In this document: positions 1 to 60,631 of the stretch, piece after piece
How the letters are laid out: every line of letters begins with the position of its first letter
How positions within the stretch are numbered: the stretch's first letter is position 1
Source of the DNA: Promethearchaeota archaeon
Lineage (GTDB): Archaea > Asgardarchaeota > Lokiarchaeia > Sigyniarchaeales > SOKP01
Length of the DNA stretch: 60,631 bases
Reading direction: 5' to 3'
Assembly: GCA_016840165.1 (NCBI GenBank)
Contig: JAEOSU010000097.1
Span: 1-60,631 of the forward strand
Notes under the pieces: model-generated
The model's input: only the letters and a program-made list of their open reading frames with translations
Database searches by the model: none
What the model was told of the DNA's origin: nothing
Translations under genes and position numbers: made by a program

Positions 1-143
1 TCGATATGATCCACATGATCGATGTGGTCAAAATCATGATCTTGAGCAGATGCTTCTGCTAATATGAAGGAAACAATAGACAGAATCAAACCTCCAATGA
101 ATAAACCTAAGCAAATACTGAAAAAAATGTCATAGATATCCAT
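1..143 (-). CDS. 5' part of a membrane protein with a His/Asp-rich segment (NfeD/DUF1449-like); runs off the window edge
   Basis: Manual translation from ATG at 143: MDIYDIFFSICLGLFIGGLILSIVSFILAEASAQDHDFDHIDHVDHI..., one TM helix followed by DH repeats. Confidence 0.6.
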   Translation of the reverse strand, partial: MDIYDIFFSICLGLFIGGLILSIVSFILAEASAQDHDFDHIDHVDHI

Positions 144-223
144 CTTTCTTATATCGCCACTATCTTTAAATTTTTAATTTTTACATTTAATTTTTTTCCG
201 ATGAAATCGGTTCTATATTATCC

Positions 224-409
224 TCATAAATTGACTATAAGGAATATTATAAAGATTATACAGGTAATTAAGGCGGTGTTTATTAGAATCGCACGAGCCA
301 GTGAAGCCTTCTTATTAATTTTTTTTTGGAACTTCTTCTCTCTTATATCTTTACCATGAAAATAAATAATTCTCTTATCATCTTCCGATACACTTTCACT
401 CACACTCAT
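224..409 (-). CDS. small membrane protein with a C-terminal TM helix
   Basis: 61 aa; GGAGGT Shine-Dalgarno at 421-426; basic stretch followed by a hydrophobic C-terminus. Confidence 0.65.
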   Translation of the reverse strand: MSVSESVSEDDKRIIYFHGKDIREKKFQKKINKKASLARAILINTALITCIIFIIFLIVNL

Positions 410-457
410 TTCTTTTTACTACCTCCTTTTTTAATAATTAATTTTTTAATTACTTTT

Positions 458-545
458 CATAAGGTTGGAGTGGGGGGATTAGTGTTTGAAATCTTCCCCC
501 TTATCTCCAAATCGGTTATATCGGCGGTTTCACCCTCTCCTTATG
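458..545. other. GC-rich intercistronic structured element (candidate cis-regulatory RNA)
   Basis: Closing stem CATAAGG(458-464)/CCTTATG(539-545); inner stems TTGGAG/CTCCAA, GGGGG/CCCCC and GATT/AATC, all in AT-rich surroundings. Confidence 0.45.
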
Positions 546-564
546 ATTAATGTCGATAAAGACT

Positions 565-969
565 TCAATCTAAGGTTAGTTTAGTACCACAATTATGGCA
601 ATATATTGCTCCCTCTTCTCTCTTTACCCCGCAATATTGACAATAACGCGAATTTTCGGGTCTTGATATAAAATCTTCATTAAATTCTTGTACTTTCCTT
701 GGACTGGAATCTTGAACATAATGATTAATATATGGATTTCTCAGAGTTCTCTGATAAGAAACGTTCGCATTTTTTTCTCCATATTGAATATTTCTTTCAT
801 ATGAACCTCTCCGACTAATCGAAGATAAAATAATAGATATCATAACAATTCCGATAATGATCATTATAAACATTGGACTGAAAAACATAAATCTATTATA
901 AAAAAGCATAAAAAATCCAAGAACTACAAGTGCTATAAGGCATCCTAAGCCAGAATTACTTTTTGCCAT
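565..969 (-). CDS. membrane protein with a C-terminal zinc ribbon
   Basis: Two N-terminal TM helices; C-terminal CQYCG...CHNCG. Confidence 0.85.
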   Translation of the reverse strand: MAKSNSGLGCLIALVVLGFFMLFYNRFMFFSPMFIMIIIGIVMISIILSSISRRGSYERNIQYGEKNANVSYQRTLRNPYINHYVQDSSPRKVQEFNEDFISRPENSRYCQYCGVKREEGAIYCHNCGTKLTLD

Positions 970-1241
970 TCTTTTTTTCTTTTTCTATATTTTTATTATA
1001 TTTTCAATATATGTTGATATACAAACATATTTAAAGGTTTCGAACAATATATAAAAGACCAAAATACTGGAGGTTTCAAGTCATCTTAGAAGACTTAAAC
1101 TAATATATAGATATATATATAATATAGAATAAGATAGATTATTTAAGAAGACTAATACATATAGAGCATCTTCTACTATGATTATAAAATATATGTCCCT
1201 TATTAGTACACCTTAAATTAGGTGAAAAATGCCTAAACTGT

Positions 1242-2141
1242 TTATATCCAATCTGGACATCGATCAAATTTAGTTTTGACTATTCTTTGCTGATCTTCTG
1301 GTAAAGGATTTCCGTACAATCTGACTCTAAGCCCAAAGAATGGCTTAAGTACCTTAATATCCGTGATTTTGTTATGATCCAGGTTTATTTATTCTAAATT
1401 ATCTAATCTTTCGAGTACAGAAACCTTTTGGATCTTATTATAATCGAGATATAATGTAAACAATTCGTGCAAATTACTTAATCCAGAAATCTCTTCAATC
1501 TGATTGTCAGTTAAGGCTAATTCATATAAATTTTTTTGATGCTCCAATCCGCTAATTTTCTTAATTTGATTGAAGGATAAATCCAACCTTCTTAGTTTAT
1601 GCAGATTATCCAAGCCCTCTATTTTAGTGATACAATTGATTGAGAGATCTAATTCATATATCTTTGATAACGTACTTAATCCACTAATTCTCTCAATCTT
1701 ATTACGATTTAGTCTTATTCTTTCTAAATTGGTTAATTGATCAATATTTTCAATCTTGCGTATATCATTAAAGGATAAATCTAAGTCAGTTAGATTGGTT
1801 AAGTTATCAAGGCGTTCTATTGTGGTTATTTTATTAGTGCTAAGATCCAAGTCGTCTAAGCTAAATAAATTTCTCAAGCCCCGAATCTCATAGATTTTAT
1901 TTCCCGAAATACCTAACGCTCTTAGGTTAAAAAGGCTCTCTAAATCCCTGATATCCATGATTTTATTATCGTTTAGGTTAAGGACAGTAAGCTCTTGAAG
2001 GTCAGTTAATCCCTTAATGTCATCCATATCCTCAATTCCCATATTTTGAAGGTCTAAGCTATAGGTATATGATTCTCCTTTTATGAATATGTTTTTTTCC
2101 TTCTCAACCTTTATTTCTTTTCCCTTATATCGCACACTCAT
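1242..2141 (-). pseudogene. SDS22/internalin-like leucine-rich repeat protein interrupted by an in-frame TAA at 1389-1391 (ORF track gives 1389-2141)
   Basis: Regular 22-aa LxxLxLxxNxIxxIxGL repeats. Past the TAA the same frame reads INLDHNKITDIKVL...LYGNPL (another repeat plus a cap) up to a stop at 1242-1244. Confidence 0.75.
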
Positions 2142-2419
2142 AATATTTTATTGATATTAGTAAAAAATAAATCTATACAGAATATATAATTTTGAAATTA
2201 TAATCCATTTTTTCATAAAATAATTACTAGTTTTCTAACAATATTTTGATAATAGACCTGACATAAAAATGTTTAATATAGAATCTTATATATTCTCATG
2301 ATCAAGTTTTTATGTCCATAGTCCTAATATATAATAACCTCAATATTTATTAATATATTATTATATATCCCAATTGATAATTAATTCTTGAATATTATTA
2401 AATTCTTTAAAAAGTAGAG

Positions 2420-3175
2420 GTGGTAGATGATATGGTGAATGAAAATGGCAATGATACAGATGATAAATCGAATAAAAATGATTCTAAAGAATCCGAAATA
2501 AAAGAAAAAAGTATATTTGTGAAAGTATCTGAAGAAACAAGAGATATTATCGATAAATATAAGGATGAAGGAGTGACTATATCCAATTTCATCCAGAATT
2601 CAATTAAGATGTATGATGAATATAACTCAATGGCCCCTGAAGTGCACGGCATCATTACAAAATATAAAGAAGAAAATGAGAGTCTGGTTTCATTTTTGGA
2701 AAAAGCAATTAAATTTTATGGTGAACAAAAATTACTTGATCGGGATCTCTGGGTTCGCGCACGAGATGAGATGAAGATGATGCTCATCGGAAAAACTACC
2801 TTTAACCAACTCATCGCTGCGGCAGAAAGTCCTGAGGATGCAAGGCATAAACCTCAAAAAAAGAACGTGGCATTTGATCTTATCTTATGGTATACAGGAA
2901 AACCATTGCAAAGTCTTTCACCCGCCGAAATTATTAATACTATACAAAAAATGTGGGTTGTTGCTAATTATTTCTATGCTATTGATGTAAAGCAGGATAA
3001 TGATGAATTTTTTCTTCTTTTTAAGCATCGACAAGATAGAAGATTTTCAAAATATTGGCTAGGATATTTTATTAGGCTTTTCAGCAGTGAGGCTCTCCCA
3101 TTTAAATGTATCGTGGAAGGGCAAGCGTTCGATGAGACCCTTTCGATGAATATCAAGGTTGCTTATGAAAAGTAA
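2420..3175 (+). CDS. putative regulator with an N-terminal ribbon-helix-helix-like segment and an alpha/beta C-terminal domain
   Basis: SIFVKVSEETRDIIDKYKDEGVTISNFIQNSI fits a strand-helix-helix pattern; 251-aa ORF. Confidence 0.55.
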   Translation: MVDDMVNENGNDTDDKSNKNDSKESEIKEKSIFVKVSEETRDIIDKYKDEGVTISNFIQNSIKMYDEYNSMAPEVHGIITKYKEENESLVSFLEKAIKFYGEQKLLDRDLWVRARDEMKMMLIGKTTFNQLIAAAESPEDARHKPQKKNVAFDLILWYTGKPLQSLSPAEIINTIQKMWVVANYFYAIDVKQDNDEFFLLFKHRQDRRFSKYWLGYFIRLFSSEALPFKCIVEGQAFDETLSMNIKVAYEK

Positions 3176-3177
3176 TC

Positions 3178-3450
3178 TCAACTTTGGCCTATTGCAAATT
3201 CTTTATGGGTTGATTTGGAAATAACTTCATCTAACTCTATATTATTGATATTATCATAGTAAAAGGTAGTTAAATCACCATTACACTCCTTCATTATTTT
3301 CAACTCTATGCCTCTATTGAATAAGATAAAATCATAATTATTACTCTTCAACTCTAAAAGAAATCTTATAAGTTCTGCTTCAGTTATCCATAATCTTAGC
3401 TTTTCACATCCATTATATGATAATGTAATATAATACAATTTGTCTAGCAT
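3178..3450 (-). CDS. hypothetical protein
   Basis: 90-aa ORF converging on the previous gene; no recognised motif. Confidence 0.5.
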   Translation of the reverse strand: MLDKLYYITLSYNGCEKLRLWITEAELIRFLLELKSNNYDFILFNRGIELKIMKECNGDLTTFYYDNINNIELDEVISKSTHKEFAIGQS

Positions 3451-3610
3451 ATCGTAGAGATGTTGTAATGAAACTTTTTAAAGTAAAATATATTTTAATT
3501 GTTTTCTTAAAAATTAAAACTGATAAGTTGTATTTTCGAATAGACCTAAAAGAATAATTATTTATTCTCTAATTTTCATTTTATTCCTAAAAAAGGATGG
3601 TTTTTAATTA

Positions 3611-3964
3611 ATGACTAAAAATAAAGATTATTATGAAATACTTGGTATATCGAAAGATGCTGATCAAAAAGAGATAAAATTAGCATATAGAAAGCTAGCG
3701 AAAAAGTACCATCCTGATTTAAATCATAAAGATAAAAATGCTAAGGAGAAATTTATCGAGTTAAAAGAGGCATATGATACGCTTATTGATCCTATAAAGC
3801 GCAAAATCTATGACCAAGCAGGTTATGATCCTCGAAACATAGATCTAAATGATATATTTCATAAGTATGATTTTATTACCATTAGAGAAATATTGCAGCA
3901 GATATTTAGCGCAAATAGACAAAAACCTCAATATAAACCTCCTCCTGAAGGAATGTACATTTAA
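3611..3964 (+). CDS. J-domain protein (stand-alone, class C)
   Basis: DYYEILG...[11 protein letters not shown]...EAYDTL..P.KRKIYDQ; no G/F or Zn-finger region. Confidence 0.92.
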
Positions 3965-4058
3965 GATTAAAAAAATTAAAAATCCAAAATTCTCTTTTTC
4001 TTTGAGAATAATTAGTTTCATCTCTAACCATAAGTAGCTTGGTGCTTTTCGTTCTATA

Positions 4059-4985
4059 TTAAATATAATAGTACATTTTTCGTTCAACTTTTTCTGAAGA
4101 CACCCATTTCACATCTACAAGGATACGTAATATGTTCTCAATCAAATCTTCTGAAATTTTCTCTTGGTCATCAAACAATCTATTCTTAATGGCTTTAGTA
4201 GTATATCTCTTTTTATTTTTATTTAAAAATTGCATTAAACGAAAATCAATGTCATTTATTTTGATGAAATATAAATCCATCCCCTTATCTTTAAATGCTT
4301 GTCTAACCTTGCGATAATCTTCTCTTTCACCTTTATGTTTTTTATCATAAATAATTTCTAAAATGCGCTTTCCTGAGAGCTGCATAATTATAAGGTTAGT
4401 TGTATAATAAATTGAGAGAAACCATTCAGGGATATATAGGCTACAGAATAAAAATATAATGATATGAAATATTATAGTAATGGCTAACATCTCATCAGAA
4501 TCATGGATGACGCTCCACGCAAATCCACGGTAATACAAATAGTTCTGTATAGTTGCTCGAAACACATTATAAAGATAGATGAGTGAAATAGCAATAATTA
4601 TCGCTATTGATTTTCTCCAAATGATATCTTGTTTAGTTTGTAGGGTTTTTGAATGTGGTGTAAAAATAATTACAGCTATAAAAAGACTCATCGCCAAAAA
4701 TCCAGTGCATCCGTTATTTATATATGTTAAAGATTCAGAGGGAGTGGCAATATACCAAGGAGAAGGATAGATTGGTCTATACCATGCAAAAGCGCCCAGA
4801 TTAAAAAATAGGTTTAAAAAAAAAACTACATGTTTCGCAAATAATTCTTGCAACCAAACAATTTCGACGTTCTCAACAAATTGAAGGAGTAAAGGCACAG
4901 ATATTATTAAACCCAAAGGAAATAAAATTAGAGCTAAATTGGAAAAGCTATACTTTCTTCCTCTAAATCTAATTTCTAATCTCAT
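4059..4985 (-). CDS. archaeosortase/exosortase-family transpeptidase with a C-terminal winged-helix extension
   Basis: Multi-TM; catalytic triad motifs NNGCTG (Cys), YNVFRA (Arg), VIHD (His); soluble C-terminal wHTH-like tail. Confidence 0.8.
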   Translation of the reverse strand: MRLEIRFRGRKYSFSNLALILFPLGLIISVPLLLQFVENVEIVWLQELFAKHVVFFLNLFFNLGAFAWYRPIYPSPWYIATPSESLTYINNGCTGFLAMSLFIAVIIFTPHSKTLQTKQDIIWRKSIAIIIAISLIYLYNVFRATIQNYLYYRGFAWSVIHDSDEMLAITIIFHIIIFLFCSLYIPEWFLSIYYTTNLIIMQLSGKRILEIIYDKKHKGEREDYRKVRQAFKDKGMDLYFIKINDIDFRLMQFLNKNKKRYTTKAIKNRLFDDQEKISEDLIENILRILVDVKWVSSEKVERKMYYYI

Positions 4986-4997
4986 AATCTCTACTTC

Positions 4998-5234
4998 TTA
5001 GTTATTAGTCTCATTTAATTTCTTCTCTTTTTCCGATGCTTTTTTTAACCAAAAATGGAATCGATCTAAGTATACATAATTAAGTATTACAAGTAATGGA
5101 ATAAGTATAATTCCAAGAAAAAGTCTACTCTCCGATGTCATTGAAGTAATCGTGAGCCCGATGATAAAGGCGAATATTAGATTCAAAGAGAGAAATAACC
5201 AAAATATCAATTTTTTAATGAATAGCTGTTGCAT
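4998..5234 (-). CDS. small two-TM membrane protein
   Basis: 78 aa, two hydrophobic helices, 12 bp upstream of the archaeosortase gene. Confidence 0.7.
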   Translation of the reverse strand: MQQLFIKKLIFWLFLSLNLIFAFIIGLTITSMTSESRLFLGIILIPLLVILNYVYLDRFHFWLKKASEKEKKLNETNN

Positions 5235-5474
5235 GGTATTTCAATTTATAATAACATTGGGGATATTTTAAATAAAGTATATGAGAAGAAATTACAAGTT
5301 TAAATTAAAATTTAACTTCGAAAAGAAATTAATATCAAGAATAAAAAAGGATGTGTTTATTTGATAATACTCAAATTATAAACCTCCACCTAAAAGTATG
5401 TATATTTACATATTTAAAAATTAAAAATCTAAAATTCTCTGTTTCTTTAAGAATCATTAGTTCCATGTCTAAGC

Positions 5475-5669
5475 GTAAGTAAAATGGTATGGTATGAGAT
5501 ACCTAATTTGGCGTAAAAATTACACTGTAATTTCTTTTTTTATCGCATATCCATACCTTTTACTTACTTGTTTTACTATATAACTTTTATTTATAAATCT
5601 ACTGCAGAATATTCGTAGTGTTTAAATAGTATTATTTAGAAATAAATATAATTAGCTGTTTACGCCAAA
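5475..5669. repeat. nested inverted repeats (long imperfect hairpin plus an 11-bp distant inverted pair)
   Basis: Arms 5475-5501 and 5541-5567; TTTGGCGTAAA(5507-5517) is complementary to TTTACGCCAAA(5659-5669). Confidence 0.6.
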
Positions 5670-5781
5670 ATAGTTATTATCAAATCGAATTGTACCATTA
5701 GGGTATGGTGCGGCGATATTTTCCACTATAGATCATATCAGGCTTGAATCCAGGGCATATCAAGCTAAAAAAATAGGTTTT

Positions 5782-6276
5782 TTATAAATAAGGTAAATCT
5801 GTCTTAATTTCAAAAATATTATTTGTGAGTTTAATTAGTTTATGGAAGTCATCTTTTGGTATCTGTAAAGTTTCAGTATTGATATTCGGATGGCAGCAAA
5901 TTAACTCTGAGTTCCAGATCTTCTGTTCAATCCAGAAGATAACCTTGTTTTCTTTATCATTAATCAAACCTAAAGGTGATACCGCACCAGGAGTAAGTTC
6001 TAGTACCTCCGCTAAGTCTTCTTCATCCGCAAACCGAACTTTTGGAGCGGAGATCATTCTTCGAAAATCTTTTAAGTCCAAACTTTTATCATATGGAATA
6101 GTAACTAAATATAATTGTCCAGATTTCTTATTTTTAAGCACCAAATTCTTACAATGGGATCCTGAGATATGAGCACTATGAAGTTTTGCTTCAGGAACGG
6201 TAAAGACAGCAGGGTGGGTAAATAACTTATACTTAATTTCATTAGTTTCTAACCAATTCTCTAATTTCTTATCCAT
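5782..6276 (-). CDS. YbaK/ProX (PrdX-type) aminoacyl-tRNA deacylase
   Basis: HPAVFTV, HCKNLVL, GAVSPLGL and HPNINT motifs. Confidence 0.92.
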   Translation of the reverse strand: MDKKLENWLETNEIKYKLFTHPAVFTVPEAKLHSAHISGSHCKNLVLKNKKSGQLYLVTIPYDKSLDLKDFRRMISAPKVRFADEEDLAEVLELTPGAVSPLGLINDKENKVIFWIEQKIWNSELICCHPNINTETLQIPKDDFHKLIKLTNNIFEIKTDLPYL

Positions 6277-6430
6277 TTTCTTATCTAAGTAGTTATAGAC
6301 TTATAGAATTATAAATGTTTTAAGTTAGTTTTTTAGAAAGTAGAAATTATATTCAATTTTTTTATATGATAAAACATAATCCATATTGGTATTCCAATAG
6401 ATTAAATTATAATTCTTAAAGTGAGGAAAT

Positions 6431-7639
6431 TTGGCTTGGCAAATTATATTTAATGTATCTTTTTTAATTTTAGGATATCTTCTTGGATCTGTGAATCCTG
6501 GTTATCTTTTTGGAAAATTGAAAGGAATTGATATAAGACAAGTTGGAACTAAAAACGCTGGAACATCAAACACTTTTCGAGTTCTAGGTATAGGATATGC
6601 AATTCCTACGGCACTATACGACACTCTAAAAGGAGTGATAATCGTGCTTGTAGCCTTAACTCTTGGAATTGATCCCTTCTTTGCCCATCTTAGCGGGCTT
6701 TTGGCCGTTTTAGGGCACATTTTTCCTTTCTATTTAAAGTTCCATGGGGGTCAAGGAGTAGCTACGGCAACTGGATTAATGCTTTATTATCTCTTAAATT
6801 ACATTGTTATAAATCCATTCTTTCTCTTGATTATGCCATATTTACTTTTAATTGTACTTGTTTTTTGGTATATTTCAAGACGCGGAAATCTGTTAGGAGT
6901 AATGGTTCCTCCGGTTCTTGCTTATGCCGTTTGGATTAATTATCCATTACATATAGAAAATCTATTTTTTACGATTCTCTTGGCTCAAATCACAATAATT
7001 GGAATATATAATATTATTAATCGCAAATTAATTGCAATAGACGATGAGGATTTTCAAGCTCGCTGGTGGCGAGTAGCAACACGACCCTTTTCCTTCTTAT
7101 TTATCATCTTCTTTCTAATATTTGGTCAATTTACTGCCTTATTTATCATCGGAATTGTCGCATGTGTATTTATTTTTTTAGACATTCTTCGCATCTTTCA
7201 TGAAAAATCAGATAGTCTTATGACTGAAAAAACAGAAAAAATCTATAGAAAGGAGGAAAAGAAAACCTTTTCCTCGATGACTACCTTTCTTGTGGCGATC
7301 TTTATTTCGGTCCTTTTGTTTGAGAAAAATATCGCAATCGCATCAACCGTTTTTCTCATTTTTGGCGATACATTTGGAAAAATATTTGGACTGGCATTCG
7401 GGAAGAGATGGATTATTAAAAATAAAAAGTCCGTTGAGGGAACTCTTGCGTATTTAGGATGTATGCTAATTTTTGGTTATATTCTCTATACATCTCTTGA
7501 TATTTCTCTCTGGATTCTAATAATAGGATGTTTAGCAGCACCGGCAGTAGAGTTATTATCTATGGGAGTGAATGATAATCTCACCGTTCCTATAATAAGC
7601 GGGGCCATTATGACTGTAGCATTATTTTTAGGAATTTGA
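6431..7639 (+). CDS. plsY: PlsY-family glycerol-3-phosphate acyltransferase domain fused to a SEC59/DGK1/VTE5-type CTP-dependent lipid kinase domain
   Basis: N-half: GYLLGS, DIRQVGTKNAGTSNTFR, DTLKG, GHIFPFYLKFHGGQGVAT. C-half: GDTFGKIFG..FGK, KKSVEGT, NDNLTVP. Confidence 0.85.
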   Translation: MAWQIIFNVSFLILGYLLGSVNPGYLFGKLKGIDIRQVGTKNAGTSNTFRVLGIGYAIPTALYDTLKGVIIVLVALTLGIDPFFAHLSGLLAVLGHIFPFYLKFHGGQGVATATGLMLYYLLNYIVINPFFLLIMPYLLLIVLVFWYISRRGNLLGVMVPPVLAYAVWINYPLHIENLFFTILLAQITIIGIYNIINRKLIAIDDEDFQARWWRVATRPFSFLFIIFFLIFGQFTALFIIGIVACVFIFLDILRIFHEKSDSLMTEKTEKIYRKEEKKTFSSMTTFLVAIFISVLLFEKNIAIASTVFLIFGDTFGKIFGLAFGKRWIIKNKKSVEGTLAYLGCMLIFGYILYTSLDISLWILIIGCLAAPAVELLSMGVNDNLTVPIISGAIMTVALFLGI

Positions 7640-8193
7640 AAATTGATAAATTAATTGTTAAATCATAAATTTAAGAGTTATTTTTTGATTTCGTCTTTTT
7701 AGAAAAAATACACAAATACACACTCAATTTTTTTGTCATGCAACCAGTGTGTATTCACAACAAGATAGGCTTAGAAACCTTCAAAACATTAAAGACACTA
7801 TTTCTGATCAAAATTTTAGATCGAAACATTTATAAATGAATACACAATTATGATACATAACTACACAACAAAAAAAATGATAAAAAATGAGATATAAAAA
7901 ATTAGATAGGAAGGAAGAAATAATTATGAAAAGTGCGATTGAAGGATACCACTCCTGCTTTCGCTAAAAATATTTTATTTTTATTTTTTTTAAAAATGAT
8001 TTATGGAGGAAAAGAGTATGAAAAAAAATTCAATAACGAATGGATTTGATGAAATAGATAGGATAAAAACTATAGTACATTCAAAATTACTAATTAATTA
8101 TACGCATAATTCTAATCAATAATCTAATTGTAATTAAATAAAAAGTCAAAAATGTGATTAATAAAAATAATACAAAAAAAGAGATGAGATATT

Positions 8194-8991
8194 ATGGTAG
8201 AAGAAGAGAATAATGAGAAGTATTGTCCATTTTGTGGAGAGTCGTTAGAAGAAAATGCAAAATTTTGTGCTTCATGTGGTCAGGTTCTGCCTGAAGATGC
8301 GAATAATCCCGGGAATCATGAGGAAAGGAAAGATAATCCTGGTAACAATGAGTATGACGATGAGGAAGATGATGAAAAGACAACAAGGTTAAAAATTTCA
8401 TCAGATGGGATAAAACTTAGATCATCGAGCGATAATGATGACAGTACTGTACGATTAAATATTTCTGTTCCAGATTCTAAAAGAAAGGAATGGAAAAGGT
8501 TAGCTGCTACACTTGATGAATCGGTTTCAGAACTAGTAAGGGAAGCTATGGGAGCGCTTCAAGCCGGTTTGACTGGAGCTGAAAATTTAGATGATTTTGG
8601 ACTGAAGATGGAAGAATGGGGAAAAAAGTTCGAAAAAAACATAAAAAAGTCGGGGATAGTGGATATCGGGAAGAAAGTTAAGAAAGATGTGCAGAGAAGT
8701 TTAGACAAAAGTTTAGGTAAGATCGATAAAAAGTATAGAGAATCAAAAAAGTCCGAAGAGGAACTTGAGCGGATAAAAAAGAGAATTAAAGGACTAATCA
8801 AGCTTCAAGGATCAGTCCCAATAGATAAGCTCTCACAAGCATTAGAAATTTCTAAGGAAGATGCTGAAAATATGATATATGAGTTAGCTGCAGAGGGTGT
8901 CGAAGGTAAACTAGAAGAGGGAGTATTTAAATATACTTCGAACGAGGATGAGGTTATTTCCAAATTGTTCAGATTAATAGATCAATTGTAA
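8194..8991 (+). CDS. zinc-ribbon + ribbon-helix-helix + C-terminal PCI/winged-helix-like protein, probable regulator
   Basis: CPFCG..CASCG; TVRLNISVPDSKRKEWKRLA...SVSELVREAM; VPIDKLSQALEISKEDAENMIYEL. Confidence 0.7.
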   Translation: MVEEENNEKYCPFCGESLEENAKFCASCGQVLPEDANNPGNHEERKDNPGNNEYDDEEDDEKTTRLKISSDGIKLRSSSDNDDSTVRLNISVPDSKRKEWKRLAATLDESVSELVREAMGALQAGLTGAENLDDFGLKMEEWGKKFEKNIKKSGIVDIGKKVKKDVQRSLDKSLGKIDKKYRESKKSEEELERIKKRIKGLIKLQGSVPIDKLSQALEISKEDAENMIYELAAEGVEGKLEEGVFKYTSNEDEVISKLFRLIDQL

Positions 8992-9025
8992 TCTTCTAAA
9001 TTTAAAGAATAAGACTAGAAAAATT

Positions 9026-10303
9026 ATGGAAAATATACCAACACAATCAACTTTCCGCCATTACATGTTTTTTTGGAGCGGACAGATGTTTTCTTTGTTA
9101 GGATCGATGGTAGTCCATTTTGTTATTATCTGGTATCTTACAGAAACCACTGAAAGCGCCGTTGTGTTAGGATTTGCAAATTTCTTTTTCTATTTACCAA
9201 TGGTAATTGCTTCTCCGATTGCAGGTGTATTTTCCGATAGACTAGATAGAAAAAAATTAATTATTATAGTTGATTCCTTTCAAGCGATTGCCACAGTATT
9301 TTTAATTATTCTGTTTACTTTTGGAATTACAGATATTTTGGTTATTTTTCTATTCATTGCTCTAAGGAGTATTTTCCAAGCATTTCATTATCCAACAGTA
9401 ACTGCAGTAGTACCTACTATGGTTCCGAAAGAAAAGTTGAGCAGAATAAATGGCGTTAATTTTTTAGCCTCAGGAATTGTCCAACTAATTGGTCCTGCTT
9501 TAGCGGGGACTCTTTTAGTATTTGTAAGTATAGAACAAGCACTTTGGACAGATGTTATCACTTTTTTTATCGCATTTGTTCCATTACTACTAATTGTCAT
9601 ACCAAAAGTAAATAGTGAAAAACAAATTAAAAAGGCATCTTTTACGGAAGAGTTTAAAGATGGATTAAAAACATTAAAAGTTATTCCAGGAGTAATTTCA
9701 TTACTAATTATGGCAATGCTAATTAATTTTTTAATTCAACCTCTAAGCGTATTAACCTCACTTTTTATCTATTCTAATCATGCAGGAAATGAACTTGAGT
9801 ATGCTTTTGTTTCTGTGGGTATTCAAGCGGGGATTATATGCGGAGCATTGCTTACAACTGTTAAAAAGGAATGGAAAAATAAGATAGCAGTTATGTTTTA
9901 TTGTCTAATTATGTTAATGATTGGATATGCGCTGACAGGAATTGCTCCATATCGGGCTTTCATCTACATTTTTATTGTTAATTTGGCCATGGGTTTTGTG
10001 TTGCCAATTATTAATACTATATATCAAACAATTATGCAGAAAATAATTCCACAAGAAAAATTTGGGAGAGTAAGTTCGATTGATTCAATGTTTTCAATGT
10101 TAATGTCTCCAATAGGAGCATTAATCGTAGGGCCATTAGCACAATTAATGGGAATTACTACTATCTTTCTATTAAGTGCATTTTTAGGAATTTCAATTAC
10201 AATCTTGATGTACACTTTTTCAGTGCTTCGTAAATTGGATTTTGATGCAGTTTTAGATACGAATTTGACCCGTAATGATAATAAATCAACTATTATTGAA
10301 TAA
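9026..10303 (+). CDS. MFS transporter, DHA3/MefA-like efflux family
   Basis: GQMFSLLGS, AGVFSDRLDRKK motif A, about 12 TM helices. Confidence 0.92.
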   Translation: MENIPTQSTFRHYMFFWSGQMFSLLGSMVVHFVIIWYLTETTESAVVLGFANFFFYLPMVIASPIAGVFSDRLDRKKLIIIVDSFQAIATVFLIILFTFGITDILVIFLFIALRSIFQAFHYPTVTAVVPTMVPKEKLSRINGVNFLASGIVQLIGPALAGTLLVFVSIEQALWTDVITFFIAFVPLLLIVIPKVNSEKQIKKASFTEEFKDGLKTLKVIPGVISLLIMAMLINFLIQPLSVLTSLFIYSNHAGNELEYAFVSVGIQAGIICGALLTTVKKEWKNKIAVMFYCLIMLMIGYALTGIAPYRAFIYIFIVNLAMGFVLPIINTIYQTIMQKIIPQEKFGRVSSIDSMFSMLMSPIGALIVGPLAQLMGITTIFLLSAFLGISITILMYTFSVLRKLDFDAVLDTNLTRNDNKSTIIE

Positions 10304-10322
10304 TTTTAACCATATACAAGAA

Positions 10323-10985
10323 CTAAAACGTAAATGAGACTTCAAAAGGTAAATCCTGTAACAAATCCTTAACTTGGTCCTTAAATTCATCAGAAACAGA
10401 TTCAAAACCACATTTATTAAAAATATTCACCGAAAGATAATTAGGTTTTATTTCTAATAAAAATAACTTCAATTTTAATATGTCCTCTATTTTATCATTA
10501 ATTCCTTTTAAAAGCATTGTATAAACGCTGAAGTAACCATTAAAATCTTTTATAAACAATCGAACTCCATTTAAAATCTCCTTAACATCCCATTCCTCAT
10601 CAGATACACAAGAGTGACAAAAGTCTGAAGAAACTACCGAATTTAAATTAATAACAACTGTATCACACGATAAAAATGCTCTGCGTACCTTCTCATAGAC
10701 AAATAATGAAGCGTTAATATATGCACCAATCTTCTGATTTGGAAAGATTTCTTTTATCATACTCAATAATCTTTGAACCCCTATAAACATACTTATATCC
10801 TTAATCCCTCTTAGCCATATATAATTAGGACTCTGATTTTTTCTAAAATAATCCCTAATCTCAGAAAAAATGCTATCAGCAGGGTAAAACTCGATATATC
10901 CATTATTCTTATCAATATCAATTGGTAATACACTACCAAATACAGGGCTACGTTGTATTTCTTTCAAATGGATATATCCCAACAA
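10323..10985 (-). CDS. degenerate radical-SAM-like protein lacking the CxxxCxxC motif
   Basis: EFYPADSI, NASL, INLNSV and TMLLKGIND match the GPVPSRRLG-type radical SAM family; the cluster motif is absent. Confidence 0.65.
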   Translation of the reverse strand: MLGYIHLKEIQRSPVFGSVLPIDIDKNNGYIEFYPADSIFSEIRDYFRKNQSPNYIWLRGIKDISMFIGVQRLLSMIKEIFPNQKIGAYINASLFVYEKVRRAFLSCDTVVINLNSVVSSDFCHSCVSDEEWDVKEILNGVRLFIKDFNGYFSVYTMLLKGINDKIEDILKLKLFLLEIKPNYLSVNIFNKCGFESVSDEFKDQVKDLLQDLPFEVSFTF

Positions 10986-11045
10986 ATCACCAATATTAAT
11001 TTAAAATTCTTTGCTATATAACTGGATTAGTAATCTTTTATTAAA

Positions 11046-13994
11046 TCAATCAGATTTTTTCTTATATATCTCTCTGTAAAATTTTCCTTTTCGTTTCTCA
11101 GTTGTTTCCATCTTCTCAATACATGTCTTTGCTTTATTAGGTAATCCTAGCTTTTCATAACAAAGAGCCATTTTTTCATAAGTTTCACAAATATACCATC
11201 CTGTAGGATCCAATCTCTCTGCTTCTTCAAATTTTTCAATTGCCTCCTCATAATTTCCCATGTCCATTAAAATTTCACCATAACTATCATATGAATTACC
11301 ATCATTAGGATCGATTTTTAATAAATATTTAATGGATTCAATTGCTTCTTCATTTCTGTTTAATTTCGCCAGAATTAAGGCTTTATTATTATGTAAAGTT
11401 TTATTAGTAGGATCTTCCTCAATTACCTCCTCAATGACTTTTAAACCTGCATTGAAGTCTTGGATTTTAAAGTAAATAAATGATTTAATTTTATTCATTG
11501 ATATTTTTTTCTTAGGAAATTTATCAATTATCGATTCTATTAGTTTTAATGCTTCATTTTCTCTGCCATTTGATACTAGTAAGAAAATTTTAGATCTATG
11601 GAAATCGAAATCGTTTTCATATAAATTTATGGCTTCATCAATTACATTGTAAGATTCCTCATCATTTCCAATTTCTTTTAATAAATAAGACTTAAATTGT
11701 AGATAAATAGCTTGATTAAATTGGATTGGTTCAAAATGCATTGCTTTATCAATCAATCCATTAAAGTTATCAATATTTGCCTCAGATAAATTCCAATTAT
11801 AAATTAAACAATATCCAATCACATACGCTTTAGCAATATATGAAATTGGGTGATCTGGATAACTAACAATACAATGATTTGCTATTTTTAAAGCATCATT
11901 AAATGATCCTTTGGTCAAATAAAGGTATACAGAAACTAATGAGGCCGATGTATCTAATATAGGATTTTGTTCGTAAGGATTTATTACAAAATTCAGTTCA
12001 TCTCTAATAACCTTCTCTGCATCTTTAATCTTTTTACTTAACGATAACAGCATTGCTTTTAATATTATTATATCTTTATTCAGTGGCTTCAATTTAAGAA
12101 TAGAATTCATTAATTCAATTAATCTGTCAGGAGGGTACTCACATGGACATTCTTCACATAGCATTGCCAGGAATTTAGTTCGTAATAATAAGATATTGTT
12201 GGGGAAATTTTTTATCGCATTATTAATCAATAGTAATGCATCTTTTTCTTCATCCATTTTAATCAAAGTTTGAGCCTTCTGTATGATTAGTGAAGAATTT
12301 GACGTTTTCTTAAGTCCCTCATTGAGAAGCTCTAAAGATTTTTCTAATTCATCCATCATAAATAATGTAATGGATTTTAATAAATAGCCGATATAGCTCT
12401 CTGGATACTTTTCCACTAATTTTGTAGTTAATTCAAGTGATTTATCATATTTGTTTAACGAAGTGCTGATTAAATCTTCAATGATTAAACCCTCTTTTTC
12501 GTCAAAAAGACTTTTATTTTTATGATAAAAGATTTTTAATTGATTAATGTCGCCCTTTTGAAGTTGAACTAGAATTTCATGGAATATTTCTTGATTTGAA
12601 GTTTTAAACTCTTCATTAAGTTGATTATCTTCTAAATAATCCAATTTATTTAAATAATAGATATCTAATGCTTCAAATATTTGGTGTTCCAATTGATAAG
12701 TTACTTCACTCTTATCTTCCTCTATATTGATATTTCTTGTAGATAATGATTCAAATTCTGCAGATATGGTTTGCCAAATTAGACTTTCCAGTTTATTATC
12801 ATCACGTACTAATTTCTTCTCTGTTTCAATCTTGTACGCTAAATTTTTAATATATTCGGGTAAAAATTTTCTTAATATATCTTTTAAATCCTCATGAAAT
12901 AAATTTGAACAAATCTCACCTATAATCTCCTCAATTATACCTGAAATTGTTAATTCTGGACTTTTATTAGGGGTTTTTTGATAGAGATTGTTCAAATAGG
13001 TGTAACGGGTCATTTTTTCATCAACTATTGCTCTTAATACCCTTTCAATCTTCTCATTTCCTTGAAAATAAAAAACCTTATTTGGGTTAACCTCCAACTT
13101 GTAAAATTTAACAGCATAAAATTCTTCTTCAACAATTTTTTCAATAAAGAAATCTAAGGTTGTCTTCTTTAAGTTGTATTCATGAGCGAATCGTTCTGGA
13201 GATGTATGCTCTGGATATTGATCAGGATGATTAATTGATAAGAATAATAAAATTTTGTTAAACGTTTCTTCCTCTTCTAATAAATTCTCTACCTTTGAAT
13301 AGTTTAGCTTTAAAACATTATTTAGAAATCTAAACTTTATCCCATCATCTTCGATTTCATATTTATCGAAAAATTCATTTGAAAATTTCGTAAATTCTTG
13401 AATTCTTTTACTTTCCTCTTCCAAGATCGATTGACGATCTAATTCATACTCCTTTAATACATTAAAATATTCCGATTTTCCTAAGGCAGTTATACTATAT
13501 TCTTTATTCTCATTTTTAATAAAATCTTCATCCATTAGTTTCCTAATATTTTTTGATAAAGAAGATTGATTGATGTTTAGAGGATTACTTGTAAAATCAG
13601 ACCATCTACATGACTCATTATTGTATAGCATCCACAAGATCCAGTGATCATAATTTCTTGATCTGGTGATTATTTTTGGAGGATAATTAAGAACACTTCC
13701 ACCTGTTTCTTTTATATAGAGTAGCTCATTTAAACGAGTCTTTCCGTCGGAGGTGATTTCATACTTATTTCTTTCAGGTTTATCAATAAAACCTTGTCTT
13801 TTTAACGTTCTTAAATAATTAGATAAAGTTGATTCCGGAATTAATTGATCATCCATATAATCCGTAAAATCAGACCATCCACATGACTCATTATTACGCA
13901 GCATCCATAAAATAATAAGTTCATAATTTTTTTCAATAATCGAAGGTTGCAATATATTTTGAGGTGGATAAATTAATTCTCTTGACTTACTCAA
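11046..13994 (-). CDS. large regulator-like protein: tandem N-terminal winged-helix domains plus C-terminal TPRs
   Basis: Duplicated YPP..NY..ILWML.NNESC.WSDF...S.LS..L..L wHTH units; TPRs such as SYDSYGEILMDMGNYEEAIEKFEEA. Confidence 0.85.
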   Translation of the reverse strand: MSKSRELIYPPQNILQPSIIEKNYELIILWMLRNNESCGWSDFTDYMDDQLIPESTLSNYLRTLKRQGFIDKPERNKYEITSDGKTRLNELLYIKETGGSVLNYPPKIITRSRNYDHWILWMLYNNESCRWSDFTSNPLNINQSSLSKNIRKLMDEDFIKNENKEYSITALGKSEYFNVLKEYELDRQSILEEESKRIQEFTKFSNEFFDKYEIEDDGIKFRFLNNVLKLNYSKVENLLEEEETFNKILLFLSINHPDQYPEHTSPERFAHEYNLKKTTLDFFIEKIVEEEFYAVKFYKLEVNPNKVFYFQGNEKIERVLRAIVDEKMTRYTYLNNLYQKTPNKSPELTISGIIEEIIGEICSNLFHEDLKDILRKFLPEYIKNLAYKIETEKKLVRDDNKLESLIWQTISAEFESLSTRNINIEEDKSEVTYQLEHQIFEALDIYYLNKLDYLEDNQLNEEFKTSNQEIFHEILVQLQKGDINQLKIFYHKNKSLFDEKEGLIIEDLISTSLNKYDKSLELTTKLVEKYPESYIGYLLKSITLFMMDELEKSLELLNEGLKKTSNSSLIIQKAQTLIKMDEEKDALLLINNAIKNFPNNILLLRTKFLAMLCEECPCEYPPDRLIELMNSILKLKPLNKDIIILKAMLLSLSKKIKDAEKVIRDELNFVINPYEQNPILDTSASLVSVYLYLTKGSFNDALKIANHCIVSYPDHPISYIAKAYVIGYCLIYNWNLSEANIDNFNGLIDKAMHFEPIQFNQAIYLQFKSYLLKEIGNDEESYNVIDEAINLYENDFDFHRSKIFLLVSNGRENEALKLIESIIDKFPKKKISMNKIKSFIYFKIQDFNAGLKVIEEVIEEDPTNKTLHNNKALILAKLNRNEEAIESIKYLLKIDPNDGNSYDSYGEILMDMGNYEEAIEKFEEAERLDPTGWYICETYEKMALCYEKLGLPNKAKTCIEKMETTEKRKGKFYREIYKKKSD

Positions 13995-14081
13995 ATTTTA
14001 TCACTTCAATTGCTCCTACCTATTTTCTTATATAAACATTATTAAAACTTCTTTTTAAACTTTACACTTCCAAAGTTACTA

Positions 14082-14101
14082 TGAACTTCGAATGAAGTTC
14101 A
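14082..14101. promoter_or_regulatory. perfect palindrome, candidate operator
   Basis: TGAACTTC-GAAT-GAAGTTCA in the divergent intergenic region upstream of the wHTH-TPR gene. Confidence 0.5.
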
Positions 14102-14194
14102 CACTCCAACAAAAAGTCCGCAGTAAGAACCTATAAATAAAGTATTTTCTTACTTAAAATTAGCAATAAAAAAAAAAAAATAAAAAAAAAAGAG

Positions 14195-14422
14195 TTGAAG
14201 AAAATGGTTCAAGTATTTGAAGAAGCCCAAAATGATGTATTAATTAAATTCCTGGATGTGGAAGATGAAAAGAAATTACATAAATCAAAATTTGAAGCAA
14301 TAAAAACGAAATTACAAAATTTAAAAGATTTTGCTAAGCAACATGAATATAACATAAATATTGATAATCTTAAAAACAAACTAGACTCCCAATCATATGG
14401 GATAAATTTCAGGAATTACTAA
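14195..14422 (+). CDS. small hypothetical protein
   Basis: 75-aa helical ORF divergent from the TPR gene; the start may be the ATG three codons downstream. Confidence 0.6.
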   Translation: MKKMVQVFEEAQNDVLIKFLDVEDEKKLHKSKFEAIKTKLQNLKDFAKQHEYNINIDNLKNKLDSQSYGINFRNY

Positions 14423-14469
14423 TTTTTTTATATTTTTTAATTACTAAAACTTCTAATTTCTAAAATTTA

Positions 14470-15534
14470 TTAGAACCACCTTTTCCTTTTAAAATAATAC
14501 AACATTAAAACAGCGATTATCATCATTACAATTATTAGGATAGGATATGCAAATACATTACTAAATTCAGGCATATACTGAAAATTCATTCCATAAAACC
14601 CAGCAAGAAATGAAATTGGGATAAATATGGTTGAGATAATCGTCAGTACTTTCATAATATCATTCATTTTATAACTCATACTCGATAAATACATATCTAG
14701 CATTCCAAAAATAATATCACGGTAATTTTCTAATAATTCGGTTATTAAAAAGATATGATCATAGATATCTCTTAAATAAATTTGAAGCTCTTCGTTTATC
14801 AATTTCGTTTTTTCTCGTTGAAGTTTATTAATAACTTCACGCATAGGCCATAAGAGTTTACGAACGGCAATAGTTTCTTTCTTTAAGTCATAAATACGTT
14901 GTAATGTCGCTGATTTGGGATCCGAGATGAGTTCTTCCTCAACTACCTCAATTATTTCAGGAATTGTTTCTAAGAGGACAAAATAATTATCTATTATAAC
15001 ATCTATTAAGGTATATAATAGATAATCAGGACCCATTGTTCTAATACGTCCCTTCTTTTGTTTTAATCTTTCCATTATGGGTTCGAAGATATCAGATTGT
15101 TGTTCTTGAAAAGAGATTAAAAAGTCAGGTCCTAAAATAAAACTAATTTGTTCATGTTCGAAAGTTTCTGATTTATCGTTAAAGAGTAAAGTTTTTACAA
15201 CAATAAATAAATAATTCTCGTAATCTTCATATTTCGGTCTTTGGTTTGGATTTAAGATATCCTCCAAGACTAGTGGATGAAGTTTGAATTGTTGACCGAG
15301 ATCTTCAATTAGTTTAACATTAGAAAGCCCAGATACATTTATCCAGCGAACTATTGATTTGGGAATATTATCCAAATTAGCAACAATTTTCTTGACCTCT
15401 TCAACAGTGTAATTTTCATTATCATAATCTATTATTGAAATTTTCGTTTCAATTTCCGGTTTTTCTCCTGTATAAATCAAAGTTCCAGGTGGTAAACCCA
15501 ACTTTTGTAGTTTCTTTTTGCGAAATCGCTCCAT
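14470..15534 (-). CDS. corA: magnesium/cobalt transporter CorA
   Basis: GLPPGTL, LHPLVLEDI, QRPKYE, YLRDIYDH, GFYGMNF..MPE signature. Confidence 0.96.
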   Translation of the reverse strand: MERFRKKKLQKLGLPPGTLIYTGEKPEIETKISIIDYDNENYTVEEVKKIVANLDNIPKSIVRWINVSGLSNVKLIEDLGQQFKLHPLVLEDILNPNQRPKYEDYENYLFIVVKTLLFNDKSETFEHEQISFILGPDFLISFQEQQSDIFEPIMERLKQKKGRIRTMGPDYLLYTLIDVIIDNYFVLLETIPEIIEVVEEELISDPKSATLQRIYDLKKETIAVRKLLWPMREVINKLQREKTKLINEELQIYLRDIYDHIFLITELLENYRDIIFGMLDMYLSSMSYKMNDIMKVLTIISTIFIPISFLAGFYGMNFQYMPEFSNVFAYPILIIVMMIIAVLMLYYFKRKRWF

Positions 15535-15634
15535 AATAATTTTAACATTAAATTAAATTAAAATGTTTTTCTTGATTTCTGCTCTTCTCCTTTCAAGTTA
15601 GAGTTAGTCGAAAATTTTACAAAAAGGTTCTAAA

Positions 15635-15808
15635 TTAATGATGCATTGATGAAGAGGTTTTTAGTTTCATCACTCGTGTTTGATATTCAGGGCATGCTTT
15701 AAAATTAGGAAAACTGCATACCTCTTTTGATTTCGGGAGAGCACAAGCATGATTAAATGCACAAGACAGAATATCTTGCTCGGGATCAAATTTTGATTTC
15801 GTTCTCAT
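15635..15808 (-). CDS. unannotated 57-aa Cys4 microprotein
   Basis: Manual translation MRTKSKFDPEQDILSCAFNHACALPKSKEVCSFPNFKACPEYQTRVMKLKTSSSMHH; paralogous to 24799-24963. Confidence 0.65.
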   Translation of the reverse strand: MRTKSKFDPEQDILSCAFNHACALPKSKEVCSFPNFKACPEYQTRVMKLKTSSSMHH

Positions 15809-16067
15809 ACCTTAATAGAGAGAAAGGGCGTCGTTTAATATAAATATTTCTACTATAATATATGTTATTTAAAAAGAGAGTATTAAAAAGTAATTATCTA
15901 AAAAAATAATCTTTACTTAGTAAGTAATTCATTAATTTCCTGAGCTTCGATATAGATACTTCAAAGTTAATTTAGACTTCAGGAAAAGTTTTACAGTCAA
16001 AACTATTAATGTAGCAATAAGTATAGAAATAATAGCATAAATGGAAATTCTAATGAAATGAATAATA

Positions 16068-17420
16068 ATGAGACATAGCTCTGCAAATAATACTTTTCGT
16101 CATTATCTATATTTTTTATTTGGACAGCAATTTAGCATATTAGGTTCATTAATCGTAGGTTTTTCAATAACATGGTGGATAACGATTGAGACTGGAAGTG
16201 CGATATATCTATCTATCTCCACATTCCTCATGTTCCTCCCGCAAATCATAATTACCCCTTTTGCGGGTGTCATTTCCGATAGGTGGAACAAAAAGCTAAT
16301 AATCGCTCTCTCCGATACAATGCAAGCAACATTGACTTTTCTTTTGTTTGTCCTTTTTCTCCTGAATTTTGAAAATATCTGGTTTGTACTTCTAATAAAC
16401 ACTTGTCGAGCGTCTTGTTCAGCTTTTCAATTACCAGCAGTACAATCACTTATCCCTGTTATGGTTCCTCAGGATAATTTGAGTAGAATAAATGGCATGA
16501 ATTTTTTATTTTCAGGTGTGATATTTAGTATTGGACCTATTATTGCAGCAACTCTTTTATCTTTTTATTCAATTCAAGACATCTTTTTAATAGACATTTT
16601 TTCGTTTTTATTAGCCATTTTTCCTCTAATCTTTATTAAAATTCCAACGATAGAAAAAAGTACAGATAAGTTTCTGAAAAAATCATTTATCAAGGATTTC
16701 AAAGACGGATTTAAAACAATAAAGTTGGTTCCTGGTTTAATTGCCTTGATTTGTTTTGCTATGATATGGAATTTCATATATCGACCATGGGCAGTATTGA
16801 TGCCCTATTTCATTAAATATATACATAATGGAAATGCATTGGATTTAGCATTCATCATGTTTTCAATCCAGTTAGCTAATATAGTTGGGGCTACAATCAT
16901 AACAATAAAAAAGAAATGGCATCATAAAATTAGGATTAATATTTTTGGAGCGATAATCGTATTTTTTTCTCAAATTCCTGCTATCTTAGCTCCACGTGGA
17001 AACTTCCTATTTATGATCTTTTTTCTTTTTTCAGGAACGATTTTAATTCCTATAACTGTATCTACCTATCTAGCAATAATCCAAGTAGTTGTCCCAAAAG
17101 AAAAAATAGGGCGGGTAATGTCAATAGACCATATGATATCAATGGCAATAGCTCCTATTGGTGCCCTAATTGCTGGGCCTTTAGCTGAGTTATGGGGTAT
17201 TGTCAACTTATTTCTAATCTGTGCTGCTTTGGGATTAATTTTTCCTATAGGAATAAGATTATTTACTAAAATTAGTCGATTAGAAATCATAGAAAGAGAA
17301 AAGATTGATCAAGAGAAAAACAAAAATGAGTTAAAAGGCAAAGAAGAATCTCAAAGAGAATATGAGGAGATATTAGATGAACAAAGGAAGCTAATTACAC
17401 CAATTGAATCATTAGAATGA
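16068..17420 (+). CDS. MFS transporter, DHA3/MefA-like efflux family (paralogue of 9026-10303)
   Basis: TFRHYLYF..GQQFSILGS, AGVISDRWNKK, about 12 TM helices. Confidence 0.92.
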   Translation: MRHSSANNTFRHYLYFLFGQQFSILGSLIVGFSITWWITIETGSAIYLSISTFLMFLPQIIITPFAGVISDRWNKKLIIALSDTMQATLTFLLFVLFLLNFENIWFVLLINTCRASCSAFQLPAVQSLIPVMVPQDNLSRINGMNFLFSGVIFSIGPIIAATLLSFYSIQDIFLIDIFSFLLAIFPLIFIKIPTIEKSTDKFLKKSFIKDFKDGFKTIKLVPGLIALICFAMIWNFIYRPWAVLMPYFIKYIHNGNALDLAFIMFSIQLANIVGATIITIKKKWHHKIRINIFGAIIVFFSQIPAILAPRGNFLFMIFFLFSGTILIPITVSTYLAIIQVVVPKEKIGRVMSIDHMISMAIAPIGALIAGPLAELWGIVNLFLICAALGLIFPIGIRLFTKISRLEIIEREKIDQEKNKNELKGKEESQREYEEILDEQRKLITPIESLE

Positions 17421-17454
17421 CGAGAAATTTCAAAAAGAACAAATTATTAGGAAT

Positions 17455-19389
17455 TTAGATATGCAATTTTGATTGCCAAAATTTAATTTTTCTTACGGTA
17501 TCTGAAATTTCTGGCTGTGTAAGAGGACGGGGTTTAGTCTTAAGACTTGCAATAGTGATGCTCATTTGATTTAATACACTAGAATATCCTTTTTCATCAA
17601 TAATTTTATTTCTTAAAAGTTCTAGATCTGATGAAATTTGACTTCCCGTTTTTACATTTACTTCTTCAGTTATTTGCCGAAAAGATTCAGTTATTGAAAT
17701 ATCATCAGAAATTGTAGATTTTCTCTCTGAAGGGAGTGCTGATCTCTTTTCAGATGGTGTTGTGATTTGTTTTGGTTCGGGACGAGGTTTTTGAAGGAGT
17801 GGTTCAATTTCATTTACCATACTTGGTTTTAATGAAGATTTGAAGGTCGTTTGAGGCGTTTGGGAAATTTTTAAATCCGGTTTTGGGATTGCGGGAGCAG
17901 TTCTTCCAACTGAATAGACAATATCTTGATCACTAACCTTCTTACTTTGAATCCAAACGTCTTCAAGCACTGCTGCAAATAACTTCACATGCTCTTCGAG
18001 AATTGAGCCCATTCCTGCAATCTCAAATTCTTCCTCCATTTTTGAAACCACACATACTACAACTTCTTCAAAATCGCGATTAATGGCCCATAAATTCTCT
18101 CGAGAATATAACCGGATATCTATATTAGGATATTTTACAATCTGTTGTAATTTTACTTGATCTTCAGGGTTATCCCAATTGAAATTTGTAGAAATTCTGA
18201 TATTAATATGTTTTTTAAGGTTTGAGAGTGCTACGAGATCAACATCCTCGAGGCGAGGAGCGATTATATGAACTCTCATCTTTATTCTTGAGATTGACTC
18301 GTTTACTTGGGCTTTCATTCCTTCGATACTCCTCACAAACCAAACATCTTTAAATGTGAGCATTGAAGCCTTCTTCGAGCGTTCCCAGAACTCGCTCATT
18401 GTTTCTTCAGAAAGATTTAACTGGATTAAAATGTTTGTTATAATATCTTCCTCAAGGATTTTGTATATTTCTCGTTGGAATAAGTCTTTTAATTCTTCGA
18501 TTCCCTTATCCACATCCTCATATACAGTAGAGATACGAGTGTCTAAATCTTCCAACGTATCTTTTAGCCCAGATTCAATATCGGTAAAAGTACCACTTAA
18601 GTCTGTACTCATCTCTCCTGCTGCATCTGAGATTGTTGCTAATTGATTGGTTACTTGATCTAATGTGTTCTGAATGGTCGTAACAAATTTTTCTCGAAAG
18701 TAATCCGTTAAATCCAGAAATTGTTCAGAGATTATTTTCGAGACGATCTTTTCAGCCATATTTTTTAAGGCACCAATTCTAAACTGCTTCTCAAATTTAT
18801 CGGAGATCTCTGCTTTAATTTTTTCTAACCGTGTTTCTACAATACTGAATTCTTTAATGATTTCTTCAGGAACGATTTCTCTTAAATTTAGAATGAAAGC
18901 TCGAATCTCCTGGAATCTTTTAACACTTTCGAGCTCCTTTTCGACCCGACTGAATTGAGATTTAAGTTGTGCAGGTAAATTTTGTTTCATCATCTGGATA
19001 TAATTTCGATATTCGTTTAACTTTCCCAGTTTGGCAGAATGTTCTTCGATCTCTTTAAATTTCAAATCTAGTACCTTTGGAGTCGATTCCTGAATATTTT
19101 TTACGATTCCTTTGAATTGAGCTATTTGATTTAACAAGGCGGAGTAAGGGGGAAGAGCTACATAAAATGGAGTCTTACCAGGAACCTCTCGAATCAAACC
19201 TTTTTCTAGCAAGTTCTTTGCTATTTGTGAGGCTTTTAATTCATCCACATTAATCAATAACGCAATTTCTCCAATCATTACTGGACCTCTGCCCGTGAGA
19301 TGGAAATAAGTATCAATTTCCTCTTGGGAAAGTCCAATCAGCTCTAAGACTTGCTTGGTTGACTTAAACTCTTCCTCATTTTGAGACAT
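17455..19389 (-). CDS. TrmB-like protein with a long helical insertion and an extra C-terminal helical domain
   Basis: N-terminal wHTH (LIGLSQEE..TYFHL...LLEKGLI...YVALPP), ~250-aa amphipathic helical region, TrmB/PLD-like effector region, Pro-rich linker. Confidence 0.7.
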   Translation of the reverse strand: MSQNEEEFKSTKQVLELIGLSQEEIDTYFHLTGRGPVMIGEIALLINVDELKASQIAKNLLEKGLIREVPGKTPFYVALPPYSALLNQIAQFKGIVKNIQESTPKVLDLKFKEIEEHSAKLGKLNEYRNYIQMMKQNLPAQLKSQFSRVEKELESVKRFQEIRAFILNLREIVPEEIIKEFSIVETRLEKIKAEISDKFEKQFRIGALKNMAEKIVSKIISEQFLDLTDYFREKFVTTIQNTLDQVTNQLATISDAAGEMSTDLSGTFTDIESGLKDTLEDLDTRISTVYEDVDKGIEELKDLFQREIYKILEEDIITNILIQLNLSEETMSEFWERSKKASMLTFKDVWFVRSIEGMKAQVNESISRIKMRVHIIAPRLEDVDLVALSNLKKHINIRISTNFNWDNPEDQVKLQQIVKYPNIDIRLYSRENLWAINRDFEEVVVCVVSKMEEEFEIAGMGSILEEHVKLFAAVLEDVWIQSKKVSDQDIVYSVGRTAPAIPKPDLKISQTPQTTFKSSLKPSMVNEIEPLLQKPRPEPKQITTPSEKRSALPSERKSTISDDISITESFRQITEEVNVKTGSQISSDLELLRNKIIDEKGYSSVLNQMSITIASLKTKPRPLTQPEISDTVRKIKFWQSKLHI

Positions 19390-19412
19390 TTTAATATCAT
19401 CTACAAAAATAA

Positions 19413-20540
19413 TTATTTTTTATAAAATTGCTCTAACAATTCTAAATATTTAATCGCAGTTTTTCGCTTTAATTTCTTCTCAGCCGTTTTTTGCCTAATC
19501 TTTTCTATCATGTACTCTGGATAAAAAGTTTGAGCAGTCGGGTCGGTGAGAAGAAATATCCATTCAATTCCTTTTTGATCTTTAATAATCGTAAGAATAT
19601 TATCTTTCTCAAGTACGCTTAACATTTCTTTAATTTCATCAAATGTCTCTCCGGGGCTCTTAGGAATCTTATTAATGGGATATGCTTTTTCTCTGAAGAG
19701 CGTAATGAAATCATATTTATCGGGATTAATCATATTATATGCTATTTTAAGGTTATCCTCATATGTAGGAGTATACTTTGAAAAATAGGCATTTACCTGC
19801 TCAAGATACCTAGTAGCCAAATATGGAGTTGGTAAATTGCTATTTGCATCACCAATAAGTTTTACCGCAGGAACTCTCATAATGGTGAAATCGGAAATAA
19901 GAAATAAGCTTATATCAGAATCACCCTCAATCCAATCTTGTTTAATTAAATCAGTTTTTACAAACGGATCTAAGGTTATTTCAAGATTATATATAGATTT
20001 TGCTAATTTTTCTTCTAAAATATTTCGCAAATCATTTCGCGAGTAGGCACTTTCTCTCAGTACTTCAAGAATGGCCCTTCCTTTTTCACTGGTAAAGATC
20101 TGAGCCATCCTTTGCTCTTTACTCAAATTCTTTAGTCGTTCTAAAAGAAAGAGAGAATTTTTAATATAATCCTTTAACTCTTCAGTAATATCATAACTTC
20201 TTGACGGTTCATTAGTAATTGCATTTAGATAAGTTAGAATGTTAGAGTTAATTTCTGATATCACCATCTCTCCGAAAATTTCGGGATCTTCATCTAAATC
20301 AAGCATTAAATTGATCATAAATGGAATAGTGGCGTCCATCCCTGTGAAATAACTAGCAACATTGGAGTGTGCTTTCTCTAATCGAACTAAAACATTTCCA
20401 GCTTCAGCAGCTCCAGTAATATGTGCATAAAAAATTCTCATCATATCATCCAAATCTACTTCTAAAGTTTCAGGATAACTGAGTTGAAGTGCTAACCCTT
20501 GATCTTCCGTCCATTTGGTAATAACATATCCTTTAGTCAT
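19413..20540 (-). CDS. hypothetical protein with an N-terminal longin-like domain and winged-helix segments
   Basis: MTKGYVITKWTEDQGLALQLSYP resembles the N-termini of 35779-36999 and 38676-39992. Confidence 0.55.
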   Translation of the reverse strand: MTKGYVITKWTEDQGLALQLSYPETLEVDLDDMMRIFYAHITGAAEAGNVLVRLEKAHSNVASYFTGMDATIPFMINLMLDLDEDPEIFGEMVISEINSNILTYLNAITNEPSRSYDITEELKDYIKNSLFLLERLKNLSKEQRMAQIFTSEKGRAILEVLRESAYSRNDLRNILEEKLAKSIYNLEITLDPFVKTDLIKQDWIEGDSDISLFLISDFTIMRVPAVKLIGDANSNLPTPYLATRYLEQVNAYFSKYTPTYEDNLKIAYNMINPDKYDFITLFREKAYPINKIPKSPGETFDEIKEMLSVLEKDNILTIIKDQKGIEWIFLLTDPTAQTFYPEYMIEKIRQKTAEKKLKRKTAIKYLELLEQFYKK

Positions 20541-20559
20541 TTATTAATCAAACCTCTAT

Positions 20560-22173
20560 TTATTTTAACTTCTTATTTTCTAAATCTATAATTTGCTTAC
20601 TATTTTCAAAATTGAGATTAATTAATTTTTCACGAGACGTAATAGTGAAAGGTTTCAATTTCTTTTCTTTTCTAATCTTCTTTCTCAATTTTCTTACTTT
20701 TCTGATCATCGGTGGATATTTAAAATGAAATTGATATAAACTAAATATTCCTATAAGACCTACTAGTGAAGCAGTTAATATGTAAACTAGCCAAATCCAT
20801 TCTTCCCCTTCCGTTATAGGGGCATCTGGTTCTATAATAATATAAGATAGAATAAGGGAAACATCATCAATAGAAATTTCTCTTGTATTATTTAAAGCGA
20901 AGTTATCGGCCATATATACTTGTAAAGAAAGATTTACATCATCAGTAATTAAATTTGTAATATCAAAACCTCCCACTTTTGCTTCTTGAAATGAATTTGT
21001 TGCTGAACTCAATTTTATTGTTTCTGAATGTTTATTTTCATTAATTAAAATCTGAATTTCTGAATTTGGTGAGGTCTCTGGCCACGTCTGATTAATTTTA
21101 TATCTAAAGTTAAGTCTTGCATCAGCTACTATAACAGAATAATTACTAATATCGCTAATTCTTTTACATATTTGATTCCAGGCCACACTAGACCTCTGAT
21201 TTATTTTTTTCTCATAATTGAATGTTAAATTACAGTTTTTTATTAATAACGAATAATAAGTATCCCTATCTGCTTGACCATAGTTATCTTCACAATCAAT
21301 ATCAATTCCTAAAATTACTGTAAAATTTTGATAATCATATTCAAAAACTCTATTCATAAAATAATTTAAAACATCTTCTGATACTGTTGTCATATAAGTA
21401 TCATTTAAGTTATTAATAGAGCCATAGTTAATATTCGCGTCCAATGAACCATTTCCTAGGTAAATTGGCTCATAATAAGCTGCTTCATAGCGTATTTTAT
21501 CCTCTAAATTTGTAAGCTGAACATAAAATTTAGTGTGATCATTCTCTGCACGTGTAGGATTTGTTCCAGTCAGGGTATCATTTGGCGTTTCTACATTATA
21601 ATTAGCGCTTCCGTTTATGATTGCGACTAGGTCAGATGAAGTAATAATATAATCATTCATATCATAAGGCATTTGAATTTTTCTTTTCCAAAGAACACTT
21701 GGGCGATTTCGAGTTTGATTACCTGGAACTCCATATAAATTATTCCCAGAACCCTCCCAGTATTCATGGGATGCATTACATCCATACTCACTTATTTCAA
21801 ATAAATCGGGATAAATAGATTCTTCAGCTTTTTTCAAGGGTGCCCAATCACTATTTTGAGGCGTTCCATTAACCTCCGAGAAATATTTATTTTCTCCATA
21901 GACTAAAAATTTTCCTTCTTGTCCAATAATAGCCGCACTAAGATCGGCAGGATCTCCCAAACTCCCTATATTGTAGAACCATGAATCGGCAGTTGTAAAA
22001 TTGTTATTTGCAACCCATTCTTCTTCAAAGAACTCTTCTGAAGCGGTTCTAATTTTCACATGGTTAGAAAACTCTACATTGGAATTGGGGTATTCAAAAT
22101 TTATAAAAGGTATGAGAATGAAACTAAAAATGAATAATATTAACAGATATTGCTTTATCTTTTTTGAAATCAT
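20560..22173 (-). CDS. secreted, C-terminally anchored surface (glyco)protein
   Basis: N-terminal signal/TM, many NxS/T sequons, beta-rich, C-terminal TM then HFKYPPMIRKVRKLRKK. Confidence 0.8.
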   Translation of the reverse strand: MISKKIKQYLLILFIFSFILIPFINFEYPNSNVEFSNHVKIRTASEEFFEEEWVANNNFTTADSWFYNIGSLGDPADLSAAIIGQEGKFLVYGENKYFSEVNGTPQNSDWAPLKKAEESIYPDLFEISEYGCNASHEYWEGSGNNLYGVPGNQTRNRPSVLWKRKIQMPYDMNDYIITSSDLVAIINGSANYNVETPNDTLTGTNPTRAENDHTKFYVQLTNLEDKIRYEAAYYEPIYLGNGSLDANINYGSINNLNDTYMTTVSEDVLNYFMNRVFEYDYQNFTVILGIDIDCEDNYGQADRDTYYSLLIKNCNLTFNYEKKINQRSSVAWNQICKRISDISNYSVIVADARLNFRYKINQTWPETSPNSEIQILINENKHSETIKLSSATNSFQEAKVGGFDITNLITDDVNLSLQVYMADNFALNNTREISIDDVSLILSYIIIEPDAPITEGEEWIWLVYILTASLVGLIGIFSLYQFHFKYPPMIRKVRKLRKKIRKEKKLKPFTITSREKLINLNFENSKQIIDLENKKLK

Positions 22174-23804
22174 TTATAGCCCCCACTCATTTTATTTGAA
22201 TTAAATTTATTAGCTTTACCATCAATAATCTCTAATTTCGCACTTTTTATATGATCCAAGTACGTATTTTCAATAATCTCTTGACGTTCTTTTAATGAAA
22301 TTGGTTTTACCTTTTTCCCTTTCCGAACCTTCTTTCTTAACTTCCGAACCTTTCTTACTAGAGCAGGATATTTAAAATGTGTTTGATATAATGTAAAAGC
22401 GGTAATAAGTCCTGCAACTCCTATCAATAGAGTATATATGAGCCAAGTATAATCTACTCTTTCTATTATTGGATTAGGTTCAAAAATCGTGTAAGAAACT
22501 ATTAATGAAACATTATCTATTGAAATTGTAATATTATCTGCTAGTCTAAATTCATCAGCTAAATACAATTCAAGTGAAACATTAACATCATCAGTAATTA
22601 AATCAGATACATCTAATCCTCCTATTCTAGCTTGTTGATAAGAACTACTTGCTGAATCTAATCCAATTTGTTCTGGAATCCTATTATTGTTAATTATTAT
22701 TCCTAATTTTGAGTTAGGAGATGAATTTGACGGCCAGTCTTGGTCAATCTTATAATAAAAATTTAAAATAGCGCTATTCACTTCAACTGGATGCTCACTG
22801 ATGTCACTAATTTTATTACCTGCTTGACTCCAAGAGACTGTTGTAAATTGATCAACAATTTTCTCATAGCTAAAAGAAAGATTACATGATTTAATACGTA
22901 AAGAATACCAAGTATCAATTTCAAGGCCACCATAATTATCTTCACAATAAATATCTACTCCTAAGGTTAAAGTAAAATTACGATGGTCTCGACTTAAAAC
23001 ACGACTTAAGAAAAAAGCTAAATCATCATCTTCAAGTGGAGTCATTTGGGTATCAGTTACATTATTTTGACCTCCTCGTCCTGTCCTGCCCCAATTACCA
23101 ATTCCCAAATCTATTGTTTGATTATAAGCAAGTTCATAATTTTCAATATCTTCTAAATCTGACACTAATACGAAAAAACGGGCATGGTCATATTCTGCAG
23201 CGTAGGCACCACCGGGATCCGATAATGTATCATTTGGGGTTTCTAAGTTAATATCTGCCGTTGCGTTAAAGATAGCTGATAGATCTGTAGTAGTTATTAT
23301 ATAGTCGTTCATATCAACTGGCATAGTTATATTTCTTTTCCAATGAATGATAGGATTATTTCGACTTTGATCAACGCTTTCAGAATATTCATTATCTGCC
23401 CAAAAACCATATTCATCAAGACCAGTATTATCGGGAAGAACAGATAAAGTAGATTCTTTCATAGCGAACCATTTCTGGGCAGTTGAGTTGGTGGGAATAC
23501 CTGATACATTATTAAAAATCCTGTTTTCTCCCACAACAATAAAATTGGCTTCTCCTCCTTTAATATTAGCATCTACATCAGATTTGTCCCCTGATTTGCT
23601 TGAAATCCATAATTCCTGAGAATCAAAATATGAATTATTTAACCATTCTTTTGTGTCTTTAACCTCATCTGAAAGATGAATCCCTTCATTTGTTTCGAGA
23701 TTATAGGTGCCAATATTGAGATTCATCAATAATGTTTGAAAAAGAAATGGAAATATCAACAATAATAATAAAATTGCTTTTAATTCTACTTTTTTAAGTT
23801 TCAT
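22170..23804 (-). CDS. secreted, C-terminally anchored surface (glyco)protein, tandem paralogue
   Basis: Same architecture; shared WKR.I.MP.DMNDYIIT, ETPNDTL, G.DI.CEDNYG and HFKYP..RKVRKLRKK. Confidence 0.8.
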   Translation of the reverse strand: MKLKKVELKAILLLLLIFPFLFQTLLMNLNIGTYNLETNEGIHLSDEVKDTKEWLNNSYFDSQELWISSKSGDKSDVDANIKGGEANFIVVGENRIFNNVSGIPTNSTAQKWFAMKESTLSVLPDNTGLDEYGFWADNEYSESVDQSRNNPIIHWKRNITMPVDMNDYIITTTDLSAIFNATADINLETPNDTLSDPGGAYAAEYDHARFFVLVSDLEDIENYELAYNQTIDLGIGNWGRTGRGGQNNVTDTQMTPLEDDDLAFFLSRVLSRDHRNFTLTLGVDIYCEDNYGGLEIDTWYSLRIKSCNLSFSYEKIVDQFTTVSWSQAGNKISDISEHPVEVNSAILNFYYKIDQDWPSNSSPNSKLGIIINNNRIPEQIGLDSASSSYQQARIGGLDVSDLITDDVNVSLELYLADEFRLADNITISIDNVSLIVSYTIFEPNPIIERVDYTWLIYTLLIGVAGLITAFTLYQTHFKYPALVRKVRKLRKKVRKGKKVKPISLKERQEIIENTYLDHIKSAKLEIIDGKANKFNSNKMSGGYK

Positions 23805-23954
23805 GATAACTATTCTATATTTTAATAAAATTAATTTAAACGATTAGAATTCTATTCGACTTTCCACAAAAGCTTGTCATTACATATTATAGATAAATAG
23901 TATAAGTATGGAATATAAAAATCTTCACACTTTGGGTGATATCAATATATCACT

Positions 23955-24758
23955 TTATAATGGTGCTTTTACAAAACCACCATCGACTTGTATAGTAGTG
24001 CCTGTTATATATGATGCTTTCTCGGAGGCTAAAAAAAGGACTAGATTTGCTAATTCTTCGGGCTTGCCTAATCTGCCCAATGGGATTTGTTCAGTCCAGT
24101 TTCTCAAAACTTCTTCTTCATTTTTGTCAGTAGCATGAACAGTAGAAGCAATTAACTCTTTCATTCTATCGGTAAGAGTCGGACCGGGGCAAACCACGTT
24201 TACAAGAATATTATCTTTCGCATATTCATTAGCTAAAGTTTTCGCGAATCCGACAACTCCTAAACGTGTAGTATTTGAGAGGACTAAGTTATCTAATGGC
24301 TGTTTTACCGATACTGAGGTAATAGCAATGATTCTACCAAATTTCTGCTTCTGCATAAAAGGTATAATATTATAAGCAATCCTAATAAAAGAGAGCAAAT
24401 TTAAGTCGATTGAGTTGTTCCAATCTTGTTTAGAGATTTTTTCTATAGGTGCTGAAGGAGGTCCTCCCGCATTGTGTACCAAGATATCTATTCTTCCAAA
24501 TTGTTGAATAGTTTTTCCAACCAAATCTAAAATTTGATCTTCGAAGCGTAAATCTGCGACAATAGGTAGGATTATATTTGAATCAGAAGAAGATCCGTGT
24601 TTTTCGATAAGTTTTTTAGCTTGTATTAAATTCTCTTGCGATCGACTACAGATTATCACATTTGCCCCTTCACGATAAAATCCTTTGGCACAAGCCATCC
24701 CAAGCCCTTTACTTGCAGCTAAAACTAGGGCAACCTTGTCTTTTAATCCTAAATTCAT
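23955..24758 (-). CDS. SDR-family oxidoreductase
   Basis: AASKGLG, NAGGP, SNTTR (atypical catalytic motif), VCPG, ITG..IQVDGG. Confidence 0.93.
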   Translation of the reverse strand: MNLGLKDKVALVLAASKGLGMACAKGFYREGANVIICSRSQENLIQAKKLIEKHGSSSDSNIILPIVADLRFEDQILDLVGKTIQQFGRIDILVHNAGGPPSAPIEKISKQDWNNSIDLNLLSFIRIAYNIIPFMQKQKFGRIIAITSVSVKQPLDNLVLSNTTRLGVVGFAKTLANEYAKDNILVNVVCPGPTLTDRMKELIASTVHATDKNEEEVLRNWTEQIPLGRLGKPEELANLVLFLASEKASYITGTTIQVDGGFVKAPL

Positions 24759-24798
24759 ACTTAATGAAATTGGTTCTTACTATTAAAATCACTCGAAA

Positions 24799-24963
24799 TT
24801 AAGAACTGAACTTCTTAAAATCACTACATTTTAAAAAAAAATGGTTGCATCGCTCGCAATTTTGAGCTTTTGAACATTTTGATGCATGAATGCATTGAAT
24901 AGTCACAGAAGCAGAAAGTTTTACCATTACTCTATGTAATCTCTTCTCAACTTCGTGGCGCAT
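24799..24963 (-). CDS. unannotated 54-aa Cys-rich microprotein
   Basis: Manual translation MRHEVEKRLHRVMVKLSASVTIQCIHASKCSKAQNCERCNHFFLKCSDFKKFSS. Confidence 0.6.
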   Translation of the reverse strand: MRHEVEKRLHRVMVKLSASVTIQCIHASKCSKAQNCERCNHFFLKCSDFKKFSS

Positions 24964-25005
24964 GATTCTCTCTCTTTTTTATCTCTTTGCAAAAATCTCT
25001 AAGAT

Positions 25006-25296
25006 TTATTCAATGATAAAATGTGGTTTGTGCTTATCTCTTAACCCTTTTATTTTCAAAAGCAAATCAATCTCTGATATCAACCAACATAAAATTTCGT
25101 ATGCTGGTTGCGTTTGATATATCTTTATAGCTCTGTCCTTAATTGAATTTTGATCCGCTTTTTGAAAGTTATTTTGAAGGTATAGTTGCCTATCTGCGAG
25201 CATCCAACATAAATCATCATATGAATTTCCCTTTTCCGCAAGATAATAAGCTGCAACACTTATATCTTGCTTGATATCATCATTATAATTAAACAT
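25006..25296 (-). CDS. small protein with two internal DUF2934-like repeats
   Basis: IS.AAYYLAE...YDDLCWMLAD and IKDRA..IYQ...YEILCWLISE. Confidence 0.7.
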   Translation of the reverse strand: MFNYNDDIKQDISVAAYYLAEKGNSYDDLCWMLADRQLYLQNNFQKADQNSIKDRAIKIYQTQPAYEILCWLISEIDLLLKIKGLRDKHKPHFIIE

Positions 25297-25349
25297 ACAA
25301 ATCTCAAAAGTGATATAGATATGTTTTGTAAAAAATGTAATTATTCCAC

Positions 25350-26852
25350 TTATATATTTTTTTTAAGATTTTTCTTTTTAAATTCTGAATATTTAGCCAA
25401 AGCGTTAAAACACTTGACGGGCATATCCCATAGTTCAAAAACTGGAATGTTAGCTTTAATAAATTCTCTTACCCATGGATTATGATAACCTTGAGGACCA
25501 ATATAAAAAATGGGGACCCTTTTTTTCATTATAAGTCGTTGAATTGGTTTCAAATAAATATTCTTCATCATTTCATTGGAAATCTCAAATTCATCATAGG
25601 CTTTACCCCCAGAACTTTTAATAATATCTAAAACCTCTTCGAATCCAAATACAGCATACAATATTATTCCATCTAATTCTCCTGAATTAATTAATAATTT
25701 AGGAATTTTAATGTATAAATTATATTGATTGAATTGAAAAGTGAGATCTAAAGGATTATCAATATTCGCTACTTCGGGTACATATTTTTTTAATCTTAAT
25801 TTTAAATCATCTGAAAACTCGGGAACTTGCAAGCCCATCTTTTCAGCGGCTTTAGCCATCATCGCACCGCATCCTCCAGAATCAGTGATAATCCCTAATC
25901 TCTTTCCGTGAGGGATGATTCCACTCGAAAACGTTCTTAAATAATACATCCAATCTTTTATTGAAATGGTTGAAATAATGCCCGTATCTTGAAATACAGA
26001 CTCAAATATTCTATCATTTCCTGCGATTGCACCTGTATGACCTCTAATTGATCGTGTTGCAGCTTCAGTCCCTCCCGCATAAATCCCAATGATTGGTTTC
26101 TCGTTAATAACCTTTTTAGCAAGATTAATAAACTCCCTCCCTCTTTTTAGTTCTTCTATATAAATTCCAATAACGCTAGTTTGCGGATCATTCCTAAAAA
26201 AATCTAAAAAATCAACAGTATCAATATTATCTTCATTTCCAATTGACACTGCCTTTCCAATTTTAACGCCCATCTCTCTACATATCCAAAAAATATGGGA
26301 AGCAACCGTACCAGATTGGGCTATTATTGAAATATTACCTCTTTCTGGGGTTGCATAAATCCACATGGTGTTTAAACTAGTATCCTTATATTCAGGATAT
26401 CTATACCAAGAATTATATACCCCGAGACAATTAGGACCAATAAATCTAATGTCATATTTAGCTGCAATCTGAGCTACTTTCTTATTCAGGTCAACATTTC
26501 CGACTTCTCTAAATCCCCCAGAAGTTATTATAGCATACTTTATACCCTTTTGTCCACATTCCTCTAAAACTTGAGGCACAATTTTTGGTCGTAGAATTAT
26601 CAAGGCTAATTCAGGGATTTCTGATAATTCTAATACATTTTCATAAGCTTTTAAAGCTTGAATTTCTTTTAGTTTTGGATGTATCGGAAAAATCTTATTT
26701 TTTGGAAACCCACCAAAAATTATATTCCTAAGTTGCATTGCTCCCATTGTTGAGAGAAATTCATTGTTAGCTCCAAAAACACAAATACTTTCCGGATTTA
26801 AAAAAGGGTAAAGAAAATGTTTATTTAAAAGATTTTCCTTAAATTCTGTCAA
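25350..26852 (-). CDS. acdA: acyl-CoA synthetase (NDP-forming) alpha subunit
   Basis: CoA-binding fold, GPNCLG, AQSG, GHTGAIAG (phospho-His), NPLDL. Confidence 0.9.
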   Translation of the reverse strand: MTEFKENLLNKHFLYPFLNPESICVFGANNEFLSTMGAMQLRNIIFGGFPKNKIFPIHPKLKEIQALKAYENVLELSEIPELALIILRPKIVPQVLEECGQKGIKYAIITSGGFREVGNVDLNKKVAQIAAKYDIRFIGPNCLGVYNSWYRYPEYKDTSLNTMWIYATPERGNISIIAQSGTVASHIFWICREMGVKIGKAVSIGNEDNIDTVDFLDFFRNDPQTSVIGIYIEELKRGREFINLAKKVINEKPIIGIYAGGTEAATRSIRGHTGAIAGNDRIFESVFQDTGIISTISIKDWMYYLRTFSSGIIPHGKRLGIITDSGGCGAMMAKAAEKMGLQVPEFSDDLKLRLKKYVPEVANIDNPLDLTFQFNQYNLYIKIPKLLINSGELDGIILYAVFGFEEVLDIIKSSGGKAYDEFEISNEMMKNIYLKPIQRLIMKKRVPIFYIGPQGYHNPWVREFIKANIPVFELWDMPVKCFNALAKYSEFKKKNLKKNI

Positions 26853-26961
26853 TTTTCAAACCTATAAATGTGATTAATATTAAATTGGAAAATTATTATA
26901 ATAATTTAATTTTGATTTTTAATGATACTATATAACTTCTTAAAAATTATTTTTTACTCAT

Positions 26962-28359
26962 ATGTCCGTTAAATCAAACAGTTTAGACTTTTTTTTTAAT
27001 CCTAAAACAGTGGCAATTATTGGAGCATCTGAATCCTTGAAATTTGGATATACCATGACTAACTATCTTTTAAAATCTTCATTCAAAACATATCCAGTAA
27101 ATATAAGCAAAGAAAAGATTTTTGGATATAAAGCCTATAAAAGGATCTCTGATATTCCAGAACAAATAGAGCTAGCTATTATTATTGTGCCTAATGAAAA
27201 TGTACTAGAGGCTATAAAGGATTGTATAAAAAGCAATGTAAAAGGAATTATCATTGAAACTGCAGGTTTTGCAGAAACGGGAATAGAAAAATATGTCCAA
27301 ATTCAACATGAGATTGAGGAAATAGCTAAAACTGCTAATATCAGAATAATCGGTCCAAATTGTGTAGGAATTACTAATTTCAATAATAATTTCACAACCA
27401 CCGATGTAGAATTTGATAAACTGCTAGAAGGAGGCAAAATTTCGATTATTGCTCAATCTGGGGTGCTAGGGAACGTTGTTGTAGATTGGGCTTCAAGTCA
27501 AAAAGTTGCGTTTGCTAAATCAATAACCTTTGGTAATAAAGTAGATGTGGACGAAATTGATATGTTAGAGTATTTAGAAAATGATCCATATACAAAAGTT
27601 ATCACTCTTTACCTTGAAGGAGTTAAGAAAGGAAGAAAATTAATTGAAATTCTAAAACGAGTGACCAAACCTGTAATTGTATTAAAAAATGGACGGAGTA
27701 AAGCTGGTTTTAACGCGATTAAAAGTCATACTGGTTCAATAGCGGGGGATGATAAAATTTACGACGCAATCTTTAAACAACTCCCGGGTGTATTTAGAGT
27801 AGATAATTTTTACGAGATGTTTGATATTGCCCAAATATTCGCAACTCAACCATTACCTAATGGAAAAAATGTTGCAATTATAACTGCTTCTGGAAGTTTA
27901 GGTTCCTTAGCATGTGATCAAATTGAGCAAATTGGTTTAAATTTAGCTCCCTTAAAAAAATCGACTATAGAGCAAATGAAAAAAGATTCACCAAACTGGA
28001 CTTCTTTAAGAAATCCAATAGATCTAGGTCCTTCTGTATTTGCAACTTTCAAACCTGCTCTCACAGCGTTAATGAACGATGAGAATGTTCACGCAGTATT
28101 ATATATCTTCGCAGTTCCCCAAAAACCTTTAGAGACATTTTCTTTAACAATGATTCCCCAATTTCGACTCATAAATAAACTTGTAACCAAATTTAAAAAG
28201 CCAGTAACAATTTGTGTATTTGGATCACGCTGGACATTGGATTATCTCTTAGAAGAGTCACCAAAATATAATATTCCCATAATGACAAGAACAGATCACG
28301 CACTCAAAGGACTAAAAATGATGTACGATTTCAAAGCTATAAAAGAACGTAAAATTTGA
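26962..28359 (+). CDS. acdA: acyl-CoA synthetase (NDP-forming) alpha subunit
   Basis: PKTVAIIGAS, GPNCVG, AQSG, SHTGSIAG, NPIDL. Confidence 0.9.
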   Translation: MSVKSNSLDFFFNPKTVAIIGASESLKFGYTMTNYLLKSSFKTYPVNISKEKIFGYKAYKRISDIPEQIELAIIIVPNENVLEAIKDCIKSNVKGIIIETAGFAETGIEKYVQIQHEIEEIAKTANIRIIGPNCVGITNFNNNFTTTDVEFDKLLEGGKISIIAQSGVLGNVVVDWASSQKVAFAKSITFGNKVDVDEIDMLEYLENDPYTKVITLYLEGVKKGRKLIEILKRVTKPVIVLKNGRSKAGFNAIKSHTGSIAGDDKIYDAIFKQLPGVFRVDNFYEMFDIAQIFATQPLPNGKNVAIITASGSLGSLACDQIEQIGLNLAPLKKSTIEQMKKDSPNWTSLRNPIDLGPSVFATFKPALTALMNDENVHAVLYIFAVPQKPLETFSLTMIPQFRLINKLVTKFKKPVTICVFGSRWTLDYLLEESPKYNIPIMTRTDHALKGLKMMYDFKAIKERKI

Positions 28360-28374
28360 AATAAAATAAGGTTT

Positions 28375-29124
28375 TTAAAGGTTTAACTTATTAATTTGAA
28401 TCTTAAATTTATTACTTTGTATATTAGGAATGCTAAGCAAAGAGCCATTTGGGATTTCTAATGCTTTAGAACTAAGAGGAGTTGTACTAATCAAGATTCT
28501 ATTTAGTATCTTTTCAATGAATACTGTTGTATGCCGTCCATTAAAACTATCATTTTGATATTTAATTATATGGCATTCATTTAAATTGAATAGGAAAGCG
28601 TTAGCAGCACTATTTACGTGGATATTCTTTAAAGTTAATTCTATTGCGTTTTTTATACTGTTTTGAGATTTTAAATGATCCAATATCGTACATAGGTATC
28701 TTCTGGTATCTAAATCAGAATTATTTTGAATATATTGAAGATTGTTATCGTTTAAAACCGGAAATGAGCTCATTTTGATTGTACCATTGTGAGCAAGACA
28801 AAAGCTATCTCCTACACAAATTGGATGTACATTAGCTAATGTCTTCTTTCCAAAAAGAGTTTTTCTTGCATGAATCAAAAGAAATCGCGTTTTTATTTTT
28901 GCTAAATCTTGCCACTTACAATTATAAATCGGATGTAAAGTTCTTCTTATTATAAGTTTTTTAGAGTCAATTGGAATATACGCAAATCCCCATCCTACTC
29001 CATGGTGTCCAAATATATCATATTTTTTTAAATAATTCCAATGGCATGATTGTATGAATTTCTTTAAAACCTCAATTGGTATATTATTAGGTTGAAGTGA
29101 ATAATGAATAAGCATTCGACACAT
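28375..29124 (-). CDS. class II (Ntn) glutamine amidotransferase-like protein (YafJ/EgtC-like)
   Basis: N-terminal MCR, H.GWG, HARK, NVHP, HNG. Confidence 0.88.
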   Translation of the reverse strand: MCRMLIHYSLQPNNIPIEVLKKFIQSCHWNYLKKYDIFGHHGVGWGFAYIPIDSKKLIIRRTLHPIYNCKWQDLAKIKTRFLLIHARKTLFGKKTLANVHPICVGDSFCLAHNGTIKMSSFPVLNDNNLQYIQNNSDLDTRRYLCTILDHLKSQNSIKNAIELTLKNIHVNSAANAFLFNLNECHIIKYQNDSFNGRHTTVFIEKILNRILISTTPLSSKALEIPNGSLLSIPNIQSNKFKIQINKLNL

Positions 29125-29144
29125 AAGCTAAATTCCTAACTCAT

Positions 29145-30422
29145 TCACTTAATCTGACTCAAATCTACTCCTTTTGTTTCCCTTAAGAATATAAAGATTA
29201 GTGGAAGATTAACTATTAAAAGCAAGCTAAGAACGATAAATGACATCTCTAAACTGAAGAAATAACTAATAACTCCATTAAATACTAACCCAAGAGTAAT
29301 CCCAAATGCGCTTAATAAAGACTTTAATCCACTAGCTGTACCCCGTACATCAGTAGGAACTATTTCAACAATAACAAGCCTAATAACCACTCCAATACCC
29401 CAAAAAGAAACATTTGCAAGAGCAGCACCGGTGGCAACGGGAATAATTGCAAAATTTTCTAATTTGCTCCCGATAATTACCGTAAATATCGAGATAATAA
29501 AAAGAATGGAATAAAGATAGAATAATGGTTTTCTTCCATACTTGTCAGCGAAAATGCCAGTAAAGAGATATCCTAAAATTACAGCGAAACTCATAACTAA
29601 TACAATAATATTGATATCCCCTTCTGTTAAATTAGGACTGTCATTAATGTATTTTTCGCCTAATGATACAAAAATATAATTAAAACCCACTAGAATCGTT
29701 ATTATCATTAAGCTAACAACTTCCTTTTTTCTTTTTGAAGCGAAAATGGTTCTTAAATTGTTCATTAATAAATGTTTTTTAACAGATACTTCCATAATTT
29801 TATATTCTTCATACTTTGAGGTTTCCTTTAGAGTGAAAAAAATGATAATGCTTAAAGGAATCCCAAGAATTACCGAAAAAATAGGCATTCCACGCCAAAA
29901 CGATGAAGCTTCTGTAATAAAAATAGATCGAAAAATAGGTAATAAAATTGAGCCCGTAACCCCTCCAATAAGCACCAAATTAGTTAATCTACCACGCTTA
30001 TCTGCAGGACTCTCTTCATTTATATAAATTACCCATATATCTGAGCTAAAAAATAGATACAAAAAGAATAGATAAAGGGTATATTGTATTATATCTGTGG
30101 AGAAAATTATTAACAGAGAAAATAATCCCATTCCGAGTACGGTGGTTGCCAATAGAATCTTTCTTCCAAACCTATCTGCAAGTAATTGGTTAAAAAATAC
30201 AAAATACATACCTATTGATGCTAAGGCGATACAAAAAGAAAGAATGCTCTCTCCGATATTTGCAGGAAACCCTATAAGAAATTCCTCAATTATTTTCGAA
30301 GGGATTACATTAGGATAATTTGTAGTGTACGTATCAAGTATTTCTACAAACATCAGAACAATTATTAAATATACAAGGTAGCTTTTTGAACGTAATAAAT
30401 TCTTCTTCTTGTTTTCATTCAT
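29145..30422 (-). CDS. MFS transporter
   Basis: LADRFGRK and FADKYGRK motif A in both halves. Confidence 0.92.
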   Translation of the reverse strand: MNENKKKNLLRSKSYLVYLIIVLMFVEILDTYTTNYPNVIPSKIIEEFLIGFPANIGESILSFCIALASIGMYFVFFNQLLADRFGRKILLATTVLGMGLFSLLIIFSTDIIQYTLYLFFLYLFFSSDIWVIYINEESPADKRGRLTNLVLIGGVTGSILLPIFRSIFITEASSFWRGMPIFSVILGIPLSIIIFFTLKETSKYEEYKIMEVSVKKHLLMNNLRTIFASKRKKEVVSLMIITILVGFNYIFVSLGEKYINDSPNLTEGDINIIVLVMSFAVILGYLFTGIFADKYGRKPLFYLYSILFIISIFTVIIGSKLENFAIIPVATGAALANVSFWGIGVVIRLVIVEIVPTDVRGTASGLKSLLSAFGITLGLVFNGVISYFFSLEMSFIVLSLLLIVNLPLIFIFLRETKGVDLSQIK

Positions 30423-30579
30423 ATATACTTATTTTTTCTCTATATATTTAAGAGTTATTTTTGGCAGAATCTTAACCCACTCAGAATTCTTATGTAACAT
30501 TTAAGTAAATAAATTAACATCTGAGAAAGGAGAAAATTTTATCAAGAAATCCTCTTTTTCATATCTAATTAATTTATTT

Positions 30580-32007
30580 ATGATGAGAATGTTAAAACCT
30601 CGAGAATTACATGGAAAACGATTATTAGGGTATTCTTTAGGAGATCTAGGATTACTACTGCCAAGAACGTTTGAAGGTGTCTTTATATTCCAATTTTACG
30701 TGTATACAGTTAATTTAAACTCGTTATTAGTATCCATTGGGTTCTCAGCGCAATTGATTATAGGAGCAGTGTCTGCTATAATCTTTGGTGTTCTTGTTGA
30801 CAATAAGAAACCGGGAAAATATGGAAAGCGTCGCCCTTTTTTACTTTTAGGTCTTCCGATATGGTTTATTACCACAATTTTAATTTGGTTTCCTCCAAAT
30901 TCTCCTATTGATAATTCTTTTTATTTACCTACCGCCAGCTATTTTTGGATCATCTATATTATCAGAGCAATTTCTCACGCTCTTATTTATACAGTATATA
31001 CTTCAATGTTACCCGAACAGTCCCAAACGTTTAAAAACAGGGAAAAGTTAGCTTCATTTTCGTCATTTTTTCAAATTTCCGCATCAATTATTGCTTTAAT
31101 GCTACCATTAATTGTACAGAGTGCTTTACCTGATCCTAAAATGGTTAAATGGTGGAATCCCTCTGGCGAGATTATTCAAATATTTATTCCTTTAATTGGA
31201 ATGTCATTTGCGATTTTTGGATTAATTGCTACTATTTTAGTCTTTATATCTGTTGATGAAAGCTTTTACAATAACAATCCTATTGTTCAATCTGAAAAAA
31301 TAAAAGTTATGGATGCATTAAAACGACTATCAATCCCCCTTAAAGATAGGAATTACTTAAAACTGATTATGGCAGTGTTTTTCATTACGGCAAATGCAAG
31401 AATCGTAGGTTTATTAGTTTTTCCCTTTCAGACATATGTAATGCAATTTCAAGCTGCTCAATTTTTTATTTATATCCTTTTCTCAACTCTAAGTAAGTTT
31501 ATTTGGTATTTTATTTGGAAACGAATCCGTAAAAAATTCAATATCTTGAAAACTTTTTCTGCATGTATCCTCTTTGCAGTTTGTGGCTCGTTTATTGATA
31601 TCTTTTTCTTATTTGGCAAATTATCTTTCGAATTTAGCTTAATTTTATATATTGTCTCATGGAGTAGTGTTTTAGGTTCGATGTATGCCTTCCCCCTCTT
31701 CTCAATCCCCATCACCGCTTCATTAGTTCATGATGCTGCTAACCAAAGCACTGGATCTTCTTTAGATGTAAAGATGTCTAAAATTTCGGGTTCTTATTAC
31801 GGATTGTTTAATTTTAGCAACACCTTAGGGCCTGCTTTTGCTTCCTTATTCATAGGAGCTCTGCTTTCTGGTAATAATGAAGAAAATCCCATAGTAATTA
31901 TCATTAGTTTTCTTTTTATTGGAGTATTTTATTTGCTCACTTTTCTATTCATTAATAGAATAAAACTTTCTAAAACATCATACTATTCTGGTCGTAGTCA
32001 ACAATAA
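30580..32007 (+). CDS. GPH/MelB-like MFS transporter
   Basis: GYSLGD, GKYGKRRPFLL, SMLPE; about 12 TM helices. Confidence 0.88.
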   Translation: MMRMLKPRELHGKRLLGYSLGDLGLLLPRTFEGVFIFQFYVYTVNLNSLLVSIGFSAQLIIGAVSAIIFGVLVDNKKPGKYGKRRPFLLLGLPIWFITTILIWFPPNSPIDNSFYLPTASYFWIIYIIRAISHALIYTVYTSMLPEQSQTFKNREKLASFSSFFQISASIIALMLPLIVQSALPDPKMVKWWNPSGEIIQIFIPLIGMSFAIFGLIATILVFISVDESFYNNNPIVQSEKIKVMDALKRLSIPLKDRNYLKLIMAVFFITANARIVGLLVFPFQTYVMQFQAAQFFIYILFSTLSKFIWYFIWKRIRKKFNILKTFSACILFAVCGSFIDIFFLFGKLSFEFSLILYIVSWSSVLGSMYAFPLFSIPITASLVHDAANQSTGSSLDVKMSKISGSYYGLFNFSNTLGPAFASLFIGALLSGNNEENPIVIIISFLFIGVFYLLTFLFINRIKLSKTSYYSGRSQQ

Positions 32008-32111
32008 ATAAGTTTTTTTCATGGAAAGAAATTTTATAGAAGACTCAAGTATTAAAAGCTCTTAAAAAGATATGTTATTATAATGTAATTAAATTTAAAG
32101 AGAGGATAATA

Positions 32112-32909
32112 ATTTCTGAGAAACAATTTGAGCATATTTTATATAAACAAGAAAATGGAATCGCTACTATAACTTTAAACCGTCCAAGTAGTTTTAATGC
32201 TTTGAATTACCCATTACTTACTGAGATGATAGAGCTTTTGGAGGCAAAAAGGAGGGATAAGGCCATTCGAGTCATTGTTATAGAAGGTTCAGGAGAAAAT
32301 TTTAGTTCAGGTGATGATTTAAAGAGTATGGGTCCTGAAGGCTCACGTTTTTCACCTTTAGAGGACGGATCACGATTGCCTCATCATAAAGTCATACGAC
32401 TGATTCGCGAAATTCAAAAACCATTTATAGCGACAATTCAAGGTTATTGTTTGGGAGCTGGATTTGAATTAACTCTGGCGTGTGATTTTAGATTAGCTTC
32501 AGAGAATATAAGAATGGGGGACCATCGAGCCACAAGAGCAATTTGTGTGATGAGTGGCGCTAGTTGGCTCCTACCTCGAATAATTGGATTTAGTCGTGCA
32601 ACAGACATAATTTTAACTGGAAGGATAATTGAAGCGAAAGAGGCTTTAGAAATTGGCTTAGTAAATGAAGTATATAAGGTTTCAGAATTTATAGATAAAA
32701 CTATTGAATATATTCGAAAAATAGCAGAAATGCCAACTAAATGCCTTGGATACAATAAAAATATGCTCAATTACTCTCAGTATAACGAGTTATTCCCTTC
32801 TCTTCAAAATGAATTCCGATTATATCTTAAAAATATCAGAACTCACGATTTTGGGGAAGGTATGAAATCGTTTCTGAAAAAGCGTGAACCCAGATTTATA
32901 GGTAGATGA
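32112..32909 (+). CDS. enoyl-CoA hydratase/isomerase (crotonase) family protein, probably starting at a non-canonical ATT/ATA (ORF track starts at 32202)
   Basis: FSSGDDL, GAGFELTLACDFR, EALEIGLVN. The conserved IATITLNRP..NAL lies in frame upstream of the TTG. Confidence 0.88.
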   Translation: MSEKQFEHILYKQENGIATITLNRPSSFNALNYPLLTEMIELLEAKRRDKAIRVIVIEGSGENFSSGDDLKSMGPEGSRFSPLEDGSRLPHHKVIRLIREIQKPFIATIQGYCLGAGFELTLACDFRLASENIRMGDHRATRAICVMSGASWLLPRIIGFSRATDIILTGRIIEAKEALEIGLVNEVYKVSEFIDKTIEYIRKIAEMPTKCLGYNKNMLNYSQYNELFPSLQNEFRLYLKNIRTHDFGEGMKSFLKKREPRFIGR

Positions 32910-33055
32910 CTAGGTTTTTAATCGTTATTAGAGATTAATTTGCTGTACCTTTTTTTGAACCAGAAATCCAAAGACTATAATATGATGAATATAATTATAT
33001 TTAGGAGTAAAAAACAATTTCTTAACCAAAAAAAAATTTTCATTGAGTTGATTTT

Positions 33056-35089
33056 ATGGGAATTGATAAATCAATTGAAGATCCGTGGGGCTCTGAAGAA
33101 TCTGAAAAGGAAGATGTTGAAAGAGAAAAATTAGAGCAAGAGAGGCTTGAAAGAGAAAGAAAAGAACAAGAACGATTAGAACAAGAAAAACTTGAAAGAG
33201 AGCGCTTAGAAAAAGAACGATTTGAACAATTGAAAATGAACGCTAAATTATACCCTAATAACTCATTGTTTATGATCCCAAGTTGGAGTGATTTATTAGG
33301 GTATCCCTCCTTAGGCACCTACGTAAATCATCCAGTCTCGAAAATAGAAAGTGATAACGTTATCTTTTTTAGTGGGTATGATTATTCCATTGAAACCCAA
33401 AAAGGAACACTTCATTGCTTATTCGGTCTTGGATACCACTACCTTAAATTTGAGTTGGAATCTGGTAAATACATCACTGACAATAGACTCTTAACTGGAT
33501 TAGTATTACCCGATTTTGTCTATGATCATATGGCTATGTCAAGTAATATTACCCTAGCAGAAGATCGCGACGTAATTATAGCAGAAAATGTGATTAAAGT
33601 CCCTATTGATTTATCAGATAAATCAGAGGAGCACTTAACTTTTATAAAGGGCGCGCTGATGCGGAATGTGTTCATCCCTAATAAGGACATATTTTTAGAG
33701 ATGATGAATCAAATAAGTGATATGGATTCCTATAATATCTCAACTGAAGGTTATAAGATTTTAAGTGCACATTGGGACTTTTTCAACCAAATTTTAGTTT
33801 CAGATAAAATAAACACCATAAATGATACTTCTTACCTTAATCCTACAGCAGGTATAAATGAAATTACTATTACAGCAGATCCATTTCTAGAGGAAATCAT
33901 CTCTCTTGTAAATCTCACACTTATCAAGGATAATATAAAAATCCTAAAAGGTGTTTATTCCGAAGTTGAGGTTGATCCTATGTATCTGTTCTCCATACTA
34001 GAACAAGCAGCGACAATTTTAAGTTCGAAAATACCACTTCTCAATTCGAAATCATCAGCCTTAGTTACAAAAAAGAGCTCCAAAGCAACAATTTTTGCTT
34101 CTGCAGAAGAACGCCTTGATGCATTTATTAGTTGGCCATTACAATTTAAAAGAAAAGCAAAAATACAACAAGTAAAAATACCTAAACCCGTGGAACCGCT
34201 CTCAATTTTGAGCCAGGATCAGGCTGAACCTGTCGATATTAAAACTACGGAACTTCAGGAGATCGAACAAGAAACATTTGAATTAGAAACCTTAAAATCT
34301 GAAATTGTGGAACATAAACCATTACCCTCTCCTCCCAAAGCAGATATTAAGCAGATACTATCATATTTAAAGAAAGTGATTGAAGAAAATTATGAAATGC
34401 CCTCTATCGGACGTGCTTTCGAACTCGCGAGAGAAAGTGCAAGACAGATGGGGGTAAACGCAACCACTTTACATCAATCAAAAATCTGGGAAATGAGTAA
34501 ATATGCTAATATATATGCTAAAAAGGACCCAGGTTATGGATTACCTGAAAAAGAAAAAGAAGTTTTAGTTCGGAAAATAGATAAATGGCTTTTTGAGATT
34601 GAAGAAAATGAACGATTGGAAAGAGAACGGATAGAAAAGGCTCGATTAGAGAAAGAACGACTAGAACGATTAGAACGGGAAAGAATTGAGAAAGAAAGAC
34701 TAGAAAAGGAAAGAAAAGAGAGAGAACGTCTTGAACAAATTCGCTTAGAAAAAGAAAGATTAGCCCAAGAACAATTAGAAAAAGAACGATTAGAAAAAAT
34801 TGAGAAACAAAAAGCAGAAGCGCTTAGATTAGAACGGGAAAGATTAGAAAAGATTGAAAGAGAAAAGCAAGAGGAAATAAGATTAGAAAAGGAACGTTTG
34901 GAAAAGGAAAAACAGGAATTAGAAGCTATTGAGAAAGAAAAGCAGGAACTTAAAAGGTTGAAAAAAGAAAGAAAACTAAAAGAAAAGGAAGCTAAACGGG
35001 AAGCAAAAAAGCGGAAAAAATTAGAGAAACAAAAGAAAAAACTAGAAGAAAAGAAGTTAAAGGAACAAGAAAAATTGAAAAAACTCTAA
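33056..35089 (+). CDS. protein with two ER/K-rich single-alpha-helix or coiled-coil tracts around uncharacterised globular domains
   Basis: ERLE(K/R)ER repeats near the N-terminus and over the last ~160 aa. Confidence 0.8.
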   Translation: MGIDKSIEDPWGSEESEKEDVEREKLEQERLERERKEQERLEQEKLERERLEKERFEQLKMNAKLYPNNSLFMIPSWSDLLGYPSLGTYVNHPVSKIESDNVIFFSGYDYSIETQKGTLHCLFGLGYHYLKFELESGKYITDNRLLTGLVLPDFVYDHMAMSSNITLAEDRDVIIAENVIKVPIDLSDKSEEHLTFIKGALMRNVFIPNKDIFLEMMNQISDMDSYNISTEGYKILSAHWDFFNQILVSDKINTINDTSYLNPTAGINEITITADPFLEEIISLVNLTLIKDNIKILKGVYSEVEVDPMYLFSILEQAATILSSKIPLLNSKSSALVTKKSSKATIFASAEERLDAFISWPLQFKRKAKIQQVKIPKPVEPLSILSQDQAEPVDIKTTELQEIEQETFELETLKSEIVEHKPLPSPPKADIKQILSYLKKVIEENYEMPSIGRAFELARESARQMGVNATTLHQSKIWEMSKYANIYAKKDPGYGLPEKEKEVLVRKIDKWLFEIEENERLERERIEKARLEKERLERLERERIEKERLEKERKERERLEQIRLEKERLAQEQLEKERLEKIEKQKAEALRLERERLEKIEREKQEEIRLEKERLEKEKQELEAIEKEKQELKRLKKERKLKEKEAKREAKKRKKLEKQKKKLEEKKLKEQEKLKKL

Positions 35090-35136
35090 ACTATTTTAAA
35101 TTTTTAAAAATAAGTAAGGGAAATAAGCAAAACTTG

Positions 35137-35592
35137 TTAATCGGGGGTCAACTCGTCTAAGTCGCTCAAGTCCAGCCCCGAATCTAAGGTGTCTGGAATG
35201 TCTGACAAAAATTCATCTAAAATCTCTTTCAATTCATCGCCCGATCTCTTTAAAATCAATCTAATTAATCCAATATTGATATCCGGATCGGAGATAAGGG
35301 TTAATACACCTTTAGGACCGCAGCTTGACGCAAAGATTTTCCCTCCTGAAAATTCACTAGTTACAATTTCTAAATCTCCAAGTTCTAAATTCTTTCCTTG
35401 TTCCTCGCTCGCACAGAATACAGCACTTGCGATTGCGCCAATACCATCAACATCGGCCGGAAAGTAGGAAAATTTTGAGACACTTGCGATAGTTAACCCG
35501 GTCCTATCGACCAAAATTACTTTTTTAATCCCGCTTTCCGATTTGATTATTTTCGATAAGATATTATCAAAACTTTTGGTATCAATAGACAT
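35137..35592 (-). CDS. Roadblock/LC7 (MglB/LAMTOR-like) protein
   Basis: VILVDRTGLTIAS, IGAIASAV..ASE..G..L.LG.L, INIGLIRL; acidic tail. Confidence 0.93.
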   Translation of the reverse strand: MSIDTKSFDNILSKIIKSESGIKKVILVDRTGLTIASVSKFSYFPADVDGIGAIASAVFCASEEQGKNLELGDLEIVTSEFSGGKIFASSCGPKGVLTLISDPDINIGLIRLILKRSGDELKEILDEFLSDIPDTLDSGLDLSDLDELTPD

Positions 35593-35778
35593 CTTCTACA
35601 CCAAATCTAGTTTACAATTGAATATAATATTATTAGAATTTTAACTTTAAAATTGTTATTATTATTAAAAAAGTATATCTATATAAAAATATGTATTTGA
35701 TAACGGGTTATCAATTTACGAGTGCGAAAAATAGGAAAAGTAGCCTTTTTGAAATTAATTTCTACCTTCAGAAACATC

Positions 35779-36999
35779 TTAAAGGAGATCATTATCCTTT
35801 ACAATTTTCATATAATGGTCGCGTTCACGTCTCAGTACTTTAAGCTCTTTTTTTAAATCTAAAATTTGATTTTTAACCTCACTATCCTCCTCTTGTTTTG
35901 AGGTTAGCTGCTCTTTTAATTCTTTGATTTCGAGTTTTAAGGAAGTGATGCTGTCTATATGGATAGAATTTTGATTTTTAACTTTCTCCAGCTCAGAGCT
36001 AAGTTTTTCTAAGGATTTTTCTAAAGCTTTAACTTCGGAGTTTAAACTGCGGTTTGCAACTCTTAGATCCTCTTTCTCTAGAATAACCTTTTCATATTCT
36101 TTTCCAACATCATCGAAACCATGTAATTTCTTTTGTAATTGTTGAACTTCTTGCTCTTTTTTTTCGAATTCTTCTTTTTTCTGTTCAATTTGCGAAGTTA
36201 AGCCTTTGTTCTCATTCATCAATTTAACATTATTTTCATTCAAATCGGCCATTTGTTGGCTCCAATTTTCTAATTTGATATATTGTTCACTGAGTTCTTT
36301 TTTAAGATTATCTCTTTCTGTGGTTAAAGTAGTATTATCTGATTTTATTTCAGTAAATTTATTGGTCAATTCTCTTATTTTACTGCTTTTCTCGTTCATC
36401 AGTGATTCTAAATTTGAAATTTTCTCTTGAAATTCTTTTATCTTTTCTGTTGTATCAGGAGGAGCTACTTCTTCTGTTTTTATATCAGTTCCTTCAGATT
36501 GTTTTTTTACCTCCTCTGCCTTTTCCTTCTCTTTCTTTTCAACTTCTTCTCTTTCAACTTTACTGGTCTCACCTTCAATTGTTTCATCCCAATATGGAGT
36601 GAGCTCACCATTCTTTAGCATACCATAATATCGACCAAATATATCATCAAAATTAAGTGCTTCTTTTTTTGGTAATAATTCATAAGCTATACGCCGCATC
36701 ATCCCCTCAAAATCGTCCATTAGAAAATCATCTTCAGATAGGAATACAATTATCGCATAATTCGGTTTTCCTACATAATGTCTAAAGGAAAATCCCGTGT
36801 AAAAGCTTGAAACCGTAATCTCTTCATTGATCTTCATTTCAAGATAATTTGGTTCCATTTTTCTGGCTAAATGTTGCTCTGATAGGGATTGAAGCAATTC
36901 AGGTGTTACTTTTAGAAACTCACAGATGTTAATAGGATATTGAGTGCTAATAACTAAGTTGCCATTTTCATTAAATTCTATTATAATAATTCCTTTCAA
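35779..36999 (-). CDS. longin-like domain followed by a long coiled coil
   Basis: MKGIIIIEFNENG....QYP...SFYTG N-terminal domain; ~220 aa of heptad repeats. Confidence 0.7.
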   Translation of the reverse strand: MKGIIIIEFNENGNLVISTQYPINICEFLKVTPELLQSLSEQHLARKMEPNYLEMKINEEITVSSFYTGFSFRHYVGKPNYAIIVFLSEDDFLMDDFEGMMRRIAYELLPKKEALNFDDIFGRYYGMLKNGELTPYWDETIEGETSKVEREEVEKKEKEKAEEVKKQSEGTDIKTEEVAPPDTTEKIKEFQEKISNLESLMNEKSSKIRELTNKFTEIKSDNTTLTTERDNLKKELSEQYIKLENWSQQMADLNENNVKLMNENKGLTSQIEQKKEEFEKKEQEVQQLQKKLHGFDDVGKEYEKVILEKEDLRVANRSLNSEVKALEKSLEKLSSELEKVKNQNSIHIDSITSLKLEIKELKEQLTSKQEEDSEVKNQILDLKKELKVLRRERDHYMKIVKDNDLL

Positions 37000-37247
37000 G
37001 ATCTTTCAAATACAAACGAATTTTTTCAAAGTTTTTATTGCGATTAATTATAATTTTTTTTTCTATATCTATTTTACTCAGACCAAATTTTATTACGAAT
37101 ACATCCACATAATTGGAATGGAGCATTAATGACAATATTTTTATCTCTATAATATCAATAATAACAATTTATTTCATTTAAGAAAAAATTATATGAAAAT
37201 TCATCTAAATATAATTAAGTTCCTTGAAGTAGTTTTAACATCTTAGT

Positions 37248-38120
37248 CTACTTTTCGTTTAAATTAGAAAATAGAAACATTCCATCAAGGATCCTATTTA
37301 TTTTAATTTGATTTTGATTTATATCATCGATGATTATATCTGATTTAAAGATCCTTGTTTTTTCAGTTAAAGAGAATTGATTTTTGTCTGATAATATCTC
37401 TACGAGGCCTAATTTCTTAAGCTGATTAAGATGGATTAAAGCATCTTTATGTTGGAGATTGAAATCATAAAATAGTACATTGATATTATATGTTTTATAA
37501 ACGTCATAGTTTATTAAGATCTCTAGATCTTTTCTTAATTCATTAATTTGGTCTACTCTATTCCCCAAATTTTTAATAGAGATAATTTTTCCTAAAATCT
37601 CAGCTACATAATCATAAGTAGTCAGAAAAAAATCGGCAGCAATAGAAGTTGGAAAAACAGGGATATTTTCATTTATTGCTAAATTAGTTTTAAGAAAGTC
37701 CTTAAATGCATTTATTTTATGATGTAATAAGATTTTATCAATTAAATCAACTTTATGAAAGAAGACTACTATTGAGGCTTTTTTTAAATTCATTTCTTTA
37801 TGTATATTTAGAAGTTTAAAAAAGAAATCTTGAATTTCTTTAATATACATATTAATATCAAATACACATAGTAATAAATTAGCATTCAAAAATATTTCTC
37901 GTTCATGAGAAAACCAGTTTTCATTTTCTTGGCCTGCTAAATCAAATACTCCTAATTCATAATTAAATAGAGTAAAAATTTTTGAATCAACGCCTCTTGT
38001 AGGTTCTATACTTGTATTCATTAATTTAAATGGACTCACCATTTCAAAAAAGACTTTTTTAATTGTACTTTTACCTACACCTGGAGGACCAATAATTATT
38101 ATTTTTTTCTTCTCGAACAT
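37248..38120 (-). CDS. Rag/Gtr-like small GTPase with a C-terminal winged helix
   Basis: G1 GPPGVGKS, G2 EPTRG, G3 DLAGQE, G4 HKVD, G5 TSI. Confidence 0.88.
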   Translation of the reverse strand: MFEKKKIIIIGPPGVGKSTIKKVFFEMVSPFKLMNTSIEPTRGVDSKIFTLFNYELGVFDLAGQENENWFSHEREIFLNANLLLCVFDINMYIKEIQDFFFKLLNIHKEMNLKKASIVVFFHKVDLIDKILLHHKINAFKDFLKTNLAINENIPVFPTSIAADFFLTTYDYVAEILGKIISIKNLGNRVDQINELRKDLEILINYDVYKTYNINVLFYDFNLQHKDALIHLNQLKKLGLVEILSDKNQFSLTEKTRIFKSDIIIDDINQNQIKINRILDGMFLFSNLNEK

Positions 38121-38139
38121 AAATCTTTTTTAAAAATGA

Positions 38140-38511
38140 TTAAGCAGAATTAATTAACTTATCAATTAAGGTTCTAAACTCTTTAACCCTTATGGGTTTT
38201 GAGATATATTCATTAAACCCGGCTTTAAGTATACGCTCTTTATCACCTTTCATTGCAAAGGACGTCACAGCAATTATTGGTATATTATTGAACTTATCAA
38301 TCGCTCTTAATTCTGTACAAATTTCAATTCCATTTATTACAGGTAATTGAATATCGAGAATGATTAAGTCTGGATCACCCGTTTTAATTAATTCTAACCC
38401 TAAATCTCCTTGAGTTTCTTCAAATAATTTGATATCTGGCATAATTTGGAATATAGCACGAAAAAGCTTCATATTCTTTTCATTATCTTCTACTAAATAT
38501 ACTTTTTTCAT
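38140..38511 (-). CDS. single-domain response regulator (DivK/CheY-like)
   Basis: VEDN, LIILDIQLP (phospho-Asp), VTSFAM, SKPI. Confidence 0.95.
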   Translation of the reverse strand: MKKVYLVEDNEKNMKLFRAIFQIMPDIKLFEETQGDLGLELIKTGDPDLIILDIQLPVINGIEICTELRAIDKFNNIPIIAVTSFAMKGDKERILKAGFNEYISKPIRVKEFRTLIDKLINSA

Positions 38512-38675
38512 TTTTGTAAGTCAATTCCTAAGTTTATGAATATTATATTATACTAGCTTAGTTAAAATTCCCCTTAATATTCCTATCTTTTTAGATATCT
38601 TTATATATATCATCTCTTATGCATTATTTAAGTTTAAGGATCTAACCAGAAGTATAATACCGAAAGGAGACAAAA

Positions 38676-39992
38676 ATGGTTATAGGTCTATTACTATTAA
38701 AATGGCATAATAAACTTGGTCCATTAATTGATTTAAAATATCCCATCGATGTTAAAATTTCAGATAGTCTGATAAATAAAGTCTATACAGCTTATTCTTT
38801 TCATGATGAGAAAAAAGCACAAGATTTTATGGAAATTTCTACCAACAATTTGATAGTTTTATCCTATTGTGATATCTCTCAGATACCAGAAAAGGGATAT
38901 GAAATTGCCCTAATAATATTGGAAGAGAAGAATAGAATAAGTCTAAATAAAATAAAACAACATTTTATGAAATTTTCTAAAGAGATTTTTCAACTCACTG
39001 AAGATAGTCGTGAAAATTATTTTAATAATAACTTAGATTATTTTTTCAAAAAATCTACTGCCAAAAAAGTCTTATTATTAGGTTGTGCTGGAACGGGTAA
39101 AACTAGTATCAAGAGGATAATATTTGAAGGAGCGGATCCAAAAGTCTTACTTCTAAATCCCCTTGAACCTACAAGAGGTATAAGTCCAAATGTTTACTCA
39201 TGGCTTGATTTAAAATTAGGTGTTTTTGATTCTTCAGGACAAGAATTAAGCTACCTATTAGCTAATGAAGAAGACAGTGATTTTATTTTAGCTTTTAAAA
39301 ACACAGACATCATTGTTTATGTAATAGATTATACACTATGGAACATAAAACATAATGAAATAGAAAATCATATCCAAAAGATCTCACAAATAATTCAAGC
39401 AAGTAATCTACAAACAAAACTGGTTTTATTTGTTCATAAAATAGATTTAATCGAAATGCATGATCATGACAAAGTAATAAATGAGTTAAAACATTATTTT
39501 CAAGGAAATTTTAATTTAGACGTTTACTTCACAAGTATTCATCCAGAATGGATTTATAGTTTATATAATGCATTTTATGACCTTTTAAGTAGTTTTTCTC
39601 AAGAAACTTTAAATTTGAGATCTATTTTAAAAGATCAAATTAAAGAAATCTCAAAAGCAACGGTTTTTATCACAAATTTGCAGGATTCTATTATTGTACA
39701 GAGTATGACTAACGATTTTAATACAAATATAATTAATCGCTCACATAAATTAATTGCTGAAATTAATGAAAATTTTGAGGATATGAGTCAGGAGGGAAGA
39801 ATTGACCATCTGATTCTTTCAAGTGAGGGAAATTTTAACATTATTATGAACAATTTAAATATGTCAAAATTTGGTCTTAAGTATATAATAATTCTTTCTG
39901 AGAGTTTATCAGCAAATAAATTGATATTACTGGTTGGCCAAATAAGATTACAACTTAAAGACTTCTACTATTTAGAGAAAAAGGTATCATAA
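38676..39992 (+). CDS. longin-like + Rag-like GTPase + Roadblock-like fusion protein
   Basis: N-terminus LLKWHNKLGPLIDLKYP; GCAGTGKT, EPTRG, DSSGQE, HKID, TSI; C-terminal alpha/beta domain. Confidence 0.82.
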   Translation: MVIGLLLLKWHNKLGPLIDLKYPIDVKISDSLINKVYTAYSFHDEKKAQDFMEISTNNLIVLSYCDISQIPEKGYEIALIILEEKNRISLNKIKQHFMKFSKEIFQLTEDSRENYFNNNLDYFFKKSTAKKVLLLGCAGTGKTSIKRIIFEGADPKVLLLNPLEPTRGISPNVYSWLDLKLGVFDSSGQELSYLLANEEDSDFILAFKNTDIIVYVIDYTLWNIKHNEIENHIQKISQIIQASNLQTKLVLFVHKIDLIEMHDHDKVINELKHYFQGNFNLDVYFTSIHPEWIYSLYNAFYDLLSSFSQETLNLRSILKDQIKEISKATVFITNLQDSIIVQSMTNDFNTNIINRSHKLIAEINENFEDMSQEGRIDHLILSSEGNFNIIMNNLNMSKFGLKYIIILSESLSANKLILLVGQIRLQLKDFYYLEKKVS

Positions 39993-39994
39993 TT

Positions 39995-41536
39995 TTGAGT
40001 AAAAAAATAATTTTTATAGGACCTTCGGGAGCAGGAAAAACCACTATTAGAAAGATCTTCTTCGAAGGAGAAAACTCTAAAAAACTTCTTGAATATGCTT
40101 TAGAACCCACGTATGGTGAAGAATCATTAATTTTGAGATTACCAGGTCTTAATGAAGATATTGGAATTTTTGATTTATCAGGCCAAGAAAATCATAGATG
40201 GTTAGATACTAATGAAAATGAAATTTTTATTGATTCAAAAATAATTATTGTGGTAATAGATATAAATACTGAATTTGACCTAATATCTGATTTTATCGAT
40301 AAAGTAGCTAAAGTTCGTGATGAATTATCTTCAAAATCTATGATTTACGTGCTTTTACACAAAATTGATTTAATTGATGCGAATGAATTAAAGAAATTAA
40401 AGATCAAATCAAAAAATTCATTTTCTGACAAAAAATTATTAAAAATAATGTTTACCAGTCTCAAAAAAAAATATCTTGTTAATACTTTTTCTGATTTCTT
40501 GGTAATAATGAAATCATGCTTACTTGAGGAAGATTCTGATAGTGCTTTAGAATTTAACGTCATTGATGAATCACTTAAAATTATATCAATAATTAAAAAA
40601 GAAATAACTATATCGAAAAAAAATTTAATAGAGAAGCTAAACCGACCAGAGAAATTAATATTATATTTATTAGAGAGTTTAATGAAAAAAAATCATATCA
40701 TTATTCAAAAGATTGAAAATAATGAAATTATAACGTTGACTGATTTTGGACGAGATTATTTCTCAAGAATTATTAACTCTTTTTCACCTATCATAGATGC
40801 AAATAGCGATCTAACCTACAACTCCCATGATGAGTCATTATTACTAGATAATATACCTTATTTTTTAGGGTTTATAATCTCTGATAAAGATGGGAGAACC
40901 TTACTTAACGCCGAATCTTCTGAAAGTATATTACATAAAATTTTATTTAGTATAAAAAAAGCTGATCCTACAACAATTTCCACAGATCTGGATCTAATTC
41001 CTATGTTTATAAGTGCATTAGAAAAATTTTCGATTGAATTAAATATTCATGATCTATCGGGATTTGATTTGTCAGGGAGTAATTTAACTTTATGTGTATT
41101 AAGTTATGATATATACAACGTTATCATATTTATGAATCCTGATGTAAATTTCAAACCTTTTGAAACTAGAATTCGGAATTACTTTAGCAATATCTTCGAG
41201 GAATATACACAATTGTTTAATAAGGCTCTCAAAACAGGACAAACTGATATATTATCACCTATAATAGAAGACGCTAAAAATTGGCTTGATAATTTAAATA
41301 AATCCTATAAAAGTATGGTAATAAATTTAGAAATCATTGATATAGATCATGCAAAATTGTTATATGAAAAAATCGATAACTTATATGATAACATTAACCA
41401 AAAGTTTAATATTACTCTGGATAAAATTAAAAAGCTCAAAGTAAATTTAATGAAAGCTATATTAGAAAAGGATTATGATGAGCTTAAAATTATCTCAAAT
41501 CATGCAAAGAACTTAAGCTTAGAATATAGTATATAG
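39995..41536 (+). CDS. Rag-like GTPase + winged helix + longin/Roadblock-like domain + helical tail
   Basis: GPSGAGKT, EPTYG, DLSGQE, HKID, TSL; wHTH ending ITLTDFG; FIISDKDGRTLL...LIPMFISALEKFSIEL. Confidence 0.82.
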   Translation: MSKKIIFIGPSGAGKTTIRKIFFEGENSKKLLEYALEPTYGEESLILRLPGLNEDIGIFDLSGQENHRWLDTNENEIFIDSKIIIVVIDINTEFDLISDFIDKVAKVRDELSSKSMIYVLLHKIDLIDANELKKLKIKSKNSFSDKKLLKIMFTSLKKKYLVNTFSDFLVIMKSCLLEEDSDSALEFNVIDESLKIISIIKKEITISKKNLIEKLNRPEKLILYLLESLMKKNHIIIQKIENNEIITLTDFGRDYFSRIINSFSPIIDANSDLTYNSHDESLLLDNIPYFLGFIISDKDGRTLLNAESSESILHKILFSIKKADPTTISTDLDLIPMFISALEKFSIELNIHDLSGFDLSGSNLTLCVLSYDIYNVIIFMNPDVNFKPFETRIRNYFSNIFEEYTQLFNKALKTGQTDILSPIIEDAKNWLDNLNKSYKSMVINLEIIDIDHAKLLYEKIDNLYDNINQKFNITLDKIKKLKVNLMKAILEKDYDELKIISNHAKNLSLEYSI

Positions 41537-41553
41537 GATACTCTATTAATTGA

Positions 41554-43620
41554 TTATTTAATTTTTTTCATTATTGAAAAGTAAAAAGTAGTCCCAACTC
41601 CCAATACACTAGAAAATTTGATTTCGCCTCCATGTAACTCAATCAATCGTTTAGTTAAAGATAAACCTAAACCCGTTCCGGGAACTGAGCGTACATATGT
41701 TGAATCTACTCTTTTGAAATCCTTAAATAATATTGGAAAGTCTTTTGTATCGATCCCTATACCCGTATCAAAGACTTCAAATTCCCATTTATCATATTTT
41801 TCAAATACTTTAAATGATATAGTGCCCTCAATAGTAAATTTTACAGCGTTACTAAATAAATTTAGTAAAATTTCTTTGAATTTTAGAGGATCTGCTTCCA
41901 TCTCTATCTCTTTATCCAGTCCTTTTACTTTAAATTCTATCTTTTTCTTACCTACAAAAGGTTTTAGGCTTGATATAGTTTGCTCGACCATAGAATTCAG
42001 AGAAAAACTTTTTACATTTAGCGTTATCTGCCCAGATTCAATTTTAGAAATATTCAGAATATTTTTTATCATATCGAATTGATCTTCTGCTGAGATTTTT
42101 ATATCATTAACAAAATCTCTTTGCTCCTCCGTTAATGGACCATATACTTCTTCTAATAGTAACTCTGTAAATCCGATAATAGCATTTAATGGAGTTCTGA
42201 GCTCATGAGACATAGTTGACATAAATTCCGTCTTAAACTGGGATGTCTTTAGAATTCGGTCTAAATATTTCTTTTGTTGTTGAAAAGCAAAATTCAAATC
42301 GATTGTTCGAGTTTCAACCTCTCGCTCTAATTTTTCTTTGAATTCAAGTTCGAGAAGTTCCCGTTTCTTCTTTTCATTAATATTTTGGAAAAGAAGTTGT
42401 AAAAATATATTTTCTTCGTGGTTAATAACAGAAGCTTGCACTTCTAGCCAAATCTTATTTTTCAATTTGTCTAGGACTTGTATTTCTATGGGTTTAGGGA
42501 AATCCTTCTTGAGAAAAGCTTGGAAAGTATTTTTATAAAAATGTTTTAATTCAAATGGGAATAATGTATTAAATTCCTCAAGTGATTTACCAATTAAGAA
42601 ACTTTTTTCATATCCAAATACATTCTGAGTAGATTTATTTGCATCAACAATAATTCCTTTAAAATCAATAATGAGTATAGCATTTGGAGAATTTTCAAAT
42701 AGATTTTTATATTTTAACTCAACCCACTTACGTTTTTCAATATTGGTGAGAACGCATACCAAATTATTATTTGTATTTGTAAATAACTCAAAGATCCTGC
42801 ATTCAAATTGATGCCAATGACCTTCTTTATTTTTAAGTCTAATCTCTAATGAATTTTCATTATTATGTGACTCCTGATAGATTGCGTTTTCAATTTTATC
42901 AAAATCGTCATGATGAAGGATGCTTAAAAAGGAAAATCCAATTAGATCTTCTGATCTATACCCGAGATATTTCATAAGGGAATTTTCATTAACATTTTTA
43001 ATGATCTTGTTTTTAGTCATAGAAATAAGGATATCATTAGAAAATTGAGCAAATTTATTAAGCTTTATTTCTAAAATCTCCTTTTCTTTAAGTAAATCTA
43101 TATTCTCAAGGATCTTAGATATAATCAAAGATATTAGTTTGATATTTCCTAAACTTTCCTCAAATATTTTCTCAGAAGTATTTAATGATATTAATCCAAT
43201 ATAACCAATTAATCCTTTTTTTGAATAAATTGGAAAGGCAAAAAAAAATCGAATATTTTTCAAGATTAATAGCTCTTCGATTGATCTTGGGTTTGTTCTA
43301 TATTTATTTTCTAAATGTAATTGTACTATAGAATTATTTTTAAGATGATTATAAAACCATGGATATATATTTAAATCCAACTCATCTGGGAATAGAGAAT
43401 CTTTATTAAATTTTTCTAAAGCAACATAATGAACAAATTTAATCGATTTAAGATCTTCATTAATTAAAGAAATAAAGGAATAATCGAATTTACACATTTC
43501 ACATAATAATTTAAGGATTAGGGATAAATTCTTAATATTATCTGATTCATCTATAATATCCAAATATCTTTCGATGAATGAACTATTATTTAAATCCTTG
43601 CTCGAAATTTTTTCTAACAT
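41554..43620 (-). CDS. cytoplasmic GAF-PAS-PAS histidine kinase
   Basis: H-box MSHELRTPLNAIIGF, N-box NLFSNAVKFT, DTGIGI, GTGLGL; no TM helix. Confidence 0.95.
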   Translation of the reverse strand: MLEKISSKDLNNSSFIERYLDIIDESDNIKNLSLILKLLCEMCKFDYSFISLINEDLKSIKFVHYVALEKFNKDSLFPDELDLNIYPWFYNHLKNNSIVQLHLENKYRTNPRSIEELLILKNIRFFFAFPIYSKKGLIGYIGLISLNTSEKIFEESLGNIKLISLIISKILENIDLLKEKEILEIKLNKFAQFSNDILISMTKNKIIKNVNENSLMKYLGYRSEDLIGFSFLSILHHDDFDKIENAIYQESHNNENSLEIRLKNKEGHWHQFECRIFELFTNTNNNLVCVLTNIEKRKWVELKYKNLFENSPNAILIIDFKGIIVDANKSTQNVFGYEKSFLIGKSLEEFNTLFPFELKHFYKNTFQAFLKKDFPKPIEIQVLDKLKNKIWLEVQASVINHEENIFLQLLFQNINEKKKRELLELEFKEKLEREVETRTIDLNFAFQQQKKYLDRILKTSQFKTEFMSTMSHELRTPLNAIIGFTELLLEEVYGPLTEEQRDFVNDIKISAEDQFDMIKNILNISKIESGQITLNVKSFSLNSMVEQTISSLKPFVGKKKIEFKVKGLDKEIEMEADPLKFKEILLNLFSNAVKFTIEGTISFKVFEKYDKWEFEVFDTGIGIDTKDFPILFKDFKRVDSTYVRSVPGTGLGLSLTKRLIELHGGEIKFSSVLGVGTTFYFSIMKKIK

Positions 43621-43670
43621 TTTTTTTTAAAGTTTATTCTTTTATTGATTTAAATTTCAACATATTATTA

Positions 43671-46586
43671 TTAAAGAGACCTGAGAAAATCATGAATAGG
43701 GTCAGTTATACTCTTATATTTCTTTGGAATTGTAAAGATGAATGTTGAACCTGCACCTAACTCACTCTCGAAGATAATTATACCTCCATGCAAGTTTATT
43801 ATTCGTTTTGTAAGCGCTAAACCTAAACCAGATCCTGCGACTGACTCAACATATGCTGATTTTACTCTTTGAAAATCTTTAAATATTTTATCAAAGTCCT
43901 TTTTTGCTATTCCTATTCCTGTATCTTTGATTTTAAAAGTCCAATAATCAGCATCTTCCGAAAATTCAAGGATGATCTTTCCTTCTATTGTAAATTTTAC
44001 AGCATTTCCTATTAAATTATACAAAATTTGTTTTAATTTAACGCGATCAGCTTTAATTATTCTATTTTTTTCAATAAATTTGTATTCAATCTCTATATTT
44101 TTCTTATGAGTTAAAGCTTTAAATGTAGAAATTACATTTTCAATTAAATTATATAAATTGAATTTCTCAATGTTTATAGATAATTCTCCAGATTCAATTT
44201 TAGATATGTCTAAAATTCTTGTTATCATGTCTAGTAAATGATGGGAAGAATCTTGAATATCTGATATAAATTCTAACTGACTTTTATTCATTTTTCCATA
44301 TGACTCTTCTAGAAGTAAATCTGTAAATCCAATAATAGCATTTAATGGTGTCCGCAATTCATGAGACATAGAAGCTAAGAATTCTGTTTTAAATTGAGAT
44401 GTCTTTGCTATATGGTCTAAAAATTTCTTTTGATTTTTTAAAGCTTCATTTAGCTCATTTGTTCTTAAGACAACTTCATTTTCTAAGGATTCGTTAAACT
44501 TTTTTTGTAATTCATCGGCTTTTTTTCTTTCTGAAATATCTCTTATGATAGCTTGGAGAAAATATACTTTTCCATGTTTTTGACGATTCAAAGAAATTTC
44601 TGCATCAAATAGAGTTCCATCATTTTTAATATGTTGCCATGTGAAATTGAGGAGTTCACCATTTAATCCTCTTTTAATATAATCTAAAGCTAGATCTTTT
44701 GACTTATATCCATTTGCCTGATAAAGTGGGGAGAGATCCCAAGGAGATACACCGATAAAATCTGATTTAGAATTAAAACCATACATTTTCACAGCCATTT
44801 TATTCGCATCTATTATTTTATCTTTATCGAGTAGGAATATCGCGTCTGTTGCTCCATCAAAAACATTACGATACTTCTTTTCTGAATCTATTAATTCGAG
44901 TTCGACTCGTTTTTTCTGTGAAATATCCTGCAGTATAACTTGAATAAGTGATATTTTATTAATTGATATTAGAGAAGCGTATAATCTTACCCAGTTCAAT
45001 TTGAAATTATCGCTGAGCACAGGAATATCGATTGGAGTTATAGAATCATTCCTTAACAACTCTTTTAATTTTTCCTGGAATAAGGGCAATTTTTCCTTTC
45101 GAATTAAGTTCAAATCTATGATATTTTTTCCAATAATATCACTTTTTTTAACAGCAAAAGAATCACATACTTTTTTATTAACATCAACGATGATACCTTT
45201 AAAATCTAATAGAATTATCATTAATGGAGCTGTTTTAAAAAGATCCTTATATCTCCTTTCCGATTCTATTAATTTATCTTCAGTACGCTTTCGTTCTAAT
45301 GCATTGGCTATGATTTGAGAACAAAATTGTAACAGTGTTCTGTCATTAAAATTCCATTTACGTCGTTTTATTTCTAAATCAAATCCAATAAACCCAATTA
45401 AGTCATCATTTTTCAATATTGGACAGGAAAGTGTACCAATTATTTTATTTTTAATTAAATCTTGTTTAAAATTTTCTGCTTCGGCTGGTATATCCGCTAT
45501 ATTGTTTATCTCAATATATTGTCTATTTTTTAGGTGTTTTATTACCCATGGATATTTATTGATTGGTACTTTATTATAATAATTAACATGAGAGTCAATT
45601 CCCTCTTTACACCACTCATAAATATAATCAAATTTTAATAGATCCTTATCAAAAAGAAAAAGGTATACTCTATCAATATTTCGTTCTATACCTATGTCTC
45701 TTAAAGTGTAATACAACACATTATCAAAATCGAAATTTCCAATAAAACGGGATGAGATTGAGGTTACTAATTTTTCAAAACTTATAGTTTCACTAATAAT
45801 CCTATCTTTCAATTTACGTTCAGAGATATCCCTAACTACTACTACCGCATTCCATTTCCCATTTAAGAAAACAGAAGAAATACGGAGTTCAATGGGAATT
45901 AATTCACCATCTTTCCTTAATGCTTCCACTTCTATATATTTCCCAACTATATCTTTATTCCCAATTTTTAATAAAGATTTAATACTATTTTGAAATCCTT
46001 CATTATAATCAGATGTAAATATTTTATGAAATTTTTCCCCAATAATTTCTTCTCTGTAATATCCAAATATAAGATGGGCAGCTTTATTCCAGTATACTAT
46101 TTTCCCAGTATCATCAATTTGAATTACACCTTCATGAATTGAAGAATTTATTAATTCAATATTGAAAGTTTCCTCTTTTTTTTTAAATAAGTATTGATTT
46201 TTTACTTTACTTATAGTTCCAATAAATTTTATATCTGTTCGGGTATCTTGCTTTATGATATAACCAATGTCTTGGATTTGAAGAAAAGTACTATTATCAA
46301 TTTTGACTCTGTATTTGATATTATAATTATCGTAATTTTTACAAGATGAGAGGATAGTTTTTTTCACATAAATCTGATCTTCAGGGTGGATTAACTCTAA
46401 CCAGCTATTAAAGGTGTTATCTATTGATTTATTAATATCACACCTAAAAAATTCGTTTATTGGTCCATGAAATTTATATGTTTTCAGTTGAGTATCAAAT
46501 TCATATAATAGATGATCGACGTAGCTTTCGTAATCTTTATTTATATCGTTAGAGGATTCCGAATAATTACTTGATTGACCATACAT
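43671..46586 (-). CDS. cytoplasmic PAS-PAS-GAF-PAS-PAS histidine kinase
   Basis: IHPED and RDISERK PAS/PAC motifs; MSHELRTPLNAIIGF, NLIGNAVKFT, DTGIGI, GSGLGL. Confidence 0.95.
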   Translation of the reverse strand: MYGQSSNYSESSNDINKDYESYVDHLLYEFDTQLKTYKFHGPINEFFRCDINKSIDNTFNSWLELIHPEDQIYVKKTILSSCKNYDNYNIKYRVKIDNSTFLQIQDIGYIIKQDTRTDIKFIGTISKVKNQYLFKKKEETFNIELINSSIHEGVIQIDDTGKIVYWNKAAHLIFGYYREEIIGEKFHKIFTSDYNEGFQNSIKSLLKIGNKDIVGKYIEVEALRKDGELIPIELRISSVFLNGKWNAVVVVRDISERKLKDRIISETISFEKLVTSISSRFIGNFDFDNVLYYTLRDIGIERNIDRVYLFLFDKDLLKFDYIYEWCKEGIDSHVNYYNKVPINKYPWVIKHLKNRQYIEINNIADIPAEAENFKQDLIKNKIIGTLSCPILKNDDLIGFIGFDLEIKRRKWNFNDRTLLQFCSQIIANALERKRTEDKLIESERRYKDLFKTAPLMIILLDFKGIIVDVNKKVCDSFAVKKSDIIGKNIIDLNLIRKEKLPLFQEKLKELLRNDSITPIDIPVLSDNFKLNWVRLYASLISINKISLIQVILQDISQKKRVELELIDSEKKYRNVFDGATDAIFLLDKDKIIDANKMAVKMYGFNSKSDFIGVSPWDLSPLYQANGYKSKDLALDYIKRGLNGELLNFTWQHIKNDGTLFDAEISLNRQKHGKVYFLQAIIRDISERKKADELQKKFNESLENEVVLRTNELNEALKNQKKFLDHIAKTSQFKTEFLASMSHELRTPLNAIIGFTDLLLEESYGKMNKSQLEFISDIQDSSHHLLDMITRILDISKIESGELSINIEKFNLYNLIENVISTFKALTHKKNIEIEYKFIEKNRIIKADRVKLKQILYNLIGNAVKFTIEGKIILEFSEDADYWTFKIKDTGIGIAKKDFDKIFKDFQRVKSAYVESVAGSGLGLALTKRIINLHGGIIIFESELGAGSTFIFTIPKKYKSITDPIHDFLRSL

Positions 46587-46618
46587 TATCTTCCAAGATA
46601 TAATTTAATTGATAATAT

Positions 46619-47485
46619 TTAGGTATTGAATTCATTCAAAATTAGGAAAAAAAAGAACGTATCAAAACCTAAATTTTCCTCTAAATCTCCTTTTTTTCGT
46701 ATATTTTCTAGACCAAATTTAAAAAAATAGGCACTATCCGATAAAACAAAAGCATCCATATTATTCATGCTTTTGATCAATCCCTTTCTCTCCATATCTA
46801 TAATGCGGGATAATAGCCTTTCTTCCTTAATATTGAGTTTAACTGCTAATTTCTCAACATAAATCTGTTTATCTTCAATAGCACATAATATTGAATTGAA
46901 TTCAGCCATTTCATTTCCCTGGGATGGAATCCCTTCATAGGGAATAATACTCTTTAAAAGTTTATACAACACTCTGAAAGTATAGTAATAATTTTCCTTC
47001 GTAATTGATGTTTGAAATATTTTAAAATTGGCTCCTCGAGGGTGTTGTTTGGTCATAAATTCGCAGATTGCTTTAATCTTACGTTTAGCATACGATTGAC
47101 TTACTAAATCTATTTTATGCATAAATGCTACAATTTTACACGATTTTAAATTGAGATCTATTTGGATTTGATAGATATTTAAAAGAAACTGAATAATTGA
47201 TTCCAATGAATTATTTATATCAAAGATACAAAGGATCATGTTTGAATCATTAAAAATTGACTTATCCTCATTAGATAACCATAAATCATTTTCTTGCCCT
47301 GCTAAATCGAAAATTCCTAATTTAGAGTCCAATAAAACATAATTTGTTGAATTAAGCCCTCTTGAGGGATCCAATGGATTTTTTAGAAGAGAAATTGGGC
47401 TATATTTCTCAAAAAATGTTTTCTTTATTGAGGTTTTTCCGGTCCCTGGAGGTCCTATTAAAACTATCTTTTTACTAGACATCAT
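46619..47485 (-). CDS. Rag/Gtr-like small GTPase with a C-terminal winged helix (paralogue of 37248-38120)
   Basis: GPPGTGKT, DPSRG, DLAGQE, HKID, TSI; VEKLAVKLNI...MERKGLI wHTH. Confidence 0.88.
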   Translation of the reverse strand: MMSSKKIVLIGPPGTGKTSIKKTFFEKYSPISLLKNPLDPSRGLNSTNYVLLDSKLGIFDLAGQENDLWLSNEDKSIFNDSNMILCIFDINNSLESIIQFLLNIYQIQIDLNLKSCKIVAFMHKIDLVSQSYAKRKIKAICEFMTKQHPRGANFKIFQTSITKENYYYTFRVLYKLLKSIIPYEGIPSQGNEMAEFNSILCAIEDKQIYVEKLAVKLNIKEERLLSRIIDMERKGLIKSMNNMDAFVLSDSAYFFKFGLENIRKKGDLEENLGFDTFFFFLILNEFNT

Positions 47486-47501
47486 ATATCTAATTATTCT
47501 C

Positions 47502-48191
47502 CTATTTAATTGATGAGGACATAGGTTCTTTAAGCGCTTCGATTATATCAGCACAAGAGTCAAGCATCATTTCAATATAACTTAAAATATCTTCTTGGGA
47601 TACACATCCACCTAGATTAATCTGTTCCTTAATTATATCACAAAATCCTTGGATTGTATTAACACCACTTCGAATTTGTAAATTAATTGATTCAAGGGGT
47701 AATACTTCTCCTTTCTTCATATAAATCTCACTTACGTCTTCAAAAAATTTCTCAAATGCTGCTTCATTGTCAGATAATACCAGATTGATATCTAATTTAT
47801 GAAAGATCATACCAATTCTTTTTAAATGTAATATAGGGATGAGTGGATAAGCAACATCACGTAAAATTATAATAGCATAAAGCTGTTTTCCTCCTCTCGC
47901 ATTTGGATCCTGAATCTCGATCTTATATACTTGAGCATAGAATTGGTTGAAATCTAAAATTACAAATTTATTCTTTGTGTTAAGTGCGTCTCTTAATAAG
48001 TTCCGAATAAAGATTAAATCCTTTAATGCAATAGATGAATACAACGATCTTGGACCTAAGATATGATCATATTTTCCTATTATAATAACAAATGGGTATT
48101 TATCTAAAGCTTCCTTGAATTGAAAATATGGTTCCTTGGTATTATCAACCAAATTACGACCTAGCGAATCTTTTCTAATTGAATTTACCAT
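47502..48191 (-). CDS. folliculin/uDENN-like longin domain fused to a His-less HisKA (pseudo-DHp) domain
   Basis: YDHILGPRSL and IQDPNARGGKQLYAIII; the C-terminal SINLQIRSGVNTIQGFCDII aligns without gaps to SMSHELRTPLNAIIGFTDLL of the nearby kinase. Confidence 0.72.
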   Translation of the reverse strand: MVNSIRKDSLGRNLVDNTKEPYFQFKEALDKYPFVIIIGKYDHILGPRSLYSSIALKDLIFIRNLLRDALNTKNKFVILDFNQFYAQVYKIEIQDPNARGGKQLYAIIILRDVAYPLIPILHLKRIGMIFHKLDINLVLSDNEAAFEKFFEDVSEIYMKKGEVLPLESINLQIRSGVNTIQGFCDIIKEQINLGGCVSQEDILSYIEMMLDSCADIIEALKEPMSSSIK

Positions 48192-48389
48192 TATCTTGAT
48201 TAAAATCCTAATTAAAGAATATGTGGAAATAGATTTTTGTTATAAAGTTTTAATAACTTTTGTACCAATAATATTAATTTGCATATTTAATATTAACTAT
48301 AATAGGGTATTTTGTTTGATTGACACACAAAAGAATAATTTGTGTTCATAATTCTATAAATTTATATAATTTAAGTTTATTAGTTATTC

Positions 48390-49862
48390 ATGTCAGAATC
48401 ATCAAAAATAATCGTTAAATATTTTTGTGATAGATTTTTAAATATTGATTATTATCCGACTTCCCTTAAAGCGATACTTGATTTAGAGCTTAACTTTTTG
48501 AGAGGAATCAACAACGAAGATATTAAAAGGTTTTCCAAACTAGATATATTCACTTTACGAGACCTATCTGGAGTCCAAGTAGAAGATCTTCAGAAGAAAG
48601 CAAGTAAAGTAAACCTTGACCTCACAACCTTTAAAAATGCTATTATTGCCGCATATTTAATAGCTAACTCGTGGAATAAAAGAAAAATGTACATGAAAAA
48701 GCCAAAAATGAAGGTTGTTATTTCAGGTTTAGACTATGCGGGGAAAACCTCTCTTATTAATCGACTTATAAATGATTATAATTACAATGATATGATAAAC
48801 CTTGAACCAACTGTGGGTGCAAATGTAGAGGAGTATCAATCAGAACGTTTAGACCTGGTTTTATGGGATTTAGGAGGCCAAAAAGACCATATCAATGAAT
48901 ATTTAGCTTCACCTGAAAGATTCTTTGTTCATGTAGACGTAATGATTTTTGTCGTTGATTCGCAAGATGATATTCGATATGATGAAGCGTTGCAGTATCT
49001 AAATGACCTTATAGACATTTTAGGGTTTTTGAATGAATCTCCATATATAGTTATTTTACTTAATAAAGCCGATTCTGATGTAATAAAAGATCCCGATTTT
49101 CAAATTAAATTGGAATATTTAATGGATAGAATTTCAAATATCTTTATGAAAAGTGAAACCCCTTGGAACTTTGAAATGATACCAACTAGTATTTATAATT
49201 ACTATTCTTCTGAGCCTGAAATTGCCAAAAGCATTAAAAGTATCTTTTCGAAGGAGAAGGAAATGCTTGATACTGGAAAATTGCTTCCTGACATCAACGA
49301 TAAGTTACAGAAAATCTTAGATGTAAATTTGAAATTGATGGATAAAGTTGTGGTGGAACTCAATGAAGTTAGGAGAATATTACACCAATTTACCCCTTCT
49401 GATATATCTCAATCACTTTTTTCAATCCCTTTCGAAAAAGTACCTATTGATTTCATATCAAATGAAGATTTTAGAGGAGAACAAAAAAAGGAAAAGCATA
49501 AGAAGAAAAGGGGGTCAGCAAGTAAGACAGTTAGCCAGAAGAAGAAATTTGGACCCCCAAAAAGGTTGGAAAAATTAGAGAAACCTGCTGAACTGGTAAA
49601 TAATTCTGAAGAGACTAAGAAAATTACAAAGGATCAGATAATTGAAGCTAAATCAAAACTTTCCACAGAAATTTCACAAAAAGAAGACATAAGCAAACCT
49701 CCTACAGCACCTAAACCAAATGATATTATGTTGAATATGCTTAAACCACCACCTCCACCTAAGATCACATCTAATTTAGAATCAGGACACGAAAATGTAA
49801 GAACCCAAATAATTACTGAATTAAAAGATATGTTTATAAAAAGAGGTTTAGTAACAAGATAA
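48390..49862 (+). CDS. Arf-like small GTPase with an N-terminal HhH-like domain and a Pro-rich C-terminal tail
   Basis: GLDYAGKT, PTVGANVE, WDLGGQ, FVVDS.D..R, LLNKAD; tail contains KPPPPPK. Confidence 0.88.
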   Translation: MSESSKIIVKYFCDRFLNIDYYPTSLKAILDLELNFLRGINNEDIKRFSKLDIFTLRDLSGVQVEDLQKKASKVNLDLTTFKNAIIAAYLIANSWNKRKMYMKKPKMKVVISGLDYAGKTSLINRLINDYNYNDMINLEPTVGANVEEYQSERLDLVLWDLGGQKDHINEYLASPERFFVHVDVMIFVVDSQDDIRYDEALQYLNDLIDILGFLNESPYIVILLNKADSDVIKDPDFQIKLEYLMDRISNIFMKSETPWNFEMIPTSIYNYYSSEPEIAKSIKSIFSKEKEMLDTGKLLPDINDKLQKILDVNLKLMDKVVVELNEVRRILHQFTPSDISQSLFSIPFEKVPIDFISNEDFRGEQKKEKHKKKRGSASKTVSQKKKFGPPKRLEKLEKPAELVNNSEETKKITKDQIIEAKSKLSTEISQKEDISKPPTAPKPNDIMLNMLKPPPPPKITSNLESGHENVRTQIITELKDMFIKRGLVTR

Positions 49863-49908
49863 ATCGTCATGGAAAAATTAAATCATAATAAGAGGCTTTT
49901 AATAACAA

Positions 49909-51447
49909 TTAACTAAAAATTTGAGATAGTATATTATTAATTTGAACTTCATCATTAGCTAAATAGCATTGCTTAAATACTGACGCAAAAAATGCCCGAT
50001 CTTGAGGACTGAAATATTTATATCCAAATTTTTGCCATTTAATAGATTTATTCAAAGGAGCGAAAAGCGAGATCTTATTTTTAACTAAATCGGTGAGTAA
50101 TATTGGAATCTCCTCCTTTGTATTATTATTGACACTATTGATTACAACGTCCTCGCTAAATTGATTCCAGGATTCCTTGAACTGTAAACAGAAACTTTTA
50201 ATGTCGATACGGTTGTTAACAATGAGTTTAGCCAATCCTAAAATCGCAAGTTCATTTGATGTATGAGCGTTCGTGGGGTGGGAAATAATAGTACCTGGTA
50301 ATGTCTTTCCTTTTTCATTAATTAGTGGCAAATTATATTCAGGTAATACTCGTATCTGATTTAATCCTAATATGTTTTTCACATCTTTTATCGTCCCTCC
50401 CGTATCAAAAAATCGCTTATTGATAATATAGATTAGTAGCTTTGTTGCATGAATATCTCCAAAGTAAGGATAATCAGATGCATATAGTATATACTCTGAC
50501 CAGTCTCTATTATCCACAGGATATTTATTATTCACACGAAACCATTTACGGAAATCTTCAAGAAAGTTTCCTGCACCCTCTCCATGCAGCATTGATAAAT
50601 CTCCATAAGTATTCGGTTGAACTATAGCATTATAAACCTCATAATCACCTATATTTCCCTGCGCAAAATGGGCAATGATGACTTTAAAATGGGGTAATAA
50701 ATTAGGATTTAGTTGTTCAATGGCACTTCTGGCAGACTTCACCAATTCTGCTATATCTAGGATTGAACCTCTCCCTCGAGTATCAAAAATAACGGGCATA
50801 GAATGTTTTGCTGCCTCAATAAGAACATTAACTGTTTTTGTAGAATTAATATTATCAATCCATCGTTCTGAACGAGGATGTAACTTTAATCCTCTCAACC
50901 CTAAGACTTCTCGAGCATATTTTACCTCATTAACCGCTTTTTGGCCTTCCATCGGGTCAACGCGAGCATATCCAATTAATTTCATGGAAAAAGGAAACCG
51001 GGTCGTAAATCGCGAAACATTTATATTACTTGCGCGATAGAGTGCTTCGGGATATTTATCTCGGAAAACATCTTGAAAGGGAAAAACAGTACCTTGGTCA
51101 ATGAAAGAATAAAATTTAGCTTTTTCCTTCAGATCTGAGTATCTCTTACCCAATTCCTCCAAGGCTGTATATAATTTATTAGTAAATGGATATGGGGTAA
51201 AAGACCAGCTTAATTTAGCTGGAGTTCCATCAATAGTCGTATGGAAGGTTTGTTCTCCATTCTTTTCCCACTCTGCGGTGATTCGGCCTTGTATATTTCC
51301 CCAAAAATCAAAAGTACCTGTACCTGGTGCGAGAGGGTTCATCATCGTAGCACCATCTACATCCTCACCCAAATGGGAATGGGCATCCGCCACAAAAATA
51401 TGGTCGATTCTCTTTTTGCCACCTTGCTCTATAGTTGCAGTTAACAT
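49909..51447 (-). CDS. amidohydrolase-family metallohydrolase with a C-terminal extension
   Basis: DAHSH, GLRGLKLHP, IIAH, YASDYP. Confidence 0.87.
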   Translation of the reverse strand: MLTATIEQGGKKRIDHIFVADAHSHLGEDVDGATMMNPLAPGTGTFDFWGNIQGRITAEWEKNGEQTFHTTIDGTPAKLSWSFTPYPFTNKLYTALEELGKRYSDLKEKAKFYSFIDQGTVFPFQDVFRDKYPEALYRASNINVSRFTTRFPFSMKLIGYARVDPMEGQKAVNEVKYAREVLGLRGLKLHPRSERWIDNINSTKTVNVLIEAAKHSMPVIFDTRGRGSILDIAELVKSARSAIEQLNPNLLPHFKVIIAHFAQGNIGDYEVYNAIVQPNTYGDLSMLHGEGAGNFLEDFRKWFRVNNKYPVDNRDWSEYILYASDYPYFGDIHATKLLIYIINKRFFDTGGTIKDVKNILGLNQIRVLPEYNLPLINEKGKTLPGTIISHPTNAHTSNELAILGLAKLIVNNRIDIKSFCLQFKESWNQFSEDVVINSVNNNTKEEIPILLTDLVKNKISLFAPLNKSIKWQKFGYKYFSPQDRAFFASVFKQCYLANDEVQINNILSQIFS

Positions 51448-51728
51448 TTTTATTAACAGTAATGTATATAACGTTCCTATCTTACTTTACATAGATTATC
51501 TAAATAATTAGATTTAATCTTTTGGATTGCAATTTATAAAATTTAAGTCTGTGTTTAGTAAACCATAACAATTTTCAAAATAATAGATATACAAGCAATC
51601 AAATAACTTCCTTTTTCTCTGATAAGACAGATTGTTAAATTGAAGTGCTTTTTTACACAATTTAATTTATAAATATAAAAATTGAATATTATTTAACCAA
51701 TAATTATTAACAAATCGCATAAATTAGT

Positions 51729-52973
51729 ATGAATTCAAGGCAAAGAATTTTAGCGAGTATTGATCATAGAGAACCTGATAGAGTTCCCGTAGATCTTGGT
51801 TCAACTCCTTGCACTAGCATTTCAGCTATTGCTTACCATAATTTAAAACGGTATTTAGGAATTACTACGGGGCACACGAGGGTTTATGATGTTTGTCAAC
51901 AACTGGCTCAACCCGAAGATGATATTTTAGAACGCTTCAAAACTGATGCTTTAGATGTTGGACGAACGTTTAATACTAAAGATGAAGATTGGTATGATAT
52001 TCATGTAAATGGCATCGATATGCAATGGCCTAAATGGTTTAACCCAAGACACAATTCTGATGATTCCTACGATGTGATTGACCGTGATGGAAATATTATT
52101 TCAAGAATGACAAAAGATGCCTTGGTTTTTGATCAGGTTTACTTTGCCTGTTTGGAGAAATATCCGAAAGATTATAAGGAATTCCAGTCCATTGTTAAAA
52201 CGAGTAGTTGGGCATCACTCTCACCTCCCCCATTTAGCAATATCGGTGAAAAACACTTTTGGAAGAAATTAAGGCAAAATGCTATCGATTTGAGAGAATC
52301 CTCTCAGAAAGCTACAGTTCTTAATTATGGAAGTACCAGTTTTGAATTTGGGAATTCATTCAGACGTATGGATAAATTACTTGTTGATATTGTGAGAAAT
52401 CCTTCCAAAGCAGAAAAGTTAATGGATTATATCCAAGAATTTTCCTTAAATTCATTAAAAGTAATTTGTGGTTATGTGGGTGATGTAATAGATATTATAA
52501 GGATTGGAGATGATCTTGGAGAAAATAATGGACCTTTTTTTAGCCCCAAAATATATCGAGAGATGTTCAAGCCTAAACATACTGAAATTTGCGACTATAT
52601 TAAAAAGCATAGTTCAATGAAAATTATGTTCCATTCATGTGGCTCTATTGCCGCAATACTTCCCGATTTAATTGAAACAGGAATAGATATTCTTAATCCA
52701 GTACAAATTAACGCTCGTGATATGGATCCTAAATTCTTAAAAGAAACTTTTGGGGATGATATTACTTTTTGGGGAGGGGGTGCTGACACTCGAAATGTAA
52801 TAAATTGGAAAACTCCAGAGGAAGTTAAAAAACACGTATTAGAATTACTTGAGATCTTTAGTCCAGGAGGAGGCTACGTGTGGAATACCGTTCATAATAT
52901 ATTACCTGATGTTCCCCCCGAAAATATTGTCGCAATGTTTGACGCTATAGAAGAATTTAATAATCAAGATTGA
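51729..52973 (+). CDS. uroporphyrinogen decarboxylase / MtaA-CmuA methyltransferase-family protein
   Basis: MNSRQRIL...HREPDRVP, GDDLG, FHSCG, NPVQ, FWGGG.DT, HNI.PDVPPENI. Confidence 0.9.
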   Translation: MNSRQRILASIDHREPDRVPVDLGSTPCTSISAIAYHNLKRYLGITTGHTRVYDVCQQLAQPEDDILERFKTDALDVGRTFNTKDEDWYDIHVNGIDMQWPKWFNPRHNSDDSYDVIDRDGNIISRMTKDALVFDQVYFACLEKYPKDYKEFQSIVKTSSWASLSPPPFSNIGEKHFWKKLRQNAIDLRESSQKATVLNYGSTSFEFGNSFRRMDKLLVDIVRNPSKAEKLMDYIQEFSLNSLKVICGYVGDVIDIIRIGDDLGENNGPFFSPKIYREMFKPKHTEICDYIKKHSSMKIMFHSCGSIAAILPDLIETGIDILNPVQINARDMDPKFLKETFGDDITFWGGGADTRNVINWKTPEEVKKHVLELLEIFSPGGGYVWNTVHNILPDVPPENIVAMFDAIEEFNNQD

Positions 52974-54499
52974 AATTAACAATTTTAAAGATTCTAATGA
53001 TAAATAGAGAGATAAAAATTGAATTAATTTTCATAGGAAAACCTCAATGGGAGGCAGGTTGGCCATATATAGGCTATAATAATGAGTCTTTAATAACATC
53101 GATTAAAGATCATTTACATAACAAATTTCCAGAAATAAAATTTTCAAATTCTAATATAATTACCACTTATGATATTAAGTTAGTAAACGAGATAAAGGAT
53201 GCTATCAAAGGATCTGATGCAGTTATTATTTTTACTATTGGTCATTATGGGGATCCCGGTATTGTTCAAGCAGGGATTGAATTAATTGAAAGTAAAAAAC
53301 CTACCATTTTAGCTAATTATATTTATCAAGGGGATCACACTTTTACTAAAATTCACGCCTTAATTAAAGATAGAGATTTTAGAGTATTTCCTATATCATC
53401 CTCTAAGATAGAAGATTTTGATGTTCCAATTGAAACAGTAATAAATTTAATAAAAATTCAAGGAAAAAGAGTTTTAGTTTATGCTCCTGATAAAATCAAA
53501 ATCGATTGGACAAGGATTTTGGAATTATTTAATCCAGAGCGCAATCGAATTAGAAAAGAATATCCGGAATTTCTCAATCAGGTAATGACCATGAGTTCAG
53601 AACAAGATTTTGAATTTTATACCGATATAGAGGGAAAAGATCAGGCTCACCAGTGGAGAAAGGATGAGGAAAAATATAGGAAGAATCTTAAAGAAATTTT
53701 TGGCGTTGAGATGGTAAAAGACAATCCAGACGAAATAATAAAGTATTATGATGAAGTAAATGAAGAAGAAGCAAAAATAATCGCAGATAAATGGTATAAT
53801 GAAGCCTTAAAAGTTGAACCTAATGAAAAAACGGTGCTAAATTCAGCAAAATTATATCTTGCGTTGAAAAACATGCTAAGAACAAAAAATTTTGACATTT
53901 TTACCCCAGATTGTGGCACTTTCTTGCTAAGCGGAAAATTGCCCGCTTATCCGTGTCTAGCATTTATGGAGTTGATTAATGATGGTATTCATGGAGTCTG
54001 TGAATCGGATATGGATTCCACAATAAGTTATATTTTTGGATTATTTTTAACTGGGCAACCAGGTTTTATTTCCAACCATACACTCGATACAATTAATAAT
54101 AAAATTACCTATATGCACTGTGTGGCTCCTAATCGGTTATTTGGAAAGAATGGTCCAAAAGCTGATTATGATATAGTATATCATGGGGAGACTCATTATT
54201 TAGGAGCCTCTCCGCGAATCAAATTTCCTATTGGAGAAATAGTAACTACGATTAAAATCAGTGTTTTAGAAAAACAAATAGCGATTCGGAGAGGAAAAAT
54301 CGTTGATAATATTGTAGATAATAGAGGATGTGTTTCAAAAATGTTAGTGGAGAGTAATGTAAAAGAAGTGATGAATAATTATGATTGGGAAACATTTGGA
54401 TGGCACAGAGTGTCATTTATAGGAGACTGGAAAACTAAATTCATCATTGGAGCCAAAATATTAGGTTTAAAAATAATAGAAGAGGATATATCATTATGA
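52970..54499 (+). CDS. L-fucose/L-arabinose isomerase-like protein (start may be the ATG at 52997)
   Basis: AYPCL, CESDMDS, MHCVAP, GCVSK, GWHRV..GD motifs of the FucI/AraA-like C-terminal region. Confidence 0.75.
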   Translation: MKLTILKILMINREIKIELIFIGKPQWEAGWPYIGYNNESLITSIKDHLHNKFPEIKFSNSNIITTYDIKLVNEIKDAIKGSDAVIIFTIGHYGDPGIVQAGIELIESKKPTILANYIYQGDHTFTKIHALIKDRDFRVFPISSSKIEDFDVPIETVINLIKIQGKRVLVYAPDKIKIDWTRILELFNPERNRIRKEYPEFLNQVMTMSSEQDFEFYTDIEGKDQAHQWRKDEEKYRKNLKEIFGVEMVKDNPDEIIKYYDEVNEEEAKIIADKWYNEALKVEPNEKTVLNSAKLYLALKNMLRTKNFDIFTPDCGTFLLSGKLPAYPCLAFMELINDGIHGVCESDMDSTISYIFGLFLTGQPGFISNHTLDTINNKITYMHCVAPNRLFGKNGPKADYDIVYHGETHYLGASPRIKFPIGEIVTTIKISVLEKQIAIRRGKIVDNIVDNRGCVSKMLVESNVKEVMNNYDWETFGWHRVSFIGDWKTKFIIGAKILGLKIIEEDISL

Positions 54500-55878
54500 T
54501 AGATGAAAATAAAAAATCAGATGAGAAAATTCATTCTCTAAAGGGACATTTACTGTATTCGTTAGGAGCTGTTCCTTCTGCTCTCCCCTATAATATGATT
54601 TCGGCAAGTATTCTATTATTCTATGAGACTGTTGTACTTTTGGACCCTATCTTGTTTGGAATTATATGGATTCTATATGGGATCTGGAATGCTGTTAATG
54701 ATCCATTAATGGGATACTTCATGGATAAAATCCGATTAAAAAAAGGGAGAAGAATTCCCTATATTATCTATGGGACGATTCCTTTCACCATTGGTTTTAT
54801 CTTTTTATGGTGGGTTCCATATCCGTCCTCAGCACAAGGTTTAATCTTTGTTCATTGTTTAATTATGTTATTTCTTTTTGATTTAGGCTTTACATTATGT
54901 ATGACAGGCTGGATGGCATTATATACTGAAATGTACGAAACGGAAAAAGAAAGAGCTTCTGTTGTAGCGATTAAAGATCTTATAGCATTTATTTCATCAT
55001 TTGTAGGAATAATAATACCAACACTTCTAGCATCAATAATTAGTTGGGAATTTACAGGGTTAATTCTTGGTCTTTTTATTCCTGTTACAATGCTTCTTTC
55101 AATCAAAGGAAGTAAGGAAAGAAAAGAATACCAAATCGATACTCCCTTATCTATAGTCTCAGCATTCAAAGAGACATTTTCAAATAAGCCTTTTATTATT
55201 GTAACACTGACTTACACATTAATTGATTTCGCGTTTGGATTAACAATTATGGTTTTGCCCTTATATGCTAAATACGTACTTCTCGTTTCTCCAGGCATGG
55301 AAGGAATTGCAGCTGGTGGTGTAGCTATTGGAATCATAGCAAGTGTCCCGATATGGAGATGGGTTTATGCAAATAAAGGTCCTAAGTTTGGTTTGTTAGT
55401 AGCAATCATCTTTTATACCGTAACAATTTGGCCATTATTCCTAATTGGCGATTTGATAACATTAATAATTGTTACTATTATCCCCGGACTGGGGGTGGGT
55501 GGTATGCTAATGACTGAACCAGCTATTAGTACAGCTATAGATTATGACGAGATTAAAATAAAGAAGCGGAGAGAGGCAACATATAATGGTATTCTGACTC
55601 TCATTGCGAGACTTTCTATAGTCCTTTCAGGAATAACTCTCATAATAGTTCAAGAACTAAGTGGATTTGACCAAAATATTGTAGATCCTATGATGCAACC
55701 CGAAACAGCCAAAGAAGGTTTAAAAGCTTTAGTTTCTTTAGTCCCAATTCTGGGTGGAATTAGTGCGGCTATAATTTTTTCTCTCTTCCCGATTAATCAC
55801 ACACAATTTAATGAGATGCAAAAAGAGTTAAAAATACTTCACGAGGAAAGAAAAGGAAAGTTAGAACAATCTAAATAA
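54496..55878 (+). CDS. GPH/MelB-like sugar or glycoside symporter
   Basis: IWNAVNDPLMG..MD, GRRIPYI, IDYDE...RREATYNG. Confidence 0.92.
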   Translation: MIDENKKSDEKIHSLKGHLLYSLGAVPSALPYNMISASILLFYETVVLLDPILFGIIWILYGIWNAVNDPLMGYFMDKIRLKKGRRIPYIIYGTIPFTIGFIFLWWVPYPSSAQGLIFVHCLIMLFLFDLGFTLCMTGWMALYTEMYETEKERASVVAIKDLIAFISSFVGIIIPTLLASIISWEFTGLILGLFIPVTMLLSIKGSKERKEYQIDTPLSIVSAFKETFSNKPFIIVTLTYTLIDFAFGLTIMVLPLYAKYVLLVSPGMEGIAAGGVAIGIIASVPIWRWVYANKGPKFGLLVAIIFYTVTIWPLFLIGDLITLIIVTIIPGLGVGGMLMTEPAISTAIDYDEIKIKKRREATYNGILTLIARLSIVLSGITLIIVQELSGFDQNIVDPMMQPETAKEGLKALVSLVPILGGISAAIIFSLFPINHTQFNEMQKELKILHEERKGKLEQSK

Positions 55879-55936
55879 GAGGATTACAATAAAAATCGAA
55901 TATATTTTTGGTAGTTGAACTACCATTCAATTATTT

Positions 55937-57625
55937 TTACTCTCTCATCTCTTTTGGAAGGGTTAAAACTCCAGTTAACGGATTATTCAATGGATCTTGG
56001 CAGTATTCGATCGTGAAATAGATTAAGTCGTATAAAATATTTGGATCCTGACCTGATTGTTGTTTGTAATCGTATAAAGATAATTGATACTCCGCTTCAG
56101 TAATTGGAGGTTCGGCGTAACTCACACTACCGAATACACTTTGGAGTACTGGTTTTAAGAAGGGTGAGTAGAGAAAACCTAATTCTTTTAACTCATCTTT
56201 TAGGTAAAAAAACATTCGCTGAACGGCTTGCATCATATACCTAATTGGTTGGTCCTTGGGCCCTAAATACTGCTCCGCGAAATTCTTATCATACTGAGCC
56301 AATTGATCGTAAGTTAAATTTTGGGGTCGAAATAACGATATTAATCCTCTCTCGATGGAAGTTTTGCGGTTATACGCAATTGTTTCACTCCCAGCATCTG
56401 GAACCCAAACACCTCTCTCAAGGAGTTTACGGGCTTTATAACATAAAGTTTGTATTAACAATGCGATGCCGATGCGTCTACATATAGAAATCTGTGCATC
56501 GCTTACTCTTACCTCTATAGTTCCCCAATCTGTAAAAGGGAACACGTCCTGAAACCTCCCATCCTCCAGGGACGCTTTTTGGACAATTTGAAGAAAACTG
56601 ATGATAGAATCTTGATCAGAGTTTGTTAAATAGGGAATAAAGTGCTTAGGATCGTTATTGCTAAGCATTGTGGTGTTATTTTTCAGACGCAAAGAGCGCA
56701 CACAGTTCGGAGCAGTGATCCTATTGTTAACTACTTTTACCTGGTCTGTAGGCTTGTTATTAATAATAGGAGAGTTACAAGTAAGCGCGATTATATGGGG
56801 TATAAAGTTTCTGATCATGCAATATGCTTGAATTTTCTCCAGATCTGATTGAAAAGAACCTAAATGGCTATGATCGGCCTGGGATAATCCGCGCATGTAT
56901 TCTTTAGCAGCAGGATTTATAGCTGAAGCAATGATGTGGAGATCATTAGGTAAAGTATTCTTTGCTAAAAGGAATAAAGTGCTTGCCCAGTATGCTAATT
57001 CCTCAACATATTTGCAGGGAGGTGTAACTAGTTCCAGAATATAGGTTACTGCCGTTACATTTCCATCCCGTCCAAATGTATCGATATCAACCACATTACC
57101 ATCTGGGAGCCCATAACGTATGTCCATCACATATCCTTTTTCAATATCCTCTTTTCCATAGGGACGCGCCAAGACTTTCTCTCGAATATAATCTGGGACG
57201 GGTAAAAAGTCGCTACGTCCTTCATAGAGAATTTGATCCATAATTCGAATGGCATCCTTTACGATCTCTTTCATCCTAAAGACCATTTCGTCTCCTGGAG
57301 GATAATTACCATTGTCATCAGCCACAATTAATTCCATTTCAATCCCATGAGTAAAGGGTAATGGAGTCCAATTTTGGACATCTGCCAAGATTTCAGCCCA
57401 TGATCTTTCTGGGATATAAACTTCGCGGTAATCCGTGCCGACAAATAGCCTATCTTGGGATCTATCGACCTTTTCTCCAATTGAAATCCCTGAAGGGATG
57501 GCTTTAACTGCTTTGGATTTATGCTTTGAGTGTGAACTTGAACCACCCATTAATTGAGAAAAAGTGCCAAGGTCTTCATTTCCTTTACTTTTACCTTTCT
57601 TTTTCTTCTTTTTGTCTTTGCCCAT
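55937..57625 (-). CDS. glutamate--cysteine ligase GCS2-like carboxylate-amine ligase with a polybasic N-terminus
   Basis: THGIEMEL, ILELVTP, H.HLG, ALTCNSP, GTIEVRVSD. Confidence 0.8.
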   Translation of the reverse strand: MGKDKKKKKKGKSKGNEDLGTFSQLMGGSSSHSKHKSKAVKAIPSGISIGEKVDRSQDRLFVGTDYREVYIPERSWAEILADVQNWTPLPFTHGIEMELIVADDNGNYPPGDEMVFRMKEIVKDAIRIMDQILYEGRSDFLPVPDYIREKVLARPYGKEDIEKGYVMDIRYGLPDGNVVDIDTFGRDGNVTAVTYILELVTPPCKYVEELAYWASTLFLLAKNTLPNDLHIIASAINPAAKEYMRGLSQADHSHLGSFQSDLEKIQAYCMIRNFIPHIIALTCNSPIINNKPTDQVKVVNNRITAPNCVRSLRLKNNTTMLSNNDPKHFIPYLTNSDQDSIISFLQIVQKASLEDGRFQDVFPFTDWGTIEVRVSDAQISICRRIGIALLIQTLCYKARKLLERGVWVPDAGSETIAYNRKTSIERGLISLFRPQNLTYDQLAQYDKNFAEQYLGPKDQPIRYMMQAVQRMFFYLKDELKELGFLYSPFLKPVLQSVFGSVSYAEPPITEAEYQLSLYDYKQQSGQDPNILYDLIYFTIEYCQDPLNNPLTGVLTLPKEMRE

Positions 57626-57642
57626 TTTTATTCACTCTCTAC

Positions 57643-59505
57643 CTAAAACAACGATTCAATAAATATTTTAAACAGATTATAGTCATTTAAAAACTCGTAA
57701 GATAATACTAGATTGATAATATCCGCTCCCATAGCACCAAGAGTGTTCTTTATTGGTTCTAAAGATGTCCCTCCTTTAAAGATACCTTCATCTATTAAAA
57801 CTGTTACTTCTGCTCCCAATTTCTTTTCTACTTTTGATTTGATAATCGCAAGAGACCGCGAATTGGAAGCAAAAATCACAGTAGGTTTACCTAAATAAGG
57901 TATAAAATCTAAATTGAAAATTACCAGATCATTTTTTAAATTATTCACGGGAAAGAATTGCTTTAAGGTTCTTTGGATAACGGCCAACTCTTCTTGATCA
58001 AGATTATTGATCGAGGGATAAACATAGTAAGCGATTGAATTTTTTGAATTATGTAAAAAATCATTATATACCCGATCTAAGAAAGGGAAGATGCTAAAAT
58101 TAAGGCTAAACAACGAAAGGAAGAGAACTCTAAAATCAAACTGTTTCATTAGCGCATTGGAGCTTGTATTTCCTCCTAGAAGTGCGAATTGTTGAAGCTC
58201 ATTGGATAATTGCGAAACGCATGTATTTAGGGTATAGAATTGTGATTGTAAAACTGTAGGCTCTACTCTCGTTTTTACTTCGTCCACCATTTCATATATT
58301 AAATCAAATAAATCTTTTGCTAATCTATCTTGCGTTTCTTTATCTCCACTGCTTTTTATTATCATATCTGCAGTTTCGGGAGAATCTAATTCAGCAATAA
58401 TACATACTGCATCCTTAAAAAATGAATACGCAGGATTTTTAAATTGACTTTCAGTAATATTAAGTTGAGTCGAATTTTTAATCATCTGATCAATTGTTTT
58501 GACAATTTGCAGAATCTGATCATTCCGCTTTAATTTATTTAACTCTTTTGTCAAATTAAAAAGTACTTTTATCTTCAACAATTCTTCATTGATCATATGT
58601 GACAGTTTTAGAGCAAATTCTATTTGATTAGTATAACATTTGCTAACTACATCTACAATCGCTTGGTCTCTTACTGAGGGATCATTGATCAATGATAATA
58701 TCTTTGAGATTTGTTCAGAGTTGATATCCACAAAATCAAAAGCAATTTCAGCTAAAACTCGATTACGTCTCTTCTCATCATTTAGATTTTTAATAATCTG
58801 CAAACTCTGCTCTAGATTTTTGAACGCATAGACCCGTATTAGATCATAATAAAACTGGGTTTGTGTTTCTTGATTTGAGAGTTTTAAAGCATTTTCTAAT
58901 GCTTTATAAACATCTCCAACAGCTAAATAGCTTTTTGCAAGATCCTTATATAGAGCATCAATTTGGTTGTTAGTAACAGATCCATTTTTTTGATTAGTAT
59001 TTAGTTGTTGAGTATATCTCTCCTGAAGTAATTCTAGTTCTTTTTCAATTTTTTTTATACCATTTTTGGAAGATTCCACCATAAACTCATTATGGTCGAA
59101 ATTATCGATAGTCTTTGAATTTAAAATCTGAATTTTCGCTAGTATCTTTTTAATAATGCTATGTGAAATAGTAGTTCGAATCTTCTGGACTTTTTCGGTA
59201 TATTCAATAATTTTCAGCCAATACACATTTATAATTAGTTTTCCATACCCATCGACTTTTGGAGTGAGCTTTAACTGAATTTTTCGAGTTTCCTTTGCAT
59301 TTAATTTTATGTTATTATTAAACTCTTGAGGAATTACCTCAAGGTCGATATTCTCGCCTTTAAATTCAAACTTAAAGTCTGCTTTTTTATCAAGATTATT
59401 TAAAACTTCTAATGATACAGCATTATCGATGTTTGGAATCAATAAATTTTGAGGAAACTGAGTAATCGTCAAAGAAATAGCATTAGCTTTGTGTGAACTA
59501 GTCAT
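57643..59505 (-). CDS. hypothetical protein: Ig-like N-terminal domain, alpha-solenoid, alpha/beta C-terminal domain
   Basis: Beta-strand pattern in aa 1-100; helical repeats such as ALKLSHMINEELLKIKVL. Confidence 0.6.
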   Translation of the reverse strand: MTSSHKANAISLTITQFPQNLLIPNIDNAVSLEVLNNLDKKADFKFEFKGENIDLEVIPQEFNNNIKLNAKETRKIQLKLTPKVDGYGKLIINVYWLKIIEYTEKVQKIRTTISHSIIKKILAKIQILNSKTIDNFDHNEFMVESSKNGIKKIEKELELLQERYTQQLNTNQKNGSVTNNQIDALYKDLAKSYLAVGDVYKALENALKLSNQETQTQFYYDLIRVYAFKNLEQSLQIIKNLNDEKRRNRVLAEIAFDFVDINSEQISKILSLINDPSVRDQAIVDVVSKCYTNQIEFALKLSHMINEELLKIKVLFNLTKELNKLKRNDQILQIVKTIDQMIKNSTQLNITESQFKNPAYSFFKDAVCIIAELDSPETADMIIKSSGDKETQDRLAKDLFDLIYEMVDEVKTRVEPTVLQSQFYTLNTCVSQLSNELQQFALLGGNTSSNALMKQFDFRVLFLSLFSLNFSIFPFLDRVYNDFLHNSKNSIAYYVYPSINNLDQEELAVIQRTLKQFFPVNNLKNDLVIFNLDFIPYLGKPTVIFASNSRSLAIIKSKVEKKLGAEVTVLIDEGIFKGGTSLEPIKNTLGAMGADIINLVLSYEFLNDYNLFKIFIESLF

Positions 59506-59656
59506 TTTAACGCCGGTATATTATAATTGTGTATTCTAGTAATTCTTCATCCAAGATAATTATTTCGATTATCGTAAATTATGAATTTTGAGATATTACC
59601 TTAATATCCTTCATATAAAAATAATTTTTTTTAAACTTTTACTTTCAGAAAGCAGA

Positions 59657-60382
59657 TTATTTTCCCTTTCTGCGGTTTCTCTCTGAAAATTCTATTAGAT
59701 CTTCGATGACCATTTCACGGGTGTAATCCGGCCATAAATCTTTCCTAAATTTAAACTCTGCATATGAAGAGTCCCATAATAGAAATCCTGAAATCCTTGC
59801 TCCATCTTCCATACCCGTTCTTATTATATAATCCACTTCTGGAAAATTATGACTATATAAATATTTTTTAATAAGATTACGATTTACGTCTTCGACCTTT
59901 ACACTATCATGAATTATCTTTTTTACCGCATCTACAATTTCTTCTTGCCCATCATACATAATACATAAATTAATAAAATTCTTATCGTGATCCTTAGTAA
60001 ACTCGATTAATTCTTGAATTTTTTCTCTAACTTCTTGTGGTAATAAATTAATTCGTCCTATAACGTTGAAGTTAACCTTTTCTTCTTTTACTGTCGCTTC
60101 CTTAATAACCGAGTCTACAGCGTCCAAGATAATTCTAAAAATATAAATAATTTCTTGTTGCTTCCTTTTTTTAACATTTTCGAGAGAGAGCGCATAAATA
60201 CTTAAATATTGGATGCCCGCTTCAAAAAAATCAAACAATCGTTTTTTTAAATTTTCATACCCTATTAAATGCCCGATATTTAAATTTAGAAGATTCTTTT
60301 TAGCCCACCGACGATTTCCATCAAGTATCAGACCAATGTGTTTGGGTAATCTATCTTTGGATATATCTTTGAGCTCTTCCAA
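59657..60382 (-). CDS. uppS: cis-prenyltransferase (polyprenyl diphosphate synthase, UppS family)
   Basis: PKHIGLILDGNRRWA, YALSLEN..R, YDGQEEI, DYIIRT, RISGFLLW, WPD, R.RRKG. Confidence 0.96.
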   Translation of the reverse strand: MEELKDISKDRLPKHIGLILDGNRRWAKKNLLNLNIGHLIGYENLKKRLFDFFEAGIQYLSIYALSLENVKKRKQQEIIYIFRIILDAVDSVIKEATVKEEKVNFNVIGRINLLPQEVREKIQELIEFTKDHDKNFINLCIMYDGQEEIVDAVKKIIHDSVKVEDVNRNLIKKYLYSHNFPEVDYIIRTGMEDGARISGFLLWDSSYAEFKFRKDLWPDYTREMVIEDLIEFSERNRRKGK

Positions 60383-60631
60383 AATGTCATAACCCGGAGG
60401 GTAATTTTAATTTTTTACTACTATTAAGAATATTAAATTAAGGTATATATGAAATATATGCGATTTAATTCTTATATCTTTTTTTAAATTTAAATTAAAT
60501 ATACCCACATTTACGAGTATGAATCAATAAAATTATGAATATATAGAGAATCTTTATAAAGCATCTTATGAATCTAATATAAAATCATTTAATAAAATAC
60601 TAATTTAATCAAATACTAATTTGATCAAACA

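Follow-up and report, generated by a model that had tools for sequence, protein, structure and literature searches.

Several lines of evidence indicate that a gene block in a member of the Lokiarchaeia (contig JAEOSU010000097.1; the window is the whole stretch analysed, 60,631 nucleotides) probably encodes an accessory signalling module of Promethearchaeia (Loki-type), in which a two-component system acts through a longin of the FLCN/NPRL2/SMCR8 type on Rag- and Arf-like GTPases. In eukaryotes, longin proteins of this kind switch Rag- and Arf-type GTPases off. The observations behind this reading are the gene content and domain identities of the block, the GAP-longin signature and lost histidine of the proposed coupler LDHp229, a conserved operon, and co-occurrence across genomes.

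Results

Gene content of the block

The open reading frames that the earlier note had listed across 35137-49862 are present where it placed them (Table 1). Its four Rag-type GTPases each score above the Pfam cut-off for Gtr1_RagA and carry G1 GxxGxGK[ST], G3 DxxGQ and G4 HKVD or HKID, LGR438 covering profile positions 1-226 of 232. Arf490 is indeed an Arf-type GTPase, with WDLGGQ and NKAD, and all five proteins retain G1, DxxGQ and G4 with no signs of decay. Pfam likewise bears out the two PAS/GAF histidine kinases (HisKA, HATPase_c and PAS, plus GAF; H-box and ATPase domain are intact in HK971), the receiver-only regulator (Response_reg with no other domain) and the Roadblock protein. No block product has a 19-residue hydrophobic stretch of the sort found in membrane helices, and so the kinases are soluble. 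The small gaps reported before are also real, at 16, 32 and 50 bp along 48191>47485>46586>43620 and 19 bp at 38511>38120. The LGR438 gene ends 2 bp before that of GWL513 (39992/39995), and the Arf490 gene is divergent from that of LDHp229. The genome has 38 Gtr1_RagA-matching genes among ~3250 ORFs, these being its Rag/Arf-like GTPase genes, as well as about a dozen kinases, and five Gtr1_RagA matches within 12 consecutive genes have P ~1e-7 (~4e-4 allowing for all positions); the cluster is not a chance pile-up.

Table 1. Features of the block and its edges
Feature	Position	Strand	Description	Basis or remark
Robl151	35137..35592	-	Roadblock/LC7 (LAMTOR3-like), block edge	Robl_LC7 2.3e-10, MAPKK1_Int 6.5e-7
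LonCC406	35779..36999	-	N-terminal longin-like domain (lead) + long coiled coil	coiled-coil Pfam matches
GW290	37248..38120	-	GW288 paralogue, Rag-type GTPase + winged helix	Pfam; 19 bp after receiver gene
REC123	38140..38511	-	Stand-alone receiver (D9, D53, T83, K105)	Pfam E 5e-24
LGR438	38676..39992	+	N-terminal WD..G longin-like domain + Rag-type GTPase + C-terminal domain	
GWL513	39995..41536	+	Rag-type GTPase + GW288-type winged helix + C-terminal region	Pfam, hhalign
HK688	41554..43620	-	Soluble PAS histidine kinase	Pfam; no membrane helix
HK971	43671..46586	-	Soluble PAS-PAS-GAF-PAS histidine kinase	Pfam; no membrane helix
GW288	46619..47485	-	Rag-type GTPase (1-180) + winged helix (190-248) + two helices	Pfam Gtr1_RagA
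LDHp229	47502..48191	-	Longin + His-less kinase dimerisation hairpin, proposed coupler	AF2, Foldseek, Pfam, hhalign
Pseudo-DHp helical hairpin of LDHp229	47508..47696	-		AF2, hhalign
Leu171 of LDHp229	47679-47681	-	At phospho-His position	alignment of 28 sequences
Arg99 codon of LDHp229	47895..47897	-	Candidate arginine finger	loop of hairpin, strands 84-94 / 102-112
YD..GP motif of LDHp229	48051..48071	-	Codons Y41-D42-H-I-L-G46-P47	start of second strand
Arf490	48390..49862	+	Arf-type GTPase with N- and C-terminal extensions	Pfam Arf 1.5e-23
X512	49909..51447	-	Conserved neighbour	no Pfam match

Three of the GTPases had been credited with winged helices, and profile comparison agrees. GW288 has Gtr1, RagA, RagC/D and LokiRagO as its best Foldseek matches, and in its AF2 model (pLDDT 86.5) the G domain is followed by three helices and two strands. 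Among PDB structures, the profile of this tail matches wHTH transcription factors of archaea (PF0095, E 3.7e-5; Lrp/AsnC, MarR and ArsR), and the module recurs in GW290 and GWL513 (hhalign 93-99.8%, with 99.8% for GW290). These alignments identify the tails as winged helices of the DNA-binding type.

LDHp229 joins a GAP-type longin to a kinase-type hairpin

Of the several longin-like domains claimed by the earlier note, the fold is shown for LDHp229 alone. The N-termini of LonCC406 (atlas score 0.84 to an NPR2-labelled cluster, weak) and LGR438 (conserved W10, D11 and G15; a weak hhalign match to the receiver-longin domain of the second cassette described below) are weak leads. The proposed fusion of a longin to a pseudo-DHp stands: in LDHp229 a longin of the folliculin/NPRL2 type is joined to a DHp that lacks the His. 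Its AF2 model (pLDDT 81.5) places a GAP-type longin at about residues 33-131 and a DHp hairpin at residues 166-228, with no ATPase domain. Foldseek matches it to NPRL2/NPRL3, the SEA complex, FLCN and a Loki longin (prob 1.0), and of 28 orthologues Pfam recognises Folliculin in 27 and HisKA in 11. GAP longins are defined by a GP motif at strand 2 plus a conserved Arg (PMC12290439); the GP of LDHp229 falls at that position with the spacing of C9orf72 (W33-D34..G38-P39), and an alignment of 28 sequences shows no variation at D42, L45, G46 and P47. In the same alignment A98, R99 and Q103 are conserved in at least 90% and G100 is invariant, making Arg99 a candidate counterpart of the known arginine fingers of NPRL2 and FLCN. 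The hairpin aligns with the DHp of the neighbouring kinases (hhalign 92.8%, E 4e-7), including the motif surrounding the lost His, and where the phospho-His would stand, 27 of the 28 sequences have L, M, I or V, whereas a single divergent paralogue has His. As judged from sequence, LDHp229 unites two halves, one from each system: a GAP-signature longin and a kinase-derived DHp. PAS-longin-DHp fusions also occur, adjoining a Gtr1_RagA gene.

On contig C47 of this genome lies a second cassette, arranged ArsR-wHTH > small Rag/Arf-like GTPase > MASE3 kinase > receiver-longin fusion, the last carrying WDDKFGP and ERFGEKQY. The cassette is kept in three further genomes. The receiver lies upstream of its output domain, which would set the direction from kinase to longin, and the fusion favours signal flow from kinase to GTPase.

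Conservation across genomes

The earlier note had named lack of conservation in relatives as evidence against its interpretation. The neighbourhood is kept: among 38 distinct LDHp loci from species-representative genomes, 29 of them informative, a histidine kinase follows LDHp downstream on the same strand within two genes in 23/29, and a Rag-like GTPase-wHTH gene lies directly between the two in 16/29. Gaps in these operons are mostly 12-60 bp, and the LDHp-kinase arrangement persists down to 46-55% LDHp identity and in three families of the order. Flanking genes switch orientation among loci while the operon order stays. The GTPase-wHTH gene is absent from about half (~45%) of LDHp-kinase operons and is thus not an obligate target. 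An Arf-like gene lies inside the fetched region in 28/38 loci, and orthologues of X512 (58-85% identical) adjoin the block in 9/38. The LonCC406 gene comes after the receiver gene in three related loci (L028, L037 and L053) and a single related locus has Robl151 alongside the block; both genes, the coiled-coil one and the Roadblock one, have a loose link to the rest.

In one genus of 24 genomes, LDHp occurs in 10, orthologues of REC123 and of GWL513 in 11 each, and an Arf490 orthologue in 8, plus one fragment; the carriers are essentially the same genomes, which are kin, so that these counts and those of loci overstate independence. Thirteen of the 24 lack LDHp, REC123, GWL513 and Arf490, several of them at least 98% complete. 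The Rag-like pair, Arf-like GTPase, receiver and longin protein thus have nearly identical distributions over the genus, a pattern that may stem from physical linkage alone because adjacent genes get lost together anyway. REC123, the most conserved protein of the block (orthologues 53-76% identical), is found in 10/10 LDHp-positive and 1/14 LDHp-negative genomes of the genus, and where the contig reaches far enough its gene is part of the block or adjoins it. Kinase-GTPase proximity is not general genome-wide in related genomes: pairs within 6 kb numbered ~4 and 1 in two closed relatives, against roughly 2 expected (counted by eye). In one closed relative the DHp half of LDHp has no match, and the sole, weak LDHp match is a homologue of 169 aa that has the longin only and lies near no kinase.

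Discussion

We propose that HK971 and HK688 respond to an intracellular cue, which they sense, by autophosphorylating, and that the stand-alone, dedicated receiver REC123 would obtain its phosphate from them. The His-less DHp of LDHp229 would serve as a dock for the kinase DHp or for phosphorylated REC123, both putative contacts, and would also dimerise LDHp229. Docking would alter a putative GAP activity of the longin, involving the YD..GP motif and Arg99, toward a neighbouring GTPase, which may be GW288, Arf490 or the LGR438/GWL513 pair. The output would be putative DNA or partner binding, set by the nucleotide state of the winged-helix GTPases.

The direction of signal flow is itself putative, and the wiring might run in reverse, with the GTPases as input and the kinases as output. 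A GTPase in one of its nucleotide states would then bind the LDHp229 longin, and the His-less DHp would pair with HK971 or HK688 as a dead heterodimer, or free them, such that G-protein state gates kinase activity. This resembles eukaryotic Rag GTPases, which act upstream of a kinase. A His-less DHp lacking an ATPase domain looks like a dominant-negative or regulatory kinase partner, and LDHp-kinase adjacency is steadier than LDHp-GTPase adjacency. The order of events is also unsettled in conservons, where accessory proteins control the kinase (PMC13343842). We nevertheless consider reverse wiring unlikely: the C47 fusion has a longin of the same type behind a receiver, which would put phosphorylation ahead of the longin, the signature of conserved GP and Arg suggests catalysis on a GTPase over passive sensing, and the winged helices of the GTPases look like outputs.

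It is rather improbable that the block is an accessory island in which a two-component system and a GTPase/longin system, each of an ordinary kind, are linked but separate, LDHp229 being a homodimeric longin regulator and the kinases signalling elsewhere. Helical hairpins are common dimerisation devices, and that of LDHp229 could be a mere dimerisation device; physical linkage alone would yield block-wise gain and loss, and the unremarkable kinase-GTPase spacing in related genomes points the same way. Separate systems are harder to reconcile with a same-strand LDHp-kinase order kept with short gaps in three families despite rearranged flanks, with a hairpin specifically homologous to HisKA around the lost His, with REC-longin and PAS-longin-DHp fusions, and with the near-exclusive presence of REC123 in LDHp-positive genomes. 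Chance clustering of expanded paralogue families with no common function is highly improbable. Asgard genomes do abound in these families, but both the density of five GTPases in 12 genes and an order kept in dozens of genomes in the synteny survey contradict it.

Relation to known systems

The preferred reading, from kinase through longin to GTPase, has precedents. As far as their accessible text indicates, Liu et al. (bioRxiv 10.1101/2020.10.19.343400, Fig. 5c; later Nature 2021) reported NPRL2-like longin/two-component fusions in Asgard archaea and proposed growth regulation centred on two-component systems with 'eukaryotic' regulators, that is, in the same organisms, the same idea of eukaryote-type longins joined to prokaryotic two-component signalling. 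LDHp229 itself may overlap the fusions of their Fig. 5c. That part of the text deals with domain fusions, and does not describe the multi-gene block, His-less DHp, GTPase-wHTH fusions, dedicated receiver or block-wise genome presence.

In the conservons of actinobacteria (CvnA kinase, CvnB Roadblock, CvnC, CvnD small GTPase; PMC4316618, PMC13343842), a sensor histidine kinase, a Ras-superfamily GTPase and a Roadblock/longin-superfamily regulator likewise share an operon; a classical DNA-binding response regulator is absent there too, and the output is posited to be the GTPase. The conservon GTPase is of MglA group 2 and its regulator MglB, whereas the block has Rag- and Arf-type GTPases, a GAP-type longin with a pseudo-DHp, a receiver, and soluble PAS/GAF kinases that have no LPxR tail; a search of the host genome gave no DUF742. 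In Myxococcus xanthus, Frz-RomR-MglA/MglB similarly uses a receiver protein to join a His-Asp phosphorelay to a GTPase and a Roadblock-fold GAP, but with a bacterial MglA-type GTPase, a polarity output, and no longin, pseudo-DHp or winged helix (PMC3441718).

Eukaryotic longin GAPs comprise GATOR1 (NPRL2-NPRL3) for RagA/B, FLCN-FNIP for RagC/D and C9orf72-SMCR8 for Arf (PMC12290439). LDHp229 resembles them in a fold nearest NPRL2/FLCN, in its strand-2 GP and conserved Arg, and in adjoining genes for Rag-like and Arf-like GTPases, the classes on which they act. It differs in lacking a DENN or NPRL2 C-terminal domain and a heterodimeric partner subunit, and in its kinase-hairpin tail; the input is a histidine kinase in place of amino-acid sensors, with no lysosome or TOR kinase.

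The G domains of the block belong to the family of Asgard Rag-like GTPases (Tran et al. 2024, PMC10933270; LokiRagO, PDB 8yl2), which in MK-D1 include an operon pair predicted to heterodimerise. GW288 and GW290 have a winged helix where those proteins have a Roadblock tail. Tran et al. found GTPase genes generally outside operons with regulators, and kinases go unmentioned there (0 occurrences).

The earlier interpretation is partly supported: it stands as to conserved neighbourhood, longin-DHp fusion and winged helices, but the Roadblock tie is loose and the GTPase-wHTH gene inconstant. Its claim of a new system was overstated, given the logic already proposed by Liu et al., in so far as their text is accessible, and the conservons of bacteria. 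The broad concept has been published before, but the block names testable partners for these orphan GTPases.

A conserved block of kinase and GTPase genes

The genome that carries the window (3.6 Mb, 99.7% complete) has its nearest relatives among the Promethearchaeota/Promethearchaeia, that is, the Loki-type Asgard archaea, and the public sequencing runs that hold the window DNA are marine sediment metagenomes. Eleven genes, named here by a short label and a residue count, occupy positions 35137-49862 (see table), and open reading frames together with Pfam matches bear out the content of GTPases, kinases, receiver and Roadblock protein that an earlier note had read from the sequence. Direct reading of the proteins gives the G4 motifs it had named as well, HKVD/HKID in the Rag-type GTPases, plus NKAD with WDLGGQ. 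Intergenic gaps within the block measure 16, 32, 50, 19 and 2 bp, and no membrane-helix-like segment was found in any of its products. The kinases HK971 and HK688 are soluble PAS/GAF types that have both the H-box histidine and the ATPase domain (Pfam HisKA and HATPase_c), and the aspartate pocket of the stand-alone receiver REC123 can be read directly as D9, D53, T83 and K105.

Genes of the block and other loci discussed; coordinates refer to the window unless a contig (C) or fetched locus (L) is named
Feature	Coordinates	Strand	Pfam matches or content	Genomes of the genus
Robl151	35137-35592	-	Robl_LC7, MAPKK1_Int	
LonCC406	35779-36999	-	coiled-coil matches only	
GW290	37248-38120	-	Gtr1_RagA	
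REC123	38140-38511	-	Response_reg only	11/24 (orthologue)
LGR438	38676-39992	+	Gtr1_RagA, residues 131-358	
GWL513	39995-41536	+	Gtr1_RagA	11/24 (orthologue)
HK688	41554-43620	-	PAS, HisKA, HATPase_c	
HK971	43671-46586	-	PAS x3, GAF, HisKA, HATPase_c	
GW288	46619-47485	-	Gtr1_RagA	
LDHp229	47502-48191	-	Folliculin, weak	10/24 (LDHp)
Arf490	48390-49862	+	Arf, E 1.5e-23	8/24 (orthologue), plus one fragment
512-residue protein	49909-51447	-	no Pfam family	
Second cassette, same genome	C47:14688-18435 (L064:5689-9436)		ArsR-type winged-helix gene > 182-residue Rag/Arf-like GTPase > MASE3 membrane kinase > 296-residue response regulator	
His-keeping LDHp paralogue, genome G031 contig C133	L035:1902-2528			
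PAS-longin-DHp fusion	L068:2549-3724			

Synteny, which the earlier note had proposed as a check, was compared at 38 distinct loci that hold LDHp, the longin joined to a kinase dimerisation hairpin (DHp) without histidine; up to 10 kb was fetched on each side and ORFs were labelled by BLASTP to the window proteins. The neighbourhood proved conserved across related Asgard genomes. Outside the genus, LDHp229 orthologues turned up in two more families of the order, represented by three genera, and also in 28 species-representative genomes of a public collection. A kinase lies within the fetched DNA in 31 of the 38 loci. Among the 29 informative loci, those where two or more genes can be seen downstream, it stands at most two genes from LDHp on the same strand in 23, and a GW288/GW290-type gene lies directly between the two in 16. 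Gaps at these related loci are mostly 12-60 bp. The order of LDHp and kinase is kept at 46-55% identity (genomes G028, G031, G036 and G038), and around it the Rag-like pair and the Arf gene vary in side and in orientation. Of the 38 loci, 28 contain an Arf490-like gene (an orthologue at no less than 45% identity in 20), 16 a REC123 orthologue (at least 50% identity), 20 LGR438 and 16 GWL513, the last two usually paired. Side by side with Arf490 in the window, the 512-residue protein (58-85% identity among relatives) adjoins the block in 9/38 loci and may be part of the module.

No protein of the block is better conserved than REC123, whose orthologues, contig ends permitting, lie within the block or next to it. 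LDHp, REC123, GWL513 and Arf490 share nearly the same distribution over the genomes of the genus, all four being absent from thirteen of the 24; in one of two closed relatives the sole homologue is longin-only and stands apart from any kinase. From joint presence and absence across genomes only, we infer phosphotransfer between the block kinases and REC123. Occurrence in about 10 of the 24 genomes of the genus (G001-G024) and in other families of the order makes the block behave as an accessory island subject to repeated loss or transfer.

A folliculin/NPRL2-like longin joined to a histidine-less hairpin

An alignment of 28 LDHp229 orthologues was the basis of both an AF2 model (pLDDT 81.5) and the assessment of motif conservation. 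In the model, residues 35-131 form a strand-strand-helix-strand-strand-strand-helix domain, for which Foldseek returned NPRL2/NPRL3 of GATOR1, the yeast SEA complex, FLCN and the Loki longin 8yqg (prob 1.0; rmsd 4-5 A over ~130-150 residues), and Pfam Folliculin is matched weakly in 27/28 orthologues. GAP-type longins (FLCN, NPRL2, SMCR8, C9orf72) carry a GP motif in the loop that precedes the second strand or where that strand begins, beside an arginine finger, and this signature has been reported for one class of Asgard longins (PMC12290439). G46-P47 of LDHp229 falls at the start of strand 2 (model residues 46-52), D42, L45, G46 and P47 are invariant in the 28 sequences, and Y41-D42..G46-P47 has the spacing of W33-D34..G38-P39 in C9orf72. 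A98-R99-G100 forms a conserved loop in a hairpin of two strands, with R99 in at least 90% of the aligned sequences. Arg99 is a candidate arginine finger; the LDHp229 profile did not reach the FLCN or NPRL2 sequences when compared with the PDB.

Where FLCN, NPRL2 and SMCR8 continue into a C-terminal DENN or NPRL2-type domain, LDHp229 instead ends in a DHp-like helical hairpin (helices 166-192 and 199-228 in the model). Pfam HisKA is matched in 11/28 orthologues (best E 1.8e-4), and the hairpin profile aligns over both helices with the DHp of the neighbouring kinases (hhalign 92.8%, E 4e-7). Leu171 occupies the exact phospho-histidine position, a register repeated against a solved kinase, and 27/28 sequences have L, M, I or V there; Pfam detected no HATPase_c in LDHp229. 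The histidine is kept in one divergent paralogue (locus L035) and one fragment. The L035 protein, and with it P0007 and P0026, reads SHHVR at this site and lacks the conserved Arg loop. Such His-keeping paralogues may represent a Spo0B-like phosphotransfer form from which the His-less one descended. No second longin subunit that would partner LDHp229 was identified, and a complex prediction with two LDHp229 copies and GW288, run without controls, scored 0.01, which speaks neither for nor against binding. The family is small, comprising 37 of the 50%-identity clusters in a set of 1.84 billion representatives.

Rag-like GTPases with winged-helix domains

Four block proteins contain a Gtr1_RagA G domain above the Pfam cut-off, each with an HKxD G4 motif, and in LGR438 the profile is covered to 226/232. 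In the AF2 model of GW288 (pLDDT 86.5) the G domain, closest by Foldseek to Gtr1, RagA, RagC/D and the Lokiarchaeal LokiRagO, extends to residue 180 and is followed by three helices with a two-strand wing and two further helices. The profile of this tail matched PF0095 in the PDB (3.7e-5), then Lrp/AsnC, MarR, ArsR/HlyU, Sso10a and TFE, all archaeal and bacterial DNA-binding winged-helix regulators; an Atlas feature search with the same tail gave no usable match. Comparison by hhalign (93-99.8%) shows homology among three segments, the GW288 tail, the GW290 tail and GWL513 residues 175-270, and some GWL513 orthologues match winged-helix Pfam families directly. The earlier reading of winged-helix domains on three GTPases is upheld by hhalign, the PDB profile matches and the GW288 model. 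In GW288 and GW290 the winged helix takes the place of the heterodimerising C-terminal Roadblock domain of Rag/Gtr GTPases.

The several longin-like domains that had been proposed fared unevenly: that of LDHp229 is confirmed by Foldseek, and the others are not. LGR438 has a conserved W10-D11..G15, which resembles the WD..GP motif of C9orf72, and aligns weakly but colinearly with the receiver-longin domain encoded on contig C47. Atlas searches with the N-termini of LonCC406 and LGR438 gave only sub-0.85 leads, in a cluster labelled NPR2. Profile-profile comparison linked the putative longin/Roadblock domains of LonCC406, LGR438, GWL513 and Robl151 neither to each other nor to LDHp229. LGR438 and GWL513, 2 bp apart (window 38676-41536), are still paired in most related loci. 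They are probably a Rag-like operon pair of the same type as the one from MK-D1 for which Tran et al. (2024) built a heterodimer model (PMC10933270).

Related cassettes and fusion proteins

On contig C47 of the same genome, four same-strand genes separated by 26-57 bp form a second cassette, whose order is kept in three further genomes of the genus. The output domain of its regulator contains WDDK[FY]GP and ERFG[EQ]KQY in all four genomes (WDDKFGP and ERFGEKQY here) and shows a colinear, if weak, alignment to the LDHp229 and LGR438 longins. Judged from its sequence, the regulator is a receiver fused to a predicted GAP-type longin, with the winged helix as a separate gene beside the GTPase, and the cassette is the parts list of the window with its fusions placed differently. 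A homologous-protein search found no longer relatives of LDHp229; a full HMM search with LDHp found two PAS-longin-DHp clusters, whose fusions adjoin a Gtr1_RagA gene and constitute a third arrangement.

These fusions (P0016, P0018; locus L068) are ~390 residues long and divergent from a 472-residue Gtr1_RagA GTPase gene, itself adjoined by a Cas_NE0113/Cas_APE2256-family gene. The profile search also returned P0024 (556 residues) and P0036 (203 residues), which consist of three to six tandem HisKA hairpins and have no ATPase domain, an unusual layout. The L035 paralogue is surrounded by kinases and receivers.

Discussion

The earlier note had presented the block as a candidate new system, a claim that has to be narrowed. 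Liu et al. (bioRxiv 10.1101/2020.10.19.343400) describe many fusions of NPRL2-like longins with two-component domains in Asgard archaea and propose that two-component systems, equipped with 'eukaryotic' regulators, remain at the core of growth regulation. Bacterial precedents are the conservon, which combines a kinase, Roadblock protein, CvnC and small GTPase, has no response regulator and is posited to use the GTPase as output (PMC4316618, PMC13343842), and Frz-RomR-MglA/MglB (PMC3441718). Conservon membership was rejected: the actinobacterial set cvnA-D comprises a membrane HAMP kinase with an LPxR tail, an MglB Roadblock protein, DUF742 and an MglA group 2 GTPase, whereas here the kinases are soluble PAS/GAF types, the GTPases are of Rag/Arf type, the Roadblock gene Robl151 lies 11 kb from the kinase operon, and no DUF742 was detected in the 99.7%-complete genome. 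Tran et al. (2024) report two Rag-like GTPases paired in one operon of MK-D1, place GTPases generally outside the operons of their regulators and do not mention kinases (PMC10933270). A full-text literature search (Asgard, longin and histidine kinase), covering few subscription journals, returned nothing beyond the works named here, and within it no description was found of the conserved block, the pseudo-DHp coupler, the dedicated receiver or the GTPase-winged-helix fusions.

The observation is real, conserved and mechanistically suggestive. We consider it fairly probable that the two-component system is functionally coupled to the GTPases via the longin in the forward direction, in which a signal from the histidine kinase would pass to the receiver, on to the longin GAP and so to the GTPase. 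The C47 cassette is the best argument for the parts working together along this route. A full pathway, in which kinase and receiver would control a folliculin/NPRL2-type longin GAP via the degenerate hairpin and the GAP would set the state of Rag-like GTPase-winged-helix transcription factors, is offered tentatively and is rather doubtful. Even at loci that lack the GTPase-winged-helix gene, LDHp keeps its GP and Arg motifs, and GW288 therefore cannot be its sole target.

The wiring could also run in reverse, with GTPases as input and kinases as output: a His-less DHp is equally expected of a kinase regulator, and nothing in the loci is more constant than the linkage of LDHp to a kinase. We regard this as unlikely, the C47 cassette pointing along the forward route. 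Because the genomes are closely related and neighbouring genes disappear jointly, the block is a module in the genomic sense and not yet a pathway; that it holds linked but separate systems is nevertheless less likely still, given the recurrence of the same parts in the C47 cassette. Chance clustering is hardly credible, with five Gtr1_RagA-match genes in twelve consecutive ones (P ~1e-7, given 38 such genes among ~3250 ORFs). Wiring of kinases to GTPases genome-wide was rejected, pairs within 6 kb occurring at about the chance level outside the cassettes (by-eye count in two closed relatives).

Asgard genomes encode Rag-, Arf- and Rab-like GTPases by the dozen, matched in number by longin and Roadblock proteins. 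Genome layout rarely helps to match a regulator to its GTPase (Tran et al. 2024, PMC10933270), and a 2025 paper in Traffic raises the question whether GP-motif Asgard longins pair with Rag- or with Arf-like GTPases. The block supplies named candidates: one GAP-type longin, two sensor kinases, a dedicated receiver, the Rag-like and Arf-like GTPases that are immediate neighbours of LDHp229 in the window, and a Rag-like pair a few genes away. As small soluble proteins they can be expressed and assayed, which turns the question of longin, GTPase and input into a short list. If the coupling is true, control of Rag/Arf GTPases by longin GAPs would be older than eukaryotes and would first have been driven by a His-Asp phosphorelay, with the GTPase-winged-helix fusions as candidate transcriptional output. 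If the full pathway is true, GATOR1/FLCN-Rag control would have a prokaryotic forerunner in which the kinase acts upstream of the GAP and not downstream of the GTPase, and the fusions would constitute a new class of GTP-gated DNA-binding proteins.

Follow-up and report, generated by a model that had tools for sequence, protein, structure and literature searches.

Nutrient sensing in eukaryotes centres on Rag GTPases and on platforms of the Roadblock and longin type, and eukaryotic Rags dimerise via two C-terminal Roadblock domains. Asgard archaea encode many Rag-like GTPases that are fused to such domains. Rag-like GTPases of Prometheoarchaeum strain MK-D1 have been assigned to classes that include 'LGR', 'LG', and 'GXLX' (Tran et al., 2024; PMC10933270). 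For this strain, two proteins encoded in the same operon, apparently the adjacent WP_147663117/118-GR, were predicted to form a heterodimer that is joined via their Roadblock domains (PMC10933270). Small GTPases that are wired to two-component parts have precedents (PMC4316618; PMC13343842), among which a receiver plus winged-helix partner was proposed for Group 3 MglA (Wuichet and Sogaard-Andersen; PMC4316618).

The window, i.e., the whole stretch of 60,631 nucleotides that was analysed, contains two adjacent forward-strand genes for Rag/Gtr-like GTPases. Gene 1 (38676..39992, ATG start, 438 amino acids) encodes a protein with the order longin-G domain-Roadblock ('LGR'), and gene 2 (39995..41536, TTG start, 513 amino acids) a protein of the 'GXLX' class of Tran et al. 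Both domain layouts are already known, as they were listed for strain MK-D1 (PMC10933270). At the junction TAA-TT-TTG (39990..39997, forward strand), the TAA stop codon of gene 1 (39990-39992) is followed by the bases TT and then by the TTG start codon of gene 2; the coordinates and 2-bp spacing given in a first-pass annotation of this DNA were therefore right. The TTG start agreed with the conserved N-terminus of the orthologues (MSKKIIF), and an AGGT lies 9-13 nt 5' of it. A GGAG-type ribosome-binding site (aaGGAGa) lies 6-12 nt 5' of the gene 1 ATG. The two genes are probably translationally coupled at the junction. The divergent intergenic region between gene 1 and a receiver gene on the reverse strand (38512..38675) may function as a promoter, and contains a TATA-like run (TTTATATATA, at about 38598-38607) that constitutes weak promoter evidence because the DNA is AT-rich. 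Since open reading frames of 438 and 513 codons are long at a GC content of about 27%, and since more than 100 full-length homologues were found for each, neither gene is a product of chance.

Homologues of gene 1 occurred in Promethearchaeota/Lokiarchaeia (45-78% identity). Its protein matched Pfam Gtr1_RagA over residues 131-358 (E 7.8e-21, 75 bits; cut-off 22), and an AF2 model based on the family alignment (pLDDT 82) showed a longin domain (residues 1-122), a G domain (128-306), and a Roadblock domain (307-436), in the order that had been proposed in the first-pass annotation. The longin-fold domain (38676..39041, forward strand) was predicted with the topology b-b-a-b-b-b-a-a (E2-11, E15-22, H30-41, E51-56, E59-65, E76-83, H88-104, H109-118) and with block pLDDT values mostly of 80-89. 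It had no Pfam match at E up to 10; its nearest ESM-Atlas cluster, an Asgard protein of about 141 amino acids (score 0.80) with an NPR2 label on 19% of the members, is only a lead, and paralogues were found in the same genome, at C4:20907-21311 and elsewhere. In the G domain (39057..39593, forward strand), the P-loop (GCAGTGKTS), switch I (EPT166-R-G), switch II (D185-SSGQ189), G4 (H254-KID), and G5 (TSI) motif residues were all invariant across the family alignment A1. The Roadblock domain (39594..39983, forward strand), whose elements in the model (a-b-b-a-b-b-b-a) span residues 309-432, directly follows the G domain and thus occupies the place of the C-terminal domain in Rag/Gtr proteins. 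No match to Pfam Robl_LC7 (PF03259) was found for residues 305-438, though fold and topology agree. Foldseek aligned the protein with full-length RagA/Gtr1 (E 1e-16, about 312 columns). VIA gave a Z of 19.7 to RagC (6ulg_G, model residues 130-434), RagA (6s6a_A), LokiRagO (8yl2_C), and Gtr1 in alignments that spanned the G and Roadblock domains, as compared with about 16 for single-domain GTPases. Elsewhere in the same genome, the Roadblock domain matched a G-Roadblock protein on C48 (E 1e-17).

Gene 2 homologues shared 39-73% identity. The protein matched Gtr1_RagA over residues 4-142 (E 5.4e-13, 49.3 bits; cut-off 22), so that the Rag-like nature claimed for both proteins in the first-pass annotation was borne out. 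That annotation had described the second protein as GTPase-wHTH-longin/Roadblock-like. The AF2 model on the family alignment (pLDDT 73) reproduced the succession of G domain, winged helix, and longin domain, with a linker before the longin domain and three helices after it, but contained no Roadblock-fold domain directly after the G domain and no Rag-type Roadblock tail. All G-motif residues of the G domain (residues 1-177; 39995..40525, forward strand) were invariant across the family alignment A2 (P-loop GPSGAGKTT; EPT39-Y-G; D60-LSGQ64; H122-KID; TS in G5), and VIA gave a Z of 17.0 to RagD (2q3f_B) and of 16.5 to LokiRagO. A long helix and a winged helix-turn-helix of the MarR/PadR type follow (residues 180-262; 40532..40780, forward strand), for which VIA matched PadR-like 5h20_A (Z 12.1, rmsd 3.3 over 87 residues; model residues 181-268), while the family profile matched MarR chains (E 7e-4 to 0.05). 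The variable linker (residues 263-287; 40781..40855, forward strand) is predicted to be disordered, with pLDDT below 50 over residues 263-285, and is less conserved than any other part of the protein (column majority 0.31).

The longin-fold domain of gene 2 (residues 288-416; 40856..41242, forward strand) was likewise predicted with the order b-b-a-b-b-b-a-a, i.e., with two leading strands and no leading helix (E290-297, E302-307, a broken H312-348, E358-360, E365-371, E374-380, H387-403, H405-414). Helix a1 and strand b3 were highly conserved (LIPMFISALEKF ... DLSGF.L.GSN). No Pfam match was found for this domain at E up to 10. Its Atlas neighbours are Asgard proteins of about 140 amino acids that bear the labels adaptor-small-chain or Roadblock/LAMTOR2, and 22% of the members carry Fuz_longin_1; with scores of 0.84-0.85, which like that of the gene 1 cluster fall below 0.9, they are leads only, and a stand-alone paralogue in the same genome (C27:23028-23594) matched at E 6e-39. 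The protein ends in a helical tail of approximately 100 residues (residues 417-513; 41243..41533, forward strand), modelled as three long helices (417-443, 450-491, 494-512; pLDDT about 70-90), which did not match any Pfam family and may be a dimerising or coiled-coil tail. These three helices were absent from the earlier description of the protein.

Best matches of both proteins among PDB sequences were RagA/Gtr1, and the family profile retrieved RagA (E 1.5e-19) as well as Gtr1, Gtr2, RagC, and RagD. Together with the HKxD (not NKxD) form of G4 and the intact P-loop, switch I threonine, and switch II DxxGQ in both proteins, these matches support their assignment to the Rag/Gtr family of GTPases (Pfam PF04670); in both G domains, the set of nucleotide-binding and catalytic motifs is complete. 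The two G domains shared 33% identity, and a joint G-domain HMM exceeded 150 bits for only five open reading frames in the genome, four of which lie inside the window. The G-domain phylogeny suggested in the first-pass annotation yielded, in a tree without eukaryotic sequences, a single clade (100/99) that divided into an LGR/GR branch and a G-winged-helix branch (96/95). By this sequence comparison, the two G domains represent sister lineages within a single Lokiarchaeial subfamily of Rag-like proteins. A preprint (10.1101/2024.02.28.582541) places both eukaryotic Rag lineages in nested positions among relatives from Asgard archaea; the two proteins of the pair are not expected to be the respective orthologues of RagA and RagC.

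Longin or Roadblock Pfam models did not match the longin and Roadblock domains of either protein, and the longin assignments in both follow from predicted topology. Between the two longin domains, for which hhalign gave P 0.0018 over 45 columns, no sequence relationship was detectable; the closer paralogue of each is a stand-alone protein elsewhere in the genome rather than the domain of its neighbour. No invariant arginine was present in the longin loops of the family alignments. The claim that both proteins carry their own platform domains in cis is in line with the AF2 models, which contain domains of the longin/Roadblock type in both. As to the C-terminal folds, the models show a Roadblock fold in gene 1 and longin topology in gene 2, but not a Roadblock of the Rag type in the latter.

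Orthologues of gene 1 and gene 2 were directly adjacent, in this order and on the same strand, in at least 17 genomes of family f1. Their junctions ranged from -8 to +38 nt, with overlaps that included ATGAGTAA, ATGAGTGA, and TTGA, and overlapping or nearly touching junctions were found in at least six genera. About 30 homologue pairs agreed in longest-contig size, and many of these contigs measured only 3-6 kb. The order of the two genes was kept where neighbouring genes were rearranged. This conservation of a tight pairing indicated that the two proteins very probably work together. In the four genomes of genus g3 (89-100% complete), gene 1 was present between receiver and kinase genes, and no gene 2 orthologue was found; the three domains of gene 1 were no less conserved in this genus than elsewhere. 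It follows that gene 1 can function where gene 2 is absent, which makes an obligate partnership of the two proteins unlikely. In f2, a sister family, the genes for the nearest relatives (28-33% identity) are on opposite strands and separated by approximately 4 kb that contains unrelated genes.

A CheY-like, receiver-only response regulator of 123 amino acids (38140..38511, reverse strand; Pfam Response_reg E 5e-24) is encoded next to gene 1 and retains all phospho-acceptor residues (acidic pair E8-D9, D53, T83, K105). The receiver gene adjoined the gene 1 orthologue in every f1 locus in which that flank was covered, including those of g3. On the other side, a conserved gene for a PAS/HisKA/HATPase histidine kinase of 688 amino acids (HK688; 41554..43620, reverse strand) converges with gene 2 at a conserved position, with a gap of 17 nt, and in nearly all loci these two genes flank the pair. 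A free Roadblock/LC7 protein of 151 amino acids (35137..35592, reverse strand; Pfam Robl_LC7 E 2.3e-10, MAPKK1_Int E 6.5e-7) showed 95-100% protein identity at 76-83% DNA identity; it had been named as a possible partner of the pair in the first-pass annotation. Its gene lies less than 4 kb from the pair in genera g1, g2, and g5, and was not found within the stretches covered for g4, g6, and g8. Two sister proteins (37248-38120 and 46619-47485) each consist of a G domain and a tail in which weak HTH matches were found. Neither gene 1 nor gene 2 matched a PADLOC anti-phage defence model at E up to 0.001. Gene 1 and gene 2 are likely to be co-expressed and to share a signalling pathway, and their gene neighbourhood suggests that the two-component system may be linked to it.

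These observations are probably best explained by a conserved Lokiarchaeial two-gene operon encoding paralogous Rag/Gtr GTPases that are each fused to their own platform domains, a reading in which we have moderate confidence. One transcript would yield both proteins together, probably by coupled translation, and the proteins would be two switches of a single signalling pathway that receives its input from the neighbouring two-component system. Pathways in which a GTPase and a two-component system are combined have precedents in MglA/MglB with RomR and Frz and in the Streptomyces conservons. The platform domains fused in cis are of a kind that elsewhere dimerise and regulate small GTPases: gene 1 would most likely dimerise via its Rag-like Roadblock domain, and gene 2 via its longin domain and helical tail. 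As gene 2 does not have a Rag-type Roadblock domain, hetero-association would need another interface; any contact between the two proteins would involve a longin or G domain rather than a Roadblock-Roadblock interface of the RagA/RagC type, and the partnership would not be obligate.

Among other explanations, the strongest, which we nevertheless consider unlikely, is that the two proteins do not make contact. Gene 1 would then form homodimers via its Roadblock domain and gene 2 via its longin domain and helices, and the two would merely be steps under common regulation, or parallel arms, of the same pathway. Persistence of gene 1 alone in g3, the unlinked genes in f2, the closer paralogues that both sets of platform domains have elsewhere in the genome (on C27 and C48), and the homodimers predicted by Tran et al. 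for longin-bearing MK-D1 GTPases are in accordance with this explanation. It accounts less well for the close junctions across genera, which are commonest for fixed-ratio subunits, and for a pair order that outlasted rearrangement of the neighbouring genes. Rather improbable is a self-contained, hetero-oligomeric Rag module in which the cis longins would act as GAP/GEF platforms for the G domain of the partner, while receiver phosphorylation would set the nucleotide state. If it existed, such a module would connect two-component sensing with a double switch of the Rag type in a prokaryote, and could be a forerunner of Rag plus GATOR/FLCN logic.

A RagA/RagC-style heterodimer had been proposed as a possibility in the first-pass annotation; it would be held together by C-terminal Roadblock/longin domains and would have opposite nucleotide states in its two G domains. 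The tight, conserved pairing of paralogous Rag-like G proteins, the true Rag-like Roadblock domain at the C-terminus of gene 1, and Foldseek and two-body VIA alignments, in which the gene 2 longin domain could be superposed separately from the rest, as a rigid body of its own, on the C-terminal domain of Rag, Gtr2, and LokiRagM, all speak for it, as does the Roadblock-mediated MK-D1 heterodimer, which was predicted for a different operon pair of the G-Roadblock type. However, gene 2 continues after its G domain with a winged helix, a disordered linker, a longin domain, and helices, and g3 retains an unchanged gene 1 without gene 2. Moreover, the nesting of both eukaryotic Rag lineages among Asgard relatives and the titles of solved Lokiarchaeial Rag-like structures, which state a monomeric (8zla, 9m28) or homotetrameric (8yl2) protein, argue against such a dimer. 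We consequently regard this proposal as quite improbable; a dimer through two Roadblock tails is unlikely in view of the gene 2 model and the g3 genomes, and a eukaryote-like RagA/RagC dimer in archaea is not supported by this locus.

It is very improbable that gene 2 provides the pathway with its output, as a GTP-switched DNA-binding regulator with a dimeric MarR/PadR-like winged helix. This possibility derives from the PadR-like and MarR matches, the source annotation of homologue fragment P0199 as a MarR-family regulator, the weak HTH matches in the sister proteins, the longin domain and helices that could supply the dimer such regulators need, and the partner proposed for Group 3 MglA (PMC4316618). 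However, the winged helix was the least conserved folded part of gene 2, with only 5 of 83 columns reaching 90%; its invariant (L229, G252) and nearly invariant residues (L215, L248, T249) are structural, being mainly hydrophobic or glycine, and no conserved basic residue (Arg/Lys) was found in the recognition helix or wing in the family alignment. Winged helices of GTPase-linked proteins such as Roc-COR, furthermore, serve protein contacts. A Roc-COR-like gene 2, with a G domain, a winged-helix linker, and a dimerisation device that controls the GTPase, has a very low probability: the similar order of G domain, winged helix, and alpha/beta dimeriser, Foldseek matches to LRRK2, LRRK1, and the Chlorobium Roc-COR tandem (3dpu; E 1e-5 to 1e-6, 450-530 columns), and VIA Z of 14.2 to the LRRK2 Roc domain speak for it, and far stronger Rag/Gtr matches (E 6e-12; Pfam Gtr1_RagA 49.3 bits versus Roc 30.1), TM values of 0.19-0.25 to Roco proteins with VIA matches on the G domain only, and the Rag-type HKxD G4 speak against it.

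The locus adds a named, conserved pair of paralogous Rag-like proteins, names for the unlabelled ('X') domains of one of them, and a fixed genomic context, made up of a receiver and PAS histidine kinases, from which an input signal can be surmised. Its four to six proteins would be amenable to biochemical work. Among the closest counterparts are the MK-D1 classes, which share the domain orders of gene 1 (LGR) and gene 2 (G-unknown-longin-unknown) and, by comparison with Supplementary Fig. 6 of Tran et al. (PMC10933270), very similar G motifs (IFFEGE..LEPT.G, FD.AGQE, HK.D, FTSI) in WP_147663498.1-GXLX, WP_147663503.1-LGR, and WP_147664208.1-LG. The 'X' domains, here read as winged helix and helical tail, were left unnamed in PMC10933270, which does not mention a conserved LGR-GXLX operon or its two-component neighbours; in the MK-D1-like family f2, moreover, LGR-like and GXLX-like genes are not adjacent. 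LokiRagO (8yl2, homotetramer) and LokiRagM (8zla, 9m28, monomer) share the G plus Roadblock fold, and LokiRagO superposed on residues 129-427 of gene 1 (rmsd 3.6 over 257 residues, Z 19.7). However, at about 17% identity both were missed by sequence searches from gene 1 and gene 2, neither has longin, winged-helix, or helical additions, and their stated forms are a homo-oligomer or a monomer.

Eukaryotic Rag/Gtr proteins (RagA/B-RagC/D, Gtr1-Gtr2) resemble the pair in their Gtr1_RagA G domain with HKxD, in the G plus Roadblock build of gene 1, and in having two paralogous lineages, here encoded as a pair. They differ in that gene 1 carries an extra N-terminal longin domain, that gene 2 has a winged helix, a longin domain, and helices instead of a Roadblock tail, and that the locus has a two-component system instead of a Ragulator, TOR, and GATOR context; the paralogue split of this pair is archaeal and separate from that of RagA and RagC, and a heterodimer is putative here. 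Longin-pair platforms (FLCN-FNIP, Nprl2-Nprl3, Mon1-Ccz1, SRX-SRbeta) also combine longin folds with Rag/Arf-like GTPases (PMC3747258), whereas gene 1 and gene 2 had no Pfam sequence match to these families and carry longin and G domain on one polypeptide. In Myxococcus, MglA/MglB with RomR and Frz, and in Streptomyces, the CvnA-D conservons, similarly bring together a small GTPase, a Roadblock-fold regulator, a receiver, and a histidine kinase. In those systems, single-domain G proteins of the MglA type have their Roadblock partner in trans, whereas the G proteins of this locus are of the Rag type and have platforms in cis; the resemblance is thus one of function and not of membership.

The gene for P0001, the longin-G domain-Roadblock (LGR) protein, occupied positions 38676-39992 of the forward strand (ATG start, 438 aa, TAA stop at 39990-39992). 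The gene for P0002, which combines a G domain, a winged helix, a longin domain and a helical tail (GXLX), followed on the same strand at 39995-41536 (TTG start, 513 aa). The 2-bp spacing reported in the first-pass annotation was confirmed in the sequence, which reads TAA, two bases and then TTG; this TTG encodes the first residue of MSKKIIF, an N-terminus conserved in orthologues. Upstream, a divergent spacer of 164 nt separated the P0001 gene from a receiver gene and, downstream, a histidine kinase gene converged with the P0002 gene across a gap of 17 nt. The 2-nt spacing, together with the divergent receiver and convergent kinase genes, indicated that the two ORFs form a bicistronic unit. 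The genes are probably co-transcribed and their translation coupled, plausibly through proximity. A ribosome-binding-like AGGT preceded the TTG in the window and was not kept in other loci. GC content around the pair was approximately 27%, in an AT-rich window. Codon 11 of the P0001 gene (38706-38708) encoded His (KWH), while 15 locus orthologues carried Asp at this position (SWD, TWD, GWD or KWD), in a column whose conservation across the family alignment is 90% or more.

Pfam Gtr1_RagA matched both P0001 (E = 7.8e-21) and P0002 (E = 5.4e-13), and sequence searches returned RagA and Gtr1 as the best solved relatives of each. The P0001 family profile matched RagA (E = 1.5e-19), Gtr1, Gtr2, RagC and RagD. 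The P-loop, switch I threonine, DxxGQ and Rag-type HKxD motifs were intact in both proteins, whose G domains shared 33% identity, and were invariant among 45 and 47 family members in the two alignments. The Gtr1_RagA matches and invariant motifs, HKxD included, bear out the assignment of both proteins as Rag-like GTPases. Whole-protein searches of NCBIfam yielded no informative family, and neither protein was matched by the PADLOC defence models.

An AlphaFold2 (AF2) model of P0001 on its family alignment (pLDDT 82, pTM 0.67) placed a domain of longin order at residues 1-122 (b-b-a-b-b-b-a-a), the G domain at 128-306 and a domain of Roadblock order at 307-436 (a-b-b-a-b-b-b-a). Foldseek aligned the model to full-length RagA/Gtr1 over approximately 312 columns (E = 1e-16). 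VIA-align gave Z 19.7 over model residues ~128-432 against RagC, RagA, Gtr1 and LokiRagO (8yl2, a solved Lokiarchaeial Rag-like GTPase), compared with approximately 16 against single-domain GTPases, indicating that the G and Roadblock domains together are built like a complete Rag. This superposition and the predicted topology agree with the longin-GTPase-Roadblock-like order originally proposed for the first gene.

The AF2 model of P0002 (pLDDT 73) comprised a G domain (residues 1-177, Z 17.0 to RagD), a long helix with a winged helix (180-262, Z 12.1 to a PadR-like regulator), a variable linker predicted to be disordered (263-287), a domain of longin order (288-416) and three long helices (417-513). 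The P0002 family profile also matched MarR chains through the winged helix (E = 7e-4). Basic residues were not conserved in the winged helix across the family alignment and, in their absence, a DNA-binding role appears less likely than a structural one. Of the GTPase-wHTH-longin/Roadblock-like order suggested for the second gene, the G domain, winged helix and longin order were thus recovered, and the model placed helices at the C-terminus, with no Rag-type Roadblock tail. The longin assignments in both proteins are based on predicted topology, and language-model neighbours serve as leads only. Pfam searches with the isolated domains of either protein gave no informative match, to longin and Roadblock families or otherwise, and hhalign comparisons among the non-G domains gave nothing significant (P0001 longin versus P0002 longin, P 0.0018, 45 columns).

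P0001 would dimerise through its Rag-like Roadblock domain, and the longin domain and helices would serve P0002 in the same way. That the two proteins touch each other in some mode is a tentative proposition, somewhat short of an even chance; a Roadblock-Roadblock contact of the Rag-heterodimer type is quite unlikely. The interpretation in the first-pass annotation stood in part: paired Rag-family G proteins with platform domains in cis and conserved tight pairing were recovered, and a RagA/RagC-style heterodimer through Roadblock-Roadblock contact was not supported, as the P0002 model lacks such a tail. Taken as a whole, the underlying observation (coordinates, spacing, Rag-like pair) held, and its interpretation held for the Rag-like pair and cis platforms and was not supported, on the predicted topology of P0002, for a Rag-style Roadblock dimer.

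More than 100 full-length homologues were found for each protein, and all named ones came from Promethearchaeota/Lokiarchaeia; in approximately 30 P0001/P0002 homologue pairs the longest contig was equally long. Among 61 genomes of the class, at least 17 of family f1 encoded a strong P0001 orthologue followed directly, on the same strand, by a P0002 orthologue. Base-by-base reading of ten loci gave junctions from -8 to +38 nt, with three overlaps (ATGAGTAA, ATGAGTGA and TTGA) and other gaps including 0, 1, 2, 9 and 12 nt. When the P0002 non-G module was searched exhaustively as a profile, the longest of the 150 representatives listed had 680 aa, and none was a fused LGR-GXLX protein, which would have approximately 950 aa. 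In another genome (L005, G054:C10), three P0002 paralogues (7161-8675, 10129-11643 and 19043-19825) surrounded a single P0001 copy, one of them directly upstream of it, a local duplication of the G-winged-helix-longin gene.

The pairing had exceptions. In genus g3, the P0001 orthologue lay directly between receiver and kinase genes, with nothing else between them, at three loci (L016 4661-5965, L017 1591-2895 and L018 7054-8340). In four g3 genomes (89-100% complete), the P0002 non-G profile found no P0002 orthologue, only a stand-alone paralogue of its longin module of approximately 250 aa; the second GTPase gene was either lost from this genus or never present in it. Each P0001 domain (longin, G, Roadblock) was about as conserved in comparisons of g3 with other genera as in comparisons of those genera with one another. 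A test for domain-specific relaxation of P0001 in g3 gave no clear difference in the longin/G identity ratio (0.79 versus 0.85). In one genome (G045) the two genes were convergent, and in the sister family f2 the closest relatives, at 28-33% identity, lay approximately 4 kb apart on opposite strands, separated by a Rab-like GTPase gene and unrelated genes. Retention of a similarly conserved P0001 in g3, the convergent genes and the separated f2 genes indicated that P0001 does not need P0002.

With a joint G-domain HMM, only five ORFs in the genome exceeded 150 bits (next ORF, 70 bits): P0002, P0001, two window GTPases of 288 and 290 aa and, on contig C48, a G-Roadblock protein of 307 aa. In a G-domain tree without eukaryotic Rag sequences, the subfamily formed one clade (100/99) of two branches: P0001 grouped with the C48 protein (LGR/GR branch), and P0002 with the two ~290-aa proteins (G-winged-helix branch, 96/95). 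Each branch also contained f2 members. The ~290-aa GTPases (37248-38120 and 46619-47485, both reverse strand) carried tails of approximately 110 aa with weak winged-helix matches (HTH_45, E = 0.08; NirdL-like HTH, E = 0.13) and look like P0002 minus its longin domain and helices. On C48, the 307-aa protein, closest paralogue of the P0001 G and Roadblock domains, was the first of a tight forward-strand GTPase pair (17819-18742 and 18773-19822; L014 4820-5743 and 5774-6823; gap 30 nt). The second, of 349 aa, had an unassigned N-terminal region of ~120 aa followed by an Arf/Ras-like G domain.

The platform domains of both proteins were closer to proteins elsewhere in the genome than to the partner gene. 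The P0001 Roadblock domain matched the C48 protein (E = 1e-17) and its longin domain a 134-aa protein (E = 1.5e-12); residues 1-64 of a 375-aa protein without Pfam match (19413-20540, reverse strand) also matched the P0001 longin profile (E = 1.2e-4). The P0002 longin domain matched stand-alone proteins of 188 aa (C27:23028-23594, forward; E = 6e-39) and 257 aa (C30:245358-246131, reverse; E = 9e-21), which are candidate alternative dimer partners. The 188-aa gene was flanked by prolyl-tRNA synthetase and metallo-beta-lactamase/PLP-enzyme genes, an uninformative context. Rare fusions of this longin type occurred in metagenomic proteins (P0343, P0348, P0330), with a ThsA-like SIR2 domain (680 aa, PADLOC ThsA E = 6e-27), a CARF/Csm6-like domain (458 aa, E = 5e-43) or a 2TM domain (272 aa), partners typical of defence or signalling effectors.

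The cluster ran from a Roadblock protein, a coiled-coil protein, a G-winged-helix GTPase and a CheY-like receiver, through P0001 and P0002 in the opposite direction, to two PAS histidine kinases, a second G-winged-helix GTPase, a 229-aa protein (weak Folliculin match) and a 490-aa Arf/Rag-like GTPase; its synteny was conserved among related loci. The P0002 non-G module showed no relation to the 229-aa protein or the 490-aa GTPase. The receiver retained all phospho-acceptor residues and flanked the P0001 orthologue in every f1 locus examined where the stretch reached that flank, including g3. The free Roadblock/LC7 protein (35137-35592, reverse strand, 151 aa) shared 95-100% protein identity and 76-83% DNA identity with orthologues in four other genomes, with synonymous changes at 69-86 of its 151 codons; at those loci, the proteins encoded next to it were 34-80% identical. 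This amounts to extreme purifying selection, in line with a hub that has many partners. The analysis established that both Rag-family G proteins are intact and carry platforms in cis, and that their tight pairing and their two-component neighbours are conserved; P0001 and P0002 would act in a single pathway with input from the kinases and the receiver.

Precedents for a link between small GTPases and two-component proteins are MglA with RomR and Frz, and the conservons (PMC4316618, PMC13343842). An AF2 survey of 74 small GTPases of strain MK-D1 described Rag-like GTPases fused to longin/Roadblock domains, including a G domain between longin and Roadblock, and its supplementary alignment carries the labels "LGR," "LG" and "GXLX" (Tran et al., 2024; PMC10933270). 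In their G motifs, the labelled MK-D1 proteins closely resembled P0001 and P0002, whose architecture is thus already known (PMC10933270). That survey does not describe what the two "X" domains are, nor the conserved LGR-GXLX operon or the genes around it. A search of the literature library found no paper on LokiRagO or on LokiRagM, a second solved Rag-like GTPase (8zla, 9m28). The locus encodes a known kind of Asgard protein, to which it brings a conserved partner in the operon, names for the domains and a signalling context. Judging from adjacent GR accessions, the MK-D1 operon pair with a predicted heterodimer appears to be of the G-Roadblock type, unlike the LGR-GXLX pair. Like RagA and RagC, P0001 and P0002 represent two sister lineages, here encoded side by side; their split is a separate, archaeal one.

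Follow-up and report, generated by a model that had tools for sequence, protein, structure and literature searches.

The gene cluster and its distribution

The window (the whole stretch of DNA analysed here, 60,631 nt, with a G+C content of ∼30 per cent) holds at 35137-49862 a run of genes for a Roadblock protein, a coiled-coil protein, GTPases, a receiver, kinases and a small protein that joins a longin domain to a pseudo-HisKA hairpin. The longin-hairpin gene is an open reading frame on the minus strand (47502-48191) with a 229-aa translation (P0001). The gene for a 288-aa Rag-like GTPase (46619-47485, minus strand; Pfam Gtr1_RagA, 1.2e-15) lies 16 nt downstream, with an AGGAG in the gap ahead of its start, and beyond it on the same strand are a 971-aa PAS/GAF histidine kinase (43671-46586; Pfam PAS, GAF, HisKA, and HATPase_c) and a 688-aa PAS histidine kinase (41554-43620; Pfam PAS, HisKA, and HATPase_c). 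Convergent with this kinase operon is a pair of multidomain Rag-like GTPases of 438 and 513 aa (38676-41536, plus strand; Pfam Gtr1_RagA), and the run also includes a receiver-only response regulator of 123 aa (38140-38511, minus strand; Pfam Response_reg, 5.2e-24) and a 290-aa Rag-like GTPase (37248-38120). On the other side, a 490-aa Arf/Rag-like GTPase (48390-49862, plus strand; Pfam Arf, 1.5e-23, and Gtr1_RagA, 8.5e-21) is transcribed divergently, such that its gene and the longin-hairpin gene share a common intergenic region of 198 nt.

Pairing GTPases with their regulators is hard in Asgard genomes, operons being rare (PMC10933270). Eight loci were compared, namely the window and seven relatives at 57–80 per cent identity, and in every one of them (8/8) a PAS-HisKA-HATPase kinase follows the longin-hairpin gene on the same strand. 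The divergent upstream GTPase of ∼490 aa is present in six of the eight, as is a nearby pair of Rag proteins of ∼435 and ∼510 aa (6/8). A GTPase of ∼290 aa between the longin-hairpin gene and the kinase is found in three of the eight loci only, namely the window and the two relatives closest to it, and the 288-aa GTPase is therefore a lineage-specific insertion beside the longin-hairpin gene.

The 229-aa protein has 257 homologues at E ≤ 1e-3, none of them named; those whose source is named are proteins from Promethearchaeota, Lokiarchaeota or Odinarchaeota MAGs, all annotated as 'hypothetical'. An exhaustive search of 1.8 billion representatives with the full-length family profile (A1) returned only 33 at E ≤ 1e-3, and a phmmer search of the whole protein against PDB sequences gave chance-level matches only. 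The gene is single copy in its own genome and, in a sample of 251 genomes across the Asgard phylum, occurs in 25, always as a single copy. Its occurrence is concentrated in its own family (23 of 54 genomes) with one further case among five genomes of a sister family, and it was not found in any of the 192 sampled genomes of the phylum outside these two families (0/192). Even inside its own genus it is patchy (7/21 genomes). As part of an overall reading that we hold tentatively, the gene would encode a soluble two-domain adaptor belonging to one family-level lineage of the Loki-type (Promethearchaeia) Asgard archaea.

The longin domain, its Gly-Pro turn and Arg99

The AlphaFold2 model of the 229-aa protein (34-row alignment, mean pLDDT 78) divides it into two domains, an N-terminal longin and a C-terminal two-helix hairpin. 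The longin domain, residues ∼33–160 (47712-48095, minus strand), has in the model the order strand, strand, helix, three strands, and two helices (strands 35-42 and 46-52; helix 59-70; strands 76-80, 84-94, and 102-112; helices 120-131 and 143-158). When residues ∼31–162 were compared with solved structures by VIA-align, the best match was NPRL2 in GATOR1 (Z 12.2–12.7, rmsd 3.0, 131–134 residues), followed by the Lokiarchaeal Roadblock-Longin 8yqg (Z 12.1), folliculin (FLCN; Z 11.2–11.7, rmsd 2.8, 123–129 residues), and yeast Npr2 (Z 11.5). The longins of SNAREs, adaptin-sigma, TRAPP and DENN proteins reached Z 8–10, so that the GAP-class longins lead the others by a modest margin of only 2–3 Z units. 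Foldseek is in agreement, matching GATOR1 and FLCN chains to the domain at E ∼1e-4, and a search by shape in the ESM Atlas led both to a Heimdall cluster in which 23 per cent of members carry Pfam Folliculin and to eukaryotic NPRL2, SMCR8, and Npr2p clusters. Searching a protein-language atlas by features gave scores of 0.85–0.88, under the meaningful level, with one cluster carrying NPR2 on 19 per cent of its members.

At the level of sequence, Pfam Folliculin (PF11704) matches residues 76-114, a stretch that includes Arg99, at E 7e-4 and 19.8 bits, which does not reach the curated cut-off of 23.3, and a match to the same model at E ≤ 0.1 is seen in 15 of 21 diverse family members; the 229-aa protein has no match to Pfam NPR2 (PF06218). 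Its modelled fold places the N-terminal domain among the longins of the folliculin/NPRL2/SMCR8 class. The folliculin-like longin proposed in the first-pass annotation is thus borne out, with longin topology recovered by structure search, GATOR1 and FLCN chains among the matches, a fold nearest NPRL2 and FLCN, and a sub-threshold Pfam Folliculin match at the Arg99 loop.

A Gly-Pro turn, the 'GP motif' (Gly46-Pro47; 48051-48056, minus strand), lies between strands 35-42 and 46-52, just before the second strand, and Arg99 (codon 47895-47897, minus strand), the candidate arginine finger, sits in the hairpin loop that joins strand 84-94 to strand 102-112. The two motifs that had been read in this domain, YDHILGPRSL and ...DPNARGGKQLYAIII, are both there, with Arg99 at the codon given for it; human folliculin presumably carries HGPRTL. 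Conservation of these elements is strict, as G46, P47, R99 and G100 are invariant in 120/120 homologues among the matches listed (120 of the 257, at 59–100 per cent identity). Among 11 distant representatives an arginine at the Arg99 position is kept in nine, the exceptions being P0129 and P0132.

In the GAP longins the finger positions are FLCN Arg164, NPRL2 Arg78, and SMCR8 Arg147. Because the longin-domain (A4) and arginine-loop (A6) profiles reach no FLCN, NPRL2 or SMCR8 chain among PDB sequences, we infer the equivalence of Arg99 to FLCN Arg164 and to the NPRL2 finger from fold, loop position and motif rather than from a residue-level alignment. FLCN uses Arg164 as its catalytic finger towards RagC (PMC9473554), and PMC12290439 defines the GP motif as specific to GAP longins.

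The 229-aa protein ends after its hairpin and has no DENN or other C-terminal domain as in the eukaryotic heterodimeric longin GAPs. Eukaryotic longin GAPs require a second longin subunit together with DENN or other domains, and the lack of these here counts against a GAP role.

A HisKA-type hairpin lacking the phospho-acceptor histidine

The pseudo-HisKA (DHp-like) hairpin, residues 164-221 (47529-47702, minus strand), is delimited by the model, in which it forms helices 164-192 and 199-221, and by sequence profiles. Its residues 168-187 read SINLQIRSGVNTIQGFCDII. A gapless alignment pairs residues 166-217 with 737-788 of the 971-aa kinase (52 residues, 29 per cent identical; E 0.007 in this single comparison) and sets kinase His742 opposite Leu171 (codon 47679-47681, minus strand), the place where a kinase has its phospho-acceptor histidine. 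The 688-aa kinase gives a similar ungapped alignment (E 0.003). The first-pass annotation had described this gapless H-box alignment to the kinase at 43671-46586, with Leu171 in place of the phospho-histidine, and also a second DHp-like helix without an ATPase domain. Each of these features is recovered here, the second helix being 199-221, the chain ending at residue 229, eight residues past it, and Pfam giving no HATPase_c match in the protein.

Profile searches make the kinship more explicit. A profile of the C-terminal domain (A3), built from 19 family members, matched the PDB entries 7n0e (E 7.9e-5), 7z8n (9.6e-4), and 4jas (0.018), all of them histidine-kinase DHp domains, in alignments that span both helices and place the histidine opposite position 171; kinase DHp domains were its only significant PDB matches. 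The C-terminal positions 161-216 of the full-length profile A1 match the 556-aa protein P0143 at 4.3e-12, a protein that Pfam resolves into six HisKA repeats (1.6e-37), none with a histidine at the phospho-acceptor position. In a search of its own genome the family profile A2 matched both adjacent kinases, reaching the HisKA region of the neighbouring kinase at 2.9e-5, and the Pfam HisKA model itself (PF00512) gave sub-threshold matches only, in 5 of 21 members. Modelled alone (pLDDT 86), the hairpin superposes best on the DHp domains of HK853, SrrB, KinB and WalK (TM 0.6–0.75, rmsd 1.4–3.0), with HK853 at TM 0.71–0.75 and rmsd 1.4–1.9 for a Foldseek E of at least 0.46. The expected DHp hairpin was therefore recovered in part by structure search: the topology is right and kinase DHp rows top the list, which is suggestive only, as Foldseek returned no match at E ≤ 0.001 with the hairpin alone. 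Since such E values carry no significance for an element of this length, homology to HisKA is drawn from the sequence profiles, and on these the C-terminal domain is best described as derived from a HisKA dimerisation hairpin.

The histidine is consistently lost. Position 171 is leucine in 80 and methionine in 40 of the 120 homologues among the matches listed, and never histidine, in line with the loss that had been anticipated for orthologues, just as their conservation of Arg99 had been. Having neither a phosphorylatable histidine nor an ATPase domain, the hairpin protein can be neither a kinase nor a phosphotransferase. The helix is otherwise highly constrained, with R174, T179, I180, G182 and F183 invariant in 120/120 of the homologues listed and N178 in 118/120. 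A decayed kinase remnant can be ruled out by this extreme residue conservation and by the lack of full-length longin-kinase relatives in the exhaustive search. Among the distant relatives, P0129 and P0132 lack the arginine but have a histidine at the H-box column, and P0146 and P0148 have both; these histidine-bearing proteins hint, as far as their sequences go, at an ancestor with a phosphorylatable hairpin.

The hairpin is particularly close to its neighbours. When its profile was run against the eleven HisKA domains of its own genome, the 971-aa kinase scored 33.2 bits and the 688-aa kinase 28.5 bits, the other nine scored no more than 14.5 bits, and cluster kinases in related loci mostly fell at 20–32 bits. 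It is also in the two adjacent kinases that the HisKA domains of this genome come closest to the consensus, and part of their high score is generic for that reason. These scores fit a hairpin that arose from the HisKA sub-class to which the adjacent kinases belong, and mixed bundles of the hairpin with the DHp domains of those kinases are conceivable.

DHp domains are by established knowledge homodimeric four-helix bundles by default, and the hairpin could thus be a homodimerisation module and nothing else, pairing two identical longins in place of a FNIP, NPRL3 or C9orf72 partner; the protein would then act on a GTPase and leave the kinases untouched, and the genes would be clustered because they are regulated together or serve one pathway. 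In the eight loci compared, no conserved gene for a second longin adjoins the longin-hairpin gene, the solved Lokiarchaeal longin 8yqg is a dimer by its title, and longin GAPs act as longin pairs according to the accessible text of PMC12290439, all of which this arrangement would accommodate. It is harder to reconcile with the conservation of R174, N178, T179, I180, G182 and F183, which goes far past the needs of a coiled-coil core, with the greatest likeness of the hairpin being to the DHp of the neighbouring kinases, or with a kinase gene following in all eight loci, and we regard it as somewhat unlikely.

The same kinase linkage, tighter than that to any single GTPase, would be expected if the protein were a regulator of kinases and not a GAP. 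In such a scheme a GTP-bound Rag/Arf-like GTPase would dock on the longin as it would on an effector, whereupon the dead hairpin would intercalate into or cap the kinase DHp, switching it on or off, such that information would pass from the GTPase to the phosphorelay. The shared HisKA sub-class of hairpin and kinases would suit this arrangement, as would the distant relatives P0131 and P0133, whose N-terminal PAS domain makes them resemble kinase sensor modules without the kinase, and most longins are platforms or parts of GEFs rather than GAPs (PMC10933270). Yet an effector has no need of a finger arginine, and the strictly conserved GP turn and Arg99 are specific marks of the GAP class, which makes this direction of signalling improbable.

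A further alternative would have the hairpin dock a receiver-only regulator as a phosphatase or sink, in keeping with the ability of DHp domains to dephosphorylate the receivers they partner, with the longin as a sensor or localisation module only. The part of helix 1 just below the histidine is the established receiver-docking surface of HisKA kinases and is the best-conserved part of this hairpin, and receiver-only genes occur in the cluster (38140-38511) and in three of the related loci (L003, L004, and L008). None is consistently adjacent to the longin-hairpin gene, however, and the HisKA phosphatase motif E/D-x-x-T/N reads Q-I-R-S here (the hairpin continues after position 171 as Q-I-R-S-G, where the kinases have E-L-R-T-P). 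We consider this reading very unlikely indeed.

Candidate GTPase clients, proposed mechanism and known systems

If the longin is a GAP, its client may be sought among the GTPases of the cluster. PMC12290439 raises the question whether GAP longins have Arf-related or Rag GTPases of Asgard archaea as their clients. Matches to the 490-aa GTPase split into orthologues (E < 1e-100, 46–78 per cent identity) and paralogues (∼1e-48 or weaker, ∼30 per cent identity). The longin-hairpin gene is present in 17 of 18 genomes with a close orthologue and in 7 of 28 without one; as related genomes are not independent, this co-occurrence is a tendency only. The seven genomes that have the longin-hairpin gene without a close orthologue count against the explanation preferred below, and a strict two-way co-occurrence, which had been predicted, failed when three of five further orthologue-less genomes were found still to carry the gene. 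The divergent Arf/Rag-like GTPase of ∼490 aa is a steadier companion of the longin-hairpin gene than the 288-aa GTPase.

It was the adjacent 288-aa GTPase that the first-pass annotation had named as the GAP substrate. A complex was predicted from the G domain of this GTPase (35-row alignment), residues 18-229 of the 229-aa protein, GTP and Mg, and gave an ipSAE of 0.32 (runs of 0.41, 0.00, and 0.32) against 0.07 for the best of three controls, which lends weak support. The ipSAE mark used is reached by 58 of 80 solved complexes and by 2 of 110 mismatched pairs, and the range at 0.60 or under contains only 7 of the 80 solved complexes and both of the passing mismatches; the present run used custom alignments and a ligand, unlike that calibration. 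The three runs disagree with one another (contacts shared at least 0 per cent; partner pLDDT at least 79). As complexes of FLCN with RagC and of GATOR1 with RagA have already been solved, the pass may moreover reflect likeness or memory rather than binding, and the prediction shifts the odds that the 288-aa GTPase is bound only slightly. The proposed pairing thus gains a little from the predicted complex and loses by the presence of that GTPase in only 3/8 loci.

The function of the 229-aa protein is most likely GTPase regulation, and it is probably a GAP, predicted to be tied to the kinase operon through its dead hairpin. In the mechanism that we propose, the longin domain would bind one of the cluster GTPases, and Arg99 would speed GTP hydrolysis in the way known for Arg164 of FLCN acting on RagC; as clients, the best candidates would be the divergent Arf/Rag-like GTPase of ∼490 aa or, where present, the one of ∼290 aa. 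The hairpin would pair, with another molecule of the protein or with a DHp from one of the co-transcribed kinases, into a four-helix bundle, which would either build a two-longin platform, like the one that eukaryotic GAPs form with their partner subunit, or put the GAP under kinase control. As a whole, this picture of a longin-GAP adaptor tied to the kinase cluster by a histidine-less hairpin is the explanation that we prefer, held at slightly less than an even chance. Its more specific form, in which the hairpin and the co-transcribed PAS kinases form mixed bundles and a bacterial-type sensor kinase directly gates a folliculin-type GAP on a Rag/Arf-like GTPase, we think distinctly unlikely: if true, it would hard-wire two-component signalling to a precursor, older than TOR, of the Rag nutrient switch in eukaryotes.

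Longin GAPs of Rag and Arf GTPases (folliculin, GATOR1, and C9orf72-SMCR8) control nutrient sensing in eukaryotes. What the present locus offers is a longin of the folliculin/NPRL2 class, with a catalytic-looking arginine, encoded in a conserved operon alongside GTPases and kinases that can be named as candidates. Our literature searches found no paper that joins Asgard archaea, histidine kinases, longins and two-component systems, and nothing about either the LokiRagM structure (9m28) or that of Roadblock-Longin (8yqg).

Several characterised systems share parts of this architecture. MglB, the bacterial Roadblock GAP of MglA, is a prokaryotic dimer of the Roadblock/longin superfamily that regulates a small Ras-like GTPase (PMC10933270); it has a Roadblock fold without an arginine finger, however, and lies outside the top structural matches of the 229-aa protein. 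DivL of Caulobacter, which binds DivK~P, likewise has a HisKA-type DHp with its histidine replaced and signals by binding rather than phosphotransfer. The analogy with DivL, drawn in the first reading of the sequence, holds for the histidine-less DHp and is otherwise loose, since DivL retains an ATPase (CA) domain and has tyrosine at the histidine position, whereas the 229-aa protein has leucine or methionine there, a longin at its N-terminus, and no CA domain, which rules out its being a DivL-type pseudokinase; DivL (4q20) is also a weak match of the hairpin profile (E 0.53).

Among eukaryotic proteins, NPRL2 (yeast Npr2), the subunit of GATOR1/SEACIT that acts as GAP on RagA/B, is the best structural match and recurs among the shape matches in the atlas, but the 229-aa protein has neither the C-terminal domain of NPRL2 nor its NPRL3 and DEPDC5 partners, and the identity is ∼10 per cent. 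The FLCN longin of FLCN-FNIP2, the RagC/D GAP (6NZD, 6ULG, and 8DHB), has in common with it the longin fold, the Gly-Pro turn and the conserved arginine, to which may be added a Pfam Folliculin match, below the cut-off, that spans the arginine loop, and the Rag-like GTPase genes next door. Here too the identity is low (∼16–18 per cent), and the 229-aa protein, whose GAP role is putative, has a kinase-type hairpin instead of a DENN domain and an FNIP-like partner.

The nearest precedents come from the same phylum. Both FLCN/SMCR8-type and NPRL2-like longins are described from Asgard archaea in the accessible text of Liu et al. 2020 (bioRxiv 10.1101/2020.10.19.343400) and of a paper in Traffic (2025; PMC12290439), which share with the present protein the GP motif, the arginine and the wiring of longins to two-component systems; Liu et al. 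report NPRL2-like longins fused to two-component domains. In what is accessible of these two texts there is no description of a HisKA hairpin lacking both histidine and ATPase domain, of the present operon or of the GTPases that accompany it. The joining of longin and two-component modules is accordingly already in the literature, and the longin-hairpin protein is a variant of it. Should its hairpin couple to those kinases, the protein would illustrate a route from a prokaryotic phosphorelay into a eukaryote-type GTPase switch, in line with the general proposal of Liu et al., and it is a plausible candidate for a link between kinase signalling and Rag/Arf-like GTPase signalling.

ATPase-less DHp architectures

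Two of the loci compared with the cluster of PAS histidine kinases and Rag/Arf-like GTPases, L004 and L006, each encode a protein of ~288 aa in which a receiver domain is followed by a HisKA-like segment (L004:787-1650 and L006:5271-6137, both on the minus strand), and both segments match the profile of the longin family's C-terminal hairpin at 17 bits. The ATPase domain is absent from both proteins, which represent a further ATPase-less DHp architecture within clusters of the longin-gene type. P0143, a metagenomic protein of 556 aa, carries six HisKA hairpins in tandem (Pfam HisKA, 1.6e-37) behind a Gly/Ala-rich hydrophobic N-terminal stretch. Asn or Lys occupies the phospho-acceptor His position in all six hairpins, so that the protein consists of dead DHp modules arrayed as repeats.

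Variation among longin-domain proteins

Four distant relatives of the longin protein (P0129, P0132, P0146 and P0148; about 195-205 aa) still have a histidine in the hairpin's H-box column, and two of these, P0129 and P0132, have lost the longin arginine. Across subfamilies, the H-box His and the longin arginine partly replace one another. In P0131 and P0133 (about 390 aa), and also at G129:C258:698-1273, a PAS domain lies N-terminal to the longin domain; the C-terminal hairpin of all three is degenerate and its conserved helix-1 motif is gone. When the window's own genome was searched with the family profile, its longin half matched at one further site (locus L011, contig C30:249148-249555, plus strand; profile positions 15-141, E 5.5e-5). 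The match is enclosed in an open frame of 1138 aa, so a folliculin-type longin domain is also part of a large protein encoded away from the window cluster.

GTPases and marginal genes of the cluster

Pieces of an orthologue of the 490-aa Arf/Rag-like GTPase (52% and 43% identity) were found in genome G180 (contig C207:26110-27173, minus strand), where five in-frame TAA codons interrupt them; this looks like a decaying copy, and the longin gene was not found in that genome. The two Rag-like GTPases of ~290 aa in the window (46619-47485 and 37248-38120, both minus strand) are paralogues. Gln64 in the DLAGQE motif of the former is invariant in 35 homologues, and its C-terminus weakly matches winged-helix-type families (DDRGK, NirD/L HTH). 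At the margin of the GTPase-kinase cluster, a 406-aa coiled-coil protein (35779-36999, minus strand) adjoins a Roadblock/LC7 protein (35137-35592, minus strand), which has a further match to MAPKK1_Int, a family of LAMTOR3 type (6.5e-7).
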